A stretch of DNA of 64,000 bases, taken from Prasinococcaceae sp. CCMP 1430 (taxonomy: Eukaryota; Plantae; Prasinodermophyta). Every line of letters starts with the position of its first letter. Positions within the stretch are counted from its first letter, which is position 1. Below the pieces are notes generated by a model. The model was given only the letters and a program-made list of their open reading frames with translations. It did not search any database and had not been told where the DNA came from. The DNA lies in the NCBI GenBank assembly GCA_013416795.1, contig RQSC01000007.1, forward strand, positions 25,920-89,919, given 5' to 3'. This document shows positions 1 through 64,000 of the stretch, one piece after another. Position numbers and translations under genes: made by a program.

Positions 1-782
1 CGCCGGCGCGGCGAGCGCGCCGACGCGCGCCGCAGCGGCGTGCGACCTTTTCCCCGTTTTTTTTTTTTTTAAATAAAATAAAAATAAAAATTCGCGCGGA
101 ATTTGATAGAGGCGTGCGCCGCGCGACAGGCCCGCGTCGAGTCGAACCGCCGGGCGGATGCGCGCCCCGCTGAAATCCGACGCCGCGCGCGGAGCCTTTG
201 TTTTTTTTTTTTTTCCTTGCCCGACCGAAGCTTCGACCGGGGGCGCAGGTCTGCCAACCAACCACGAAAAGGCAGGCGTGGCTGGAGCGGAGATCATCGA
301 GAGTGGAGCCCAGCAGAAGAATGTGTGCATCTGCCTGTATGTGCAATGAGTAAAAATTCGTATGTATTACTCACGGGCGACATTTCAATTGGTGTTTTTA
401 AAAAATCGTCAAGTTCGTTTGGTTTCGACGCAGGAAAAAAAGGAAGGCGCGCCGATATCAGATCTGTTCAGAGGTGCGTCCGCGTCGGATCGGATCATCA
501 GATATTTGTTTGTTTTGGGGGTGTCAGGAGCCATCGAAACGCATTCGGGGGCGCCACGCGGGACGCCGCGGCGCCGCGCGCGCGGCGGGGCCGCCTGCAA
601 AAAAAAAAAACGGCCTCAAATGTGCACGAATTTCATTACGCGAAGTTGACGCAGCCCTGGCAAGTGCGGCGCCTCGGGTGCGTGGGTGGGGAGGGGGGTG
701 GGGACGAGGGGGACGAGGGGGACGAGGGGAGGCTCAGGCCTGGGGCGCGCCCGGGCGCGCCGAGCCGCCGCCGTAGCCCGTC

Positions 783-1937
783 TTACATGGGCGGCAGCTC
801 GAAGTCGGTGTCGTCGTCGAGCCTGGCGAGGGTGCGCAGGTCGGGCGCGCCGCCGCGCCGCTCGGCCGCCGCCTCGAACTCGGCCGCGGCCGCCACGCTG
901 AGCTCGTCCTGCAGCATCTCGGCGCACACCGCCGGGGCGAGGGTGAACGTGTCGCAGCCGTGCTCGGCAGCGAGGCGTTCGAGCACCTCCACTGAACGCA
1001 CCGATGCCACCAGCACCCGCGTGGAGGAGTTGGCCGCGAGCTGCGCAGCGCGCATGGCGCCCGTGGACGCCTCGCCGTCGCGACCGGCGTCGCACATGCG
1101 GCCAACGTACGGCGCTGCGTACTCGGCGCCGACACTCATCGCCGCGAGCATCTGCGCCGGGCGGTACACGGCAGTGAGGCACACGCGGATCCCCAGGTCG
1201 ACCAGCGCGGCGGCGGCCTCCACACCAGCGAGCGTGGCGGGCACCTTGACGATAACGCGCGCGCGGTTGGCGTTGGCGAGCGCCTCCCCCGTGAGCACCA
1301 TCTCCCGCGCGCTCCCCCCCCACGCCTGCAGCATGACCTCCTCACAGTGCGGCGAGCGCAGCGCGTCGCGTGCGAGCTCAACGCATGCGGAAACGGTGCA
1401 CTGCCGCCCGGCGCGTTCTAGGATGGTCGGGTTGGTCGTCACCCCGCAAAACGCGCCCGACGGCAGGAGCTGGCGCCAGTCGGCCTCGCTCGCGCTGTCG
1501 ATGAAGAGCCGCAGCTTGCCGCGCGCCGAGGCGCGTGCAGAGGGCGCCGGCTGAGTGACAGAGGGGGGCACCGGCTGCTCGGAAAAGTCCGAGGCGATGT
1601 CTGCGCGTACGCACGCGCGTGTGGGCGGTCAGGTGGGGGACGCTGTCGCGCGCCAAAACGGGTGATCGCGCGCGCCTGGGAGGCCAGCGACGCGAGCGCG
1701 GACGAGTGCACGGAGTGCGCGCGTGGGCAATCACGCACCTCCCGCGCCGGACGCGGCCGCCCGTGCAGCTCCCATCTCCGCCTGCATCTGTGCCGCCGCC
1801 GCCGGGATGCCCTCGGGCGACAGCATCTGCGCCATGAGCTGCCGCATGCGCGCTGCGTCGTCCGCCTCGGACGGGGGCGCCTGCGCACGCGCGGCCCATC
1901 GCCGCGCGCGCGCTCGGCGAGGGACGCCTCTCTCCAT
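783..1937 (-). CDS. Transaldolase/fructose-6-phosphate aldolase family protein (short TalC/FSA type) with N-terminal transit-like exon; join(1937..1739,1600..783)
   Basis: Motifs LFIDSA, GVTTNPT, catalytic IVKVPAT, AAPYVGR. A GT-AG intron at 1738..1601 puts the upstream Arg/Ala-rich ATG exon in frame. Confidence 0.88.
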
Positions 1938-2443
1938 TTGCTAAATCCTTCACCACAAAATATTTAAAACGTGCGGGAGGGGGAGGGCTGCAAGCACTCA
2001 GAGCGCTGAGCGCGCGCGCTGTGACGCGGCAGCCCGGGCAGCTGCGCTTCGCCTTCCATGGAAGTTTTCCGGAAATTTGCTGCCGGCAGGGATCCATTCA
2101 CGGCATATCACACACGTGCGATGCCGTCGCCGGCGCTCAGGCCCCGGGCAGGAGTCGGCGGAGGCGCGAGGGAGAGGGCGCTGCCACGGCCGGGTAGGGA
2201 GGGACGGAGGGAGGGAGGGCGGAGGCTTGTGCTAGAGATGTGTGTGTTTGGGGGACGAGAGTTGCAGCACTTGTGAGACGGGTGGAGGACGAGCGGCGGG
2301 TGCATCGACGGTGTTGCGTCACTGAATGTTACTGCTTTGTATTCATCCTGCCCCCCCACCCCACCCCCCACCAACAAGCGCTACTACCATCTGATCACCC
2401 ATTACGCGCTGCAACTCCGCTGCAGCGCGGGAGTGAGGGTTTC

Positions 2444-4172
2444 CTAGTCGAAGGTCACCTTCTTGTTCGCGCCGCTTCCGCCGCCAGACGCGTCGATGGA
2501 GAATCCGCCGCCGCGACCGCCACGTCCGCCGCCACGACCGCCGAAGCCTCCACGGCCGCGGCCGCCACCGCTCCTGCTGTCAGTGCGCCCGTGGCCCCTG
2601 CCGGCTCCGCCTCCGAACCTGCCAAAGCCACCCCTGCCGCCGCCGCCCCGGCCGCCGCCCCGGCCGCCGCCCCGGCCGCCGCCCTGCCGCACGTCGACGT
2701 ACAGCTGTCCGCCCGCCACCTCGGCGTAGTTGAACTCGCCCGCCTTGCCCTGCTCCTCGGCCGAGCCGTACTTGATGAAGCCGATGCCCTTGAGGCCCCC
2801 GGTCTCGCGGTCGACGGGCAGCGAGATGTTGAGGATCTCGCCCGCCTCGGAGAACTTCTCCTGCAGCGCGGCGCGCACGGCGTCCTCGCCCATGTTGCCA
2901 TCGAAGCCCTTGACAAAGACCTCGAAGCCCTCGTCGCGCGGGAAGCGGGGAGAGCGATCGAAGCCGCCGCCGTTGCCCCCGTCGCCTCCCCAGCTCTGCC
3001 GCGGCTCGCGCGGGCGCGCCTTGTCGATGAAGAGCTCGCGGCCCATGAACTCGACGCCCGACATGGCGTAGGCCTTCTCGCAGCCCGCCTCGTCGAGGAA
3101 GTCCACGTGGCAGAAGCCGCGCGGGCGGCCGGTCTCAGCGTCCAGCGGGATGCGCACGGCCGACACCTCGCCGCACTGCGTGAAGAACTCGCCAACGGCG
3201 TTCTCGTCGGCCGCCCACGGGAGGTTCTTGACGAAAATGGTGACGATGCCGTCGCCGGCCGGCGCGGCCTTGGCCGCGGGCTCCTCCGCCGCGGGCTCCT
3301 CGGCCTTGCGCTTCTTGCTGGGCTCCTCCTTCTCCTCGTCCGAGTCGCTGTCCGAGCTGTCCGAGCCCGAGTCCGAGTCCGAGTCGCTGTCGGACGAATC
3401 CGAGTCCGAGCCCGCCTTGGCCTTGTCGTCGCCGCCGTCGTCCGAGTCCGAGTCCGACGAGTCCGAGTCCGACGAGTCCGAATCGGACGAGTCCGAATCG
3501 GACGAGTCCGAGCCCGCCTTGGCTGCGGCGGGCGCGGCCTTCTCGTCATCCGAGTCCGAGTCCGAATCGGACGAGTCCGAATCGGACGAGTCCGAATCAG
3601 CCTTGGCTGCGGCGGGCGCGGCCTTCTCGTCATCCGAGTCCGAGTCGGAGTCGGACGAGTCCGAATCGGAGCCGGAATCCGAGTCCGAGTCGTCCGAGTC
3701 GTCCGAGTCCGAGTCGTCCTTCTTGCCGGAGAGCTTCACCACCTTCTGCGGGCGCTTTTTGTTTTGGCATGGATTGGATCGATGGGCGCAAGGGGGGCGC
3801 AGAAAGGGAGCGACCACGTCAGCCACGGCGTGGGCGTGCGTTGGCGCGAATGGCCGCGCCGCCCGCCCGCTCGCCTGCCCGCACGCAGCACACGCGGCGC
3901 CGCGCCCACCAGCGCCTCCGCACGCGCAGCCGCGACCGCCGATCGGCGCAGCCCGCGGCGGGCGCGCGATCGCGCCGCCGCACCTCATCCTCGTCCGACT
4001 CCGAGTCGCTGCTGTCGCTGTCGCTGTCGCTGCTGTCGCTGTCGCTGCTGCTGGGCTCGGGCGTGGGCTCCTTCTTGGCCTTCTTCGCCTTCTTGTCCAC
4101 CTTGCCCTTGGCCACCTTGCCCAGGTCCTTCTTGTCCTTCTTCGAGGCCTTGGCCATCGACTTCGAGCCCAT
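2444..4172 (-). CDS. NCL: Nucleolin-like protein; join(4172..3984,3745..2444)
   Basis: Lys-rich N-terminus, long Asp/Ser acidic repeats, two RRMs (IFVKNL...RGFCHVDF; VFVKGF...KGIGFIKY), C-terminal RGG/GAR tail ending KKVTFD. Phase-0 GT-AG intron. Confidence 0.9.
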
Positions 4173-4286
4173 GGCGATCGATCGGCGGGAGCGGTCGAGG
4201 CGCCCGGGCGGGGCGAGCGCGCGCGGTGTGGCGCCGCGGGCCCCGCCGAGTGCCCCCTCCCCCCCCCCTCCCCCCCGCGGCGGCGG

Positions 4287-5165
4287 NNNNNNNNNNNNNN
4301 NNNNNNNNNNNNNNNNNNNNNNNNNNNNNNNNNNNNNNNNNNNNNNNNNNNNNNNNNNNNNNNNNNNNNNNNNNNNNNNNNNNNNNNNNNNNNNNNNNNN
4401 NNNNNNNNNNNNNNNNNNNNNNNNNNNNNNNNNNNNNNNNNNNNNNNNNNNNNNNNNNNNNNNNNNNNNNNNNNNNNNNNNNNNNNNNNNNNNNNNNNNN
4501 NNNNNNNNNNNNNNNNNNNNNNNNNNNNNNNNNNNNNNNNNNNNNNNNNNNNNNNNNNNNNNNNNNNNNNNNNNNNNNNNNNNNNNNNNNNNNNNNNNNN
4601 NNNNNNNNNNNNNNNNNNNNNNNNNNNNNNNNNNNNNNNNNNNNNNNNNNNNNNNNNNNNNNNNNNNNNNNNNNNNNNNNNNNNNNNNNNNNNNNNNNNN
4701 NNNNNNNNNNNNNNNNNNNNNNNNNNNNNNNNNNNNNNNNNNNNNNNNNNNNNNNNNNNNNNNNNNNNNNNNNNNNNNNNNNNNNNNNNNNNNNNNNNNN
4801 NNNNNNNNNNNNNNNNNNNNNNNNNNNNNNNNNNNNNNNNNNNNNNNNNNNNNNNNNNNNNNNNNNNNNNNNNNNNNNNNNNNNNNNNNNNNNNNNNNNN
4901 NNNNNNNNNNNNNNNNNNNNNNNNNNNNNNNNNNNNNNNNNNNNNNNNNNNNNNNNNNNNNNNNNNNNNNNNNNNNNNNNNNNNNNNNNNNNNNNNNNNN
5001 NNNNNNNNNNNNNNNNNNNNNNNNNNNNNNNNNNNNNNNNNNNNNNNNNNNNNNNNNNNNNNNNNNNNNNNNNNNNNNNNNNNNNNNNNNNNNNNNNNNN
5101 NNNNNNNNNNNNNNNNNNNNNNNNNNNNNNNNNNNNNNNNNNNNNNNNNNNNNNNNNNNNNNNNN
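4287..5165. other. Assembly gap (N run)
   Basis: Continuous N. Confidence 1.
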
Positions 5166-5987
5166 CGCGCCGCGGGCGCCGCCGAAGGGGCGCTCGACCG
5201 TGCCCGACCTCGCGGCCGCCGAGGCCGCGCGCGAGGGGCAGGAGGCCTCCACGCGGCTCATCGCGCGGATGCTCGAGGCGGGGCCCAACGCCGCCGCGGT
5301 CGTGCGCGAGCACATCGACGAGGTGGACGAGCGCTTCCTGACCATGCTGGACATGTACACGAAGATGGCCGAGAAGGACGGCGAGCCCGAGGTCGTTGGC
5401 CGCTTGGTGAGTGAGCCGGCCTGTCGTGTGCCAGCAACCCCTCGCGTCCGCCGGCACACCCGTTCACCCGCGCGCCGCGCGTGCGCCGCGCGCCCTGACG
5501 CGCGCCGGGACACGCAGCGCCAGCTCCTGCAGGTGATTTTTGAGGAGAAGCAGAAGACGCTGCGCCCGGAGATCCGGCTGCTCAACGAGCTGCTGCAAGC
5601 CAAGGACACGAACGAGCGAGAGCTCGCCCTTGGGGCCGCGCCCGACGCGCTCACTTCAGACGACGGGTACTTCTTCGGGCTCGTCGACAGGTGCGCGCGC
5701 TCGCGCGTCCGCCCATCCATCTGCACAATAGCCGACCAACAGACATGTCCAGGACGCGCGCACCCACGCGCGCGCGTTTCCTCCAACTGCCCAAACGCCG
5801 CCCCCCGCCCCTCCCCCCCCGCGCGCTGACAAGCGAGCGGCCACCGGCACCTCGCAGGATGCGTGGCGACGTGTCCGCACAGCGCACCAATCCGCAGCGC
5901 GAGCGCACGGTCAAGCTGCTGGACGAGATCCGCTCGATGGCGAAGCGCGCGCTCAAGAGGCGCGCGGCGGCGGCGGGCGCGCAGTGA
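5166..5987 (+). CDS. 3' part of an uncharacterised alpha-helical protein (5' end in gap); exons 5166..5406, 5518..5690, 5858..5987
   Basis: GC3-rich codons and two GT-AG introns with CTGAC branch points that keep the frame (…VVGRL|RQLLQVIFEEKQKTLRPEIRLLNELL…LVD|RMRGD…). The PEIRLLxxLL segment recalls conserved green-lineage plastid proteins (weak recollection). Confidence 0.65.
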
Positions 5988-6192
5988 GCGCGCGGTGCGC
6001 GCTCGTGGCATTTGCGCGACGACGTGCAAGTAAGCGCTGGAGGCGGTCGCGCTCCAGCCCTGGCAGTATCGCGGATGCAAGTGCGCAGCGCGGCGCGCGC
6101 GCGCGACGCGATTGGGGGTCACGGCCACTGAGCGCACGGGAAACAATTACTGGCAATGCGGCACCGCAGTGAGCCGCGCGCCCGCTCGGACC

Positions 6193-7014
6193 CTACAGGC
6201 TCTCCAGCCTGACCTGCTTGTCAGGCTGCTTGAGCACGCAGCCGGGCTGGGGCCGGTACTTGGCCCAGTACTCGGGCGGCAGCCTGTCACAGAAGCGCTC
6301 CAGGAGCTCCGGCGGCATCCACTTGGTGGCAGCCTCGAGGTGCACGCCGGTGGGCTCGGCCGAGCAGTACTTCCGCGAGCCGGGCGCCGCGAGATACTGC
6401 TGATGGTAGTCCTCGGCGTACGTGAAGAAGCTCTCGGACCTGTCCGTTGGGATCTGCATCACCTCGGTGGTGACCTTGCTCGTGCGCCCCTTCCCCTCCC
6501 TGCGGAGCCCCTTGCCATACGCCTCCTTGGCCGCCTGCGACGCCACGAGCTGCTCCTTGGTCGTGCAATAGATGCCCGAGCGGTACTGCGAGCCGGCGTC
6601 GCCTCCTTGGCGGTTGCCCTGCGTGGGGTCGTGGCTCTCGAAGAACACGCGGAGCAGGTCGGCGAACGACACGACCTGGGGGTTCCACGTGACCTGCACG
6701 CACTCGACCGCGCCCGTGTGGCCGCCGCACACCTGCTCGTACGTCGGCGCAGAGTAGCCTGGCTTGCCCGCGGCGTATCCGACCGCCGTCGTGTGCACGC
6801 CCGGCACGCGCCAGAACGCCTTCTCGCTGCCCCAGAAGCAGCCCGTGGCGAACACGCAGCGCTCGAAGCCCTCCGGCACGTCGCCGAGCTTGGTCCCCAG
6901 CACGCGGTGGCGCCTGGCAGCGCGCGCCATGGTGCCCGCATGCTGCGCCGCCTTCTGCGCGAACGTCTCCTCCTTCGGCGCCGCAGGGTTGCAGAAGAAC
7001 GACAGGATCCCCAT
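6193..7014 (-). CDS. msrA: Peptide methionine sulfoxide reductase A
   Basis: GCFWG catalytic motif, YEQVCGGHTG, HDPTQGNRQG, QYRSGIY, AEDYHQQYL. Confidence 0.95.
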   Translation of the reverse strand: MGILSFFCNPAAPKEETFAQKAAQHAGTMARAARRHRVLGTKLGDVPEGFERCVFATGCFWGSEKAFWRVPGVHTTAVGYAAGKPGYSAPTYEQVCGGHTGAVECVQVTWNPQVVSFADLLRVFFESHDPTQGNRQGGDAGSQYRSGIYCTTKEQLVASQAAKEAYGKGLRREGKGRTSKVTTEVMQIPTDRSESFFTYAEDYHQQYLAAPGSRKYCSAEPTGVHLEAATKWMPPELLERFCDRLPPEYWAKYRPQPGCVLKQPDKQVRLESL

Positions 7015-7440
7015 CGCCGCTCCGCGCAGGCGGCGCGGCGGCGGGGCGGGGAGGGGGAAGGGGGNTTGTGTCTGCAGGTTGTCGACGCGTGCAATGCATC
7101 GCCCCTGCGCGGGAACAACGTGCAGAGAGCGATGCGAAATTTCACAGGCATTTTTGACGGCGTGCGCTCGGTGACAAAAATGCCACAGCGCGCGCGCGCG
7201 GCTGCGGCGCGCGGCGCTGCCTCCCGCTTCCGCCCCCCCCGGGCTGGCGCGCGCGCGGGGCCGTGGGGAGGCCGGCGGCGGCGGCGGGTGGGCGGAGCGA
7301 GGGCTCTTTTCCGGTCCCCTCGTCGCCCTGCCTGTCTCCCCCGCTACCGCCCCCGCTCTTTCCCTCTCTCTCGCGCGCGCTCCGCGTGTGCTGGCCGCGC
7401 GTGGCTGCAGTGTAGTCCCGGGGCGGGCCGCCGCAGCGCG

Positions 7441-8905
7441 ATGCCGGCGCTGCCGCCCAAGGAGACCGTCGCCGCCGACAGCCCGGACAACCCGTTCGGC
7501 GGCGGCGTGTGGCCCCTCGCGCTCGCGTGGTGCGCCGAGACGGCCGGCGGCGAGTTTCCAGACACGATGGCCGTCGTCGACGTGGGCGAGCGGTGCGGGC
7601 GAGCGAGCGCGCGGCGCATTGAGGATGGGGGACAAAGGGGATGCTTATGAGCGTTCCAGCGGGCGAGCGGGCGCAGGGACAGGTGCGCTGCGTCTCTGGG
7701 GTGCCTGCTGACAGCGCGCGCTGGCCTGTGCCTGCTCCCCCCTCGCACTCGCGTGCAGGGGCGACGTCGTGTGCATCGGCCTCGAGGGCGGCGCGATATC
7801 GCTGTACGACGGCGCGACTGGCGAGGAGCTCGGCGCACTCACCGGCCACTCGGACGGCTCCGTGCTCGCGCTGGCATCGGCGGGGCGATTTCTCGTTAGC
7901 GGCGGGTGCGACGGCGCCGCGCGCGTCTGGGACGTGGAGCGCGCCGTCGTCGAGGCGTGCGGCAGCAGCGAGCCTTCGGCCGCCGCCCTCGTGCGCGCGG
8001 TGCAGCTCGACGGCACGACCAGATCGCGCTCGGGCGCCTGGGTGGAGGCCGTCGCGGCGACCGAGGACTGCAAGGGGGACGGGCCGTTCTTCGCCGCCGC
8101 GTCCGGCAAGCGTGTCACCGTGTTCAGCGCGTCGGACGCGCTGGAACCCACAGCGCTCGCGCCTTTGGGCTCGACGGTGACGGACCTGAGCTTCATGCGA
8201 AGGCCCGGGGAAGCCGACGCCGACGCCGAGCTCGCCGCCACGTGCTACGGCGGCGTGAGCGTTTGGCCCGCCAGCAGTAAGTCGGGCGCGGAGCCGGCGA
8301 TCCACATGCCCTACAAGGGCGCGCTCGAATCCCTGGCGGTGTCGCCCGACGGCGGCGACTGGGTGGTGGCCGGCTGCCAGGACAGAACCGTGCGCATCTG
8401 GTTCCGACCCGACTGGGAGGCGCGCAACTACGAAATGGGCGGCTACGTAACGAAGGTCACCGCGTGCGCGTTCGATGCGAGCGGCAAGCAAATGGCGAGC
8501 AACGGCGGAGGGATGAAGGGGACCGTGCCCATGGTGTGGAACTTCTCCGGCGAGGGGCCGGCGCACACCGTGCCGGTCGGACTATTTGGGCACGACGAGC
8601 AGGTGCGCCTGCTGGCTTGGGCGCCCGACAAATGCGACTTGGTGCGCGGCAAAGGGGGGCTGGGCGCGCTGGCGACCGCCGGAGACGACAAGACGCTGCT
8701 GGTGTGGGATGTCGACGTGTGGGAAGAGGGCCTGCCCAAGCGTTGCTTTCCCTTCGCGGCCGCTACGCCGGAGGAGCGCATCGCGGCGCTGGGCTGGACG
8801 CGCAGAGGCTGCCCGGTGGTGGCGCTCGAGAGTGGCCACGTCGTGTGCTACCGGCTACCCACCCCGCTGGTGCCAAAGGCATCGACACCAGAAACCGATG
8901 ACTAG
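7441..8905 (+). CDS. WD40-repeat protein; join(7441..7592,7759..8905)
   Basis: Repeated GH…WD-like units (LTGHSDGSV…RVWD; GCQDRTVRIW; GHDEQV…LLVWD). GT-AG intron; TGTAA 37 nt after the stop. Confidence 0.82.
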
Positions 8906-9130
8906 GAGTTCCGTGCGGCATCACCACCCGCCCGCCCAAAATGTAACGCTATTCAACCGCTGCTGCGTGGCGTGACATGCGCGCGCGCAGACGCGCGCGC
9001 GGCGTACAAAACAGACAATCTTTCTTGCGTCACATGTGGCGGCAGGAGGCGCGCGTGCGAGCCCTGCCCGCGCGCCGCGCCGCCGCCGCGGCGGCGGCCT
9101 CGCGCCCTTCGTGCGATCAACGAGGCAGGA

Positions 9131-11449
9131 TCAGCGGTCGCAGGGGCGCTTCTCCCGCGCATATGGCCGGCCGTTGCCCTTTCCACCGTAGCGCCGCTTG
9201 GTTGAGATACGCGTAGCTGCGCGGTTCCAATGAAGGCCGTTGGTGATGGCATTGAACCACTCGTTGGTCGGCGAATCCAGACACACCTCGGGCAGCGCCC
9301 ACCTCGAGATGCACACCTCGATGGCCTCCCCTGGGTGCAGTTCCTGCCGCCCCTTACCGTCGAAGGCCACGAAAGCGCTGTTCTGCGCCTTGGCTGGCAC
9401 CTGCACGCGTAGCATGACGCTGTCAGGGAACACCAGCGGCCGGAACGACAGCGAGTGCGGACAGATGGGCGTAAGCAGCACACCAGGCACCTGAGGGTGC
9501 ACCATGGATCCACCCGCCGCCAGCGAGTAGGCGGTCGACCCCGTCGGCGTCGCGATGATCAGGCCGTCGCCCTGCACGTGTGTGATGAACACGCCGTCAC
9601 ACAGCACCTCCACGTTGGTCAGATACGGGCTTGGCCCGCGATCGACCACGATCTCGTTGAGCACGGTTGCAGTCTCGGCCTCGACGTTCTCTGTCACATG
9701 CCCGCGGGAGTCGGTCACGCGACGGAGCACGCGGCACGCGAGCCTACGGCGCAGGTTGAGCTGCACCGCGCGCGAGGTGAGCGTGTGCAGCAGCTGCGTT
9801 GGAGAATGTGCACGACGAAAAGGGAGAGTCAGATGCATGCGGCGCACGAACCGGCGCGCGCACGGCCGCGCGCAGCCCAGTGCACGCACCTCGGCGTGCT
9901 CGGGCGGCGCGTTTGGTGTCATGAAGCCAAGCGTTCCCATGTTGAAACACAGCATCGGCGGGCACGGCCCGTTGAAGAGCGAGCTCGTCCACAGCACGGT
10001 CCCGTCGCCGCCGATGGGAATGGCAAAGTCGACTATGGAAGCGAGGTTGTTCGTGTCGCTGCCATCCTCTGAAGTCCATGCACCCTTCCACGCCGTTGCA
10101 GGCAGGTCGACGTCATCATCGTCGTCGCTGGCGCGGCCTTGGTCGCCAACAGTCGCCCCATCCGCCTCGTTGCCGCTGCCGCTGCCGCTGCCGCTGCCGC
10201 TGCCGGTGCCGGTGCCGGTGCCGCTGAGACTTTCGATGCTGTCGCGAAGGCTGATTGCCCGCGAGCGCACCTGCTTCTCGAAAGAAGGCTCGATGTAAAC
10301 GCTCAAGCCCATATCGCGCGCCAGGTAGCGGATCATCGTGAGGGCGGCGGACTCAGCCGCCGCCGAGCCCAATTTGGCAACCACCAGGCACGCCGACGGT
10401 GGCACGGTCCACTCGAGCCAGTACGTGCCGCGGCTCTCCTGGAACGAGCTGATCGCGCCCATCTGCCCCACGTGCACGCCGTGCATGCCATCCTGCGCGG
10501 TCGAGAGGCCTCCGCAGCCCACCGGCCGTGCGGCGTGGCTCAGAAGAAATGCTCCACTCTTGCCCGGCGACTCGGGCCGCTGATCCGCATCGGCAGGCAC
10601 CCCCGAGCCCCCGCGTCCCCCTACACCAGTTTCCTCGCCCATGTCCTCGCGCTCGCCTGAAGCGCCTTCGCCGGCGTCCGCGCCTAAGCCCGACTCAACG
10701 CGCCCGCGCGCCGAGCTCGTTCGAATGAGTTGGGCGATGTTGGACACGCTGCGCCGGTGCAGATCGAAGCGGTGCGAGTGCATCGTGTTCAGTCGAGGCC
10801 GGGTCACGGGTGGACCGGCGCCCTCGTCGTCGTCCTCGTCCGTCCCAGCCGCACCAGCGATGACGCTGAGGCCCATGTGCACGTCCCGCAAGCCCCGCAG
10901 CCCGCCCTCGTCGCCAGAGAGCACCTCGACAGAGCTTCGGGGCTGGAACGACAGCGCTCTGCGGCTTTGGCCGCGCGGGCTGCGCGCGGTGCCCTGGTGG
11001 CCGTCACCGCCACGGCCACCGCCGTCCGCCGGCGCGCCTTCCGCCGCACCTTCCACTCGGGCGCCGGCCAGTGCTCGGCTCTGCACACGAGCCTCCCGCT
11101 GGGGCTCGCGGTGGTGCTGCTGCTGTTGCTGCGGGAGCCGCGCGTCTCCTGGCGGCGGGCTCACCATGCCGCCGGCCGCGGTGGCAAGTGATACCACGGA
11201 GGAACCGTTTGCGCCCTCGCCACCCGCCACGGCCTGCGCTTGCGCGGCGGCCTGCGTCGCGAGCCTCGCCGCTTCCTCTGCCCTCTCGGAGCACGCGAGC
11301 GCGTCGTCAAGCGCCCCCGCGAGCGCGGCCAGGCGCTCACGCGCGCCCGCGGTGGCGGCCGCGCGCGCCGCCCGCGCACACTCTGCGGCATCCTCCGCCA
11401 CCCGCTGCGCCCGCAGGGCCATCTCCTCCGCCGCGCCCGCTGCACCCAT
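9131..11449 (-). CDS. NADK: NAD(+) kinase with long low-complexity N-terminus; in-frame 96-nt intron 9889..9794
   Basis: GGDGTVL, LNEIVVDRG, GDGLIIATPTGSTAYSLAAGGS, TPICPHSLSFRP. Confidence 0.93.
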   Translation of the reverse strand: MGAAGAAEEMALRAQRVAEDAAECARAARAAATAGARERLAALAGALDDALACSERAEEAARLATQAAAQAQAVAGGEGANGSSVVSLATAAGGMVSPPPGDARLPQQQQQHHREPQREARVQSRALAGARVEGAAEGAPADGGGRGGDGHQGTARSPRGQSRRALSFQPRSSVEVLSGDEGGLRGLRDVHMGLSVIAGAAGTDEDDDEGAGPPVTRPRLNTMHSHRFDLHRRSVSNIAQLIRTSSARGRVESGLGADAGEGASGEREDMGEETGVGGRGGSGVPADADQRPESPGKSGAFLLSHAARPVGCGGLSTAQDGMHGVHVGQMGAISSFQESRGTYWLEWTVPPSACLVVAKLGSAAAESAALTMIRYLARDMGLSVYIEPSFEKQVRSRAISLRDSIESLSGTGTGTGSGSGSGSGSGNEADGATVGDQGRASDDDDDVDLPATAWKGAWTSEDGSDTNNLASIVDFAIPIGGDGTVLWTSSLFNGPCPPMLCFNMGTLGFMTPNAPPEHAEVRALGCARPCARRFVRRMHLTLPFRRAHSPTQLLHTLTSRAVQLNLRRRLACRVLRRVTDSRGHVTENVEAETATVLNEIVVDRGPSPYLTNVEVLCDGVFITHVQGDGLIIATPTGSTAYSLAAGGSMVHPQVPGVLLTPICPHSLSFRPLVFPDSVMLRVQVPAKAQNSAFVAFDGKGRQELHPGEAIEVCISRWALPEVCLDSPTNEWFNAITNGLHWNRAATRISTKRRYGGKGNGRPYAREKRPCDR

Positions 11450-12421
11450 CGCCACTCCCAGTCCCACCACGACCCCCCTCCTCGACACGCGCGCGCGCGC
11501 CCCGAACGCGACGCCGTCGGGGCAGACGTACAGCCCCCTCCCCCCGGCCCCGGCCGCGCGAGACCCGCTTGGCGCCCTCAGCGGCACGACGCGCGCGGGC
11601 GCGGGGGGAAGGGGTGGGGCGGGTGCTGGAGCACGCGCGGGGCGCTTGGGAGGCCCGCCCGCCCCCCTTCCTCCTCCCCCCCTACACACACGCAGGGGCT
11701 TGCAGCGGCGAGGTGCGCTGTGGCGCCGCGCGCGCACACGCTGGCAGCGGCTTCCATCCTTCCGTGCGCCCCGCGCATTTTCCCACGAAAATGTTTTTCC
11801 CCGCGCGCGGTGGTTGCTTCCGCAGACACTCAAATGGACATTCTTAGATTACATGTACCCACGGGCGACCTTACCGCCCTTTTTAAATTGCGATTATCCG
11901 CAAGTTTTCTCGGTTTTTTAATCGGCACGCGTGTGGTGGCGGTTGCTCAGTACGTACAGTACATTTCCACAAAACCCTAAAATCGGTATTGACCCAAAAT
12001 CGGCGTGATACCAACCTGAACCGAAGGAGTCTGCCGCCACAGCGCGCGCGCGGGTGTTGGCACGGGGGGCGCCACGGCGCGCGCGTGCGCGGCGGTGCCG
12101 CTCCCTCGCGAGGGGCGGCAGCGAGGGGGTGGCTGCGCGGCGTCGAGGTGAGCGATCAGACGGGCTCCCCCCCCCCCAATCCCGCCGACCTACACGCACT
12201 CACACACGCGCTCACGCGCGCACTTTGTCCCCCTTTCGACGCCCTGCGTCGTGCCGCTGGGCGTGCGACACCCGCGTCGGAGGCTGCGCGCGGAGAGGGC
12301 GCGGAGCCTCCCGGCGGCGGCGAGGGGCGCCCATCGATGCGGAGAGGGCAGGCGGAGGCGCAGGTGCCGGCGCCGGCGCTGACGAGAGCTGGGGGCGAAG
12401 CTCGGCGAGCTCACTTCAGCG

Positions 12422-14338
12422 GTGGGGGTCCCCGATGCCGGTCGGCGCGCCGCGCTGCGCGGCGAGACTGCGTACAGCGCGCGTCCCGGGGTGCCGCCGC
12501 GCCGGGCGTGGCGTCGTGGCGCGGCGCGGTGCCGGCGGTGCGGGCTGGGGGCGGCGGCGGCGAGCGGGCTCGTGGCGGCAGCGCTGACCCTCGCAATAGT
12601 GGGCGGTCTGAGTCGTATTGGGGGGGACCTAGGCGTCGCGCGAGCACGGAGGAGGGAGCTCGAGGCGTCCGTGTGGACTTCACCCGCCGCAGTCACACAA
12701 CGGCGGGGGTCCCCCTCCATTAAGCCTGGTAACGCTACGAGGGGAGAAGGCGGTCGAGTCACGCCAGGGCCGGCAGCGCTGGCCACCCAACGCGGTCCAA
12801 ACGCTGCTGCAAGCGTCAGGTCAGCATCGGGCACCAGTACGGCCGCAGCCGCTGCAACTGACACCGAGCGCTGGCTGCGAGCGCTCGGGGCACTCGCCGC
12901 GGCGGCACAATACGACGACGAGCGCCGCCGGGACGCACACGACGGTCGGGCGTTTCGTGTGTGCATCGCCACGACCACCGCGGCAGATGAGGTGCAGGCC
13001 GCGAGGGAAATTCTACCGTGGGCGGCGTACCACCGCGCCATCGGGGCCTCCGACATCATGGTCTTTTTGGACGAATCCACCCCCGCAGACACTCGCGGGA
13101 CGCGCAGGCTGCTCTCGCAAGCGCACCGCCTCGGCGCGCTCACGCTGCTGATGGCCGAGGAGGCGAGCGCTCGCCTCGGCAATCAGGCGCTGATGAACAA
13201 ACAGGGGAAGAACATACGCAGGGCACTCGAGATTGCCGGTGCCAGGGCGGCAGACGCGGCGCAGCACACGTGCGACTGGCTCGCGCACATTGACGTCGAC
13301 GAGCTGCTCTTGCCGCTGCCGCGCGGCGCACGGGGCGGTGGGGCGGTCGCAACAATCCCCGCCCTGCGCTCCAGCGAGGCAGGCAAGCTACCCCTGCCGT
13401 TCAGCCTGCATGCGACGCTCGCGGAGGCGTACGAGAGACGGGAGGTGGTCCAAGTGCACGTATGGAACCACGAGGCCAAGCCCGAGACTTCGGACGTCTC
13501 GCGGCGCTTCGAGGAGGTGACGCTCTTCTCGACGAATGACATGTTCCGAATAAACCCAGACCCGCACAACCTCGGCCTCACCCCCGAGGGGCTGGCATGG
13601 CGTAACGACAGCGCGAACGCGGCCGCACTGGAGGCTGCACCGCACGGCCGCCACAGCTTCAATCTGTACTACAACGGGAAGCCCATCGGCAAGGTTGGCC
13701 CGCGTCTTCAGGAGAACGGACCGCACTACTTTCGAACGTACGGCAAGCTCGAGGACGGGCGGCGGACGACGTGGGACGCGCCTGACATGGCCTTGCTGCA
13801 CTACCCATACGCGCTACCGGAGGAGGTGGAGGAGAAGGCGATGCGCTCGTGCGCAGCCTCGCCAGACGAAAGCCTGGGGGATGCCGCGGGGCGATGCTTC
13901 ATTTACGTGTTGGAGCAGAAGATGTGGGAGGCCGTGAATGCGGCGCGCAGCCGCGCGGAGAGGAGGCGGGCGGCTCTCGACTTCCATGCCTCGCGCATTG
14001 TGTACCATCACGCTGATGACGACGCGCCCCCAGCCTCTCCCGGAAACGGCACTGCGGGCAGTGATGGCCGGCTGCGCTGGAGCATGCGTGAAAACTATGA
14101 GGTGGAGCTCGGCCGCGGGCGGCTCGCTCGGCTGCGCGAGCCGCAGACCCTCATGGGTTGGTTGAGGACGCTCGGGAACACCCACGGCGATGAGCGCGGC
14201 AGTACGCTCGCCCCGGTGCGATGCGCGGCGCGCCTGCTGGCTGCGCTCAGAGGCGGCGAAGGGCACAGGCCCTCTGGCGAGCAGGCCTTTCTCACGGCCC
14301 GCAGCAGCCTGCTCGCGGGGTGCGTGGGCGCGGCATGA
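12422..14338 (+). CDS. KOBITO1/ELD1-like glycosyltransferase (GT2-like, type II membrane); exact start uncertain
   Basis: Signal anchor LVAAALTLAIVGGL, then WAAYHRAIG, LMNKQGKNI, DWLAHIDVDELL (DxD), NHEAKPE, FNLYYNGK, NGPHYF, LLHYPY and RCF in the same order as plant KOBITO1 motifs. Confidence 0.72.
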   Translation: MGVPDAGRRAALRGETAYSARPGVPPRRAWRRGAARCRRCGLGAAAASGLVAAALTLAIVGGLSRIGGDLGVARARRRELEASVWTSPAAVTQRRGSPSIKPGNATRGEGGRVTPGPAALATQRGPNAAASVRSASGTSTAAAAATDTERWLRALGALAAAAQYDDERRRDAHDGRAFRVCIATTTAADEVQAAREILPWAAYHRAIGASDIMVFLDESTPADTRGTRRLLSQAHRLGALTLLMAEEASARLGNQALMNKQGKNIRRALEIAGARAADAAQHTCDWLAHIDVDELLLPLPRGARGGGAVATIPALRSSEAGKLPLPFSLHATLAEAYERREVVQVHVWNHEAKPETSDVSRRFEEVTLFSTNDMFRINPDPHNLGLTPEGLAWRNDSANAAALEAAPHGRHSFNLYYNGKPIGKVGPRLQENGPHYFRTYGKLEDGRRTTWDAPDMALLHYPYALPEEVEEKAMRSCAASPDESLGDAAGRCFIYVLEQKMWEAVNAARSRAERRRAALDFHASRIVYHHADDDAPPASPGNGTAGSDGRLRWSMRENYEVELGRGRLARLREPQTLMGWLRTLGNTHGDERGSTLAPVRCAARLLAALRGGEGHRPSGEQAFLTARSSLLAGCVGAA

Positions 14339-14474
14339 GACTCACCTAGGCTGAAGCACACAGTCAGCTCACATCGAACATATTACACACCTCCGAACTC
14401 CGCGCGCGGGCACACACGCTCGCTCTGCACGCCTGCGCAAGCTGCGTCGCGATGGGCGCACGGGCCCTGCCCCC

Positions 14475-15569
14475 TCATGATGGCGACGCGCCCGCGCCAC
14501 GGCCGATCCCTACTGCGGCGGCGAACGCGCCCTCCCACGTGTCGGGCGCGTCACCGGCCGGCCCGCCGAGCGCAAATCCGCGCAGCGGGTGGGCGTCCGG
14601 GCCGGAACCCCCTCCGCGCGTGCCATCCCCGCCGCCTAACCCGCCACTAGCCACCGCTCCCACACTGCCGCCCCTGTTGCCCTCCTCGCCGCCCCGCGCG
14701 AGCAGTGCGGGGCTCCAGCGCTTGGGCGCGGACGGCTGCTCGCCACCGCCGCCGTCGCCACGGTCTGGGCTCGGCGACGGATCTGCGCCCATGGACGCGA
14801 GCAGGTCCCTGAGGCTGGAGAACTCGCCCTCGCTAGAATTCGCGCCGGGGCTCGCGCCGGGGCTCGCGCCGGGGCTTGTGCCCGCGCCCGCGCTCCCGCC
14901 CGCGATCGCCCCGGCGCTCCCTGCCGCCCGTGTGCCCGCACTCGTCCGCTTGCTCGTTCCCTCGCCACCGGCCGCGTCAGCTGCGGCGCGCCGCTCGCGC
15001 TCCGCAAAGAGCGCTGCGGCGGCCGCGTGCACATCGCCACGCGCGCTCACGACGGCCGACGCCACGGCGTGCGCGTCGAAGCCGAGCGCAGCGGTGAGCT
15101 CCACCACGCATTCAAGTGCCTCGCTCACGTCCACCTCTCGCGCGGGCCCGAGCTGCGCCCCGCGCGCGCATCGGCCGTCGCCCGCAAGCAGGTGCTCCAC
15201 CGCCGCGCGGCCGTCAGACCCCGCGACGTGCACGGCCTGTGCGCACTGCCACGGCGCGAATCCCAAGGCGGATCGCAGGTCGGCCTCCAGCCGCGCCCGC
15301 TCGTGCGACACTACCGAGGCCTCGACCGACGCCGACACGCGCGGCGTGGCGCCGGGCAGGCCCTGCTGTTGCCACCCCCTCCCCCGCCCGGCCGCGTCGG
15401 AATCCCCATTCCGATGCTGCTGCTGCTGCTGCTGCTGCTCCGGCGGCGGCGGCTGCTGCTGCTGCTGCTGCTGCTGCTCGCGTTGCTGCGACTCCAGCTG
15501 CTGCTTCCGCTGCTCCCGCTGCTGCTGCTGCTGCTGCTGCTGCTGCCGCTGCCGCTGCTCCTGCTGCAT
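14475..15569 (-). CDS. Poly-Q protein with tandem UBA-like domains; start uncertain
   Basis: Poly-Q tract, then LRSALGFAPWQCAQAVHVAGSDGRAAVEHLL and LTAALGFDAHAVASAVVSARGDVHAAAAALF (LGF…A…L UBA pattern). Minus-strand TGTAA at 14383-14387. Confidence 0.6.
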   Translation of the reverse strand: MQQEQRQRQQQQQQQQQREQRKQQLESQQREQQQQQQQQPPPPEQQQQQQQHRNGDSDAAGRGRGWQQQGLPGATPRVSASVEASVVSHERARLEADLRSALGFAPWQCAQAVHVAGSDGRAAVEHLLAGDGRCARGAQLGPAREVDVSEALECVVELTAALGFDAHAVASAVVSARGDVHAAAAALFAERERRAAADAAGGEGTSKRTSAGTRAAGSAGAIAGGSAGAGTSPGASPGASPGANSSEGEFSSLRDLLASMGADPSPSPDRGDGGGGEQPSAPKRWSPALLARGGEEGNRGGSVGAVASGGLGGGDGTRGGGSGPDAHPLRGFALGGPAGDAPDTWEGAFAAAVGIGRGAGASPS

Positions 15570-15895
15570 CGCACCGCGCGCGCAAGCGAGCGAGCGAGCG
15601 CCGCCGCGCCGCGCCGCGCGCTGCGCGCGCTCCCCCACCCCCCCATCCCACCCCGCCCTCGGCCCATCCCCCTGCGCACCCCGCCGCAACAGCAACAACC
15701 GCCGCAGCGCAGCGGCCCCTTTCGCATGCGAACAGACCAACAGACAAAACCACTCGCCCGTGTGTATGTTTATCCACATTTCTAAGCTACAATCGAAGGG
15801 GCACCGCTGGAGGGCGTCGCCTTCGGCGTTCGTTCCCCCCCGTCCTCGTGGTTTTTCCCCATCCGGCGCGCTGCGAACCTTTTTGACGTGTGGCG

Positions 15896-15965
15896 CTTTT
15901 TTTCTTTTCCCCCTTTTTCTTTTTCTTTTTCTTTTTTCTTTTTTCTTTTTTCTTTTTTCTTTTTG
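15896..15965. repeat. (CTTTTT)n low-complexity tract in the divergent intergenic region
   Basis: Seen directly. Confidence 0.85.
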
Positions 15966-16191
15966 TCTGTCCTGTCGGTCGCCGCGTGGGCGTGCGAGGC
16001 GCGAAGCGCACTCTGATGCGTTTTGACGTGCACGTGCTCGTGGAGTTTGACCGGACTCGACTACAAAGTATCCCGTGTGTTGTATTGATTTTCGTTTGTT
16101 TGCATTGGTGGTGCGGGCGCGGCGCGCGCCGGATGCGGGGCGCCACACGCGTCGCGCCGCGCGCCTGTCACAGAAGGCCAAGCAGCTCGCA

Positions 16192-18570
16192 ATGTCCAGG
16201 CGGCGGGGGGCGGGGGCGATGGAGGAGGCGCTGGTGGCGGAGAACGACCGCGAGGCGCGCATCGCCGCGCGGCGCGAGCGCATCGCGGCGCGGCTCAAGG
16301 CGAAGCGGGAGGCCGAGGTGAGGCGGGGGGATAGGGCGAAGGGGGGCGGGCGCCTCGAGAGGCTGGCTGGGAACGGGCGCCCGGAAAAAAAAAAAAAAAA
16401 CGCGCGCGCGCGCGCGCGCGCGCTCGCGAGCGAGCGAGAGAGAGAGAGAGCGGCCGCGCGGTGGTGAACCTCCTGCCCCCCGACGTCCCTCGTGGACGTC
16501 TCTGGGAATGTTGCGTTTGAGAGTCGTCCGAATCCCACGGACAAGCGCGGGGGTCGTGGCGCAGGCGGAGGGGGGGAGGTGTGCCTCTCCCCTCCCCTCG
16601 CGCGCGCAATTTTCTCGAGCTCTGGTGTGACGAGATGCAGAAAAATGCGCGTGTGCGCGCACGCGCTGACCGCCGCCAACGGCGCGCTCCTCGCCACGCG
16701 CCCGTTGCGCTCGCAGGGCGGCGATGCAAAGCAGTCGGAGTCGGCGGAGTCGGCCGATGTGGGCAAGGCGCGCGAGCAAATCGCCGCGTCGCGCAAGCGC
16801 GCGACGCGCGTCGCCTCGGACGGGACGCGCGAGGTGACGTCGGTGCGCGTGGCGGCCGACATGCGAGAGTCGCAGCGGCGCACAGAGGAGGAGCTCAAGC
16901 GCCAGGACTTGCGCGCCAGGCTGCTCGCCGAGGCCGAGTACAGCGCGCGCCGCAACGCCGTGGTCGCCATGCGCTGGGCCGACCTCTTCGCCACCGAGCT
17001 TCCGCAGGTGCTCGACGGGCAGATCGCCGCGCAGCGTGCCAACTGCGAGAAGATCATCGCGAGCAAGGAGAAGCTCATCGCGGACATCAAGACCGAGCTC
17101 AAGGCGAAGGACGACGAGTACGATAAGGCGCTCAAGACGCAGGCAAAGGACATAGACACGCTCATCTCAGCCATGGGCAAGCAGTTCCGCGAGCTGCAGG
17201 GCGTATTCGCCGCCGAGCTAGGCGACATCGAGGCGGCCTTCCTGGCGGAGCGCAGCGAGCTCCTCGCGGCCAACAAGGCCGAGATGGCGGCGTTGTTCGA
17301 CCGGCGGCGCGCGATGGAGCAGCTTTTCATGGAGAAGACGCAGGCGCGCGCGGAGAAGTACCAAGCGGAGCTCGAGCAGATTCGCGTGGATGACGCGGAG
17401 GAGTACAACATGCTCAAGATCCGCCTCGAGACGGACATCCAGCAGCTGAGCCAGCACCTGGAGACCATGCGCGCCACCTACCAGCTCAACGCGGAGAAGC
17501 TCGAGTACAATTACCGCGTGCTCATCGAGCGCGACAACGAGAATCGCTCGACCATCGTCACGCAGAAGAAGAAGATCGCGCGCCATCGCAGCATCCTCAG
17601 CTCGGTCAAGGAGCGCTACGCGGAGACCGACAAACGCTTCGCCGACGAAAACGCGAAGCTGACGGACGAGTACAGGCGCGTCACAGAGCAGTTCAAGGAA
17701 CTTCAGGTCAAGTACCGCCACTTCGAAGGCGCCGACTTGCGCCGCTTTGCCGAGGTCTGGGAGATGAACGAGGAGGAGGTGGCCGAGCTCGTGTCGAGTG
17801 TGCTGCAGGGCGACCGCGTCCTGCACGAGCAGCAGCTGGGCCTGTCGTGGCGGCCGCCGAGCGCGAAGGTGTTCGAGTCGCCGCTGATGGAGCGCGAGGG
17901 CGGCGGTGGCGAGGGCGCTACTGCCGGGACGGACGCGGCGGGGAACGGCGGCAGCAATGGAGGGAGCGGCGAGTCACTGGTGGCCAGCATGTCACCCGAG
18001 TACGCCGCCATTTCGCGAGTGGTGTGCAATGAGGCGGGCTTCCTGGTGGACGCCAAGGTGCGCGCGGCGCTGGCGGGTCTCACGGGCACCGAGCGCGAGA
18101 ACGCGCGCGCAGACGCGGTGCTGCGATGCCTGGGAGTGACGGACACCTCGAGGATGGACAAGCTCGTGTCGATCATCACGGAGGGCTCGGCCGATGGCAC
18201 GAGCGTGGACCTCGATCAGCTGTTGCCGCGCCTGCGCGCGTTCTGCGAGGCGGAGCAGGGCGCCACGGGCGCGCTTCCCGAAAGCTCGGCGGCGGCGCGC
18301 GGCGTTCCGCGCGAGAGCGCGCTGCGGGCCACGGAGCGCGAGCACTGGCGGCGGCTGGCCAACGTGGTGAGCGAGCGCATGTACCGCATATGGGGCGCGC
18401 TGGAGAAGGCCATGCTGCAGTACAACGCTCTTTTGATGAAGAGGCACTCCTCGCTGGAGTCGACTGAGCACCTGCAGAAGCAGAACGACGAGCTCCGCGC
18501 GCTTCTCACCCAGTACCTCAGCAACAAGGTCAACGAGGAGCTGCGGGTGCCGCCCGCCAGCCTCATGTGA
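16192..18570 (+). CDS. DRC1: Dynein regulatory complex subunit 1 (CCDC164); join(16192..16317,16717..18570)
   Basis: DREARIAARRERI N-terminus, coiled coil with KIRLETDIQQLSQHLETMRATYQLNAEKLEYNYRVL, C-terminal QNDELRALLTQYL…NEELRVPP. Confidence 0.93.
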
Positions 18571-19032
18571 GCAAGCGTCGCCCCGGCCGTCGCGCGATGT
18601 ACCATATAATCTGACATGATATTTATACATCATTCTCACCCACGGCGTAGTCCCCTCACGCCACGTCAAATCGCACCCGCCTCGCGGGCGCCCCGCGCGC
18701 CGCGGAGCGCGTGCGTTTCGACCTCCTCCGGCGCGCGCATGCGTTTCGATGGCGCCCAGCCTTGTGTGGCGCTCGGTGCGCGCGCCCTCGCATGCACGCG
18801 AAATGCTACAATCTGTGAAAAATTGACATATGATCGAATTCAAGAGCTCTGACGTGAAGTTTTATTCCGTCTTCCGTAATGTGCGCGGAGGGCGGATAAA
18901 GTGCCCCGATACCCGGCGGCTCCGCCGCTGCGCGCCGAGCTGCGGCGCCACAGACGCCTCGCGCGCCGCCCGGAGCGCCCCCAAGCGCGCCCAGCGGCCT
19001 CCGGCCCCTTTCCTTTTCCCCCGCCGGAGCGG

Positions 19033-20447
19033 CCATGCTCTTTCGCGTCGGCGTCGGCCGCCGAGGCGGCCGCGCTGCCCGACGCGCCGCAGCTGCCGCA
19101 CCTCGTGCAGGCCATCGCCGACGCCAAGGAGCAGGGCACGTTCAAGGCGGAGCGCGTGATCTCGTCGCCGCAGCGCGCGCGCGTCTCCGTGGAGGGAAGC
19201 AGCTCGAAGGTGCTCAACATGTGCGCCAACAACTACCTGGGCTACTGCGACCACCCCGAGCTCATCGAGGCCGCGCGCAAGGCGCTCGACACGCACGGCG
19301 TGGGTCTGTCCTCGGTGCGCTTCATCTGCGGCACGCAGGACCTGCACAAGGAGCTGGAGGCCATCATCTCCAAGTTCCACCACACCGACGACACAATCCT
19401 GTACCCCAGCTGCTTCGACGCCAACGCGGGGCTCTTCGAGGCCATTCTCACCAAGGAGGACGCCATCCTGTCGGACGCCCTCAACCACGCGAGCATCATC
19501 GATGGCGTGCGCCTGTGCAAGGCGCGCCGCATGCGCTACGAGCACAACGACATGGCCGCCCTGGAGGCCGCGCTCATTGAGTCGCGCGATGCCCGCGTTC
19601 GCCTCATCGCCACCGACAGCGTCTTCAGCATGGACGGCGACGTGGCGCCGCTCAAGGAGATCGTGCGCCTCGCGCGCAAGCACGACGCGCTGGTGATGAT
19701 CGACGAGTGCCACGCCACGGGCGTCCTCGGTGACAGCGGCATCGGCGCCACGGAGGCGTGCGATGTGCTCGGGCAGGTGGACATCATCAACTCGACGCTC
19801 GGCAAGGCTATGGGCGGCGCGAGCGGCGGCTTCACCACTGGCCGCCAGGACGTCGTCGACGTGCTGCGCCAGAAGGCGCGCCCGTACCTCTTCTCCAACA
19901 CCATCGCGCCGCCTCTGGTCGCCGCCGCCACCAAGGCGTTCGAGCTGCTCATGGCCGACCCCGCGCCGCTTGTGCAGCTCAAGTCCAACGCCGCCCTCTT
20001 CCGCTCGAGGCTTGAGGAGGCGGGTTTCGAGCTCAAGCCGGGCAACACTGCCATCGTGCCGGTGATGCTCCACGACGCTGCGCTCGCCACGAAGATGGCG
20101 GCGCTGCTGCTGCAGAAGGGCGTGTACGGTGCGTGCCGAACGCTCGCGAGCGCGCGTGCAAGACGCGCGCGCGTTCGCTCCGCGCGCGCGCGAACTTATT
20201 GCAACATCCGCGGCGCCTCGCTGACGCGGCTGCGCTCGTCCCCGCGTGTGCGTGCCCACGTGCGCGCGCATCGCCCGACGCGCCTCGCGCTGCCGCGCAT
20301 ACAGTCATTGGCTTCTCGTACCCCGTGGTGCCCATGGGGGCCGCGCGCATCCGCGCGCAGGTCAGCGCTGCGCATTCGGAGGCCGACATCAACTTCGCCG
20401 CCGACATGTTCATCGAGTCGGGCAGGGAGCTGGGCGTCATCTCGTGA
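19033..20447 (+). CDS. GCAT: 2-amino-3-ketobutyrate CoA ligase (glycine C-acetyltransferase); intron 20129..20304; start codon unresolved
   Basis: [57 protein letters not shown] (PLP Lys), RPYLFSN, spliced C-terminus [10 protein letters not shown]…[11 protein letters not shown]. Confidence 0.95.
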
Positions 20448-20682
20448 GCGGCACGGGCGAGTCGCGCGTTTTTGAGCTACCGAGCTGCGAGCGTTTTGAG
20501 AGCTCGCGCGAAGGCCAATGCGAGGCGGCGAGTTGTTTGCTAGAGGCTAGTAGAGTAACAAGGAGAGCTGCTGCTCGCGAGGAGACATTTACAAAGGCAG
20601 TTGGCCACTGCGGCCACGTGCGTGCATGTGCGCCAAACAGAACAATAGGAAAGAATCGCCGGCATCGCGGGGGCTGTGGGAC

Positions 20683-21860
20683 CTACGCCGTGGCCACCAT
20701 CGGCGTAGTGCCGTCTACGCTCTCGGGAAATTCTAGCTCGGTCGCCTTCGTGAGGTCCGGGCGCAACTCCTTCACCATGTCGTCCGCCATCGCGTCGATG
20801 TCGTACTCCGGCTCCCAGTCCCAGTCGGCCGCCGCGAGCGAGTCGTCGATTGATTGCGGCCACGTCTCCGCAATGGCCTGACGGAAGTCGGGCGTGTATT
20901 CCACCTCGAGGTTCGGCACGTGGCGCCGTATGCTGGTGGCGAGCTCCGCGGGCGTGAAGCTCATCGCTGTAATATTGTACACGCAGCGGGAGAGGCGCTC
21001 GCGCGGCGCCTCCATGAGCTCAACCGTGGCCCGCAGGCAGTCGGGCATGTACATCATCGGGAGCGCAGTGTCCTTTTGCAGGAAGCACTGGTAGTGCCCC
21101 TTGCTCAGGCTCTCGTGGAAGATGTCCACCGCATAGTCTGTGGTGCCGCCGCCGGGCGGCGCCTTGGATGAGATGATGCCCGGGTAGCGCAGCGAGCGGA
21201 AGTCCACGCCGAACGCCCTGTGGTAGTAGTTGCCGAGCAACTCGAGGTGCACCTTCTGCAGGCGCACGTGTTCGCGAGCGCAGTTGTGGCGGCAGGGCGC
21301 ATTTTTGCGTCAGCCGGCCTCGAGCGCGAGCGCGTCATCGTCGGGCGCGTCGGAGCGCCGCGCCTGCTCAGCCTCGCGCGCGCCACGCGCTGCTCGCGCA
21401 CCGTCACGCCATACATGGTGGTGGGCTGCATGATGGTGTCCTCAGGCGTGGAGACCTTCGGGGTGGACTCGCCGAACACGGCAATGGTTGAGGGCGAGTA
21501 CACGCGCAGCGAGTGCAGCCGCGCGAGCTCCAGCACGTGCTGGATGCCCGCAGTGTTGATCTTGAGCGCGAGCTGCGGGTTGCGCTCGCCGACGGCCGAC
21601 AGCAGGCTGGCGAGGTGCACCACCGAGTCGATGCCGTTCTCGAGTATGACCCGCGCGAGCGAGTCGTAGTCCTGCACGTCGCAGTACACGAAGTGGCCCC
21701 CGTCCCTGCCCTTGCTCGGCATGCGCACGTCCGACGCGACGACGTTGTCCGCGCCGTAGCGCTCGCGCAGGTGCGCGGTCAGCTCGCCGCCAATCTGGCC
21801 CGCCGCGCCCGTCACGAGCACGCGCTGGCCACCGCTGCTGCTCCCCCCGGCCACCGGCAT
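20683..21860 (-). CDS. TDH: L-threonine 3-dehydrogenase (SDR type); intron 21401..21256; N-terminus may extend upstream
   Basis: [43 protein letters not shown], spliced YGVTK (YxxxK), [25 protein letters not shown]. Confidence 0.93.
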
Positions 21861-21943
21861 GCCCGTGCCGAAGTAGCCGCCCGGCGACTGCGGCGACGCG
21901 GCTGCGGCCGCCGCGGTGCCGAGCGCCCTCGCCGTCCCCGCCG

Positions 21944-21946
<3 letters not shown>

Positions 21947-22000
<54 letters not shown>
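21947..22000. repeat. (AC)27 microsatellite
   Basis: Perfect dinucleotide run upstream of the TDH core. Confidence 0.95.
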
Positions 22001-22004
<4 letters not shown>

Positions 22005-22462
22005 CGCCCCGCCCCTGCGCAGCGCGCGCTCGCGCGCACCCGCGCGCGCCGGCGCACCCGTCGCTTTCTTTTTTCCCGCCTCCGGCATTTCGCAACCGCG
22101 GGAACCTCCGAGCGGATGGCCCTTCCAGAAACAAATGGGAATGAAATAATCTATATACATCAATCCACATGTCAAAACCTCGGCATAGCGTCTGCAATTA
22201 TTGTACAATTGGAAAATATGGAGACGACGGAAAGAGCTTTGGTGGTACATTCGAACCGCGCGTCTCGGAGAATTCGAACACGAGCACGAGGGGGGCAATG
22301 CGAAGAAGGGACTCCGCGACGTTCCCCGAAGCACTGGGTTCGGACTCGAGGGTGGAGGTGGCGGCCGGGGTGGCGACCGACCGCGCGCGCGCGCAGGCGC
22401 GCAGGCGCGCCAGTGCGCTGGGCGCGCTGCGTGCGCACTGCGCACGCCGCACACTTTTGCTG

Positions 22463-23500
22463 TCAGCGCCCCTCCTCCTGCGGCCTCGCGCGCACCACGG
22501 TGGAGGCGTCCACGCCGTATCTCACGACGGGCGCCCCCCGCGCCCGCGAGGGCGGGTGGGCCACCTCCTTGAGGTCAAGCGCGCCGTCCGCGCCGACGTA
22601 TTGCACGACGTGCGCCTTGCTCGCGCCCTCGCCCTCGCGCACCACCACCACGTCGCCCTGGCGCACGTCCCCGCCTGGGGTGACGGCGGCGCGGTCGAGC
22701 GCCGCAGCCGTCGCGCGCCGCTGGGCCTCGCGCGCGCTCATGGGCTCGTCGCGCGCGCCGCGGCCCCGCCGGCTTCTACCGCCACCGTCACCACCGCTCG
22801 CGCTGCCTCGGGACGACCCGCCACCTGTGAGCTTTGCAAACAGCGCCGCCGACGCCGCCAGTACCATGGTCGCGCGGCACGCGACCCGCGCGACTTTGAG
22901 CCCGCTGCCGAGGAGTGCCGACGCTCTCGACGCGAACGCCCTGAGCCACCCGTCGCCCTCGCCAGAGGCCAAGCCGAGGAGCCACGCAACCAGCGCGAGC
23001 GCCGCGCCGCAGGCCATTGCGCTCCCAAGTGCGATCGCCAGCTCGATCACGAACGACACCACCGTAAGGGGCAGCGCGACGATCGGCATGATGAGGATCG
23101 CGAAGAACATGTGGCCGACGGCGTCCTGCCAGGTGGTCGAACGGCGCTCGAGCATCGGTCGCATCATCGCATACGTGCGCGCCGTCACACGCCCGCCGAA
23201 TTGCGGCATGCACGCGGCCATGACCGTCAGCCCCCCCGCGTCCAACGCCAGCAGCGATGCGCGCTTGGTCAAGTTGAGCACCCCCAGCAGCAGTGGGCCG
23301 AACGCGAGCTGTACGAACAGCGAGTCTCCGAAGTCGCTATCGCCTCCGGGGGAGCCCGGGAGGCCCCCGCGTCCGCCCCCGCCGTTCCCCCGGCCGCCAC
23401 TCCCACCGCATCTGTTGCAGCCGCCGCCGCCCACGACCGCATTACCCTCGCCGCGCTCGCCGCCGAGCCCTGCATGCGTGCCCGCCGCGCTGGCCGGCGC
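22463..23500 (-). CDS. Uncharacterised multi-pass membrane protein; 5' end uncertain (next to gap)
   Basis: Gly-rich stretch, then several hydrophobic helices (HMFFAILIMPIVALPLTVVSF; GAALALVAWLLG) and a small beta-rich C-terminal domain (VRQGDVVVV…). Confidence 0.5.
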   Translation of the reverse strand, partial: APASAAGTHAGLGGERGEGNAVVGGGGCNRCGGSGGRGNGGGGRGGLPGSPGGDSDFGDSLFVQLAFGPLLLGVLNLTKRASLLALDAGGLTVMAACMPQFGGRVTARTYAMMRPMLERRSTTWQDAVGHMFFAILIMPIVALPLTVVSFVIELAIALGSAMACGAALALVAWLLGLASGEGDGWLRAFASRASALLGSGLKVARVACRATMVLAASAALFAKLTGGGSSRGSASGGDGGGRSRRGRGARDEPMSAREAQRRATAAALDRAAVTPGGDVRQGDVVVVREGEGASKAHVVQYVGADGALDLKEVAHPPSRARGAPVVRYGVDASTVVRARPQEEGR

Positions 23501-23550
23501 ACCCGCTCGCGCGCGCCCTCCGCCCTCCCCCTCTTCTTCCTGTCCCTCGC

Positions 23551-23853
23551 NNNNNNNNNNNNNNNNNNNNNNNNNNNNNNNNNNNNNNNNNNNNNNNNNN
23601 NNNNNNNNNNNNNNNNNNNNNNNNNNNNNNNNNNNNNNNNNNNNNNNNNNNNNNNNNNNNNNNNNNNNNNNNNNNNNNNNNNNNNNNNNNNNNNNNNNNN
23701 NNNNNNNNNNNNNNNNNNNNNNNNNNNNNNNNNNNNNNNNNNNNNNNNNNNNNNNNNNNNNNNNNNNNNNNNNNNNNNNNNNNNNNNNNNNNNNNNNNNN
23801 NNNNNNNNNNNNNNNNNNNNNNNNNNNNNNNNNNNNNNNNNNNNNNNNNNNNN
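23551..23853. other. Assembly gap (N run)
   Basis: Continuous N. Confidence 1.
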
Positions 23854-23978
23854 CTGCGGCGCGCCGCGCCGCTCCGCGCACGCGGGAGCGAGGGAGAGAA
23901 GGGAGAGCCGCGCGGCGCGCGGCGTCCGCCGCCCGACTCAGCCGGCCAGCGCCCGCCGCGCCGCGCGCGCCGCCGGCC

Positions 23979-26900
23979 ATGTCGGACGTCGACATGGACA
24001 GCGACTTCTGCCCGTCGCCCTCGCCGATCAAGGCCCAGGGCAAGGCGGCGAAGCAGCCGCTCGGCGAGGCGACCAACGCCGGGAAGGCCAAGGGCAGGGC
24101 CATCGAAGAGACGTACAAGAAGCTCTCGCAGCTTGAGCACATCCTGCTGCGCCCCGACACGTACGTTGGCTCGGTGGAGAAGCAGCAGGCCATGCTGTGG
24201 GTGCACGACGGCGGGGAGGGCTTCACGCAGCGCCAGGTGACGTACGTGCCCGGCCTGTACAAGATTTTCGACGAGATCATCGTCAACGCCGCAGACAACA
24301 AGATGCGCGATGACAGCATGGACGGTTTCAAGGTGAGCGACGCGCGCCGCGAGCAGCAGGCCGGCGGGTCGCGGGCGCCCCGCTGAATCGCTGCAGAGCG
24401 CGCCTCGCGAGCGCCGTCCCTCCTCGTCCCGCTGCCGGACTGACTCGGAGCGGCCGCGCCGCGTGCTCCATTTGGTCTACGCGCTTTGCCCTTCTCCGCG
24501 CGCCGCGCTTCGCCTCGACAGGTCGACATCGACCAGGAGGCGGGCACCATCAAGGTTTGGAACAACGGCAACGGCCTGCCCGTGGAGATGCACAAAGACA
24601 TGGGCGTGTATGTGCCCGAGATGATCTTCGGCAACCTGCTGACGTCGTCCAACTACAACGACTCCGAGAAGAAGGTCGTCGGCGGCCGCAACGGCTACGG
24701 CGCCAAGCTCGCGAACATCTTCTCCACCGAGTTCATCGTCGAGACGGCCGATGGCTCGCGCGAGAAGAAGTACCGCCAGGTGTTCAGCAACAACATGCAG
24801 GACAAGTCCAAGCCGAAGATCACCAAGTGCAAGGCCAGCGACAACTGGACGTGCATCACCTTCACGCCCGATCTTTCCAAGTTCGGGATGGACTCGCTCG
24901 ACGACGACACCGTCGCGCTCATGCGCAAGCGCGTGTACGACGTGGCGGGCTGCATCGGCGCGCGCGGCGTCAAGGTGCACCTCAACGGCACGCGCCTGCC
25001 CATCAAGACCTTCCAGCAGTATGTTGGCGAGTACTTCAAGGGCGTCGAGGATCCGCCCAAGGTCTTCTACGAGCGCGTGAACGACCGCTGGGAGGTGGCC
25101 ATCACCGCCAGCACCGAAGGCCAGGCGCAGCAGGTTAGCTTCGTCAACTCCATCAACACCATCAAGGGCGGCACCCACGTGAACAACGTGGCCGACAAGG
25201 TGGCGGCCAAGCTCCTCGAGCACATCAACAAGAAGCACAAGAAGCAAAACGTCAAGGCGTTTCAGATCAAAAACCACACCTGGGTGTTCGTGAACGCGCT
25301 CATCGAGAACCCGGCCTTCGACTCGCAGTGCAAGGAGACGCTCACCACCAAGGCCTCCGCCTTCGGGTCGCGCTGCGACATGTCGGATGATTTCTTCAAG
25401 AAGCTCACCAAATGCGCCATTGTCGACAACGTGCTCATGTGGGCGACGTTCAAGGCCAACAAGGACATGAAGAAGAACGACGGCGCCAAGAAGTCCCGCC
25501 TCCTCGGCGTTCCCAAGCTCGACGACGCCAACGACGCCGGCACGCGCAACAGCCAGAAGTGCACGCTCATCCTCACCGAGGGTGACTCCGCCAAGGCGCT
25601 CGCCATTTCGGGACTCAGCGTGGTCGGGCGCGACCACTACGGCGTGTTCCCGCTGCGCGGCAAGCTTCTCAACGTGCGCGATGCGGCGCCCAAGCAGATC
25701 ATGGACAACGCCGAGATCTCCAACATCAAGAAGATCCTCGGGCTGCAGCAGAACAAGGTGTACGAGGACACCAAGGCGCTGCGCTACGGCTCGGTGATGA
25801 TCATGACCGATCAGGATCACGACGGCAGCCACATCAAGGGTCTCCTGATCAACTTCCTGCACAAGTTCTGGCCCAGCCTCCTCAAGATCCCCGACTTCCT
25901 CGTCGAGTTCATCACGCCGATCGTCAAGGCCACGAAGGGGAGGCAGTCGCAGATTTTCTACACGATGCCCGAGTACGAGACTTGGAAGGAGGAGCTCGGC
26001 GGCAGCACAAAGGGCTGGTCCATCAAGTACTACAAGGGTCTTGGTACCTCGACGGCCGCCGAGGCCAAGGAGTACTTCGCGGACATCGACCAGCACCGCA
26101 AGCCCTTCGTGTACGAGGATCACCTCGACGACGAGTGCATCGATATGGCCTTCTCCAAGAAGAAGGTCGACGAGCGCAAGCAGTGGCTGAGCAACTGCAA
26201 GCCGGGCACCTACCTGGACATGAGCGTGGACACCATCAAGTACTCCGAATTTATCAACAAGGAGCTCATCCTGTTCTCGCTCGCCGACCTGCAGCGCTCG
26301 ATCCCCAGCATGGTTGACGGCCTCAAGCCCGGCCAGCGCAAGATCATGTTCTGCGCCTTCAAGCGCAAGCTCAAGAGCGACATCAAGGTGGCGCAGCTCG
26401 CCGGCTACGTCTCCGAACACTCGGCCTACCACCACGGCGAGGCCAGCCTGGCGTCGACCATCGTGGGCCTCGCGCAGAACTTCGTGGGCAACAACAACGT
26501 GGCCTTGCTCGTCCCGAGCGGCCAGTTCGGCACTCGCCTGCAGGGCGGCAAGGACTGCGCGTCGCCGCGTTACATCTTCACGCGCCTCAGCCCGCTCGCG
26601 CGCGCAGTGATGCCCGAAGCGGACGACGCGCTGCTTGACTTCCTGTCGGAGGACGGCCAGAAGATCGAACCAACCTGGTACATGCCCACCCTCCCCACCG
26701 TGCTGGTCAACGGTGCCGACGGCATCGGCACCGGCTGGTCGACCTTCGTGCCGAACTACAACCCGCTCGACCTCATCGGCAACATCCGCCGCATGCTGCG
26801 CGACGAGCCGACGGTGCCCATGGTGCCCTGGTACCGCGGCTTCGAGGGCACCGTCGAGCCCGCGGGGGGCAAGGCCAAGGAGTTCGGCGAGAGCTTCACA

Positions 26901-28775
26901 GTCACCGGCAAGATCCGCGAGATCGATGAGACCACCGTCGAGATTTCCGAGCTGCCGCTGCGCAAGTGGACCCAGGACTACAAGGAGTGGCTGCAGATTG
27001 TGACGATTGGTGGCGCCAGCGATAAGGACGACAAGAAGAAGGAGAAGCCCTTCATCACCGAGTACAGGGAATACCACACCGATGAGACCGTCCGCTTCGT
27101 GATCACCATGCCTGAGGAGCAGATGCGTGAGGCCCACGCCATGGGCCTGGAGAAGCGCTTCAAGCTCACGTCCACCATCTCGACCACGAACATGCACCTC
27201 TTCGATGCGGAGGGTCACATCCGCCGCTACGAGAGCCCAGAGGCCATCCTCGAAGAGTTCTTTCAGCTGCGCATGGCGTACTACGATGCGCGCAAGGCTT
27301 CGATGGCCGACATCCTGCGTTCGGACCTCGCTCGCCTGGAGAGCAAGGTGCGCTTCATCCTCGCCGTCGTGCAGGGTGACCTGGTCATCTCCAACAAGAA
27401 GAAGGCTGTGCTCATCGAGGAGCTCGAAGACTGCGGCTACGAGAGGATGACCAAGAGCTCCAAGAGCTCAGGAAAGGCCAGCGCGCCCGTGGAGGAGGAG
27501 GATGACAGCGAGGGTGGGTCGTCCGCCGCCACCGCGTCCGGCAAGAACTACGACTACCTGCTCGGCATGCCGCTGTGGAGCCTCACCATGGAGCGCGTTG
27601 CCACCCTCATCGCCGAGCGCGACACCAAGCAGGGCGAGCTCGATGAGCTCATGAGGACCTCACCCGCGCAGATGTGGGAAACGGACCTCGACACCTTCGA
27701 GGCTGTTCTCGAGACGGAGGAGGACGAGGCGATGAAGCTCGCGGCCGAGGCCGACAAGCACGCCAAGTCGCACCGCCGTGGCAAGGGCAAGGCCAAGACC
27801 ACGAAGGCCTCCAAGGCGTCGGCGGCCGACCTCGAGTACGTCGAAACGAAGGTCAAGACCAAGTTCCCGCCGCGCCCTGCTAGCGTGAGCGGCGAGCTGA
27901 AGCTGCAGCCGCTGGCGGCGGCGATGGCGCTGCCCGCGACCAGTGAGGTCAGCATTGACACCGCGGCGGCAGGCATCTTCGAGCGCCTGAATATTCGCTC
28001 GACGGGTACGCTCGCGGCTACCAAGGGCGCCCTCAAGTCCAAGGCAGAGGTCAAGCCCAAGGTCATGGCCTCCAAGGCCGAGTCCAAGCCCAAGGTCGTG
28101 GCCAAGGGGACGAAGAAGGCCGTCGTCGTGGATGAAGACAGCGAGGATGAGCCCTACGAAGAGATTCCCGCCGAGGACTCGGACGACGACTTCTCGCTGG
28201 GTGGCGGCTCGCTCATGGCGCGACTCGCGGCGCGCAACAAGTCAAGCCGCGCGACCGCCAAGAAGGCGCCCGTGTACGACCTCAGCGACTCGGAGGAGGA
28301 GGGCGAGGAGGACCTCGACTCGGGGTCGGACTTCTGCGCGGACACGCCTCAGCCCAAGAAGAAGGCGCCCGCGCGCAAGCCCGCTGCCAAGAAGCCACCT
28401 ACCGGCAAAGCCAAGGCGCCAGCAGCCAAGGCCGCTGGCAAGAAGCGCGTCACGACTAAGTCGGCTGTGTCCAAGGCGTCAGCAGCGATGGATTGCGAGG
28501 CGGACGACGACGCCTGCGTGGTGGACTCGCCCGCAGTGGCGCCGGCGGGCAAGATGCGCCGCATGCGCCCGAGTCCCTTCCACAAGGGCAGCGCCTCGCG
28601 CACGGCCGCCGCCGACAAGGAGGAGGAGGAGGAGCCTGCCGAGCCTGCCGCGCGCCCCTCACGCCGCGCGGCCGCCAACCGCGTGGTGTACACGCTGGAC
28701 AGCGACGAGTCCGAGGAGGAGGAGTCCGACGAGGAAGAGTACGACGACGACTCGGGGTCCGACTTCGAGGGCTAG
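23979..28775 (+). CDS. TOP2: DNA topoisomerase II; join(23979..24332,24522..28775)
   Basis: LEHILLRPDTYVGS, GGRNGYGAKLANIFS, LILTEGDSA, PLRGKLLNVR, MTDQDHDGSHIKGL, YHHGE, ASPRYIF (catalytic Tyr), acidic/basic C-terminal tail. Confidence 0.99.
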
Positions 28776-29146
28776 GTTGCCCAACACACGCCATGTGTCT
28801 TTCGTCGACACGCCCTCTGTTCCTCGCCTCCTGCCTCCCCACGAAGCCAGAGGCCACCGTCCTAATATAAGCGGCGCGACGCGGCAGGTCCCCCACAAGG
28901 GGCCACAACGCGCACCTGCCTCGCGCTCGTTTCCGCTAGCGCCCCGCCTCTGCGGCGGCGCTGTAGCTGATGTAAAAACGGCCCGCACTACCGTGTCAGA
29001 CGCGCCTGGGGCAACGCGGGTGGCATGCGCGCCAGAGACGCTTCCGGAGCGAGGCGTTGCGGAGTGCGCGTTCCACCTGGCGCGCATTATTACGTGTGTG
29101 TGTCAATGATACAGTGTGTATGTGTGCGCGTGCGAGTGGGGGTTTC

Positions 29147-30080
29147 TCAAGCGGGTGCTCGTAGGAGCGTCAGCCAGTCGGAGGCGACCACCGCCCCGTG
29201 CGCCTCGCGCGGCAGCGCGGGGCTCGGCGCCCACGGCCTCCCGACGACGCGCGCATCCGCGCGCGCGTATCGCAAGGCGAGGGCTCGGCGCGGCGTGGGG
29301 TCGTGCGCCGCGCGCGAGTCGTTCCCCGGGGCCCAGTGTAGCGTGCGCGCATCGAATGCAACGGCGTCGCCTGGGGCGCACGCCCAGGCGAGCGTATCTG
29401 CGGCCATCGCGGCGTCGCTGGGTACCTCAACCGGCGCCTCGGCATAGATGGCGCCACTGGGCGGGGGCCACCCCCCCGAAGCGTCGTCGGCGCCGCGAAC
29501 ATCGCGCTCGTAGAGCTCCCCCGTGGCGAATTTGCGGGGCGCCCACAGCGCGCCCGCTGGCAACAGGGGCGGCACGTGCGACGCGCGCCAGTACCGCACG
29601 GAGGCTTCGAGCGGCACCTCGTCGAGCGCGACCCACAGGCTCAGCAGGTGCGGATCGCGGCCGTCCTCTCTACCGCCCGACTCGCCGCCGTCGAGGGGAT
29701 AATACGCGGCGTCGGCGTGGAGGGGCGTCCGTGTGGAGCAGCCCGCATCCTGGAGGGGCGCCGCGAGCGCAGTGGCGAGGGGGAATAGCGAAGCCGTGAG
29801 CATGCGAGCTTGTACGAGCATGCGTGCGTGAGGTCACGCTTCTATGCGCACCGGGCCCAGGCGCAAGCGCGCTCGGGTGCGGACCTTGACGAGCACGTGC
29901 TCGTGGTAGAAGACAACGCCATCTCGCACCGCGGTAGCGCCCTCCTCCTCGCCGAGCATCAGCGCCCGCGCCAGGTCCGCCGCGGGGCCCCACGCACCGA
30001 GGGCGCCGAGGGCCTCATTGCCCGTCGCGAGGTCGCTGTAGAAGCCCGCGAGCTCCTCGCCCCGCGGTGACGGCGACCGC
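29147..30080 (-). CDS. Phytanoyl-CoA dioxygenase (PhyH) family 2OG-Fe(II) oxygenase, 5' exon(s) not located; intron 29884..29750
   Basis: Spliced FYHEHVLVK|DAGCSTRTPLHADAAYY (HxD), LSLWVALD, PGDAVAFDARTLH (distal His), RRALALRY. Confidence 0.8.
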
Positions 30081-31078
30081 CTGCGCCTTGTCAGAGGCGG
30101 GGCGGCCGCGGCTGCGCGCACGCACGCGTGCGGGCCGGCGCGGTCTGGGCGCTCTCCGCCGCAGCGCGCGCGCGGGCTGGCGGGGCGCCCCCGCCGGCCC
30201 CATCCCCCCCGCGTGAAAAGGGCTCGTTTCGAAAACGCTCCGCGGCGGGAAAAAAAAAAAAAAAATGGCACGCCACCATCCGATCGGCGCATCCGCGCGA
30301 CGCGGACGCGAGCGCCCCACACACACCAGGGAATTGACCCACCCCGGCGCGCACGCCGGGTGGGAGCCGCCGGCCGGTGGCGCCCCGCGTCAAACCCATG
30401 CGCAGACCCCCGCCCCCCGACCGAATGACTGACTGAGCAGTACTGTACTGTACTGTCTCCTCTGTGATGATGATGACTGTACTTTGTTGTCCATGTTTTG
30501 TTTAAACCCTATCAAACCAACCTCAATGTGTGCATCTCCCAGCTGCAGGCCAGCACTACCATCATGATGGTACCAGGTACACTGTACTGCACGCCTGCAG
30601 CCTGCGGTTCGAAATCGGAACCTCACTTTTGGCCCGCTGCCCGGCGGTGCGCAGTACACTACCATCTGCAGGTACGACGGCCCTGCTGCGCGGCGGCGGC
30701 GGCTCTCTCTCGGGCCTCGGCTGGCGCGCGCATTGGCATTGACCGGGCGGGTGGGTTAATGCGCCGATCGGCGGCGCGGCGAGCGCGTGCGCGCGCTCCG
30801 TCGTTTTTTTTTTTCCTTTTTTTTCTCCCCGACCGAGGCTGGCTGGTGCTCATTCTCCTCGCCCGCGGCGCCCACGCCGCGCCGCGCCGCGTTCGCGGCG
30901 CCTCGCCCATGATTTTCGGGGGCGCGCGATGCGGAAGCGGAAGCGGAAAGCGAGGAAACGCGCGCGGGAGGGCGCCGAGCGCGAGACGTGCGCGGGGGCG
31001 GGCGTAAAAAAGAAAAAGAGAAAAAAAAACGGGTGCAGGTTTCGGCGAGTCGGCGCGTTTCGAGCGCTTTTTTGGGCG

Positions 31079-31763
31079 GGAGGAGGGCGTGGCCCCGCCG
31101 CCACAACAGCAGCACCAGCAGCAGCACCAGCAGCAGCAGCAACAACAACAACAACAGCAACAGGCCGCGGGCGAGGGCGCGACCGAGGAGGCAGAGACCG
31201 AGGTGGCTACCGCAGCGGACGACTCAGCTGAGCGGCGCGAGGCGAGCGGCGAGCGGAGCGGCGACGATGGACCCGCCTCGTGTGCGGCGGGGGGACTATC
31301 GGACGCCGCGCCTGCGTCCGAATCCGTTCCCGCTTCCGACGCTTCTGTGCTCGACTCGCCGGGCGCCTTGACCGCGGCCATGGGTGGTGCCACAAGGGCG
31401 GTGACGGAGGGAGAGCACGCCGATGATGGCGGCGTTGCGAGCGCCACAGAGCGCGTTGAGGCCAGCGAGCGCATGCAGGCGACGGCGGAGGTCGCTACGG
31501 CGTCGACGGCCAGCGCCGGGCGGCGACAAGAGCGCGCGGTGCCAACGCCCGCGGCCGCTGCTGAGGCGGCCCGCGGAGGCGGCGCCGACAGCGACGATGC
31601 GGTGGCGGCAGCGGCGGCGCGAGCGCGGCTGGCCGCAGAGCTCAGCGCCGCGCGACGCGAGCAATCGAGTGTGTCGACGCTCACCGGCGTGCTCGCCGTG
31701 GCGCTGCTCGCGGTAGCAGCGCGTAGGATCATGCGCCTCAGCGGCGTGTCTCTGGACCTCTGA
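31079..31763 (+). pseudogene. 5'-truncated duplicate of the UBE2J-type gene (C-terminal half only, no UBC domain)
   Basis: Identical to 33538..34222 but lacks the upstream catalytic region. Confidence 0.75.
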
Positions 31764-32229
31764 GCTAGCGCGCGCCGCGTGCAGGTCGCCGCAGCGGTGG
31801 TCGCCCTTGTACCTGTAGTCTATACATCCATGCCCACGCACGCGTGAGTGCCCGCGCCGCGCCTGCGTGCGCGCGCAGAGGTGCATGCGGTGGCGTGTGA
31901 GCCTCTCGTCACCGGTCTGCCACCCCTGCCATCGCTCCGCTCGGCTGTAGCTATCGCTGCCGCGCCGTCAATGCTCGCCCTCTATCAGCACGCCCCGTCC
32001 CCGACTCCGCTACTCGAACAGGGCGTCGTCCCTCCACCGCGCGCACGCAGGCGCGGCGAGTGCGTCGCGCGCGCGCGCGATGTCAGCGTGGATCTGCGCG
32101 ACGAGCGCCTCGAGGCCGTCGAAGCGCTGCTCGGGCCGCGCTGCGCCACACACGAGGAGGCGCATCTCCTCGTCGTAGAAGTCCGCTGCATACTCGTGCA
32201 GGACGTGCGCCTCAACGCTCAGGCCTGCG
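31079..32229. repeat. Direct duplication copy 1 (identical to 33538..34688, offset 2459 nt)
   Basis: Same sequence seen twice, including the poly-CAG/CAA tract and both gene 3' ends. Confidence 0.95.
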
Positions 32230-32586
32230 CCGTCGGCGAACGTCGGCCGCTCGCCCACGTTGAGCACCATGGGGTGCGCTGCGCCCGATTCGGAGCTCAG
32301 GCGCGCCCAGCCGTAGTACACGCCTTGGCGCGAGCACGCGGCGTGCGCGTCAGCTCCGAGACCGCGCCGGTACAGAGCGCCAGCGCTGCGCGCAGGCACG
32401 AGACACGGAGAGACAGAGAGCGCTCGCACCCTTGGGGAGCTGCCCCGCGTCGATAGCTTCAGCAACCGACGGCGCGGCAGGGTCCACATTGGCCGTCGGC
32501 ACCGCCATCTCGCGCGATCCGCGGCCGAAGCCGCGAACGACAGCGCCCCGCAGCCGCAGAGGCTCGTCCGCGAGCGCCGTCGGCAT
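31985..32586 (-). CDS. RFK: Riboflavin kinase; join(32586..32430,32323..31985); start may be further upstream
   Basis: GAVVRGFGRGSREMAVPTAN, spliced GVYYGWA, MVLNVGERPTF, SVEAHVLH, FYDEEMRL, RPEQRFDGLEALVAQIHADI. Confidence 0.92.
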
Positions 32587-33016
32587 CGCCCCCGCCGCGC
32601 TGGCCGCGCCTTCCGTCGCAGCCTCGTCGGTGCGAGTTGGTCCCGCCCCCGCAGCACCGGCAGCGCAGGCGGGCGCCGCCGAGGCGCGGGGCCATGCGGG
32701 CACTGGCCCACGCCCTCGCTCCCTCCCACGCTGGCGCTGTGACGCGCGCGCGCTCTGTGATGCCAGTAGCGGTTTTTGTGCGCGCTGGTGGGGGAGCAAA
32801 AAGGCGCGCGGTGTGGGCCTCTCCACACCGTCCGCGTAGCGCAGCGCCCCCTCCTTCCCCGTGGAGAGTCCGCTCCGTCGGTGAGCGCGACGCCCGGTGC
32901 GGCTCTGTCCGCGCGCGTGCGCACACGCGCCCGCCTCTGCACACGCACACGCACACGCACGCGAGCGCGCGCGCGGACGCACACCGCCGCGCGGAGGCGC
33001 ACGTCGCACTTTGCGG

Positions 33017-34222
33017 ATGGCGTCGTCACCCAGCAACGCGGCGGTGAAGCGCCTCCTGCGCGAGGCGAGGGAGGTGGCGCGCGCGGCGGACGCCGACTTC
33101 GTGGCGGCGCCACTGGCGACGGACCTGTTCGAGTGGCACTTCGTCGTGCGCGGCCCGCCGGGCACGGACTTCGCAGGCGGCGTGTACCACGGCCGGATCC
33201 TCGTGCCGCCGGACTACCCGTTCAAGCCGCCGAGCTTCATGTTCCTCACGCCCAATGGGCGCTTCGAGACCAACACCAAGATTTGCCTCAACATCTCCGA
33301 GCACCACCCGGAGAGCTGGCAGCCGAGCTGGTCGGTGCGCACGGCGCTCCTCGCGCTCGTCGCGTTCTTCCCGACACCGCCCGACGGCGGCATCGGCAGC
33401 GCCGACTACCCCCCGGAGGCGCGGCGCGAGCTCGCCGCGCGCTCGCGCGCCGAGCCGCCTCTCGAGTTCGGTACCGAGGAAAGAAGGGCCGTGACGCGCC
33501 GGATGCACGAGCTCATGCTCGAGAAGATCAGCGCCGAGGAGGAGGGCGTGGCCCCGCCGCCACAACAGCAGCACCAGCAGCAGCACCAGCAGCAGCAGCA
33601 ACAACAACAACAACAGCAACAGGCCGCGGGCGAGGGCGCGACCGAGGAGGCAGAGACCGAGGTGGCTACCGCAGCGGACGACTCAGCTGAGCGGCGCGAG
33701 GCGAGCGGCGAGCGGAGCGGCGACGATGGACCCGCCTCGTGTGCGGCGGGGGGACTATCGGACGCCGCGCCTGCGTCCGAATCCGTTCCCGCTTCCGACG
33801 CTTCTGTGCTCGACTCGCCGGGCGCCTTGACCGCGGCCATGGGTGGTGCCACAAGGGCGGTGACGGAGGGAGAGCACGCCGATGATGGCGGCGTTGCGAG
33901 CGCCACAGAGCGCGTTGAGGCCAGCGAGCGCATGCAGGCGACGGCGGAGGTCGCTACGGCGTCGACGGCCAGCGCCGGGCGGCGACAAGAGCGCGCGGTG
34001 CCAACGCCCGCGGCCGCTGCTGAGGCGGCCCGCGGAGGCGGCGCCGACAGCGACGATGCGGTGGCGGCAGCGGCGGCGCGAGCGCGGCTGGCCGCAGAGC
34101 TCAGCGCCGCGCGACGCGAGCAATCGAGTGTGTCGACGCTCACCGGCGTGCTCGCCGTGGCGCTGCTCGCGGTAGCAGCGCGTAGGATCATGCGCCTCAG
34201 CGGCGTGTCTCTGGACCTCTGA
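33017..34222 (+). CDS. Tail-anchored ubiquitin-conjugating enzyme E2 J1/UBC32-like
   Basis: AVKRLLREA, FEWHFVVRGP, GGVYHGRI, TPNGRFETNTKICLNIS (catalytic Cys), HPESWQPSWSVRT, poly-Q linker, C-terminal TM LTGVLAVALLAVAA. Confidence 0.92.
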   Translation: MASSPSNAAVKRLLREAREVARAADADFVAAPLATDLFEWHFVVRGPPGTDFAGGVYHGRILVPPDYPFKPPSFMFLTPNGRFETNTKICLNISEHHPESWQPSWSVRTALLALVAFFPTPPDGGIGSADYPPEARRELAARSRAEPPLEFGTEERRAVTRRMHELMLEKISAEEEGVAPPPQQQHQQQHQQQQQQQQQQQQAAGEGATEEAETEVATAADDSAERREASGERSGDDGPASCAAGGLSDAAPASESVPASDASVLDSPGALTAAMGGATRAVTEGEHADDGGVASATERVEASERMQATAEVATASTASAGRRQERAVPTPAAAAEAARGGGADSDDAVAAAAARARLAAELSAARREQSSVSTLTGVLAVALLAVAARRIMRLSGVSLDL

Positions 34223-34688
34223 GCTAGCGCGCGCCGCGTGCAGGTCGCCGCAGCGGTGGTCGCCCTTGTACCTGTAGTCTATACATCCATGCCCACGCAC
34301 GCGTGAGTGCCCGCGCCGCGCCTGCGTGCGCGCGCAGAGGTGCATGCGGTGGCGTGTGAGCCTCTCGTCACCGGTCTGCCACCCCTGCCATCGCTCCGCT
34401 CGGCTGTAGCTATCGCTGCCGCGCCGTCAATGCTCGCCCTCTATCAGCACGCCCCGTCCCCGACTCCGCTACTCGAACAGGGCGTCGTCCCTCCACCGCG
34501 CGCACGCAGGCGCGGCGAGTGCGTCGCGCGCGCGCGCGATGTCAGCGTGGATCTGCGCGACGAGCGCCTCGAGGCCGTCGAAGCGCTGCTCGGGCCGCGC
34601 TGCGCCACACACGAGGAGGCGCATCTCCTCGTCGTAGAAGTCCGCTGCATACTCGTGCAGGACGTGCGCCTCAACGCTCAGGCCTGCG
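33538..34688. repeat. Direct duplication copy 2, ending at a single N (34689)
   Basis: Identical to 31079..32229. Confidence 0.95.
34444..34688 (-). pseudogene. 5'-truncated duplicate of riboflavin kinase (last ~80 codons)
   Basis: Identical to 31985..32229 and cut at the N. Confidence 0.75.
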
Positions 34689-34946
34689 NCGCGCGCGCGG
34701 GCCGGGCCGCGCGCGCGCGGGCCGTGCGCTGACAGCGCTGTCCGAGGTGCCGCCCAGCGGCTGTGGCGACCATGGCTGACATCGCCACCGCTCGCTACGC
34801 GCCACAACGCGGCACTGGCGGCCGCCCGCCTTGTGGCACCTCTGCGGGCGCACGCACGCACGGACCCGCGCACTCGCACCCGCACGTAGGGTTTGAGGTT
34901 TGGGTTACATATAGGGTTTACTAAATGGTCAGGGTCTGGACCGCGC

Positions 34947-35591
34947 TCATTGCACCTCGCGCTGCCGACTGGCGCGCCTGGGCCGCTTGGCGGCCGGGGC
35001 AGTCCCATCGCGCGGCGCTCCCGGCGTGTTGGGGGCGTCGGGCGCGGCAGGGGCGGCGGGGGGTACGGGCGCGACCTGCCTGGCCTTCCTAGCCTTGCTT
35101 TTGGGAGGCTCCAGCGTATACGAGTGCGCGTCCTCATTTGCTCCCACCGCCTCGCCGGCGCCAGCCTCCTTGCGCTCGACGGGCCGTGGCCACAAATACG
35201 CCACCTGCGGCTCGTCGTTCCAGCCGAATTGTGCGTAGTGGTCGGGCTCCTTGAACATAAGCGCGGCGCGATGCGTCGCGTGCAGGCGCTCGTCGCCCAG
35301 CCACGGCGGCAAGGCCACGCCGCCGGCCGGCAGCGCCTCAGGGGTGCACTCGATGTTCGCCTTCCCGCGGCGCGCCCACTCCTCACAGCACGCGTTGTAG
35401 TATGCGGCGAGGGCGTCCTCGTGCCCGCGCCACATCGCCGTATACCCGGCCGCCTGCTGGCGTGCGTAGCGCAGGGGGTTGCGAAGCCAGCGCAGGATCA
35501 TGCGCGCCTCCACGCGCTGGTTGCCTAGCCTCCGAGTGTCCAGCATTCGAGCGCTCGCGTCGAAGTCCGCAACCGGCAAGAACGTAATCAT
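34947..35591 (-). CDS. Pyrimidine-dimer DNA glycosylase/T4 endonuclease V-like protein (MSMEG_6728-like family)
   Basis: MITFLPxxDFxxSARxLDxRRLGNQRVEA, MWRGHEDAL, CEEWARRG, PPWLGDERLHATHRAALMFKEPDHY, YLWP match the bacterial family pattern from recall. Minus-strand TGTAA at 34905-34909. Confidence 0.85.
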   Translation of the reverse strand: MITFLPVADFDASARMLDTRRLGNQRVEARMILRWLRNPLRYARQQAAGYTAMWRGHEDALAAYYNACCEEWARRGKANIECTPEALPAGGVALPPWLGDERLHATHRAALMFKEPDHYAQFGWNDEPQVAYLWPRPVERKEAGAGEAVGANEDAHSYTLEPPKSKARKARQVAPVPPAAPAAPDAPNTPGAPRDGTAPAAKRPRRASRQREVQ

Positions 35592-35652
35592 GGCTGCCCG
35601 CCCAGCGGTCGGAGGGCGCGTTGCGCGACAGGACGCGCGGGCGTTTCGGGGC

Positions 35653-35862
35653 CTAGCTGGATGGTGCCTCGCCGGCGTCCTCCCCTGCGCGCTCCGCGCG
35701 GTTCGCCGCCTGCCGCTGCGCGCGGCGCTTCGCGTTGCACGACTTGGAGCAAGTTGAGACCTCGTCCCAGACCTTCTCCCACTTCTTGCGCCAGGTGAAA
35801 GGACGATTGCACACGACACACACCTTCGTGGGCAGGTTCTCCTTCGCGACGCCGCGCGGCAT
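35653..35862 (-). CDS. DUF2256 small CxxC…CSxxC protein
   Basis: [42 protein letters not shown] is the DUF2256 signature. Confidence 0.9.
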
Positions 35863-36559
35863 GCGCTCGCTGCTACTCGCGCCGCCGCCGCCCTTGCCGC
35901 CGCCGCCCTTACGCCTGCCGCCGCACGCGGCGGTGGCGCGGCGCCGGCTGCCGCCGCCGCGGCCGCCGCGCCGCGTAGTGCTGCCTGCGCTACCGAGCGC
36001 AGCATTGACACCCCACTCCGACCCCTCTCCCTCCTCCCCACCCCGCCCCGCCAGACGCCGCCTGCAGCGGCAGCGCCCGCTGACGTGTCGCGCTCGCAGG
36101 CCGGCGTTCTGGATAAAGGCATTCACATGTTGCCCAGGTTGCAACAATTTCGCGACCGCAGTTTTGAGGAGACGCGGTGCATTTTAATACAATACAAAAC
36201 CAACGGTATCGCATTTGTAGTTGAAATTCCCTTGCACAACCGGCAATTTTGAGGATCTGCGATACCAGTTTTTGGCGGCGTTTTCGAACAGTGCGTGCGC
36301 GGTCTATGCGGGCGCTGGTCAAGTGCGGGCACGGCGCGTGCGCCACAGCGTGCGCGTCTGGTTCCCCCCCCCCACACACACAGACTATCCACCACCCTGT
36401 GGCGTGCGTCGCCCGCGCGCGCGGGGACGTCGCCGCAGCGCCCCGCCGTGAGCGCCCAGGTAGGAGAGGGTTCTCCGCCGCGCGCGCGCGAGCGAGCGCG
36501 CGAGCGCGAGCGCGAGCGAGCTGGCGAGCGAGCGAGCGGGCGAGCGAGCGATCGAGGCG

Positions 36560-37514
36560 ATGTCGGTCACCGAGGCCGACGTGCTCGCTGCTGCGAACAA
36601 GTACGACGTGGCGGACGTGCTCGTGCTGCCGCTCGCACGGCGGCAGCTCGGCGGATCGGGGATGGCGCTGCGCGCAGCGCTGCTACGATGCGAACGGCTG
36701 GAGGAGCTCGACCTGACGGGGAACGCGCTGGAGTCGCTCGAGTGGCTCGGTGGCCTGCCAGCCGCGGCGACGCTGCGCAAGCTCACGCTCACGCAGAACG
36801 GGCTCGCTTCGCTGAAGGGTGCGGGCGCGCTCAACTCCCTGGAGCACCTCATGGTGCAGGCGAACTGTCTGCGTGGTGTGGACGACCTCGCCCTGGATGA
36901 GCTGGCGTCGCTGCCCTCCCTGCACAGCCTATACCTCGCGAACGTCGACGGCTCGCAGCCGAACCCCGCGTGCAGCGACCCCGGCTACCGAGCGGCGGTG
37001 CTGGGTGCGCTGCCAAAGCTAAGGATTCTCGATGGCGAGAGGCTTGATGGGCCGGGAAGCGCGGCGTTCCGCGAGGCGTGCGGCTCGCACGCGGGCATGG
37101 GGCTCGACGAACTCGATGCGGCTGCGAGTGGTGCCGAGGAGGACTTCGTCGCCGCGCACGCTCGGGCGGAGGCTGAGCTCGCTGACGCGGCGGACCTGGA
37201 CGCCATGCTCAGAGGGGGTGCGTGCCGCACGCGCCTTCGTGGCACCTGCGCGCATGCGCGTGCATCTGACAAGCGCACGCCCGCGCACACGTCGCATCGC
37301 TGCGCGCGCAGGTCTGCTGCCGGCCCCCGGCGATGGCGCCGCGCCCGATGGCGCGGGCGCGCGCCTCGCCGCGCTCCTTGCAGAGAGCTCGGCGCTCGCG
37401 TCGCGTGCGAAGGAGGCCGTGCTCGAGGCCGAGCGCCGCAACGCCGTCGAAGGCGCCCTCGCGGGCGTTGCCGTGCCCGCGCAGCGGGCCGCACGCGCCG
37501 GTCGGCGCGCGTGA
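36560..37514 (+). CDS. Leucine-rich repeat protein (SDS22-like LRRs, LRRC61-like); intron 37218..37311
   Basis: LEELDLTGNAL, LRKLTLTQNGL, LEHLMVQANCL, LHSLYL, LRRcap NPACSDPGYRAAVLGALPKLRILDGER. TGTAA at 37564. Confidence 0.82.
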
Positions 37515-37903
37515 GCTCTCGCGCCCCTACCCACACGGCGCTCGCCGACCGACCGACACATCATGTAATTTTTGTACACAATCTATTCGGGCATCGCGGT
37601 GCGCTCGTGGCGGGGTGTGTGTGTGCGCGCGGATGGATGGCCGCGCGTGAGCTGGTGTTGAATAGGACTACGCAAGCCTAAAAAAAGTCCGCGATAAGTT
37701 ACTTGTTCGTGGTGAATTGATAAGGCACGGTACAACAGGTACAGAAGTAGCGTGAGGGAGCACATACGACAATCGTTGGTCGGCGTGTATGCGTTTGTAT
37801 GTCAATGATGCGTGTGCACTGGCCGGCAGGCAGTCTGTGGTCTGCTCGAGGCACTGCTCGAGGCACATACATAATGGCCGCGGGTGTGCGGGCCACCTGT
37901 CGG

Positions 37904-38623
37904 TCACAGTAGCAGCGCGTCGGAATTGGAGACGGAGGTACGGCGCGTTGCCGCGACGCCGTCGCGGTGGGTGTAGTTCACAGGCATGCTCTCCGCCCTG
38001 CGCAGGCCGGAGCCTGCTCGGCCCACTCTCCCTGCGAGGGCGCTCTTGGGGTCAATCAAGTCATCGCTCAGAGCGAGGTCCTCGTCGTGCAGAAAGAGGC
38101 ACTTGTGGCCGTATTTGCACGTCCCTGTGAGCGCCCACGTTCTGCAGCGAACTGTCTTGTATTTGGGGTGGCGTATCACCTCGCGAAGCTCGGACGCGCC
38201 GTGGGCAAAGCGGCACTTTCGTCCGTAGCGGCACGCGCCGAACGTCTCGAAGGACCGGCACAGCTCCGTCTTGTAGAGCTGCGCCTGCTGCTGTGCCTCC
38301 CGAGACTGTTGCGCCTGAAGCTCTGCGTGATCTGAGAGCACGCGAGTCGTTGGCAGAGGTGAGCCTGAGCTGACAGGCAGGCTCATGGCACGCTGCAAAC
38401 CGCCCGCCGATGCCCTTGGCCTCGCGCGCACCGCTGACATTGCACCGCTGTTTTCAGGCATACCGCTGTCGTGGTGTGTGCCTCCGCCCTCCGCATGCGC
38501 AGAGGTTCCGCCCCCTCTGCGCGGAGGAACGCGGTCTCCGAGCGCGGGCCAGGGCGACGCGCGCGTCGGCCGCCCCTCCGCCGGTTCGCACCGTGCCACC
38601 GGCGTGACGCTCTCCCAGTCCAT
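37904..38623 (-). CDS. Tristetraprolin (ZFP36/TIS11)-type tandem CCCH zinc-finger protein; start uncertain
   Basis: YKTELC-x8-C-x5-C-x3-H, 18-aa linker with RHPKYKT, second C-x8-C-x5-C-x3-H. Confidence 0.9.
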   Translation of the reverse strand: MDWESVTPVARCEPAEGRPTRASPWPALGDRVPPRRGGGTSAHAEGGGTHHDSGMPENSGAMSAVRARPRASAGGLQRAMSLPVSSGSPLPTTRVLSDHAELQAQQSREAQQQAQLYKTELCRSFETFGACRYGRKCRFAHGASELREVIRHPKYKTVRCRTWALTGTCKYGHKCLFLHDEDLALSDDLIDPKSALAGRVGRAGSGLRRAESMPVNYTHRDGVAATRRTSVSNSDALLL

Positions 38624-39528
38624 GCTGAGCGCCCTCGCGAGCGGACGGCGCGGATGGCGCGGATGGGTGGGCGGGCGCGCGCATGCCAGTGCCAGGCGGC
38701 TTTCACCACCATGCCCTGGAAGAGCACCTCTGTCATCTTGGCGCCCGATAGGGTGCACTGGCGTGCGAGGGCGGAGGGGGCTCGTTTCGACGTGCGGGGC
38801 GGAGGAGCCCAGCGACTGCGAGCGCGCCAGCGAGGGGGGGCTGCCTCTGAGCGACCCGAGCGGTACCAGGCCGCGTCCAGTGGTGTTGTTTGGGCCAGGA
38901 GGCTGGTGCAGTTGGGGGTGATTCTGTTGTGGTAGCGAAGCCTCCGCCGCTGCCGCGCGGCCGAAAACGAAAGCGCCGCCGCGGCGCCGCCGCGGGCAGG
39001 AGAAGTACTTCACTATTTTATGGTACAAATGTACCGACGGGCGATCACAATACATATCAACGTCTTTGAAGGAATCAAACGCCGTGTGATGCGCGGGCGC
39101 CGTTTGACCGGGGCACGCCAGGATCGGAGCGCGGTGTTTGGGTTATGTGTTTAGGGTCAGTTGGTAGGGTGCGGATCCGCGCTCGGCGAGGCCCGGGCGC
39201 GGCGTGGTGCGACGGTTTGGATCACTGGTTGTCACTGTCCGCGTAGAAGAGCCTCTCCAGCAGGCCCTCCCGCAGGTCAGCGTCGCGCGGCCACGGCCGC
39301 AGGCTCGCAGCACCAGCGGCCGTGGGTGGCAGCTCGCAGTGACACAATGTAAGATGACTACTACAAGTACATGTCCACTCGTGGCTCTCACAAAATATCT
39401 GCACCGCCGTAGCTCTCTTCACCAGCTATTGCGGCACTCGCGCTCGTGCAGGTCTGCACCCGCCGAGGGGGGAGCTGCGCTGTGCGCGCGCGCTCTAGAG
39501 CTGCCACAGCGCGCGCATGCCCTCCACT

Positions 39529-40813
39529 CTATTTGGTCCTTTTGAAGAAAGAGAAGCCGTTGGTGGCTGTGCTCGCCGGCCTGGCCTTGCTCGACAGCTT
39601 CGCCTTGGTGGTGAGCTTCTTCTTTGGCTGCGTCTTCGCGGCGGTGAACTTCTTTGTGCCGCCGGTACTGAAGTTGAAGAAAGAGAAGCCGTTGGTGGCT
39701 GTGCTCGCCGGCCTGGCCTTGCTCGACAGCTTCGCCTTGGTGGTGAGCTTCTTCTTTGGCTGCGTCTTTGCGGCGGTGAACTTCTTTGTGCCGCCGGAAC
39801 TGAATAAAGAGAAGCCATTGGTGGCCTTCTTCACGCTTTTCGCCTTCTTCGCGGTCGCGGCCTTCTTCGCTGTCGACACCTTCTTCGTGCCCAGTCCGTA
39901 CTTGGACGCGGGCTTCTTGACCTTCTTCGCGGTCGCGGCCTTCTTCGCTGTCGACACCTTCTTCGTGCCCAGTCCGTACTTGGACGCGGGCTTCTTGACC
40001 TTCTTCGCGGGCGCGGCCTTCTTAAGTAACTCAGCCCTCTTCGCTGCCGCGGCTTTCCGGGCTGCTGCGGCCTTCCTCGCCGCCGCAGCTTCCCTCTTCG
40101 CGGCCGCCGCCTTCGCCGCCGCCGCTGTCTTCTTCGCCACCGCGGCTCTCTCCCTCTTCGCTGCGGCCTTCTTCAATGCGACCTGCGTACGAATGTCAGA
40201 TGAATACTTGGGCTTCTTAATCGTAGTCGTAGTCGTAGTCCGGGTCGTAGTCGTCGTCAGGGTCCTAGTCGCGCTCGCGCGCGTCTTGGCAGCAGGCGCC
40301 GCGCGCTTCTTGGCAGCAGGAGTGCGCGCAGCCTTTTTTGCAGCAGGGGCACCACTGCCAAACAAGCCGCCGAGCAATCCCCCAGCGGGCGCCTTCTGAG
40401 AGGCGGCAGACGCGGGCGGCGGGCGGCTGAACGTCTTCAGCTGCCTCGTCTCCACTGAAGCGATGGCCGCGAGTCGCTCGCGCTGGAGCTGCTCCTTAGA
40501 GGGACCACTCTTCACGATGTCTGTGACTTCTGTCTTCAGACCTGAGACTTCTGCCTTGAGTGAAAAGAGTGCACCCGTGAGCTCGGACACCTCACTCTTC
40601 AGCCTGTCTCTTTCGGCCTTCACATCGGAGAGTTCCGCCACGCTCCTCGCGGGCGCAGCCTTGGCAGCGGGCTTGGCCGGAGCCTCTTCCTGCTCCTTCT
40701 CTGCGGCGGGCGCGGGGGCCGGCTTGGCAGCGGGCTTGGCAGCGGGCTTGGCCGGAGCCTCTTCCTGCTCCTTCTCTGCGGCGGGCGCGGGGGCCGGCTT
40801 GGCAGCGGGCTTG
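39529..40813 (-). CDS. Uncharacterised Lys/Ala-rich repeat protein (5' part in gap)
   Basis: Open frame with PAAK repeats, a short coiled coil, two 26-aa repeats (78 nt) and two 44-aa repeats (132 nt). Confidence 0.6.
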
Positions 40814-41382
40814 NNNNNNNNNNNNNNNNNNNNNNNNNNNNNNNNNNNNNNNNNNNNNNNNNNNNNNNNNNNNNNNNNNNNNNNNNNNNNNNNNNNNNNN
40901 NNNNNNNNNNNNNNNNNNNNNNNNNNNNNNNNNNNNNNNNNNNNNNNNNNNNNNNNNNNNNNNNNNNNNNNNNNNNNNNNNNNNNNNNNNNNNNNNNNNN
41001 NNNNNNNNNNNNNNNNNNNNNNNNNNNNNNNNNNNNNNNNNNNNNNNNNNNNNNNNNNNNNNNNNNNNNNNNNNNNNNNNNNNNNNNNNNNNNNNNNNNN
41101 NNNNNNNNNNNNNNNNNNNNNNNNNNNNNNNNNNNNNNNNNNNNNNNNNNNNNNNNNNNNNNNNNNNNNNNNNNNNNNNNNNNNNNNNNNNNNNNNNNNN
41201 NNNNNNNNNNNNNNNNNNNNNNNNNNNNNNNNNNNNNNNNNNNNNNNNNNNNNNNNNNNNNNNNNNNNNNNNNNNNNNNNNNNNNNNNNNNNNNNNNNNN
41301 NNNNNNNNNNNNNNNNNNNNNNNNNNNNNNNNNNNNNNNNNNNNNNNNNNNNNNNNNNNNNNNNNNNNNNNNNNNNNNNNNN
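40814..41382. other. Assembly gap (N run)
   Basis: Continuous N. Confidence 1.
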
Positions 41383-41546
41383 GCGCGGCGCCGGGCCCGG
41401 ACCCCTCCGCTCGCCCAGCGGAACCCATGCCGTTTGGGCTAGCAGTGGGTCGCCCGTGGGTAGCACTCGCGCGCGGCCGTGCCGCGCGCGCGGCACGCGC
41501 CGCTGCCACCGCGCTCGCGCCGCCGACGGGGTGAAGGTTTAATTAT

Positions 41547-41569
41547 TAGGGTTTGACTCATTAGGGTTT
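41547..41569. repeat. Degenerate TTTAGGG/telo-box patch
   Basis: TAGGGTTT at 41547 and 41562. Similar patches at 34887-34919 and 63609; reverse AAACCCTA at 11972 and 30504. Confidence 0.6.
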
Positions 41570-42160
41570 AATATCGCGGCGGCGATCGGACGGGGGGCCA
41601 ATGAACAGCAAGGGAACCGGAGCCGGAACTGGAATTGACTGAAGTCTTGCCGTTGGTGGATTCGGATTCGAGGCGCCACAACAGGTCTCAATCCGGATCA
41701 AGCTCGGGGCGAGAGATCCTACGAAGTCTACCTGGTATCATAGTCATAGCGACGGTAGACTCCTGTGAGAACACGACTAGCTACCACGTGGTACGCCCGA
41801 CCGACCGACAGGCACAACAGGCGACGAGGCAAGGCCCAGCGGTCCGCCCACCCGCCCGTCCGCCCCGCCCCTCCCGCCCGTGCACGCACATGTGCACCCG
41901 CGGCCGCCGGCCGGGCGTCGCGCGACGGCGTGCGGGCTGCGGCGTCGCGCGACGTTACGCGCGCGCCTGGGTGGGTGCTGGCTGATGGTATGCCGCCATT
42001 GGCTTTCGCGCGGTGCGGATTGGCCCGCTGCTCTGCGCGCGCGCGCGCGTTCGGGGAACCGCGGAGGCCGCGCGGCGAAAGCGCGGCGGGGATGCGCGAA
42101 TGCGGGTGCGGGCAGATGGCGGGGCGCGCCGGTGCGCGCGCGGCGAAATCCGGGCCGTCG

Positions 42161-45100
42161 ATGGCGCGGTGCAGTGCGCTCGCGCTCGTGCTCGGCGCCG
42201 CCGCGGCGGCGGGGGCCGCCGCGCAGTCGGCCGACCTCTTCGTGACGGAGCTGCTGCAGCGGCCGATCACGCTGATCACCAAGGGCGTGTGCGCCGCCGA
42301 GAACTTCGACACCCCGGTGGGCCTCACCGTGCCCTCGCAGATGGTCCCGTGGGACGGCGGCGACTTCACCTTCTCGCTGCGCGTCGACACCGACATCCCC
42401 GACGACAAGCCGTGGTCGTGCTCGGGCTACTCGTGCGGCGAGTCGAGCACCGGCGCGCTCTTTGGCATCAACGGCCAGTTCTCGCTCGGCATGTCGGACG
42501 TCTTCTCGAAGATCAAGATCACCATCCCGTCCATTCCGTCGATGTACCACGCGCAGGAGGGCGTCGGCTCGCTTTCGAAGTCGATCGACGGTCGCGCGAG
42601 TTCGAAGCGCCGCGCGCTGCTCGCCACCGAAGACAGCGCCACCGACGGCGGTGACGGCGCGCTCCTCGATGCGCCAGGAGCCGTGGTCGCGAACGCCACC
42701 TCGCGCGGTCTGAAGTTCTACGGGGGCAAAGGCGGCGGCGGATGGAATGGCGGCGGCGGTGGCGCGGCCAATCTGCCCAAGAAGGACGACAATCCCGACG
42801 AGTACGACGTCACCGTCATGCGCCGCGGCTCCCAGGTTGCGGCCTGCGTCAACGGCGACATGGTGGTCGAGTGGACCGACGTCGAGTACTGGGCGGAGGG
42901 TGAGATCATGCACGATGCGCCCTACTCCGAGGCCGACGGCCAGGTGTTCTTTGGCTACACGACGCCCCAGCACTGGGGCCCCTCGTCGGGCCAGCCGCCC
43001 TCCTCCCCGGCCTTTTCCATCCCCGGTGAGTACAAGAGCGCGCGGATCGCCAACAAGGCCTTCGACACGTGCGAGGAGGCCGTGGCCGCCACGCTGGATG
43101 CCGTGGAGGCGGAGGACGGCTCGCTCATTCCATACGCCGACGAGGCAGCCAACGTCAAGCCAAAGGTGGAGCTCACCTCGTCACTCGGCTCGTCGATGTT
43201 CGTCAACGACGAGACGACCATCAGAGTGCGCGCCACCGACGCCGATGGCGAACCCATCAAGGTGACGGTGACCTTCTTCGCCCGCCCGCCCGAGGAGTGT
43301 GACTGGCCGCAGTGCAACTCCAAGTCCACCCACCTGATCAACGGGACGGGCGAGGCCGAGCTCGAGATCAAGAATTTGTGGCCCTTCCCCGGGCGCTTCC
43401 TCGTGCGGGTCGTGGCCACCGACTTCCGCGGCGGCATCGACGTGCTCGACGTGCCCTTCATGGTTCACAAGATTGGGGACACCAACTTCAGCGCGCCGTG
43501 CTGCCGCTACGCGGTGGAGACGATCCACTACGCGCCGAAGAAGGGCCCCCACAACACCAGATGGACCAACTCGGGCGACCCGTACGAGCGGCTGTACAAC
43601 TACCAGATCATCGCCGACCCCTTCCCCGAGCAGCGCCTCGACGTGCTGTCCTGTAAGGGCATGCACCATGCGGGCCCCGGGACGTCGATCAACTTCGGCG
43701 TGTACATGAACAAGGACCGCGGCTCGAGCCAGCGCTTCGTGCTCGTCCCGACCACGAACGGCTGCGGCAGCACCTACTCGCACCCCTACCTTGACTATGG
43801 GGCGGCCTCGGAGGAGGGCTCCACCAACGACGCTGGGCTGGCGTGCGGATGCACCAAGGGCGGCACCAAGCTCATCATCGAGGAGGGCCTGGGCCTGGAC
43901 AACATGAACCAGTTCTACATCCGCGTGTCCTACGGCCGCATGTCGCTGCACTGGGACCCGCCCATCTTGCCCCCCGTGAACGGGCGCGCATCGGTGAGCG
44001 ACATCACCGATGCCTTCGATGGCAACCCGTTCTTTCGCCACTTCATGTTCTACCAGGAGCAGAACCCCGGCACGGGCAACTCAGGCACTGGTGGCGGCAA
44101 GATGTCGCAGCTCTCTGGCTGCGACTTCGGCTCGGGCAAGATCCCCGGCATCATCATTGCGCACGAGATCGGGCACGCGTGGGACCTTGCGCACGCCGAG
44201 ATGTGGACCAACACCGACTCCTCGCAGGTGTCGATGAAGGACCCCGCGAGCTCGCAGGGCCAAGGTTTCACGGAGTACATGGACTACTGGTCGGTGATGG
44301 GCAGGGGTATTGACTTCAACGAGGTCGATCGCCTGCGCCTCGGGTGGATCCACGAAACAGAGCAGAAGCTCTGGCTGAAAGCGGACCGCGCGGTCGTCAA
44401 GGAGGAGATCCTCGTGCTGCACCCCGTCGACCGCGCCGAGTCCAAGGGCAACCGCCTCATGCTGACTTTCGAGGGCAACGAGGCGCCTGTGTTCCTGGCG
44501 TGCATGTTCCGCTCGTTCAGCGGCTCCCCGCGGGACTCGCTCCGCCTGGGCAGGTGGGGTGGCTTCTCGCGCGGCAGTGTCAGCACGAGTCAGCACCTCC
44601 AGGGCAACATCCAGGGCTTCAGCTGCATCCGATCGAAGGGTGGCTCGAAGCGCCTCAGCCGCGACGACTTCCGTGTGGACTTCAACGTCCTCGATGGCGA
44701 CTACCCAAGCCTGCTGCCGCGGAGCGCGGGCTCCAACCCTCCGGAGGGCGGCCTCGCCAACGGTCTCGCGGCCGGCAAGACATGGTACTACCAGGAGGGC
44801 GGCATGTCCGTGTCGGTGCTCAACATCGGCGAGGACGCCTGCGACACGCCCCCGCTCTACCCGCTGTTCGACGAGTGGGGCGTGAACACGTACGAGTGCA
44901 TGTCTGTCAAGGTCAAGACAGGCCTGGAGGTGGACAGGCCCTTTATGGGCCGCAAGGTCACGGTGGGCTACACGCTCGCCGACGCCGCGGTGCCCGTGCT
45001 GGCGAACACGGGCAAGCAGTGCGGCGAGGTGGATGTCAAGCTGGCGGTGAGTGTCGAGCTCAGCGTGGAAGGCGAGGAGGACCTCGAGCCTGAGGCCATC

Positions 45101-48100
45101 GCCTGGCGCGATGCCAGGGGCAAGGTCGTCTTCAGCGGCTCGACCAGCGCGAACCTACCGCTCGTTTCGGGGAGCGAGGTGACCATGTACGCCTCCTGGG
45201 ACGACTCGACGCAGGCGCGCCTGAAGATCGAGATCACCGCGCTGACGGCCACACAGGCCACCCTCAAGATGACGTCCATTCGGTTGCACGACGGCGCCAA
45301 GAAGGAGGAGGAGGACCTGGGCACTGAGACCGTTCCCATCGACGGCGCGAGCCTCGACCTCGGCTCCGCGCGCGGCATCACGCTCTTTAACGAGGCTGGC
45401 ACCAAGCCCGCACTCGGCAACGGCTTTGTGGTGAACGCCGACGGCCTGCTGCCGGTCACCTCCTGCCGCGCTTTCACCGTGACGATGCTCGCGGACCTCT
45501 CCAAGGCCGAGGACGGCGACGTGCTCTTCTCCATGTCGGACGAGCTCGTCGATCACCCCAAGCTGCTCGTTAAGATTGGCGTGACCTCGTCGTATTGGAG
45601 CACGTCAAAGACGCTCTCGGTGTGCTGGCTCACCGGGCAGCCGTGCATGCCCGTGACCTTGCCCGACACCGGCTCGACCTCGCACCTCGCGCTGGTCGTG
45701 CAGGAGAACGGCGACAACGTGGAGGTGCAGGTGTTCTTCGACGGCACCGAGCTCGGCGATCGCGGTGACTACAAGCCTTTCCTGCGCAACGGTTGGTGCA
45801 TCCCCGATGCGAGCCAGTACCCTCAGCGCGGTTCGTGGAGCTCGAGCCCGAAGGCGTACGGCAACTGCGCCAGCGAGCCGCTCGGTGCCGGCCTGCCGCC
45901 CATGGAGGCGCTGCGCTTCGGTGGCGCCGCGGCCAAGGGCAAGAGCGGCCCCAACGGCGTGGCCACGCACGCGCGCTTCTACAACTTCCCGCTGTCAAGC
46001 TCGCAGATCAAGAGCGACAACGAGTGCGCCTCTCGCAAGACGTGCGAGTCTGAGCTCGGTCTCGGTGCAGCCGGTGACTCGCCGCCAGTGCTCGAGACGC
46101 TGCGCGTGGCGCGCGAGGACGGCGAGGACGACGACGACGACGATGGGGCGCTCGAGCTCTTCACTGACACCGAAGCGGTCTTCGAGTACACGGCACGTTC
46201 TGTGACCGGTGAAGGCACCGTCGGATTCGAGGTCAGCACTCGCGAGGGCGGCGTAATCCACACGGACAGCGCCGAGGGCGAGGTCTCCGGCACCTTTAAG
46301 GTGTCGTTCTCTACGCCGGGCACGTACGCCGTGGCTGTGAAAATGACCGCCGGCGAGGCTGTGGCCACCGAGTACGCCATGGCGCACGTGCACCGCCCAG
46401 GGTCGGGCCTCGAGCACAAGGGGCGCTTCGTGCTGCCGCGCGGCGCCGACCTTGACATGTCGATCAACCCCGCCGACCAGTTCTCCGACTTTGACGGCCA
46501 GTACACCTTCTCCAATGTGCTCGTTTTCGACGACGCAGACGCACCGCAGTGCGCGCTCCTCCAGAACCCAACCACCGGTATGCTCATCACCATCGATGCT
46601 GGCGCCAGCACCTTCACCGTCAGCGGACGCACGGGCAGCGCGCCGCCAGCGGCTTACAACAAGGACGGCACCTTCCCGGAGAGGCACCACCTGCAGGTGG
46701 CCACCACCGGCTCGACCACGGAGGTCTTCCTGAACGGCGTCTCCGCCGGCAGCCTCAAGGCCATCGGCCTGAGCAGCCCGGGCGCCGCCGGCGGTGAGCT
46801 GCGGCTTGGAGCCAAGGTGGACAGCGACAAGATCCCGACTTGCGAAGGCGCCGTTGGCAAGGCCAGCTTGTACAACTACTTCATCGGCGCAAACGCGCTC
46901 GAGATGGAGAGGCGCTGCCCCGAGCGCGGCTCGTGCAAGGTCTTCAACATCTGCTCGTACGCGGACACCGACAAGGCGTGCCGCAAGTTCTTCGACATCA
47001 ATGCGGAGCTTGACACGCTCAACAACCCACCGCCGCCTCCGCTGCCGCCGAGCCCGCCGAGCCCTCCGCCGAGCCCGCCGACACCGCCGCCGAGCCCGCC
47101 GCCGCCGCCTTCACCGCAGCCGCCACCGGCGCCGCCGAGCCCTCCGCCGAGCCCGCCGCCGCCGCCTGGCCCGCCGCCGAGCCCACCGCCGTTTCCACCG
47201 CCAAGTCCGCCGCCGAGCCCGCCGCCGCCCCCAGCGCCTCAATACCGCGCCGCGGAGGCGACCATGTTCGACTGCGGCACGTCGGTTCAGCTTCCGCTGA
47301 CGATCGAGGCCATCCTCCAGGTCGATGCGCCATCCGAGTCGGGCGCAGCGCAGGTCATCTGGGCGGCGCACGATGGCAGCGGCGACGATCCGGCGCTCGT
47401 CTTCCAGATTCGCGACGGCAAGCCGGAGCTCAAGTACAAAGGCACGCTCCTTGCGCCGCCGACGCCGCCGCCCAGCCCACCTAACCCTCCGCCGCCGAGC
47501 CCTCCTACCCCACCTCCCATGGGTGGCGGGGGTGGTGGGCTCGAGAGGCCTGATTTGGGCGACGGCGAAGGAGGGCTTGGTGGCATCCCGGACGACATGA
47601 AGGACAAGGTCCCGCCGATGCCCGAGGGTGCGCCCCCTTTCCCTGACAGGCTCGCCGGCCGCAGGCCGGGCGGCCAAAACAAGCCCGACTGGCTCAATGA
47701 TATGACAGGTGGCGGTCACGAGGGCGCCGGTGGTAGCCCCTTCGGCTCCTTCGGCTCCCACGGCGGCCGGAAGATGCTCTTCGGCAGCTGGGGCGGCAAC
47801 AACGGCTCTCCCAGTGGGAGTGGCTCCTCTCACGACGACGACGACGACGACGAGATCCTGGAGTTTACGACCATCTCCGCCGACGAGGGCGCCAACAAAG
47901 AGGGCGCTTGGCAGCACGTAGCCGTCGCGATCGCGCCGCGCGGTTTCGTCTCGATCTACCAAGAGGGCCTGCGCATCGGCACCGGCCAGATCAACGTGGG
48001 CGGTCTGCAGGCCTTCAGCGACTTCTCGCTCTTTGGCTACGCCCACGAGAAAGAGAGGTACTGGCAGAGCAGCCCAAAGGAGTTCACCATGTACGACCCC

Positions 48101-48775
48101 TTTGAGGGCATCATCGACGAGATTCGCATCTACAACACGAGCCTGCTGCTGGAGGACCTCCTCGACATCCGCGCCTCGGAGCCTGCCTCCAAGGGCCTCG
48201 TCCACCACTATCCTTTCTACTACCAGGGCCACGAGCCAGGGGACGTCCGCGAGATTGCCGACGTCGTGGGTGGTAACGACTCGTGCGAGCCGTCCGAGGC
48301 CGGCGAGTGGTACGCCCAAGAGAAGGCTGACGAGGAAAACGAGGCGCAAAACCCGATGAGGTACCCGCAGTGGTACCTCGAGCGAATCGGAAAGAACATC
48401 GTGACCGTCGAGCCGACGATCCTCAAGTTTGTGGAGTCGGACGCTGGCCTTGGCGGGTCGTTCGACGGGCTGTACAGCCCGCCACCGCCGCCGAGCCCGA
48501 GCCCGCCGCCGCCGAGCCCGAGCCCACCACCACCAGGTCAGCCGCCGAGCCCGCCGCCAGAGCCACCGGCTCCGCCGCCGAGCCCGCCCCTCGACTGGTA
48601 TCACTCCCACAATCCCGACCATCACCACCATGACGACGACGAAGATGATGCCCCTGCGTCGCTGCCCAGCGCTCCGCCGAGCCCGCCGCCGAGCCCGCCG
48701 CCGAGCCCCCCGCCTCCGCCGCCTCCTCCGCCGAGTGCACCGCCTAGCCCGCCACCGAGCCCGACGCGACGATGA
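42161..48775 (+). CDS. Secreted multidomain protein, segment 1: signal peptide, LamG-like and Ig/PKD-like modules, M11 (gametolysin-type) metalloprotease, Ser-Pro(n) repeats
   Basis: [22 protein letters not shown] signal, HEIGHAWDLAH (44162-44194), EYMDYWSVMG Met-turn, WQHVAV…FEGIIDEIRIYN LamG motifs, SPPP tracts. Confidence 0.85.
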   Translation: MARCSALALVLGAAAAAGAAAQSADLFVTELLQRPITLITKGVCAAENFDTPVGLTVPSQMVPWDGGDFTFSLRVDTDIPDDKPWSCSGYSCGESSTGALFGINGQFSLGMSDVFSKIKITIPSIPSMYHAQEGVGSLSKSIDGRASSKRRALLATEDSATDGGDGALLDAPGAVVANATSRGLKFYGGKGGGGWNGGGGGAANLPKKDDNPDEYDVTVMRRGSQVAACVNGDMVVEWTDVEYWAEGEIMHDAPYSEADGQVFFGYTTPQHWGPSSGQPPSSPAFSIPGEYKSARIANKAFDTCEEAVAATLDAVEAEDGSLIPYADEAANVKPKVELTSSLGSSMFVNDETTIRVRATDADGEPIKVTVTFFARPPEECDWPQCNSKSTHLINGTGEAELEIKNLWPFPGRFLVRVVATDFRGGIDVLDVPFMVHKIGDTNFSAPCCRYAVETIHYAPKKGPHNTRWTNSGDPYERLYNYQIIADPFPEQRLDVLSCKGMHHAGPGTSINFGVYMNKDRGSSQRFVLVPTTNGCGSTYSHPYLDYGAASEEGSTNDAGLACGCTKGGTKLIIEEGLGLDNMNQFYIRVSYGRMSLHWDPPILPPVNGRASVSDITDAFDGNPFFRHFMFYQEQNPGTGNSGTGGGKMSQLSGCDFGSGKIPGIIIAHEIGHAWDLAHAEMWTNTDSSQVSMKDPASSQGQGFTEYMDYWSVMGRGIDFNEVDRLRLGWIHETEQKLWLKADRAVVKEEILVLHPVDRAESKGNRLMLTFEGNEAPVFLACMFRSFSGSPRDSLRLGRWGGFSRGSVSTSQHLQGNIQGFSCIRSKGGSKRLSRDDFRVDFNVLDGDYPSLLPRSAGSNPPEGGLANGLAAGKTWYYQEGGMSVSVLNIGEDACDTPPLYPLFDEWGVNTYECMSVKVKTGLEVDRPFMGRKVTVGYTLADAAVPVLANTGKQCGEVDVKLAVSVELSVEGEEDLEPEAIAWRDARGKVVFSGSTSANLPLVSGSEVTMYASWDDSTQARLKIEITALTATQATLKMTSIRLHDGAKKEEEDLGTETVPIDGASLDLGSARGITLFNEAGTKPALGNGFVVNADGLLPVTSCRAFTVTMLADLSKAEDGDVLFSMSDELVDHPKLLVKIGVTSSYWSTSKTLSVCWLTGQPCMPVTLPDTGSTSHLALVVQENGDNVEVQVFFDGTELGDRGDYKPFLRNGWCIPDASQYPQRGSWSSSPKAYGNCASEPLGAGLPPMEALRFGGAAAKGKSGPNGVATHARFYNFPLSSSQIKSDNECASRKTCESELGLGAAGDSPPVLETLRVAREDGEDDDDDDGALELFTDTEAVFEYTARSVTGEGTVGFEVSTREGGVIHTDSAEGEVSGTFKVSFSTPGTYAVAVKMTAGEAVATEYAMAHVHRPGSGLEHKGRFVLPRGADLDMSINPADQFSDFDGQYTFSNVLVFDDADAPQCALLQNPTTGMLITIDAGASTFTVSGRTGSAPPAAYNKDGTFPERHHLQVATTGSTTEVFLNGVSAGSLKAIGLSSPGAAGGELRLGAKVDSDKIPTCEGAVGKASLYNYFIGANALEMERRCPERGSCKVFNICSYADTDKACRKFFDINAELDTLNNPPPPPLPPSPPSPPPSPPTPPPSPPPPPSPQPPPAPPSPPPSPPPPPGPPPSPPPFPPPSPPPSPPPPPAPQYRAAEATMFDCGTSVQLPLTIEAILQVDAPSESGAAQVIWAAHDGSGDDPALVFQIRDGKPELKYKGTLLAPPTPPPSPPNPPPPSPPTPPPMGGGGGGLERPDLGDGEGGLGGIPDDMKDKVPPMPEGAPPFPDRLAGRRPGGQNKPDWLNDMTGGGHEGAGGSPFGSFGSHGGRKMLFGSWGGNNGSPSGSGSSHDDDDDDEILEFTTISADEGANKEGAWQHVAVAIAPRGFVSIYQEGLRIGTGQINVGGLQAFSDFSLFGYAHEKERYWQSSPKEFTMYDPFEGIIDEIRIYNTSLLLEDLLDIRASEPASKGLVHHYPFYYQGHEPGDVREIADVVGGNDSCEPSEAGEWYAQEKADEENEAQNPMRYPQWYLERIGKNIVTVEPTILKFVESDAGLGGSFDGLYSPPPPPSPSPPPPSPSPPPPGQPPSPPPEPPAPPPSPPLDWYHSHNPDHHHHDDDEDDAPASLPSAPPSPPPSPPPSPPPPPPPPPSAPPSPPPSPTRR

Positions 48776-51140
48776 CCGCCTGCGAGCCCGTGCGCTCGAG
48801 CCCGCCGCCGAGCCCGCCGCCTCCCACTCCGCCGCCGAATCCTCCGCCACCGAGCCCACCTCCCGGTGCGCCTGTCGCTGGACCGCCGCCGCCTCCTCCT
48901 CCACCGCCGCCCCCGCCGCCGAGCGCCCCGCCGAGCCCTCCGCCAAGCCCTCCGCCGACTCCGAGCGCGCCGCCGAGCCCGCCTCCGAGCCCACCGCCAC
49001 CACCGCCGCCGCCGCCGTCAAGCCCGCCGGCACCGCCGCCCTCTCAGCCTCCAAGCCCGCCGCCGCCGCCGCCGCCGCCGCCGTCGATGCCTCCGAGCCC
49101 ACCGCCAGGCTCGCCACCGCCTCCGAGCCCGCCGGCGCCACCGCCGAGCCCGCCCATCGAGTGGCTGCACTACATCGCGCCCTCGCCACCGACGCCGCCT
49201 CCGGTGCCCAGCGCACCGCCGAGCCCGCCGCCACTGCAGCCGCCGAGCGCGCCACCGAGCCCGCCGCCGCCGCCCAACCCGCCGCCGCCACCGCCGCCTG
49301 CGCAGCCGAGTCCGCCCATTGAGTGGTGGCACCCTGGTCGGTACCACGCCCCGAACCCGCCTCCGCCGCCTCTTACGAAGAAGCAGAAGAAGGCCGCGAA
49401 GAAGGCCGCGGAGGCGGCGAGCTCGGACGGGGGCGTGTGTGACGGCCTGAACAAGAAGAAGTGCAAGAAGCAGGCGGGCTGCACGTACAAGAAGAAGCAG
49501 TGTATTGAGGACACGAGCGCGCGCCGTGCCTTGCTCCAAAAGAAAATGAAGAAGAGCAAGTCCGCTGCGCCACCCCCGGCGCCGCCTGCCGTCGTCGAGG
49601 CTGTGTTCGCCTCCGTGCTCGACTGCGGCGAGGGTTTCCCTTCGTCGCCCTTCACTATCGAGGCCTTCGTGTACGCGAGCACGGCCGCCGAGTACACCGA
49701 GACGCAGCGCCTCGTGACCGCCGAGGCGGTCGACGCGTCCGAGTTCAGCGTCGCTTGGCACCTGTCAATCCGCCGCGGCTCGCCGGTCTTCGGCTACGTG
49801 GCGGATGATGAGGTCGAGGAGGTTGCGGCCCCCTCGCGCTTCGAGCTGCGAAACCGCTGGCAGCACATCGCCGTCAGCGTGGGCGACGGCGCCATCGTGC
49901 TATACCAGGAGGGCGTGGAGGTCGCGCGCGCCGCGATGCGCGGCGAGCCGGCTGCCGCGTCCAACATTCAGCTGGGCGGCTACGCCTCGCGTGCCTGGGA
50001 GGGCGCGGAGGCCGTGCATTCGGTCTTTGATGGCCTCATCGACGAGGTGCGCGTCTTCTCCGGCGTGCGATCGGCCGCGGACATCCTCAGCTACGTAGGT
50101 GTGTCCGGTACGACCGCCCAGATGCCGACATTGCAGCGCCTGTACAACGTGCGCTTCGACCCTGCGTCCTCGAGCATCGCACCGGCGGTCCTCAGGGACG
50201 CGACCGGCAACAGTGGCGGCTGCACGGTGTCGCCCGAGGCTTACGCCGCGGGCTACGGCATTGAGTGGCTTCCTGATGGCTCGCAGTCTGCTGGCCTTGA
50301 GCTCCCCGCGGTGGTGGCGTCACCGCCTCCCGCTCTCATCGAGCTGCCGCCGCTGTCGCTGTCGCCGCCGCCGGCTATCGCCACCGCCGAACCGCCACTG
50401 GCGGTCGGGGAACCGACCGCCTTCGCGACGCCTCCGGCTTATGATTACGATTCAGAGGAGTGCGCAACGCCGCCATCGAGGACCTTCACGCTGCCTGGAG
50501 GTGGCATGCTGCCCTTCAGCGGCGCCTCAGGCTGCTCGCCGATGTCGTCGCCCTTTGGGTCGACCTCGTCGTACATGACCGCCTACGAGCACGCGAGGCT
50601 GGACGGCCACGGGAGCTTCGGGTGCCAGACCTTTGACGCAGCAGGCGACGGCCTCACGCTGACCTTCTCGCTCAAGCCCGCGCGCGCGTTCACCGGCGCT
50701 GTGGCCGCCATGCTCGATGGCGACGGCGATGCCTTTATGACCATTGGCATTCAGACGGGCGGCTGGCTCGAGGCCAGGGTGCTTTCGGACGAGGCCACCG
50801 GCCGCAAACTGGGCGTCACCCTCAAGGAGCCCGCGTTGGCCTCGGGCGACAGGTGGACCACGTGCAGCCTCGTGCTGTCGGGGTCGAACGCCAGGCTTGC
50901 TTGCGGCACCGCCTCGGTTTCTGAGGATGCCGCGAACGACTTCCCGCTGCCGGACACTGCCGCGCTCATCATCGGCGCCCACGAGATCGATGCGTCGGGC
51001 CACGGCTTTGAGGGCGAGGTCGACGACGTGCGCGTGTGGTCCAAGGCGCTGCGCACGAGCCAGATCCAGGTCAACCGTGACAACGAGCTCGTCGGTGACG
51101 AGGATGGCCTTGCTGCGTACTACCGCATGGGCGAGGCTGG
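48772..51140 (+). CDS. Segment 2 of the same locus: Ser-Pro(n) stalk plus two LamG-like domains
   Basis: SPPP repeats, WQHIAVSV…FDGLIDEVRVF, GFEGEVDDVRVW…GLAAYYRM. Confidence 0.8.
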
Positions 51141-54100
51141 AGGGCACGACTGTGCTCGACGCCACCGGCCATGGCGCCGCGTGCGAGTTCGTCAGCACAG
51201 ACCTCGACACGCCCGCTGCAAGCATTTTCGTGCATGTGCCTCTGACCGAACGCCGCCTGTATGCGCCCGAGCCCAAGCCGGCACTCACGAAGGATGGCGG
51301 GCGCCGCCGCTCTTTGCTGCAGACGGTGCCGCCGGCGCCGGCAAGCGCGGTCACTCTCGCGCCCGAGGGTGCCAAGGCCACGTGCGCGCAGATCCTCGCG
51401 GAGACTCCGGCGCTCGAGGGTCTCGACGGCCAGCGTGTGGTCGCGCTGCCCGATGGCGCCGCACAGAAGGTGTACTGTGACATGACGCGCTTTGGCGGAG
51501 GCTGGACGCTGCTCGTGAACAACGCGGGCGGTGGCGGATTCACCCAGGACAACGTGCTGCGCCGCTACCCCGCGAATCCCAACATCATGTCCGACTACTC
51601 CAACTTGGCCATGACGGACACGATCCTCGCCGCCGGCGCCACCGGCCGCCCCTGGCACTACATGGTGGAAGTTGTGGTCAAGCCCGACGCGGACGCTGCG
51701 GTCACTGAGTCTCGCGGCGCGGTGTACTCCGCTCCGGCCAACTCCTCGCTGATCGGCGGCAACTCAAAGCGGGCATCGGTCAGCCTGGTGGAGCGCTTCG
51801 GCGAGTGGCGTGCGTCGCCGCTCGGCCTGCAAGACCTTCTCCCTACCGTTGTGACCGATGGCTCCGACGATGACGAGACGCACGCGCTGCTCTCGACGGG
51901 CATCCGCCCTCTCGCCAGCCCGTGGGGTGCACTGGTCAATGCCGGCGAGCTACCCGACGCTTGCAACGCTGCCACGACATTCTTCGATGCGTGCGTGGTT
52001 AACACGCGCCTCTGGGTGCGGGAGGCCGGCGACGCGCCCGTCGAGGAGCCCGAGGAGGTGACGGTGAGCGCGTGCGACCTCGCGCTGTGCGAATCGGCCG
52101 CCACCAACCAGTGCAAGCAGGCACAGTGCCTCGACGATGGCACGTGCGCGTTCGAACTCAACAAGCCCGACGGCACCGCGTGCGATGACGGCGACAGCTC
52201 GACGCACCTCGACGAGTGCGACGCTGGCGTGTGCCTCGGCTACACGCTCGTGTCGCGCCAGGTTGCGCCCCTGACGCCTGCGCAGGTAGAGCGTGCGGCG
52301 TCTGGCGAGCGTGTCGGTGATGCGGACGCTTCGTTCGTGGATGCGGCCGCCATCAAGAGCCTCAGCTCGCGCGGGGGCGTCAACTACGCGCTGCACTGGC
52401 CGGGCACGCGCTTCAGCACGCAGACGTGGACGCAGAAGAGCTACCCATGGGAGTCGAGGACCACCTCAAAGGCACGCGGTTTTGCCGCGCGCAAGGTAAC
52501 GCTGGTCGGCTTCGCTGGACTGGTCGGTGACGGCGGTGACGAGCTCGCGGCGCTCGCGCAGGCACCCGCAGTCGGCTTGAAGGTTGGCGCCGCGCGCTCG
52601 TACTTCGACGGACTGCCCGGCCCGGGCGTGCTGCCAGTGGACACCATCGAGCTCTACGCGCGCGAGGTGCACTCGGACGGTGGCGTTGACGAGACCGCGA
52701 CCTGGACGATCACAGTGATTACGGTCCTCGTGGTCACGCTCGCGGGGCTCCTTCTGCTGAGCCTGCGCCGAATGAGGAAGAGGGGCGAGGACGTCAAGAT
52801 GGGCATGCTCTCCGGGCTGAGCGTCGCTGCTGGGCACCTCGGCATTCCAATGAGCGAACGCGTGCTCGAAGGCACGGGACACAGGTCGTTCTCCGGCTCG
52901 TTCCTGGCATCGCCGACGGCGCGCGCGGAGGCGGCGCTCATTGCCGTGCGTTCCGAGGTGTGCAAGAACTCGACCGAGCGCTGGGGGAAGCTCAGGAAGC
53001 AGTTCGAGGCGGGCTCGTACCCCTTCCGCCCGCACATGCGCCACCGACTCGTCAAGCTCATGCGCCGCTACTTGAAGCCCGACGGCAGGCTCGACCGCAA
53101 CAAGCTCCAGCGCCTCGAGGTGGCGCAGCGCGTCACCATCAAGCGCTCACAGGGCGCGTCGCTGAGCGAGCGCCTCAAGGACGAGCTCTTCCTCATCAGC
53201 GCGTACGTTTTCGACACCCTCAGCCCAGGCGTAGACGCCATGGGCAAGTTCTGGCCCGTGCTCAGCCCGCTGGTGTGTATGGTCATCTTCGGCGTGCACT
53301 CCTTCATGGCGGGACAGTACACCACCTACCAGACGGAGCTTCGCTACCGCGAGTGCGAGGCCGAGCAGGCGATCGCAGCCGCAAGCCGCGCGGAGACCCA
53401 GGCGCTGCTCGCGCAGGTGACTGCCAGTGCGGCGCTTGCACTCGAGTCCGCAAACGCTGCGCAGGAGACTGCAGCGCTCGTCGCCAATGCCACCATTGCC
53501 GAAGCAATCGACGCCACCGACACGACCATCGCCACACTCACCGCGATGTCCGACAACCAGGCACGCCAGCAGCAGGAGCAGGGAGGCAAGCAGGGCGATC
53601 TCGGCAACGACGTGTTCGCGCGGGTGCATGACGCACATCGCGCGCAGGATCGCGTGGGCGCGCTCGAGGCCGAACTCGACCTCGACAATCTCAGTCGCGA
53701 GGAGCAGGTCATGCTCGAGCAAGCCCGTGCCGACAAAGACCGGCAGGACGAGAGCGTGAAGTCGCTCTTTGATGAGGTCAGCGCCCTCGACTCAGAGATG
53801 CAGGCCGGCCGCGACCTGGCCGACAACGCGGAGACCGTCGCCACGCTTCACGAAGAGAAGCAGCAGACACGCATCAGTGCCGCACAGGGCCTCGCTGATC
53901 TTCAGATCGGCCAAGCCCAGGTGATTGCGTCAGGGGCTACCGATCAACTCGATAGCGCCGCTGCTGCTACTGCCGCCGCCAACGACCTGCTCGATCCGTG
54001 GGCGGCCGTTGGCACCCTCGACGCCAGCTTGCTCGCCAGCGATGCCGCCGCGGTGGCGCTGCTCGAGGCTAAGCTCAGCGCCGTGTCCGGCAACGGCTAT

Positions 54101-54811
54101 GGCGCCGTGGAGCACACCTGCGAGCTCTTTGCCCCCACGCGCGCCTCCCCTGGCATCTTCGAGTCGAGCCTGCACGGCTTCTCAAAGCCTTTTGACGCCG
54201 AGTACCTCGTGCGCTGGGGTGCGCGCTACGTGCCGTCGCTTCTCGAAGACACCGAGGGCTATCGCTTGATTGCGAGCACCTTTGTGCACGGCAGCTGGAG
54301 CCAGCTCTCCACTTCGATGCTCGTTATCGGCGTCGTGGGCATTCTGCTTGAGCGCCGCTACGGCTCGCTGCGCTTCCTGTCTGTCTTCGTGCTGTCAGCG
54401 CTGGGTGCCAACTTCGTCGGCGCGCTTGCCGACTCGGAGTGCGACGTCGTCACCGGCGCCACGGGTGCTACCTTCGGCCTCATGGCGTTCTATGTTCTCG
54501 ACGCGGCGCTGTGCTCCTTCCACGCCGTGGCGCCCCCCACCATCTTCGCCTGGTCGTCGGCCACGCTCGTGTCGCTCATCCAGATTGCTGCGGCGTTCAC
54601 GGGCGGCTCGATCGGCCACCTCACCAACTTCGGCGGATTCGTCACCGGCCTCGTCGTGTCGACGATCATGATCCCGCACTTTGTGCAGGAGCGTCTGGAG
54701 GTGCTCGTGCTGCCCGTGACGGCGATCGGGATCCTTGTGGTGTTCGCCGTGCTGCCGGCCGTGTTCTACGTGCAGAGCACCCCTTACTGCGCGGAGCAGT
54801 GGGAGCTCTAA
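51138..54811 (+). CDS. Segment 3: fibrinogen-C-like domain, Cys-rich repeat, TM, coiled coil and C-terminal inactive rhomboid domain
   Basis: VYCDMTRFGGGWTLLV; PDGTACDDG…CDAGVC; TM WTITVITVLVVTLAGLLLL; WGARYVP…GYRLIASTFVH, LERRYGSLRFLSVF, GATG, HLTNFGG. Confidence 0.8.
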
Positions 54812-54945
54812 GGGAAGCGTAGACTATTAATTAAATACAGTATTATTCTATGGGACTCTGACATTGCGAGCTTTGCACGCGTCCGCGCCAGCGCTGCCTC
54901 CGCCAGCCAGCTGCTTCGCGCCCCGCGACGCAATAGTCGATGCGG

Positions 54946-57900
54946 CTAGTTGTTCGCCGCGTCCCACGCCGTCCGCCAAGTCGAGAAAGCGGGAAGCGCG
55001 TACACGCGCACCTTGCCGAGGTTGCCACCGCTGGCGCTGGTGGCATCGGCGTCGTCATCATCGGTCGAGTCATCCCCACAAAAGCCTGCTGCGACACGCG
55101 TGCCGTCGCCCGAGATCGCCTCAGCGCAGCCGGCGCGGTCGCCCGACTCCGCACCTTCAATGCGATTGGTGATCTCGACCCAGTAGCCGCCGCTGCTGTG
55201 ATTGGCGAGCTCGGGGACGTCGCTCGCATCCCACAGCTCGAAGATTCGCGTGGCGCCCTCGTTCGTGTCTGCAAACAGGGTGTCTTCCCCTGTCGCGCCG
55301 ATAGAGACGCGCGCGCCGTCTGCACGCCAGGCCGGCCGCGCCCGCCCCGAGGATCCACGCGCCGGTGGTCGTGACAAATGAGCGTGGTCCGTGTCAGCAG
55401 CCGTCAAACGCGCGCCGACAGGCGTGGGCAGCGCTCGGCGCACGCACCTGTTGATATGGAAACCGACTCGCCCAAGCGAACGTCGCCGCCGTTGAATGCA
55501 ACCCCTCCCACGACATTCCCGGTCCAACCCAAGGAAGACCACGAGTCACCTCCGGCGTCGTAGTCATAAGCGCGCACAACGCCATCACCATAAAAATAGC
55601 CAGGCGCGCCCACTGCCACTCGGGTGCCGTCGCCTGAGAGAGCGACAGCTCCTCCCTGTTCATCGCCTGAAAACGAGCTTGTCATGTCGTCGCCCACCTG
55701 GGTCCAGGCTCCAGAGGTGTACTCCAGCACGCGCGCGCGGCCGCACGAGCCGTACCAACCGCTCACGAAGCCGGGCTCGCCGATTGCGATCTTGGTGCCG
55801 TCAGAGCTCAGCGATACCGACGTGCCTGCCTTGCTCTGGTCGTTGGCCCCATCCACGTCGGCACCCACTTGCGACCACGCGCCGGTGCTATACGCGAACA
55901 CTCGCACGCTGGGAGTCAAGGTGCGTGATGAAGGGTTGGTGCAACAAGAGGTGTGGGTATTGTGTGGACGCGTGCACGCGCGCAGCGTCAGTGGTTGCTC
56001 GCGCTTGCTCGTGCGCGAACGCGTCCTTAGCTCCAAAGCTTGTCTCAACGCGAAGTGGTGAGCGAGCGAGCACGCGCGCGCGCGCGTTTGCGCGCGCGCA
56101 CTCGCACGCACCTGCCCGCATTGGTGCCCCCGTCGCCGTTCTTAGGCGCACCCACGGCCATCGTCAGGCCATCGGCAGCGAGCGCCACAGACGAGCCGAA
56201 CTCATCGCCCGCGGCCTCGCCGTCGATGTCTGATCCCAGCTGCGTCCAGGCCGCCAGCACATACTGAAAGACGCGCACGTGACCCGCGTCGGCACCAGTG
56301 CCGTCGTTCGCGTAGCCACCGATAGCGACGATACTTCCGTCCGAGGACATGGCGACCGTGCGGCCGAATCCATCGTCAGCGGCCTCCCCATTGATGGCGC
56401 TCCCGAGGAGAGTCCAAACCCCTCCGCTCTCTTCGAGCACGCGCACCTGGCCCGCACCGCTGCTGGCATATGGCATGCCCACGGCGATGCGCGTGCCATC
56501 CGACGACATCGCGACAAGCTCGGCGCTCATCGTGGTGAACGAGGCAGCGGCGGCATCCCCCCCTATTCCAGCGATTGTGTTGATCCCGTCTATAGTTGCA
56601 CCAACCTGCGTGGGGTCGCTGAGCGTGGGGTACATGTTGAACATGCGCGGGGGTGGCGGGCTTGGTGGCGGTGATGGCGGCGGGGATGGCGGCGGCGGGC
56701 TTGGCGGTTGGGACGGCGGCGGGGGTGAGGGTGGAGGTGAGGGCTGCGCGGCGGGCGGGAACGCGCGCGCGCGGCCGAATTAACGCCGCGTTTTTTGGGC
56801 GGAAAAGGCGGCGAAAAAAACGCGCGCGGCGCCGGGGCGGCGTGCTGGCGGCGGCGGAGGCGGGCTAGGTGAGGGCGGGGGTGAGGGCGGGGGTGAGGGT
56901 GGAGGTGAGGGCGGGGGTGAGGGCGGAGGTGAGGGCGGGGGTGAGGGCGGCGGTGAGGGCGGAGGTGAGGGCGGGGGTGAGGGCGGAGGTGAGGGCGGGG
57001 GTGAGGGTGGAGGCGAAGGCGCAAGCACCGGGGGGGGTGAGGGCGGCGCCGCACTCGCTGCAAGAGGCGGCAGCGGAGGTGGAGAAGGTGGCGTGCCCGG
57101 CGCTGGCGCCTTCGATGACGGTGGTGAAGGCGGGCTCGCGATCTTGAACTCCGCCGGCTGAGGCGGCAGCAGCACTGTTGGCTCGGCCGGGGGCGCGACC
57201 GCCGCGACCAATGTGGAAAGAGATACCGGGGGCTGGCGGCCTTCAGTGCAGCGGTCAAGCAGGTCGAGTGCACGTTCCTGCGCCAGCAGGCCCTTCTCAG
57301 CCAGGCAGCCGTACTTTGAGCTTTCAACCTGAGCCTCAACGCGCACGAGGGCCCAGCATCCCGGCGAGAGGCTACACGCAAATCCGTTGTCAGCACCCCC
57401 CTCAGTCGCAGTGTCCATGCCCTGGAAGAAATCGGCGCAACCCGTATCTGTGTAGACCGCCTCGACGTGGTCGCACGGATCAAGTTCGATCACGGATGGC
57501 GAGAAAAAGTACACCGACTCGATGTCCAGCTCGACGCCCTTCGCGCGCATGGTCGACGAGATCTCAAACTGTTTGTTGACTATGGTCTCTTCGTACATCT
57601 CCACCTGTTCTTCGTCCTCGGCAGCGATGGCCACGTCGAGCTCGATGCCGCCACTGAAGGTCGCATCGGGGGGACTCGCGTCGTCCATCTCAAGCAGAGC
57701 CCGGCGCAATCTCCGCGCTCGGCGTGTTGCACCGCCATCGGCCACCGCCGGGCTCTCGGCTGGACGGATGTTGAAAGTGCGCACGTCGCTCAAGTCGGCA
57801 CCGATGATATCGGCAAAGGACACGCGCGTGGCCATTTCTGCAGCGTCGTCGAAGCTTGTCACGTCGGGATACCTTCGAAGCCCCAGAGTGGTAATAACCT

Positions 57901-58948
57901 CCACGGCATTGTTTTCGAAGTCGATCGTCGGCGGGCTGGGAGTGACGAGGTTGCCACCATTTGCTGCAACGACCGAACCGAGCGCCGCGCCAGTCGATAC
58001 GACCGCAGCGGTGGTTGCAACTGTGACCGTCGTCGCCGTGGTAGCGGTGGCGGCGCCCGCAGAGGCCGCAGCGCCTCCGGCCGCAGCAGCCGACCCAGAC
58101 GCCGCCGCGCCGCCAGCGCTCGCGGCCGTGCTACCGGCGTTCGACGCGGCGCTCGCGGCCTGCTTCCCGCATTTGAAGAAGGTCGCCAGCTTGCGATAGA
58201 GCAGTTCGCACCGCCCCGCCATGCCTGTGGCGCGTTTGGCTGTGCCTTTCACCTTCTGGTACGTCGCGTATCGCTTGTCGCCAAGCAGGCGCTTGACGAC
58301 CTCATCACCGATCTTCTCCATATCCATCTCCGACAGGCCTTCGAAGACCTTCTCATAGTTCTCAATGATGCTGCCGGCCTCGTCCACGGCTTCCAATTGA
58401 TCCACGAGCTGCTCCGCTGTGTCCATGCCCTGGTCAATCGCGTCCATTCTCTTGTTGAGTCCGTCGGCGGCGTCGTCCACTTTCTTGGCCGCCGAGTTCA
58501 CCTTCTCGTTGGCCGCACTGACGGCGTCGACGCCCTTCTTGGCCACTCCTCCGACGCGAGTCGTGCCGAGCTTGTCCCACGCCTTCTCGGCGCCAGCCTT
58601 GAGCACGTCAACCACGACATTTTGCTCGTCAGACAAAAGCCTCAGGCCTGTCTCCGCGGTGGCCAGCGCCCTCCCGGCCACCTTGCTCGTGCGGTCGTCG
58701 AGGCTCTTGGCGGTCTTGACGCCCTTTTGAAACGACGTCAGCTCCTGCGCGCCGCCGTCGCCCTCACCCTCGCCCGCGCCGCTACTGCCATCGTCGCATT
58801 CGCCTGCCTCCGGGACATCCTGGACGTCCTCCTCCTGATCGGCCTCAGACGCGGGCTTGGCCGCAGGCTCCGCCACGGGCGTTGGCTGAGGGGCTGGCGC
58901 AACCTTGGGAGACTGCGTCCCGCCCTTTTCCCTGGCGAAGAGGCCCAT
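54946..58948 (-). CDS. Large Pro-rich protein with C-terminal FG-GAP-like beta-propeller repeats; exons approx. 58948..~56846, 56743..56112, 55908..55448, 55320..54946
   Basis: MG start, helical acidic region, Ala/Thr-rich hydrophobic segment, (SPPP)n, repeated WxQxGxDIxGExxGDxxGxSVxLSxDGxxxAxG units. Two GT-AG introns restore the frame (AG|SVRVFAY; TG|DGARVSIG); the donor of the first intron is ambiguous. Confidence 0.75.
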
Positions 58949-59205
58949 CGCGCGCGAGAGAGAGAGAGCGCGCGCGCACGCGCGCGAGAGCGCCTACCGA
59001 GCGCCCGCCGAGGGCGCCTGTGGAGGGCGCCTGTGGAGGGCGCCTGCGGTAGCGCCTGCAGGTGCGCCTGCTGAGCGCGCCTGCGGGCGCGCTCGGCCGG
59101 CGCGCCTCTCGCGCCTCCCCTCACCCGGCCTCGCCCCGGTTCACCACCCCTTCCCCCTACCCCCGTCTGAGGGACACGCGCGGTCTGCCATGCCACGCGC
59201 GCGCC

Positions 59206-61104
59206 ATGCGGTGCTACTATGAGGTGCTCGGCTGCGAGCCGAGCGCCGACGCGGACGCGTTGAAGCGTGCGTACCGCAGGGCGGCCCTGCGGTGGCACCC
59301 CGACAAGAACGGCGGTTCCGAGGAGGCGGAGGAGATGTTCAAGGACGTGCAGGCCGCGTGGGAAGTCCTGAGCGACGCGAAGGAGCGCGCGTGGTATGAC
59401 GACCACCGCGAGGCAATCCTGCGCGGGGGAGCGCCTGGCAGCGGCGGTGGCGGCGATGGCGCGCACGGCGGCGGCCCGCCACCTGACGAGCCCAACCTGT
59501 ATCAGTACTTCGGCTCAGGCGCTTACCGTGGGTACGGCGACGACCCTGCCGGGTTCTACGCCACATACGAGCGCGTCTTTGAGACGCTCGCTGCGCTCGA
59601 ACGAGAGGCGAGCACTCGAGCGGCGCAGCGCGCCGCAGCAGCAGGGTCGGCGCGCCATGAGCGCGAGCCCACGCACCTCCCGGCCTTCGGCGGCAGCTCG
59701 GCGTCGGCCGAGAGCGTCGGCGCGTTCTACCGCGCGTGGCAGGGCTTCACGTCCGCGCGCACGTTCGCCTGGGCGGACAAATACAATCCCAACGACGCAC
59801 CGAGCCGATTCGTGCGTCGCCGTATGGAGGAAGACAACCGCCGCGAGCGCAAGCGCGCCAAGCGCAGCTACACAGACACTGTGCGCGAGCTCGTCAACTT
59901 CGTCAAGAAGCGAGACAAGCGCATGGCCGTCGTGGCTGCGGCGGCTGCGAAACGTGAGGCCGAGCGTGAGGCCGCTCGTGCAGCGCATCGCGCCGCGCAG
60001 GACGCCCAGCGCCGCGCGCGTGTCGAGGCTGCGCGTGCTGCTGAGGCTGCGGCGGCTGCCGCTGCGCGCGCTGCGAGGGGGGGGTCCGAGTCAGACAGCG
60101 GCGACGCCGAACCATCTGACTACGACTACATTGAGGAGGAGGTGTACGAGTGCGTAGTGTGTGACAAGATTTTCAAGAGCTCCAAGCAGCTCCGCAACCA
60201 CGAGCGCTCGCGGAAGCACCGCGAGGCCATGGACGCGCTGCGTAGAGAGATGCTCGCCGAGGAGGAGGAGGAAATGCTCGCAGAAATGGCCGAGCATGAA
60301 GCCGCTGAGGCCACGGTGATACCTGACACGGGTGATGGCGGCACAGCTTTGGACGGCGCGACGGAAACCGGCAACGCGCGCACCGAAAGCTCCGAGGCTG
60401 CGGAGGAGGAGGAGGAGGAGGAGGAGGAGGAGGAGGAGGAGGAGGAGGAGGAGGAGGAGGAGGAGGAGGAAGCTAGCGATGACGAGGAGGCGATGCTCGC
60501 GCGCATGATGGGCAGCATGCGCGTTCGCACCGCTGCAAGCGATGTGGACGGCGACACTGCAGACTCTGAGTCAGGAGGCGAGGCCGAGGTTGATGAGGGT
60601 AACACTATGTGCGGCGATAACGGCGTGGACGTCCCTGGGGCGGCCGATGGAAACGAGAGCAGGAACGACTCTGATTGCGAGCACAGGAGCAGAGGCGACG
60701 ACAGCAACGCGCGCAACGCCGCCAGTGGCGCCGGCGCGGCCGAAGCGCCACCCGCAGATGTGGAAACGAACGCGGCTGGTGGCTCGCGCGCTGCAGACCA
60801 TGACTGCGGCAATGCACGCAAGGAAGGCGATGACAGTGGCGATGTGGGAGCGGGCGCAAAGCCTCCGGTCGTCGCACGGGTCGCTGAACAGGAGGCGGGC
60901 GGGCATGCACGGGCTGCTGAGCGCAAAGCGCGACGGAAACTCAAGAAGGCCCTCAAGGCCGCCGCCGGGGCTGGTGGGAAAGGGTCTGGCAACGGTATCG
61001 ATCCAGGGAACGTGTGCAAGGTGTGCGGTGAGACCTTCCCTTCGAGAACTGCCCTCTTCAGGCATATCCGCTCGAGCGGCCACGCGGCGCTGCGGAGTGT
61101 GTGA
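59206..61104 (+). CDS. DNAJC21/Jjj1-like J-domain protein with C2H2 zinc fingers
   Basis: YYEVLG…WHPDKN…AWEVLSD…RAWYD, FAWADKY, RRRMEEDN…VRELVNFVKKRDKR, CVVCDKIFKS…HERSRKH, CKVCGETFPSRTALFRH. Confidence 0.92.
   Translation: MRCYYEVLGCEPSADADALKRAYRRAALRWHPDKNGGSEEAEEMFKDVQAAWEVLSDAKERAWYDDHREAILRGGAPGSGGGGDGAHGGGPPPDEPNLYQYFGSGAYRGYGDDPAGFYATYERVFETLAALEREASTRAAQRAAAAGSARHEREPTHLPAFGGSSASAESVGAFYRAWQGFTSARTFAWADKYNPNDAPSRFVRRRMEEDNRRERKRAKRSYTDTVRELVNFVKKRDKRMAVVAAAAAKREAEREAARAAHRAAQDAQRRARVEAARAAEAAAAAAARAARGGSESDSGDAEPSDYDYIEEEVYECVVCDKIFKSSKQLRNHERSRKHREAMDALRREMLAEEEEEMLAEMAEHEAAEATVIPDTGDGGTALDGATETGNARTESSEAAEEEEEEEEEEEEEEEEEEEEEEEASDDEEAMLARMMGSMRVRTAASDVDGDTADSESGGEAEVDEGNTMCGDNGVDVPGAADGNESRNDSDCEHRSRGDDSNARNAASGAGAAEAPPADVETNAAGGSRAADHDCGNARKEGDDSGDVGAGAKPPVVARVAEQEAGGHARAAERKARRKLKKALKAAAGAGGKGSGNGIDPGNVCKVCGETFPSRTALFRHIRSSGHAALRSV
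60402..60469 (+). repeat. (GAG)n coding trinucleotide repeat (poly-Glu)
   Basis: Seen directly. Confidence 0.95.
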
Positions 61105-61178
61105 CGGACGCCTACCACTGTACCACGTAAATAAATCGGGGAAAAAGAATGTGACGCTATCGCTCGGGACGGGGGTGC

Positions 61179-61986
61179 TCACCGGACGACGTACTCGCGA
61201 TAGCAGCAGTTGCGCCCGAGCTTTCCTGACCCACAGGTGCAGAGCATCTTGTGCGCGGGCTTGGGCATGGGCGGCACGGGTGGCGCGCCGATGTGCATTC
61301 CGATGTACTCGGCGCTCGGTGGCTCCTTGTTGCCCGCGTCGCGCCACCTGGCGGCCACTGACATTGCCGCCTTGAAGTACATGTAGTGGCCGAGCTGAAA
61401 TTCGACCATGCGCGCGCCCACCCCGCCCTCAGGCACCGACTGGCGCAGCCTCTTGATAAGCGGCTGCGGTAGTGTGCGGTACGCGTCGGCGTCCTCCGGG
61501 AGCGACTCGAGCTGCTTGCGCTCCTCCTGCGGGGGTGGGTCAGCAAGTTAACCAATCGTCGGGGCGCGGTAAGCATCCTCGCGTCAGCAGGAGTGCGCGC
61601 GCGCGCGTAAGATAGAGAGCATCAGGCGGCAACGGCGCAGCCACGTCCGCCCTCCTCACCTTCGAGAGCGATCCGAAGACCTTATCAGCAGCCGCGTGCG
61701 AGAACTCAAGCTGCTGCCTCTGCGAGTCGTCGAGCCTCGCCTCGTGCTGCGAGCGCTGCTGATTCACCATCTGCAAGAATGAGTCCACCGAGAGCTCGGT
61801 CTCGGTCGCACCCTTGCGGCCGAACATCTGCGCAACGCGGTCCCGCACGCCGGCGAGCGTGTCCATGAAGCCGGGACCGCTCGCAGCCGCGGCCGCAAAT
61901 TGCCGGCACTGCTGCACCGCCACGCCACGCATCGCGGTGGAGGCGGCGGCCGCCGCCGCTGCGCGTTCAGCTGCAAGCCTCAGCAT
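61179..61986 (-). CDS. Probable mitochondrial protein with C-terminal SEC-C motif; join(61986..61660,61526..61179)
   Basis: Presequence-like MLRLAAERAAA…RQFAAAA, phase-0 GT-AG intron, C-terminal CTCGSGKLGRNCC. Confidence 0.75.
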
Positions 61987-62502
61987 CGCGTGCGCACCCG
62001 TGTCTGCGCGCCTGCCCCCTTTTCACCCCCTCCCCCTCCTGTCCCGCCCACCCCACCCCACCCCACCCTGTGCGCTGGCCACGACGCAGGATCCGCTGCG
62101 CTGCCCACTTGCGCCGCACCCCCAGCCGCCGCCGCCCCCTGCATGTCTATGTCGACGTACTTGTCAAAAATTGCAGTAGATTTTAACAGGTACTACTCCA
62201 AGCAAAACCTCGGCGCCCGCGGCGCCGCCGACGCCCACGCCGCGCCGCTCGGCGGAGGCGCCACCAAAGGTCAGTCGTGGTGGGGCTGCTGGCGAGGAGG
62301 AAGGGGCCGAGGGCTGCAGGCATCGGAGCCAGCCCGCGTCGACGCACCCGCCCGCTGCAGCCCCGCCATCTTCATTTTCCCCCACAAAAAAACACGCGCA
62401 CCCAAAAACTCGAGTTTCCGTGCGGGGTTCCACGGTTGGCCTGCCGGGGGCGTGGCACGCAGCGCCAATGGGTCGTTCGTTATATCTAAAACAATTGCGA
62501 TA

Positions 62503-62554
62503 TGGAATCCATCAGAATGTGGAATCCACTTTACGGCCGACGTCGTGGAATCCA
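62503..62554. promoter_or_regulatory. Cluster of three TGGAATCCA palindromic motifs
   Basis: Copies at 62503, 62520 and 62546; two more at 63769 and 63912. Confidence 0.5.
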
Positions 62555-62807
62555 TGGCACCGCGACCGGTGTGTGCGAATGATCGCATCCCGCGCCTTCC
62601 TCACGCCCCCGCCCCCAACATACACACACCTCCTCCCTTCCCCCTCTCCGAGGTTGGCTTCTGTCGAGGCCACGGGTGCAGGCGGGCGGAGCCTGCGCCC
62701 CGCCGTCCGTGGGTCAAAAAAATGTGCGGAGCTTACGCGGTCGCGTCGCGTCGCGTCGCGGCGCGGCGGTCGCGAGGGTGCGGGCTCTCGCGCTCGCACG
62801 GCCGCGC

Positions 62808-63382
62808 CTAGTAGCGGTGCGACAGCTTCTCCCCGTTCGAGTACCAGTCCGCGAAGCTGTGGGCGTGGGGGTAGGGGGGTAGCACGGCGGTGAGGGACGA
62901 GGCGGGAGGGAGGGAGAAGGGCGTGTCAGCGGCGAAGGCGCGCTGCAACGCTGCGCCGGCCAGAGGGTACACCGCGCTGCCCCATTGCGAACCCTAAAGC
63001 GCCGCGTACGCAGCGGTGCCGATGGGGGAGCAGGGCGCGCGGCGGGCTGCCCCTCCCCGGTCGGTCCACGCACCTGAGCGTGCCGAAGAGCGGCACCGCG
63101 CCGCACGCAACGGGGAACCACGTGCCCTTCACTGTGTGCATGATGGCCGACGCGCTGTCGCGCCACAGGCTGCCCATAACGTTCTGCGGGGGTGTGCGAG
63201 CGGGCGCGAGCGTCAGCAATGCCAGCGAGGCGCCTGGCTGCCGCAGCCTCGGCGCACCGCCGCCCCGGCGCGCGGCGCGACGGCCAAGCTCACACGCGAG
63301 CGCGCCGGGCCGCGCCTCGCACCAGCCTGTTGGGCGAGATGGTGTACACCACCTCGCGCATCTTCATGGCGACCTTGCCCAT
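62808..63382 (-). CDS. QCR8: Cytochrome bc1 complex subunit 8 (plant-type, 72 aa); join(63382..63323,63183..63074,62856..62808)
   Basis: Three exons give MGKVAMKMREVVYTISPNRL|NVMGSLWRDSASAIMHTVKGTWFPVACGAVPLFGTLS|FADWYSNGEKLSHRY*, matching the plant QCR8 pattern. Not present as one ORF in the supplied track. Confidence 0.9.
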
Positions 63383-64000
63383 GGCGACTGCTGGGGCTCG
63401 ACCTTTGCTTTCGAAGCGCGTCGGCGCAGTCGCGGGGGCCACACCGAGCGGTGCGCGCGCGGGGCGAGCGCGCAGGTTGAAGGGGGGGGGCGAAGGATTC
63501 GGCGTCAGCGACCTCGTCGCGGCGGGGCACGGGTCGGGGGGTCAGGCGCGCGCGCGCAGCGGGATGGGGAGCGTCGATATGGGGAGGATCCCCGTCGCAT
63601 TATGGTATTAGGGTTTTCAATGTAGGGTCTCGTGCGTGTGGGCATCTCCCCCTCGGTGTGCGCTCGTCGAACAGGCGCGCGCCCGTTCGCGCCCCGCGCC
63701 TCCGAGCGCGCGCCGGCCGCGCCCCTTCGCGCCCCCGCACCGGTGACAGCGCCGTGCGCGGAACCATATGGAATCCACGATTATTTTCATTTCTCATATG
63801 CGAATCCTTTCGTCACTCGTAATGCATTCATACCATTGAATGGATTCGTTTGTGTTTGTGTTGGATGAGCTCTGTGCACACGAGATTGATTGTGTTGTGA
63901 TGGTCTTCTGATGGAATCCACAGGCGCCTCCGCGGGCGCGGCGGCGCCGCATTCGCGCTTTCGCGCGCGCGCGCCGCGCGGCGCGGCCGCGCGGGGGAGA

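What the first reader, a model, noticed from the sequence alone, without database searches (positions are those of the whole stretch)
42161..54811. Candidate ~4200-aa metalloprotease plus inactive-rhomboid fusion protein (sheddase with built-in iRhom)
Seen: three consecutive same-strand ORFs run signal peptide, LamG/Ig, zinc protease (HEIGHAWDLAH plus Met-turn EYMDYWSVMG, M11/gametolysin pattern), LamG and Ser-Pro(n) stalks, fibrinogen-C-like, Cys-rich, TM, cytosolic segment, TM, coiled-coil loop and rhomboid core. Segments 2 and 3 have no signal peptide of their own. Known: in animals the inactive rhomboids (iRhoms) bind and control the metalloprotease ADAM17 as separate proteins, and algal gametolysins remodel the wall/ECM. 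Inference: this alga may encode both partners in one chain, a self-contained surface shedding or wall-remodelling unit. I do not recall this architecture being described.
Basis: partly seen in the sequence, partly recalled or inferred. Interest (0 to 1): 0.9.

Follow-up and report, generated by a model that had tools for sequence, protein, structure and literature searches.

The report
Giant metalloprotease fused to dead rhomboid
A marine single-celled eukaryote carries one roughly 4,200-residue surface-protein gene that joins a zinc protease, sugar-binding-type domains on proline-rich stalks, and a catalytically dead rhomboid membrane module. I found no description of this combination in the literature searched, and it loosely mirrors the animal ADAM17/iRhom pair.

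Summary
Three same-strand ORFs (42161-48775, 48772-51144, 51146-54811) carry a signal peptide, a conserved HExxHxxxxxH zinc site with a Met-turn, four Laminin_G_3 domains, Ser-Pro stalks, a weak fibrinogen/intelectin-like domain, a TM helix and a Pfam-significant rhomboid domain.

Both ORF breaks look private to this draft assembly. All 10 near-identical (98.4-99.3%) marine metagenome contigs fetched carry 2 extra bases at junction 2 and read straight through it. Two independent contigs (L009, L010) hold one 2,220-2,270-codon open frame running from the ORF1 tail to the rhomboid stop. Other contigs lack the window's TGA and ATG at junction 1.

A 35-46%-identical orthologue in a second species has the same domain order, with introns. 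Contig L019 bridges its protease half and its rhomboid half.

The rhomboid module is a pseudoprotease: Ser to Thr, His to Asn, and the TM2 His/Asn pair to Gln/Ser, all conserved in the orthologue. It is not an iRhom (no GPx motif, no Cys-rich IRHD). The protease is metzincin-like but is not Pfam M11.

So the fusion is real and apparently undescribed. The iRhom-like regulatory role is only an analogy. There is no RNA or protein evidence.

The parts
42161..42226 (+). Start codon and signal-peptide-like N-terminus (22 residues, hydrophobic Ala/Leu core, AQS end)
   Evidence: hydropathy only, no dedicated predictor was run
42227..43714 (+). N-terminal ectodomain: ConA/LamG-like region with a Gly-rich insert, then an Ig-like module
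   Evidence: Only sub-threshold Pfam hits (DUF1961 E 0.013, Big_7 E 0.085). The region is conserved in relatives P0005 and P0006.
43715..44557 (+). Metzincin-like zinc peptidase core. Zinc motif HEIGHAWDLAH at 44162-44194; Met-turn EYMDYWSVMG at 44273-44302.
   Evidence: H, E, H, H are invariant in 18 homologues. The motif is present in 21 database relatives. Only sub-threshold matches to reprolysin, MMP, serralysin and M11.
44558..46492 (+). Conserved region of unknown fold downstream of the protease core
   Evidence: Collinear tblastn matches to orthologue contig L005 at 42-48% identity
46493..46879 (+). Laminin_G_3 domain 1
   Evidence: Pfam E 8.2e-07
46997..47554 (+). Ser-Pro-rich stalk 1, in two blocks that flank the start of a split LamG-like domain
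47855..48445 (+). Laminin_G_3 domain 2
   Evidence: Pfam E 2.6e-12
48446..49374 (+). Ser-Pro-rich stalk 2 (about 310 codons), running across junction 1
   Evidence: The orthologue has an uninterrupted stalk of about 330 residues at the same place.
48747..48775 (+). Junction 1: 27-29 nt between the TAG in the ORF2 frame and the TGA ending ORF1. It sits inside a 40-nt patch (48760-48798) that departs from the SPPP repeat seen in environmental contigs.
   Evidence: The deletion haplotype L009/L010 removes 48663-49513 (851 nt, which is 2 mod 3) and gives one open frame.
49375..49587 (+). Lys-rich, Cys-containing linker module
   Evidence: It is absent from haplotype L009/L010.
49588..50085 (+). 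Laminin_G_3 domain 3
   Evidence: Pfam E 1.4e-28; also Laminin_G_2 at E 3e-06
50653..51054 (+). Laminin_G_3 domain 4
   Evidence: Second Pfam stretch in ORF2; coordinates
51135..51145 (+). Junction 2: the window lacks 2 nt (GA) after 51135 that all 10 conspecific contigs carry
51377..52045 (+). Fibrinogen-related/intelectin-like domain (VYCDMTRFGGGWTLL)
   Evidence: Pfam 17.5 bits, below the cut-off. PDB intelectin and ficolin hits at E 0.0013-0.06. Highly conserved in P0002.
52058..52675 (+). Cys-rich module and conserved juxtamembrane domain (ends with the GPGxLPVDTxELYAR motif)
   Evidence: Invariant columns in alignment A2
52694..52768 (+). TM0: single membrane-spanning helix that ends the ectodomain
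   Evidence: Hydropathy peak 2.68, followed by an RRMRKRG stop-transfer sequence
52775..53239 (+). Linker of 155 residues, inferred to be cytosolic, with two conserved blocks
53240..53314 (+). Rhomboid TM1
   Evidence: Hydropathy; position relative to the WR-type loop motif RWGARY
53315..54211 (+). TM1-TM2 ecto-loop of 299 residues, rich in Ala/Leu/Glu/Gln/Asp, with only 2 Cys (o3 residues 737 and 992), both invariant in the orthologue
54212..54673 (+). Rhomboid core, L1 motif to TM6. TM2 motif HGSWSQLSTS (54281-54319), GATG in place of GxSG (54455-54466), TNFGG in place of AHxxG (54614-54649).
   Evidence: Pfam PF01694 E 3e-20. Alignment to H. influenzae GlpG 2NR9. Conservation in P0002.
54689..54811 (+). 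Seventh helix after the core (6+1 form), short tail and TAA stop
   Evidence: The alignment to iRhom1/2 chains runs into this helix.

Best explanation
Positions 42161-54811 (+) hold one gene of about 4,216 codons for a giant cell-surface protein.

Domain order: a signal peptide; ConA-like and Ig-like modules; a metzincin-type zinc endopeptidase; four LamG domains spaced by extensin-like Ser-Pro stalks; a fibrinogen/intelectin-like domain; a Cys-rich and juxtamembrane domain; one TM helix (TM0); a 155-residue cytosolic linker; and a 7-helix (6+1) rhomboid-fold module with a 299-residue helical loop between TM1 and TM2.

The two frame breaks belong to this draft assembly or strain, not to the gene as it exists in the sea.

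The rhomboid module has lost its serine-protease chemistry (Ser to Thr, His to Asn, TM2 His/Asn to Gln/Ser). It most likely works as a membrane-embedded anchoring and helix-binding module for the tethered ectodomain.

The zinc protease is held far from the membrane on the stalks and aimed by lectin-type domains. It would cut extracellular matrix or surface glycoproteins.

Shown here: the architecture, the continuity in wild alleles, the conserved zinc site and the dead rhomboid site. Inferred: topology, protease activity, substrates and what the rhomboid module does.
For: - Junction 2: all 10 conspecific contigs read GAGGAGCTGGAG where the window reads GAGGCTGGAG. Each has an open frame from its 5' end to the rhomboid stop.
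- Junction 1, deletion haplotype: L009 and L010 come from different samples and different assemblers. Each holds one open frame of 2,267 or 2,264 codons covering window 47133-48662 plus 49514-54811. The missing 851 nt equals the ORF1-to-ORF2 frame offset modulo 3.
- Junction 1, other contigs: L011-L013 show plain SPPPP repeats, with no ATG and no TGA, where the window has its odd 40-nt patch.
- ORF2 has no signal peptide and no room for a promoter (ATGA overlap), yet it encodes Cys-rich ectodomain modules.
- Orthologue: L005 (protease half) and L002 (rhomboid half) are collinear with the window gene. They overlap by 84 nt and are bridged by L019. Canonical GT-AG introns mark it as a eukaryotic gene.
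- Selection: 20 synonymous to 16 non-synonymous differences against L001, roughly dN/dS 0.27.
- Zinc site: invariant across the family.
- Rhomboid: Pfam E 3e-20. Catalytic positions are replaced in the window and in the 35-40%-identical P0002.
- Draft quality: N gaps and single Ns in the window.
Against: - There is no transcript or peptide evidence of any kind.
- No contig shows a full-length, undeleted allele that is intact across junction 1. I have only a deletion haplotype and contig ends lying inside repeats.
- No conspecific environmental contig was found for 42161-47132. The link from the protease to the ORF1 tail therefore rests on the window itself and on the orthologue.
- The orthologue has its own unresolved frame change at the end of the stalk. 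It needs a putative 151-nt GT-AG intron to be read through.
- L018 carries different sequence upstream of the same locus.
- The protease matches no curated family at threshold. Two AlphaFold models were poor, and Foldseek found nothing.
- Topology comes from hydropathy alone.
Confidence: 0.75

Rival explanations
1. The gene is real in the species but is a pseudogene in the sequenced strain. Both frameshifts (1 nt at junction 1, 2 nt at junction 2) would be true mutations, perhaps acquired in culture, so this strain makes only a truncated, secreted protease-stalk protein.
For: There are two independent breaks within 2.4 kb. The 40-nt patch at 48760-48798 differs from the wild sequence by several substitutions plus an indel. 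All 10 wild contigs are intact at junction 2.
Against: The assembly is a draft, with N gaps and single N bases. GC-rich repeats are error-prone to sequence. Differences from L001 still show purifying selection, 20 synonymous to 16 non-synonymous. There are no further stops or indels in the 12.6 kb.
Confidence: 0.25
2. There are two gene products by design: a secreted protease-stalk protein that ends in the stalk, and a separately made LamG-FReD-TM-rhomboid membrane protein, possibly joined only occasionally by ribosomal frameshifting.
For: Both species show a frame discontinuity near the second stalk (window; orthologue).
Against: ORF2 has no signal peptide, no conserved ATG and no upstream non-coding DNA. 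L009/L010 encode a constitutive fusion. The two discontinuities differ in position and in direction (-1 versus +1). The orthologue's can be removed by one canonical intron.
Confidence: 0.08
3. The rhomboid module is still an active protease that uses Thr as its nucleophile and cuts TM0 in cis, releasing the whole ectodomain.
For: A type-I helix sits directly upstream of a rhomboid fold. Thr is conserved at the Ser position.
Against: The general-base His is Asn in both species, and the upstream His of the window is Ala in P0002. The TM2 His/Asn pair is Gln/Ser. From my own knowledge, not checked here: Ser-to-Thr mutants of GlpG are used as inactive forms.
Confidence: 0.04

Closest known systems
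iRhom1/2 with ADAM17 (animal sheddase complex)
   Same: A metzincin ectodomain on a single TM helix is paired with a 7-helix rhomboid-fold pseudoprotease. That pseudoprotease has a large extracellular insert between TM1 and TM2 and a cytosolic segment before TM1. In animals, iRhom TMD1 binds the ADAM17 TMD and the insert buttresses the protease (PMC11248996).
   Different: - Here the two parts are one polypeptide, not two.
- The motif is GATG, not GPxG.
- The TM1-TM2 loop is a 299-residue, Ala/Glu/Gln-rich segment with 2 Cys, not the roughly 230-residue, 16-Cys IRHD (PMC6451368).
- Sequence similarity to iRhom chains is not significant (E 0.06-0.12).
- The protease has no reprolysin, disintegrin or prodomain match.
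- iRhoms are described as metazoan.
Rhomboid serine proteases (GlpG, PF01694)
   Same: The fold-level Pfam match is significant, and the L1 WR-type motif, the TM2 motif, the TM4 GxxG and the TM6 GxxxG spacing can all be recognised.
   Different: All four catalytic or oxyanion positions are replaced. An extra N-terminal TM helix carries an ectodomain of about 3,500 residues.
Gametolysin / peptidase M11 of volvocine algae
   Same: An HExxHxxxxxH zinc motif with a downstream Met, on proteins with hydroxyproline-type Ser-Pro stalks. The distant family members that carry a name are from Edaphochlamys and Gonium.
   Different: The Pfam M11 match is far below threshold (E 0.13), and those algal relatives do not hit M11 either. 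The third zinc-motif position is Asp, not Gly, in the window and its close relatives.
Uncharacterised protease family found here (P0018 from Edaphochlamys at 3,716 aa, P0023 from Gonium at 3,247 aa, and metagenomic proteins of about 1,000-1,200 aa)
   Same: The same catalytic domain at 22-33% identity, with invariant H, E, H, H and Cys, in large multidomain extracellular proteins.
   Different: None of the four checked (P0018, P0023, P0038, P0050) has a rhomboid domain. P0018 and P0023 carry TSP1 and EGF modules instead; P0038 and P0050 matched no Pfam family.

Membership tests
Rhomboid superfamily (Pfam PF01694) | Significant match to the rhomboid domain model | tested here: met
   E 3e-20, 73.3 bits against a cut-off of 22.6, profile positions 3-141 of 143
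Active rhomboid protease | Catalytic Ser in the TM4 GxSG motif | tested here: not met
   GATG in the window and GSTA in P0002; Thr aligns with the Ser of the GLSG motif in H. influenzae GlpG (2NR9)
Active rhomboid protease | Catalytic His in the TM6 AHxxGxxxG motif | tested here: not met
   TNFGGFVTG in the window and TNIGGLLCG in P0002; Asn sits at the His position
Active rhomboid protease | TM2 His and Asn that support the oxyanion | tested here: not met
   The window motif HGSWSQLSTS has Gln and Ser at those positions. The Gln and the HGSWSQ block are invariant in P0002; the Ser position is not conserved there.
iRhom | GPx replacing GxS at the active site | tested here: not met
   GAT, no Pro; definition from PMC6451368
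iRhom | Cys-rich iRhom homology domain (about 230 aa, 16 Cys) between TMD1 and TMD2 | tested here: not met
   A large loop does sit at the same position, but it has 299 residues, 2 Cys and 64 Ala
iRhom | Seven TM helices and a long cytoplasmic N-terminal domain | tested here: inconclusive
   A 6+1 helix pattern by hydropathy, and a 155-residue segment before TM1. That segment is preceded by TM0 and an ectodomain rather than by a free N-terminus.
iRhom | Specific sequence relationship to iRhom1/2 | tested here: inconclusive
   Profile A4 against PDB gives GlpG at E 0.013 and iRhom1/2 at E 0.057-0.12, none significant
Metzincin clan | HExxHxxGxxH zinc motif | tested here: met
   HEIGHAWDLAH, with Asp at the Gly position. 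The Gly form (HETGHRLGFKH and similar) occurs in the more distant family members. H, E, H, H are invariant.
Metzincin clan | Conserved Met-turn after the zinc motif | tested here: met
   The Met of DYWSVMG aligns with the Met of LDxMxCC in nearly all members that cover that stretch
Metzincin clan | Metzincin fold | tested here: inconclusive
   AlphaFold2 mean pLDDT 43.6 and 59.6. Foldseek against PDB found no match at E of 0.001 or better.
Peptidase M11 (gametolysin, PF05548) | Match to the family model at its gathering score | tested here: not met
   E 0.13, 11.7 bits against a cut-off of 21, covering the Met-turn region only
ADAM/reprolysin (M12B) | Match to reprolysin models; disintegrin domain | tested here: not met
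   Reprolysin_2/4/5 at E 0.04-0.13, below their cut-offs. No disintegrin hit.
Laminin_G_3 (PF13385) | Match at the gathering score | tested here: met
   E 1.4e-28 (two stretches), 2.6e-12 and 8.2e-07
Fibrinogen_C (PF00147) | Match at the gathering score | tested here: not met
   17.5 bits against a cut-off of 22, with 26 residues aligned. PDB intelectin at E 0.0013 and ficolins at 0.006-0.06, N-terminal subdomain only.

The most novel reading that the evidence does not exclude
The protein is a self-contained sheddase or matrix-remodelling unit. Its rhomboid-fold pseudoprotease would bind TM0 in cis and use its TM1-TM2 ecto-loop to control trafficking, latency or substrate access of the covalently tethered metzincin. 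That would be an independent, non-animal invention of the iRhom-ADAM17 logic, fixed as a gene fusion.
Probability: 0.2. Interest if true: 0.85.

Novelty: new variant of a known kind. Interest (0 to 1): 0.62.

Why it matters
Rhomboid pseudoproteases are thought to work by recognising the TM helices of client proteins, and the best-studied client is a metzincin sheddase. A natural fusion of a metzincin ectodomain, its TM helix and a dead rhomboid, conserved in at least two marine protist species, would be 'Rosetta-stone' evidence that this partnership is older or more general than the animal iRhom-ADAM17 pair. It would also give a single-chain system for studying how a rhomboid fold handles a client helix.

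The finding also defines an unassigned zinc-protease family with 82 representative clusters; its only named members are in volvocine algae.

On the practical side, it shows that the reference assembly mis-states this gene at two points, so annotation is likely to split or truncate it.

Tried and rejected
- Protease family by sequence. PDB phmmer found nothing. The PDB profile search and the Pfam scan of 18 members gave only sub-threshold hits on the zinc motif.
- Protease family by fold. Two AlphaFold2 runs on alignments of 18 and 37 sequences gave mean pLDDT of 43.6 and 59.6. Foldseek against PDB gave no match. I did not interpret the models.
- Word-indexed homologue searches. ORF1 (residues 1-1600) and the LamG-2/stalk piece found nothing within their length windows.
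- JGI metagenome scans. An exact 26-mer next to junction 1 and a profile of the FReD-to-rhomboid part both came back empty.
- An intron at junction 1. Enumerating GT-AG pairs gave 380 formally frame-restoring options, because Ser AGC codons supply the AG. This is uninformative. The L009/L010 gap has no GT-AG, GC-AG or AT-AC ends, so I read it as a deletion haplotype, not a spliced intron.
- De Bruijn collapse as the cause of the L009/L010 gap. Rejected, because the joint shares at most 1-5 nt and was recovered by two different assemblers.
- Identifying the organism. The neighbouring genes are generic eukaryotic ones: topoisomerase II, NAD kinase, a DRC/NYD-SP28 flagellar protein, zuotin, riboflavin kinase, an E2 enzyme. 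There are no tRNAs. Names are hidden for the window's own proteins.
- Literature. No paper combines rhomboid with gametolysin, and none was found that describes a metalloprotease-rhomboid fusion.
Full report
WHAT IS IN THE WINDOW

The window has about 68% G+C and carries assembly gaps (N runs at 4287-5165, 23551-23853 and 40814-41382) plus two single Ns. Its other genes are eukaryotic and mostly unbroken single ORFs: a one-chain topoisomerase II, NAD kinase, a DRC/NYD-SP28 flagellar protein, zuotin, riboflavin kinase and an E2 enzyme. The source is therefore an intron-poor eukaryote in a draft assembly. Nothing in the window shows that it is photosynthetic.

The finding's region holds three same-strand ORFs. 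Their useful parts are o1 (42161-48772, 2,204 codons), o2 (48772-51144, 791 codons) and o3 (51146-54808, 1,221 codons). Together that is 4,216 codons.

DOMAIN CONTENT

- o1 starts with a signal-peptide-like sequence.
- Pfam gives significant Laminin_G_3 matches four times, and a significant rhomboid domain at the C-terminus: E 3e-20, 73 bits against a cut-off of 22.6.
- Ser-Pro stalks lie at o1 residues 1613-1798 and from o1 2096 to o2 201.
- Hydropathy finds one strong helix (o3 517-543, called TM0 here), a second helix at 699-723, then the rhomboid helices and a seventh helix at 1182-1214.
- The fibrinogen-like call is weak. Pfam gives 17.5 bits against a cut-off of 22. The best solved relatives are intelectins and ficolins at E 0.0013-0.06, over the N-terminal subdomain only.

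THE PROTEASE

HEIGHAWDLAH (44162-44194) and EYMDYWSVMG (44273-44302) sit in a domain that matches no curated family at threshold. Peptidase_M11 gives E 0.13, the reprolysin models give 0.04-0.13, and PDB profile hits are all at E 0.1 or worse and confined to the zinc motif.

An exhaustive search of 1.84 billion cluster representatives found only 82 relatives. Twenty-one of them carry the motif. Close relatives have HE[IM]GHAxDL[AS]H, and distant ones have the classical HExGHxxGxxH.

In an 18-sequence alignment the only invariant columns are one Cys and the H, E, H, H of the motif. A Met aligns downstream in nearly all members that cover that stretch.

This is a conserved metzincin-type zinc site in an unassigned family. 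Its only named members are hypothetical proteins of 3,200-3,700 residues from Edaphochlamys and Gonium. Those carry TSP1 and EGF modules and no rhomboid domain.

Two structure predictions were too poor to use, and Foldseek found nothing.

THE RHOMBOID MODULE IS A PSEUDOPROTEASE

Aligned to H. influenzae GlpG (2NR9):
- The catalytic Ser position is Thr (GATG).
- The catalytic His position is Asn (TNFGG).
- The TM2 His/Asn pair is Gln/Ser.

The 35-40%-identical homologue P0002 keeps Thr, Asn and Gln, and it lacks even the nearby His of the window.

It is not an iRhom. iRhoms are defined by GPx at the active site, a 16-Cys IRHD between TMD1 and TMD2, and a long cytoplasmic N-terminus (PMC6451368). 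Here the motif is GAT. The TM1-TM2 loop is 299 residues with 2 Cys and 64 Ala. Profile matches to iRhom1/2 chains are not significant, at E 0.06-0.12.

What it shares with iRhoms is the layout: a cytosolic segment, TM1, a large ecto-loop, TM2-TM6 and TM7.

JUNCTION 2

The o2 frame reads ...YYRMGEAGG and the o3 frame continues TTVLDATG... with no room for an intron.

A Tara Oceans scaffold that is 99.1% identical (L001) has two extra bases (GA) after window position 51135 and reads straight through. All 10 conspecific contigs fetched, from different samples and sources (ENA assemblies and Logan), read GAGGAGCTGGAG there. Each has an open frame from its 5' end to the rhomboid stop.

The break is private to the window.

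JUNCTION 1

The frame must change between the TAG at 48744-48746 (o2 frame) and the TGA at 48773-48775 (o1 frame), in the middle of a Ser-Pro stalk of about 310 codons. Three lines of evidence argue that this is not a gene boundary.

(a) The deletion haplotype. Cluster mates of P0001 include P0097 and P0104 (2,224 and 2,223 residues). Their contigs L009 (MEGAHIT) and L010 (SPAdes, a different sample) match window 47133-48662 and 49558-55073 at about 99%. They lack 851 nt (48663-49513) and a further 18 nt.
- The 851 nt equal 2 modulo 3, which is exactly the o1-to-o2 offset. The o1 tail, o2 and o3 therefore form one open frame that runs off the 5' end of the contig.
- The joint has no splice-site dinucleotides and only 1-5 nt of shared sequence. 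I read it as a natural deletion haplotype rather than an intron or an assembly collapse.
- If the window simply lacks one base in the stalk, the deletion becomes a clean 852 nt (284 codons). This step is inference.

(b) Other contigs. L011-L013 reach upstream to about 48757-48793. They show plain SPPPP-coding repeats in the o2 frame to their ends, with no ATG and no TGA. The window has a 40-nt patch there that differs by several substitutions and an indel.

(c) ORF2 itself. It begins inside the stalk, overlaps the o1 stop (ATGA), and has no signal peptide, yet it encodes disulfide-type ectodomain modules.

What is missing is an undeleted wild allele read intact across the junction.

A SECOND SPECIES

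P0002 and P0005 are 35-46% identical to the window protein. They lie on Tara contigs of about 60-62% G+C.

L005 carries the protease half with canonical GT-AG introns. One of them splits HE|MGH of the zinc motif. L002 carries LamG-LamG-FReD-TM-rhomboid, with an apparent GC-AG intron (no GT donor lies before the stop) inside the FReD domain. Both are collinear with the window gene.

L005 and L002 overlap by 84 nt. Contig L019 joins L005 11991-12499 (100% identity) directly to L002 223-7691 (99.85%). The protease half and the rhomboid half are therefore adjacent, on the same strand and only intron-sized distances apart, in a lineage that has diverged to 35-46% identity.

Caveats:
- L019 lacks a 301-nt stretch that L005, L002 and L018 carry. 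That stretch is flanked by ACCAT on both sides.
- In this species the stalk and the downstream modules are in different frames. One canonical 151-nt intron spanning the insertion site would reconcile them, but it is unproven.
- The upstream 2.4 kb of L018 does not match L005, so L018 may be chimeric.

SELECTION

Between the window and L001, the o2/o3 part shows 20 synonymous and 16 non-synonymous differences. With roughly three non-synonymous sites for every synonymous site, that gives dN/dS of about 0.27. The gene has been under constraint.

HOW IT PROBABLY WORKS (INFERENCE)

The signal peptide sends about 3,500 residues outside the cell. TM0 stops transfer, and the RRMRKRG that follows it fits a cytosolic face. 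The 155-residue linker returns to the membrane at rhomboid TM1, which gives the usual rhomboid orientation with the TM1-TM2 loop outside.

The zinc protease sits at the distal end, beyond the stalks and the LamG and FReD-type domains. This suggests action on extracellular matrix or surface glycoproteins.

The dead rhomboid fold cannot be a serine protease. By analogy with rhomboid-like proteins, whose hallmark is TM-helix recognition (PMC11248996), it most likely anchors the protein and may bind TM0 or client helices.

Whether it regulates the protease as iRhom2 regulates ADAM17 is untested. I give that reading about 0.2.

NOVELTY

Full-text searches found no description of a metalloprotease-rhomboid fusion, and no paper that links rhomboid and gametolysin. 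The domain families are all known, and so is the idea of a metzincin partnered with a rhomboid pseudoprotease. What is new is the covalent architecture, the non-iRhom pseudoprotease lineage (G-x-T, T-N-x-G-G) and the unassigned protease family.

VERDICT

- Observation: confirmed.
- Single-gene reading: well supported, about 0.8.
- M11 and iRhom labels: rejected as family memberships.
- Functional analogy to iRhom-ADAM17: open.

Noticed in passing
window 48663-49513 and 49543-49560, versus L009/L010: Natural length polymorphism of the second stalk. Two environmental contigs lack 851 nt (most of the stalk plus the Lys/Cys-rich linker) and a further 18 nt (KMKKSK). Other contigs (L001, L011-L017) keep them.
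   Followed up: yes
L005 12500-12662 plus L002 85-222 (301 nt); absent in L019 at about position 505: Presence/absence insertion inside the orthologous gene, flanked by ACCAT on both sides, with internal inverted-repeat-like ends. The contigs break in it, and the copy in L018 is only 96.3% identical. It looks like a mobile, introner-like element.
   Followed up: partly
L005 about 7045-7169, about 7985-8193 and about 8630-8896; L002 2461-2626: The orthologue has at least four introns (three canonical GT-AG, one apparently GC-AG). One of them splits the HE|MGH zinc motif. The window gene has no intron over 12.6 kb.
   Followed up: partly
L005 and L019, near L019 position 400: In the second species, the Pro-rich stalk and the following Cys modules are in different frames. 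The sequence is identical in two contigs from different samples.
   Followed up: partly
window 39529-40813 (probably the - strand), running into the N gap at 40814-41382: Tandem repeats of 132, 78 and 75 nt at 98-100% identity. On the minus strand they would encode a Lys/Ala-rich repetitive protein. The gap sits inside this array.
   Followed up: no
window 56868-57007: A 12-nt tandem repeat (GGTGAGGGCGGG, 11.7 copies). The environmental contigs align here with many shifted matches, so copy number probably varies.
   Followed up: no
window 54854-54861: An 8-nt indel (GACTCTGA) relative to L001, 43 nt after the stop codon. A convergent minus-strand ORF starts about 30 nt after the stop.
   Followed up: no
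window 15415-15567: A (TGC) run of 51 copies inside overlapping long ORFs.
   Followed up: no
window 24486-28775; 9131-11833 (-); 16492-18570; 59062-61104: Single-ORF eukaryotic topoisomerase II, NAD kinase, a flagellar DRC/NYD-SP28 protein and a zuotin-like DnaJ/zinc-finger protein. Long intron-free genes appear typical of this genome.
   Followed up: partly
L010 7058-7601: The last 544 nt of this contig do not match the window and end in a poly-G run. This is probably an assembly or sequencing artefact at the contig end.
   Followed up: no
P0018, P0023, P0021: The zinc-protease family has distant members in Edaphochlamys debaryana and Gonium pectorale (3.2-3.7 thousand residues, with TSP1 and EGF modules). 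Another member lies on a eukaryote-like contig of assembly GCA_041443045.1. None is annotated as a peptidase.
   Followed up: partly
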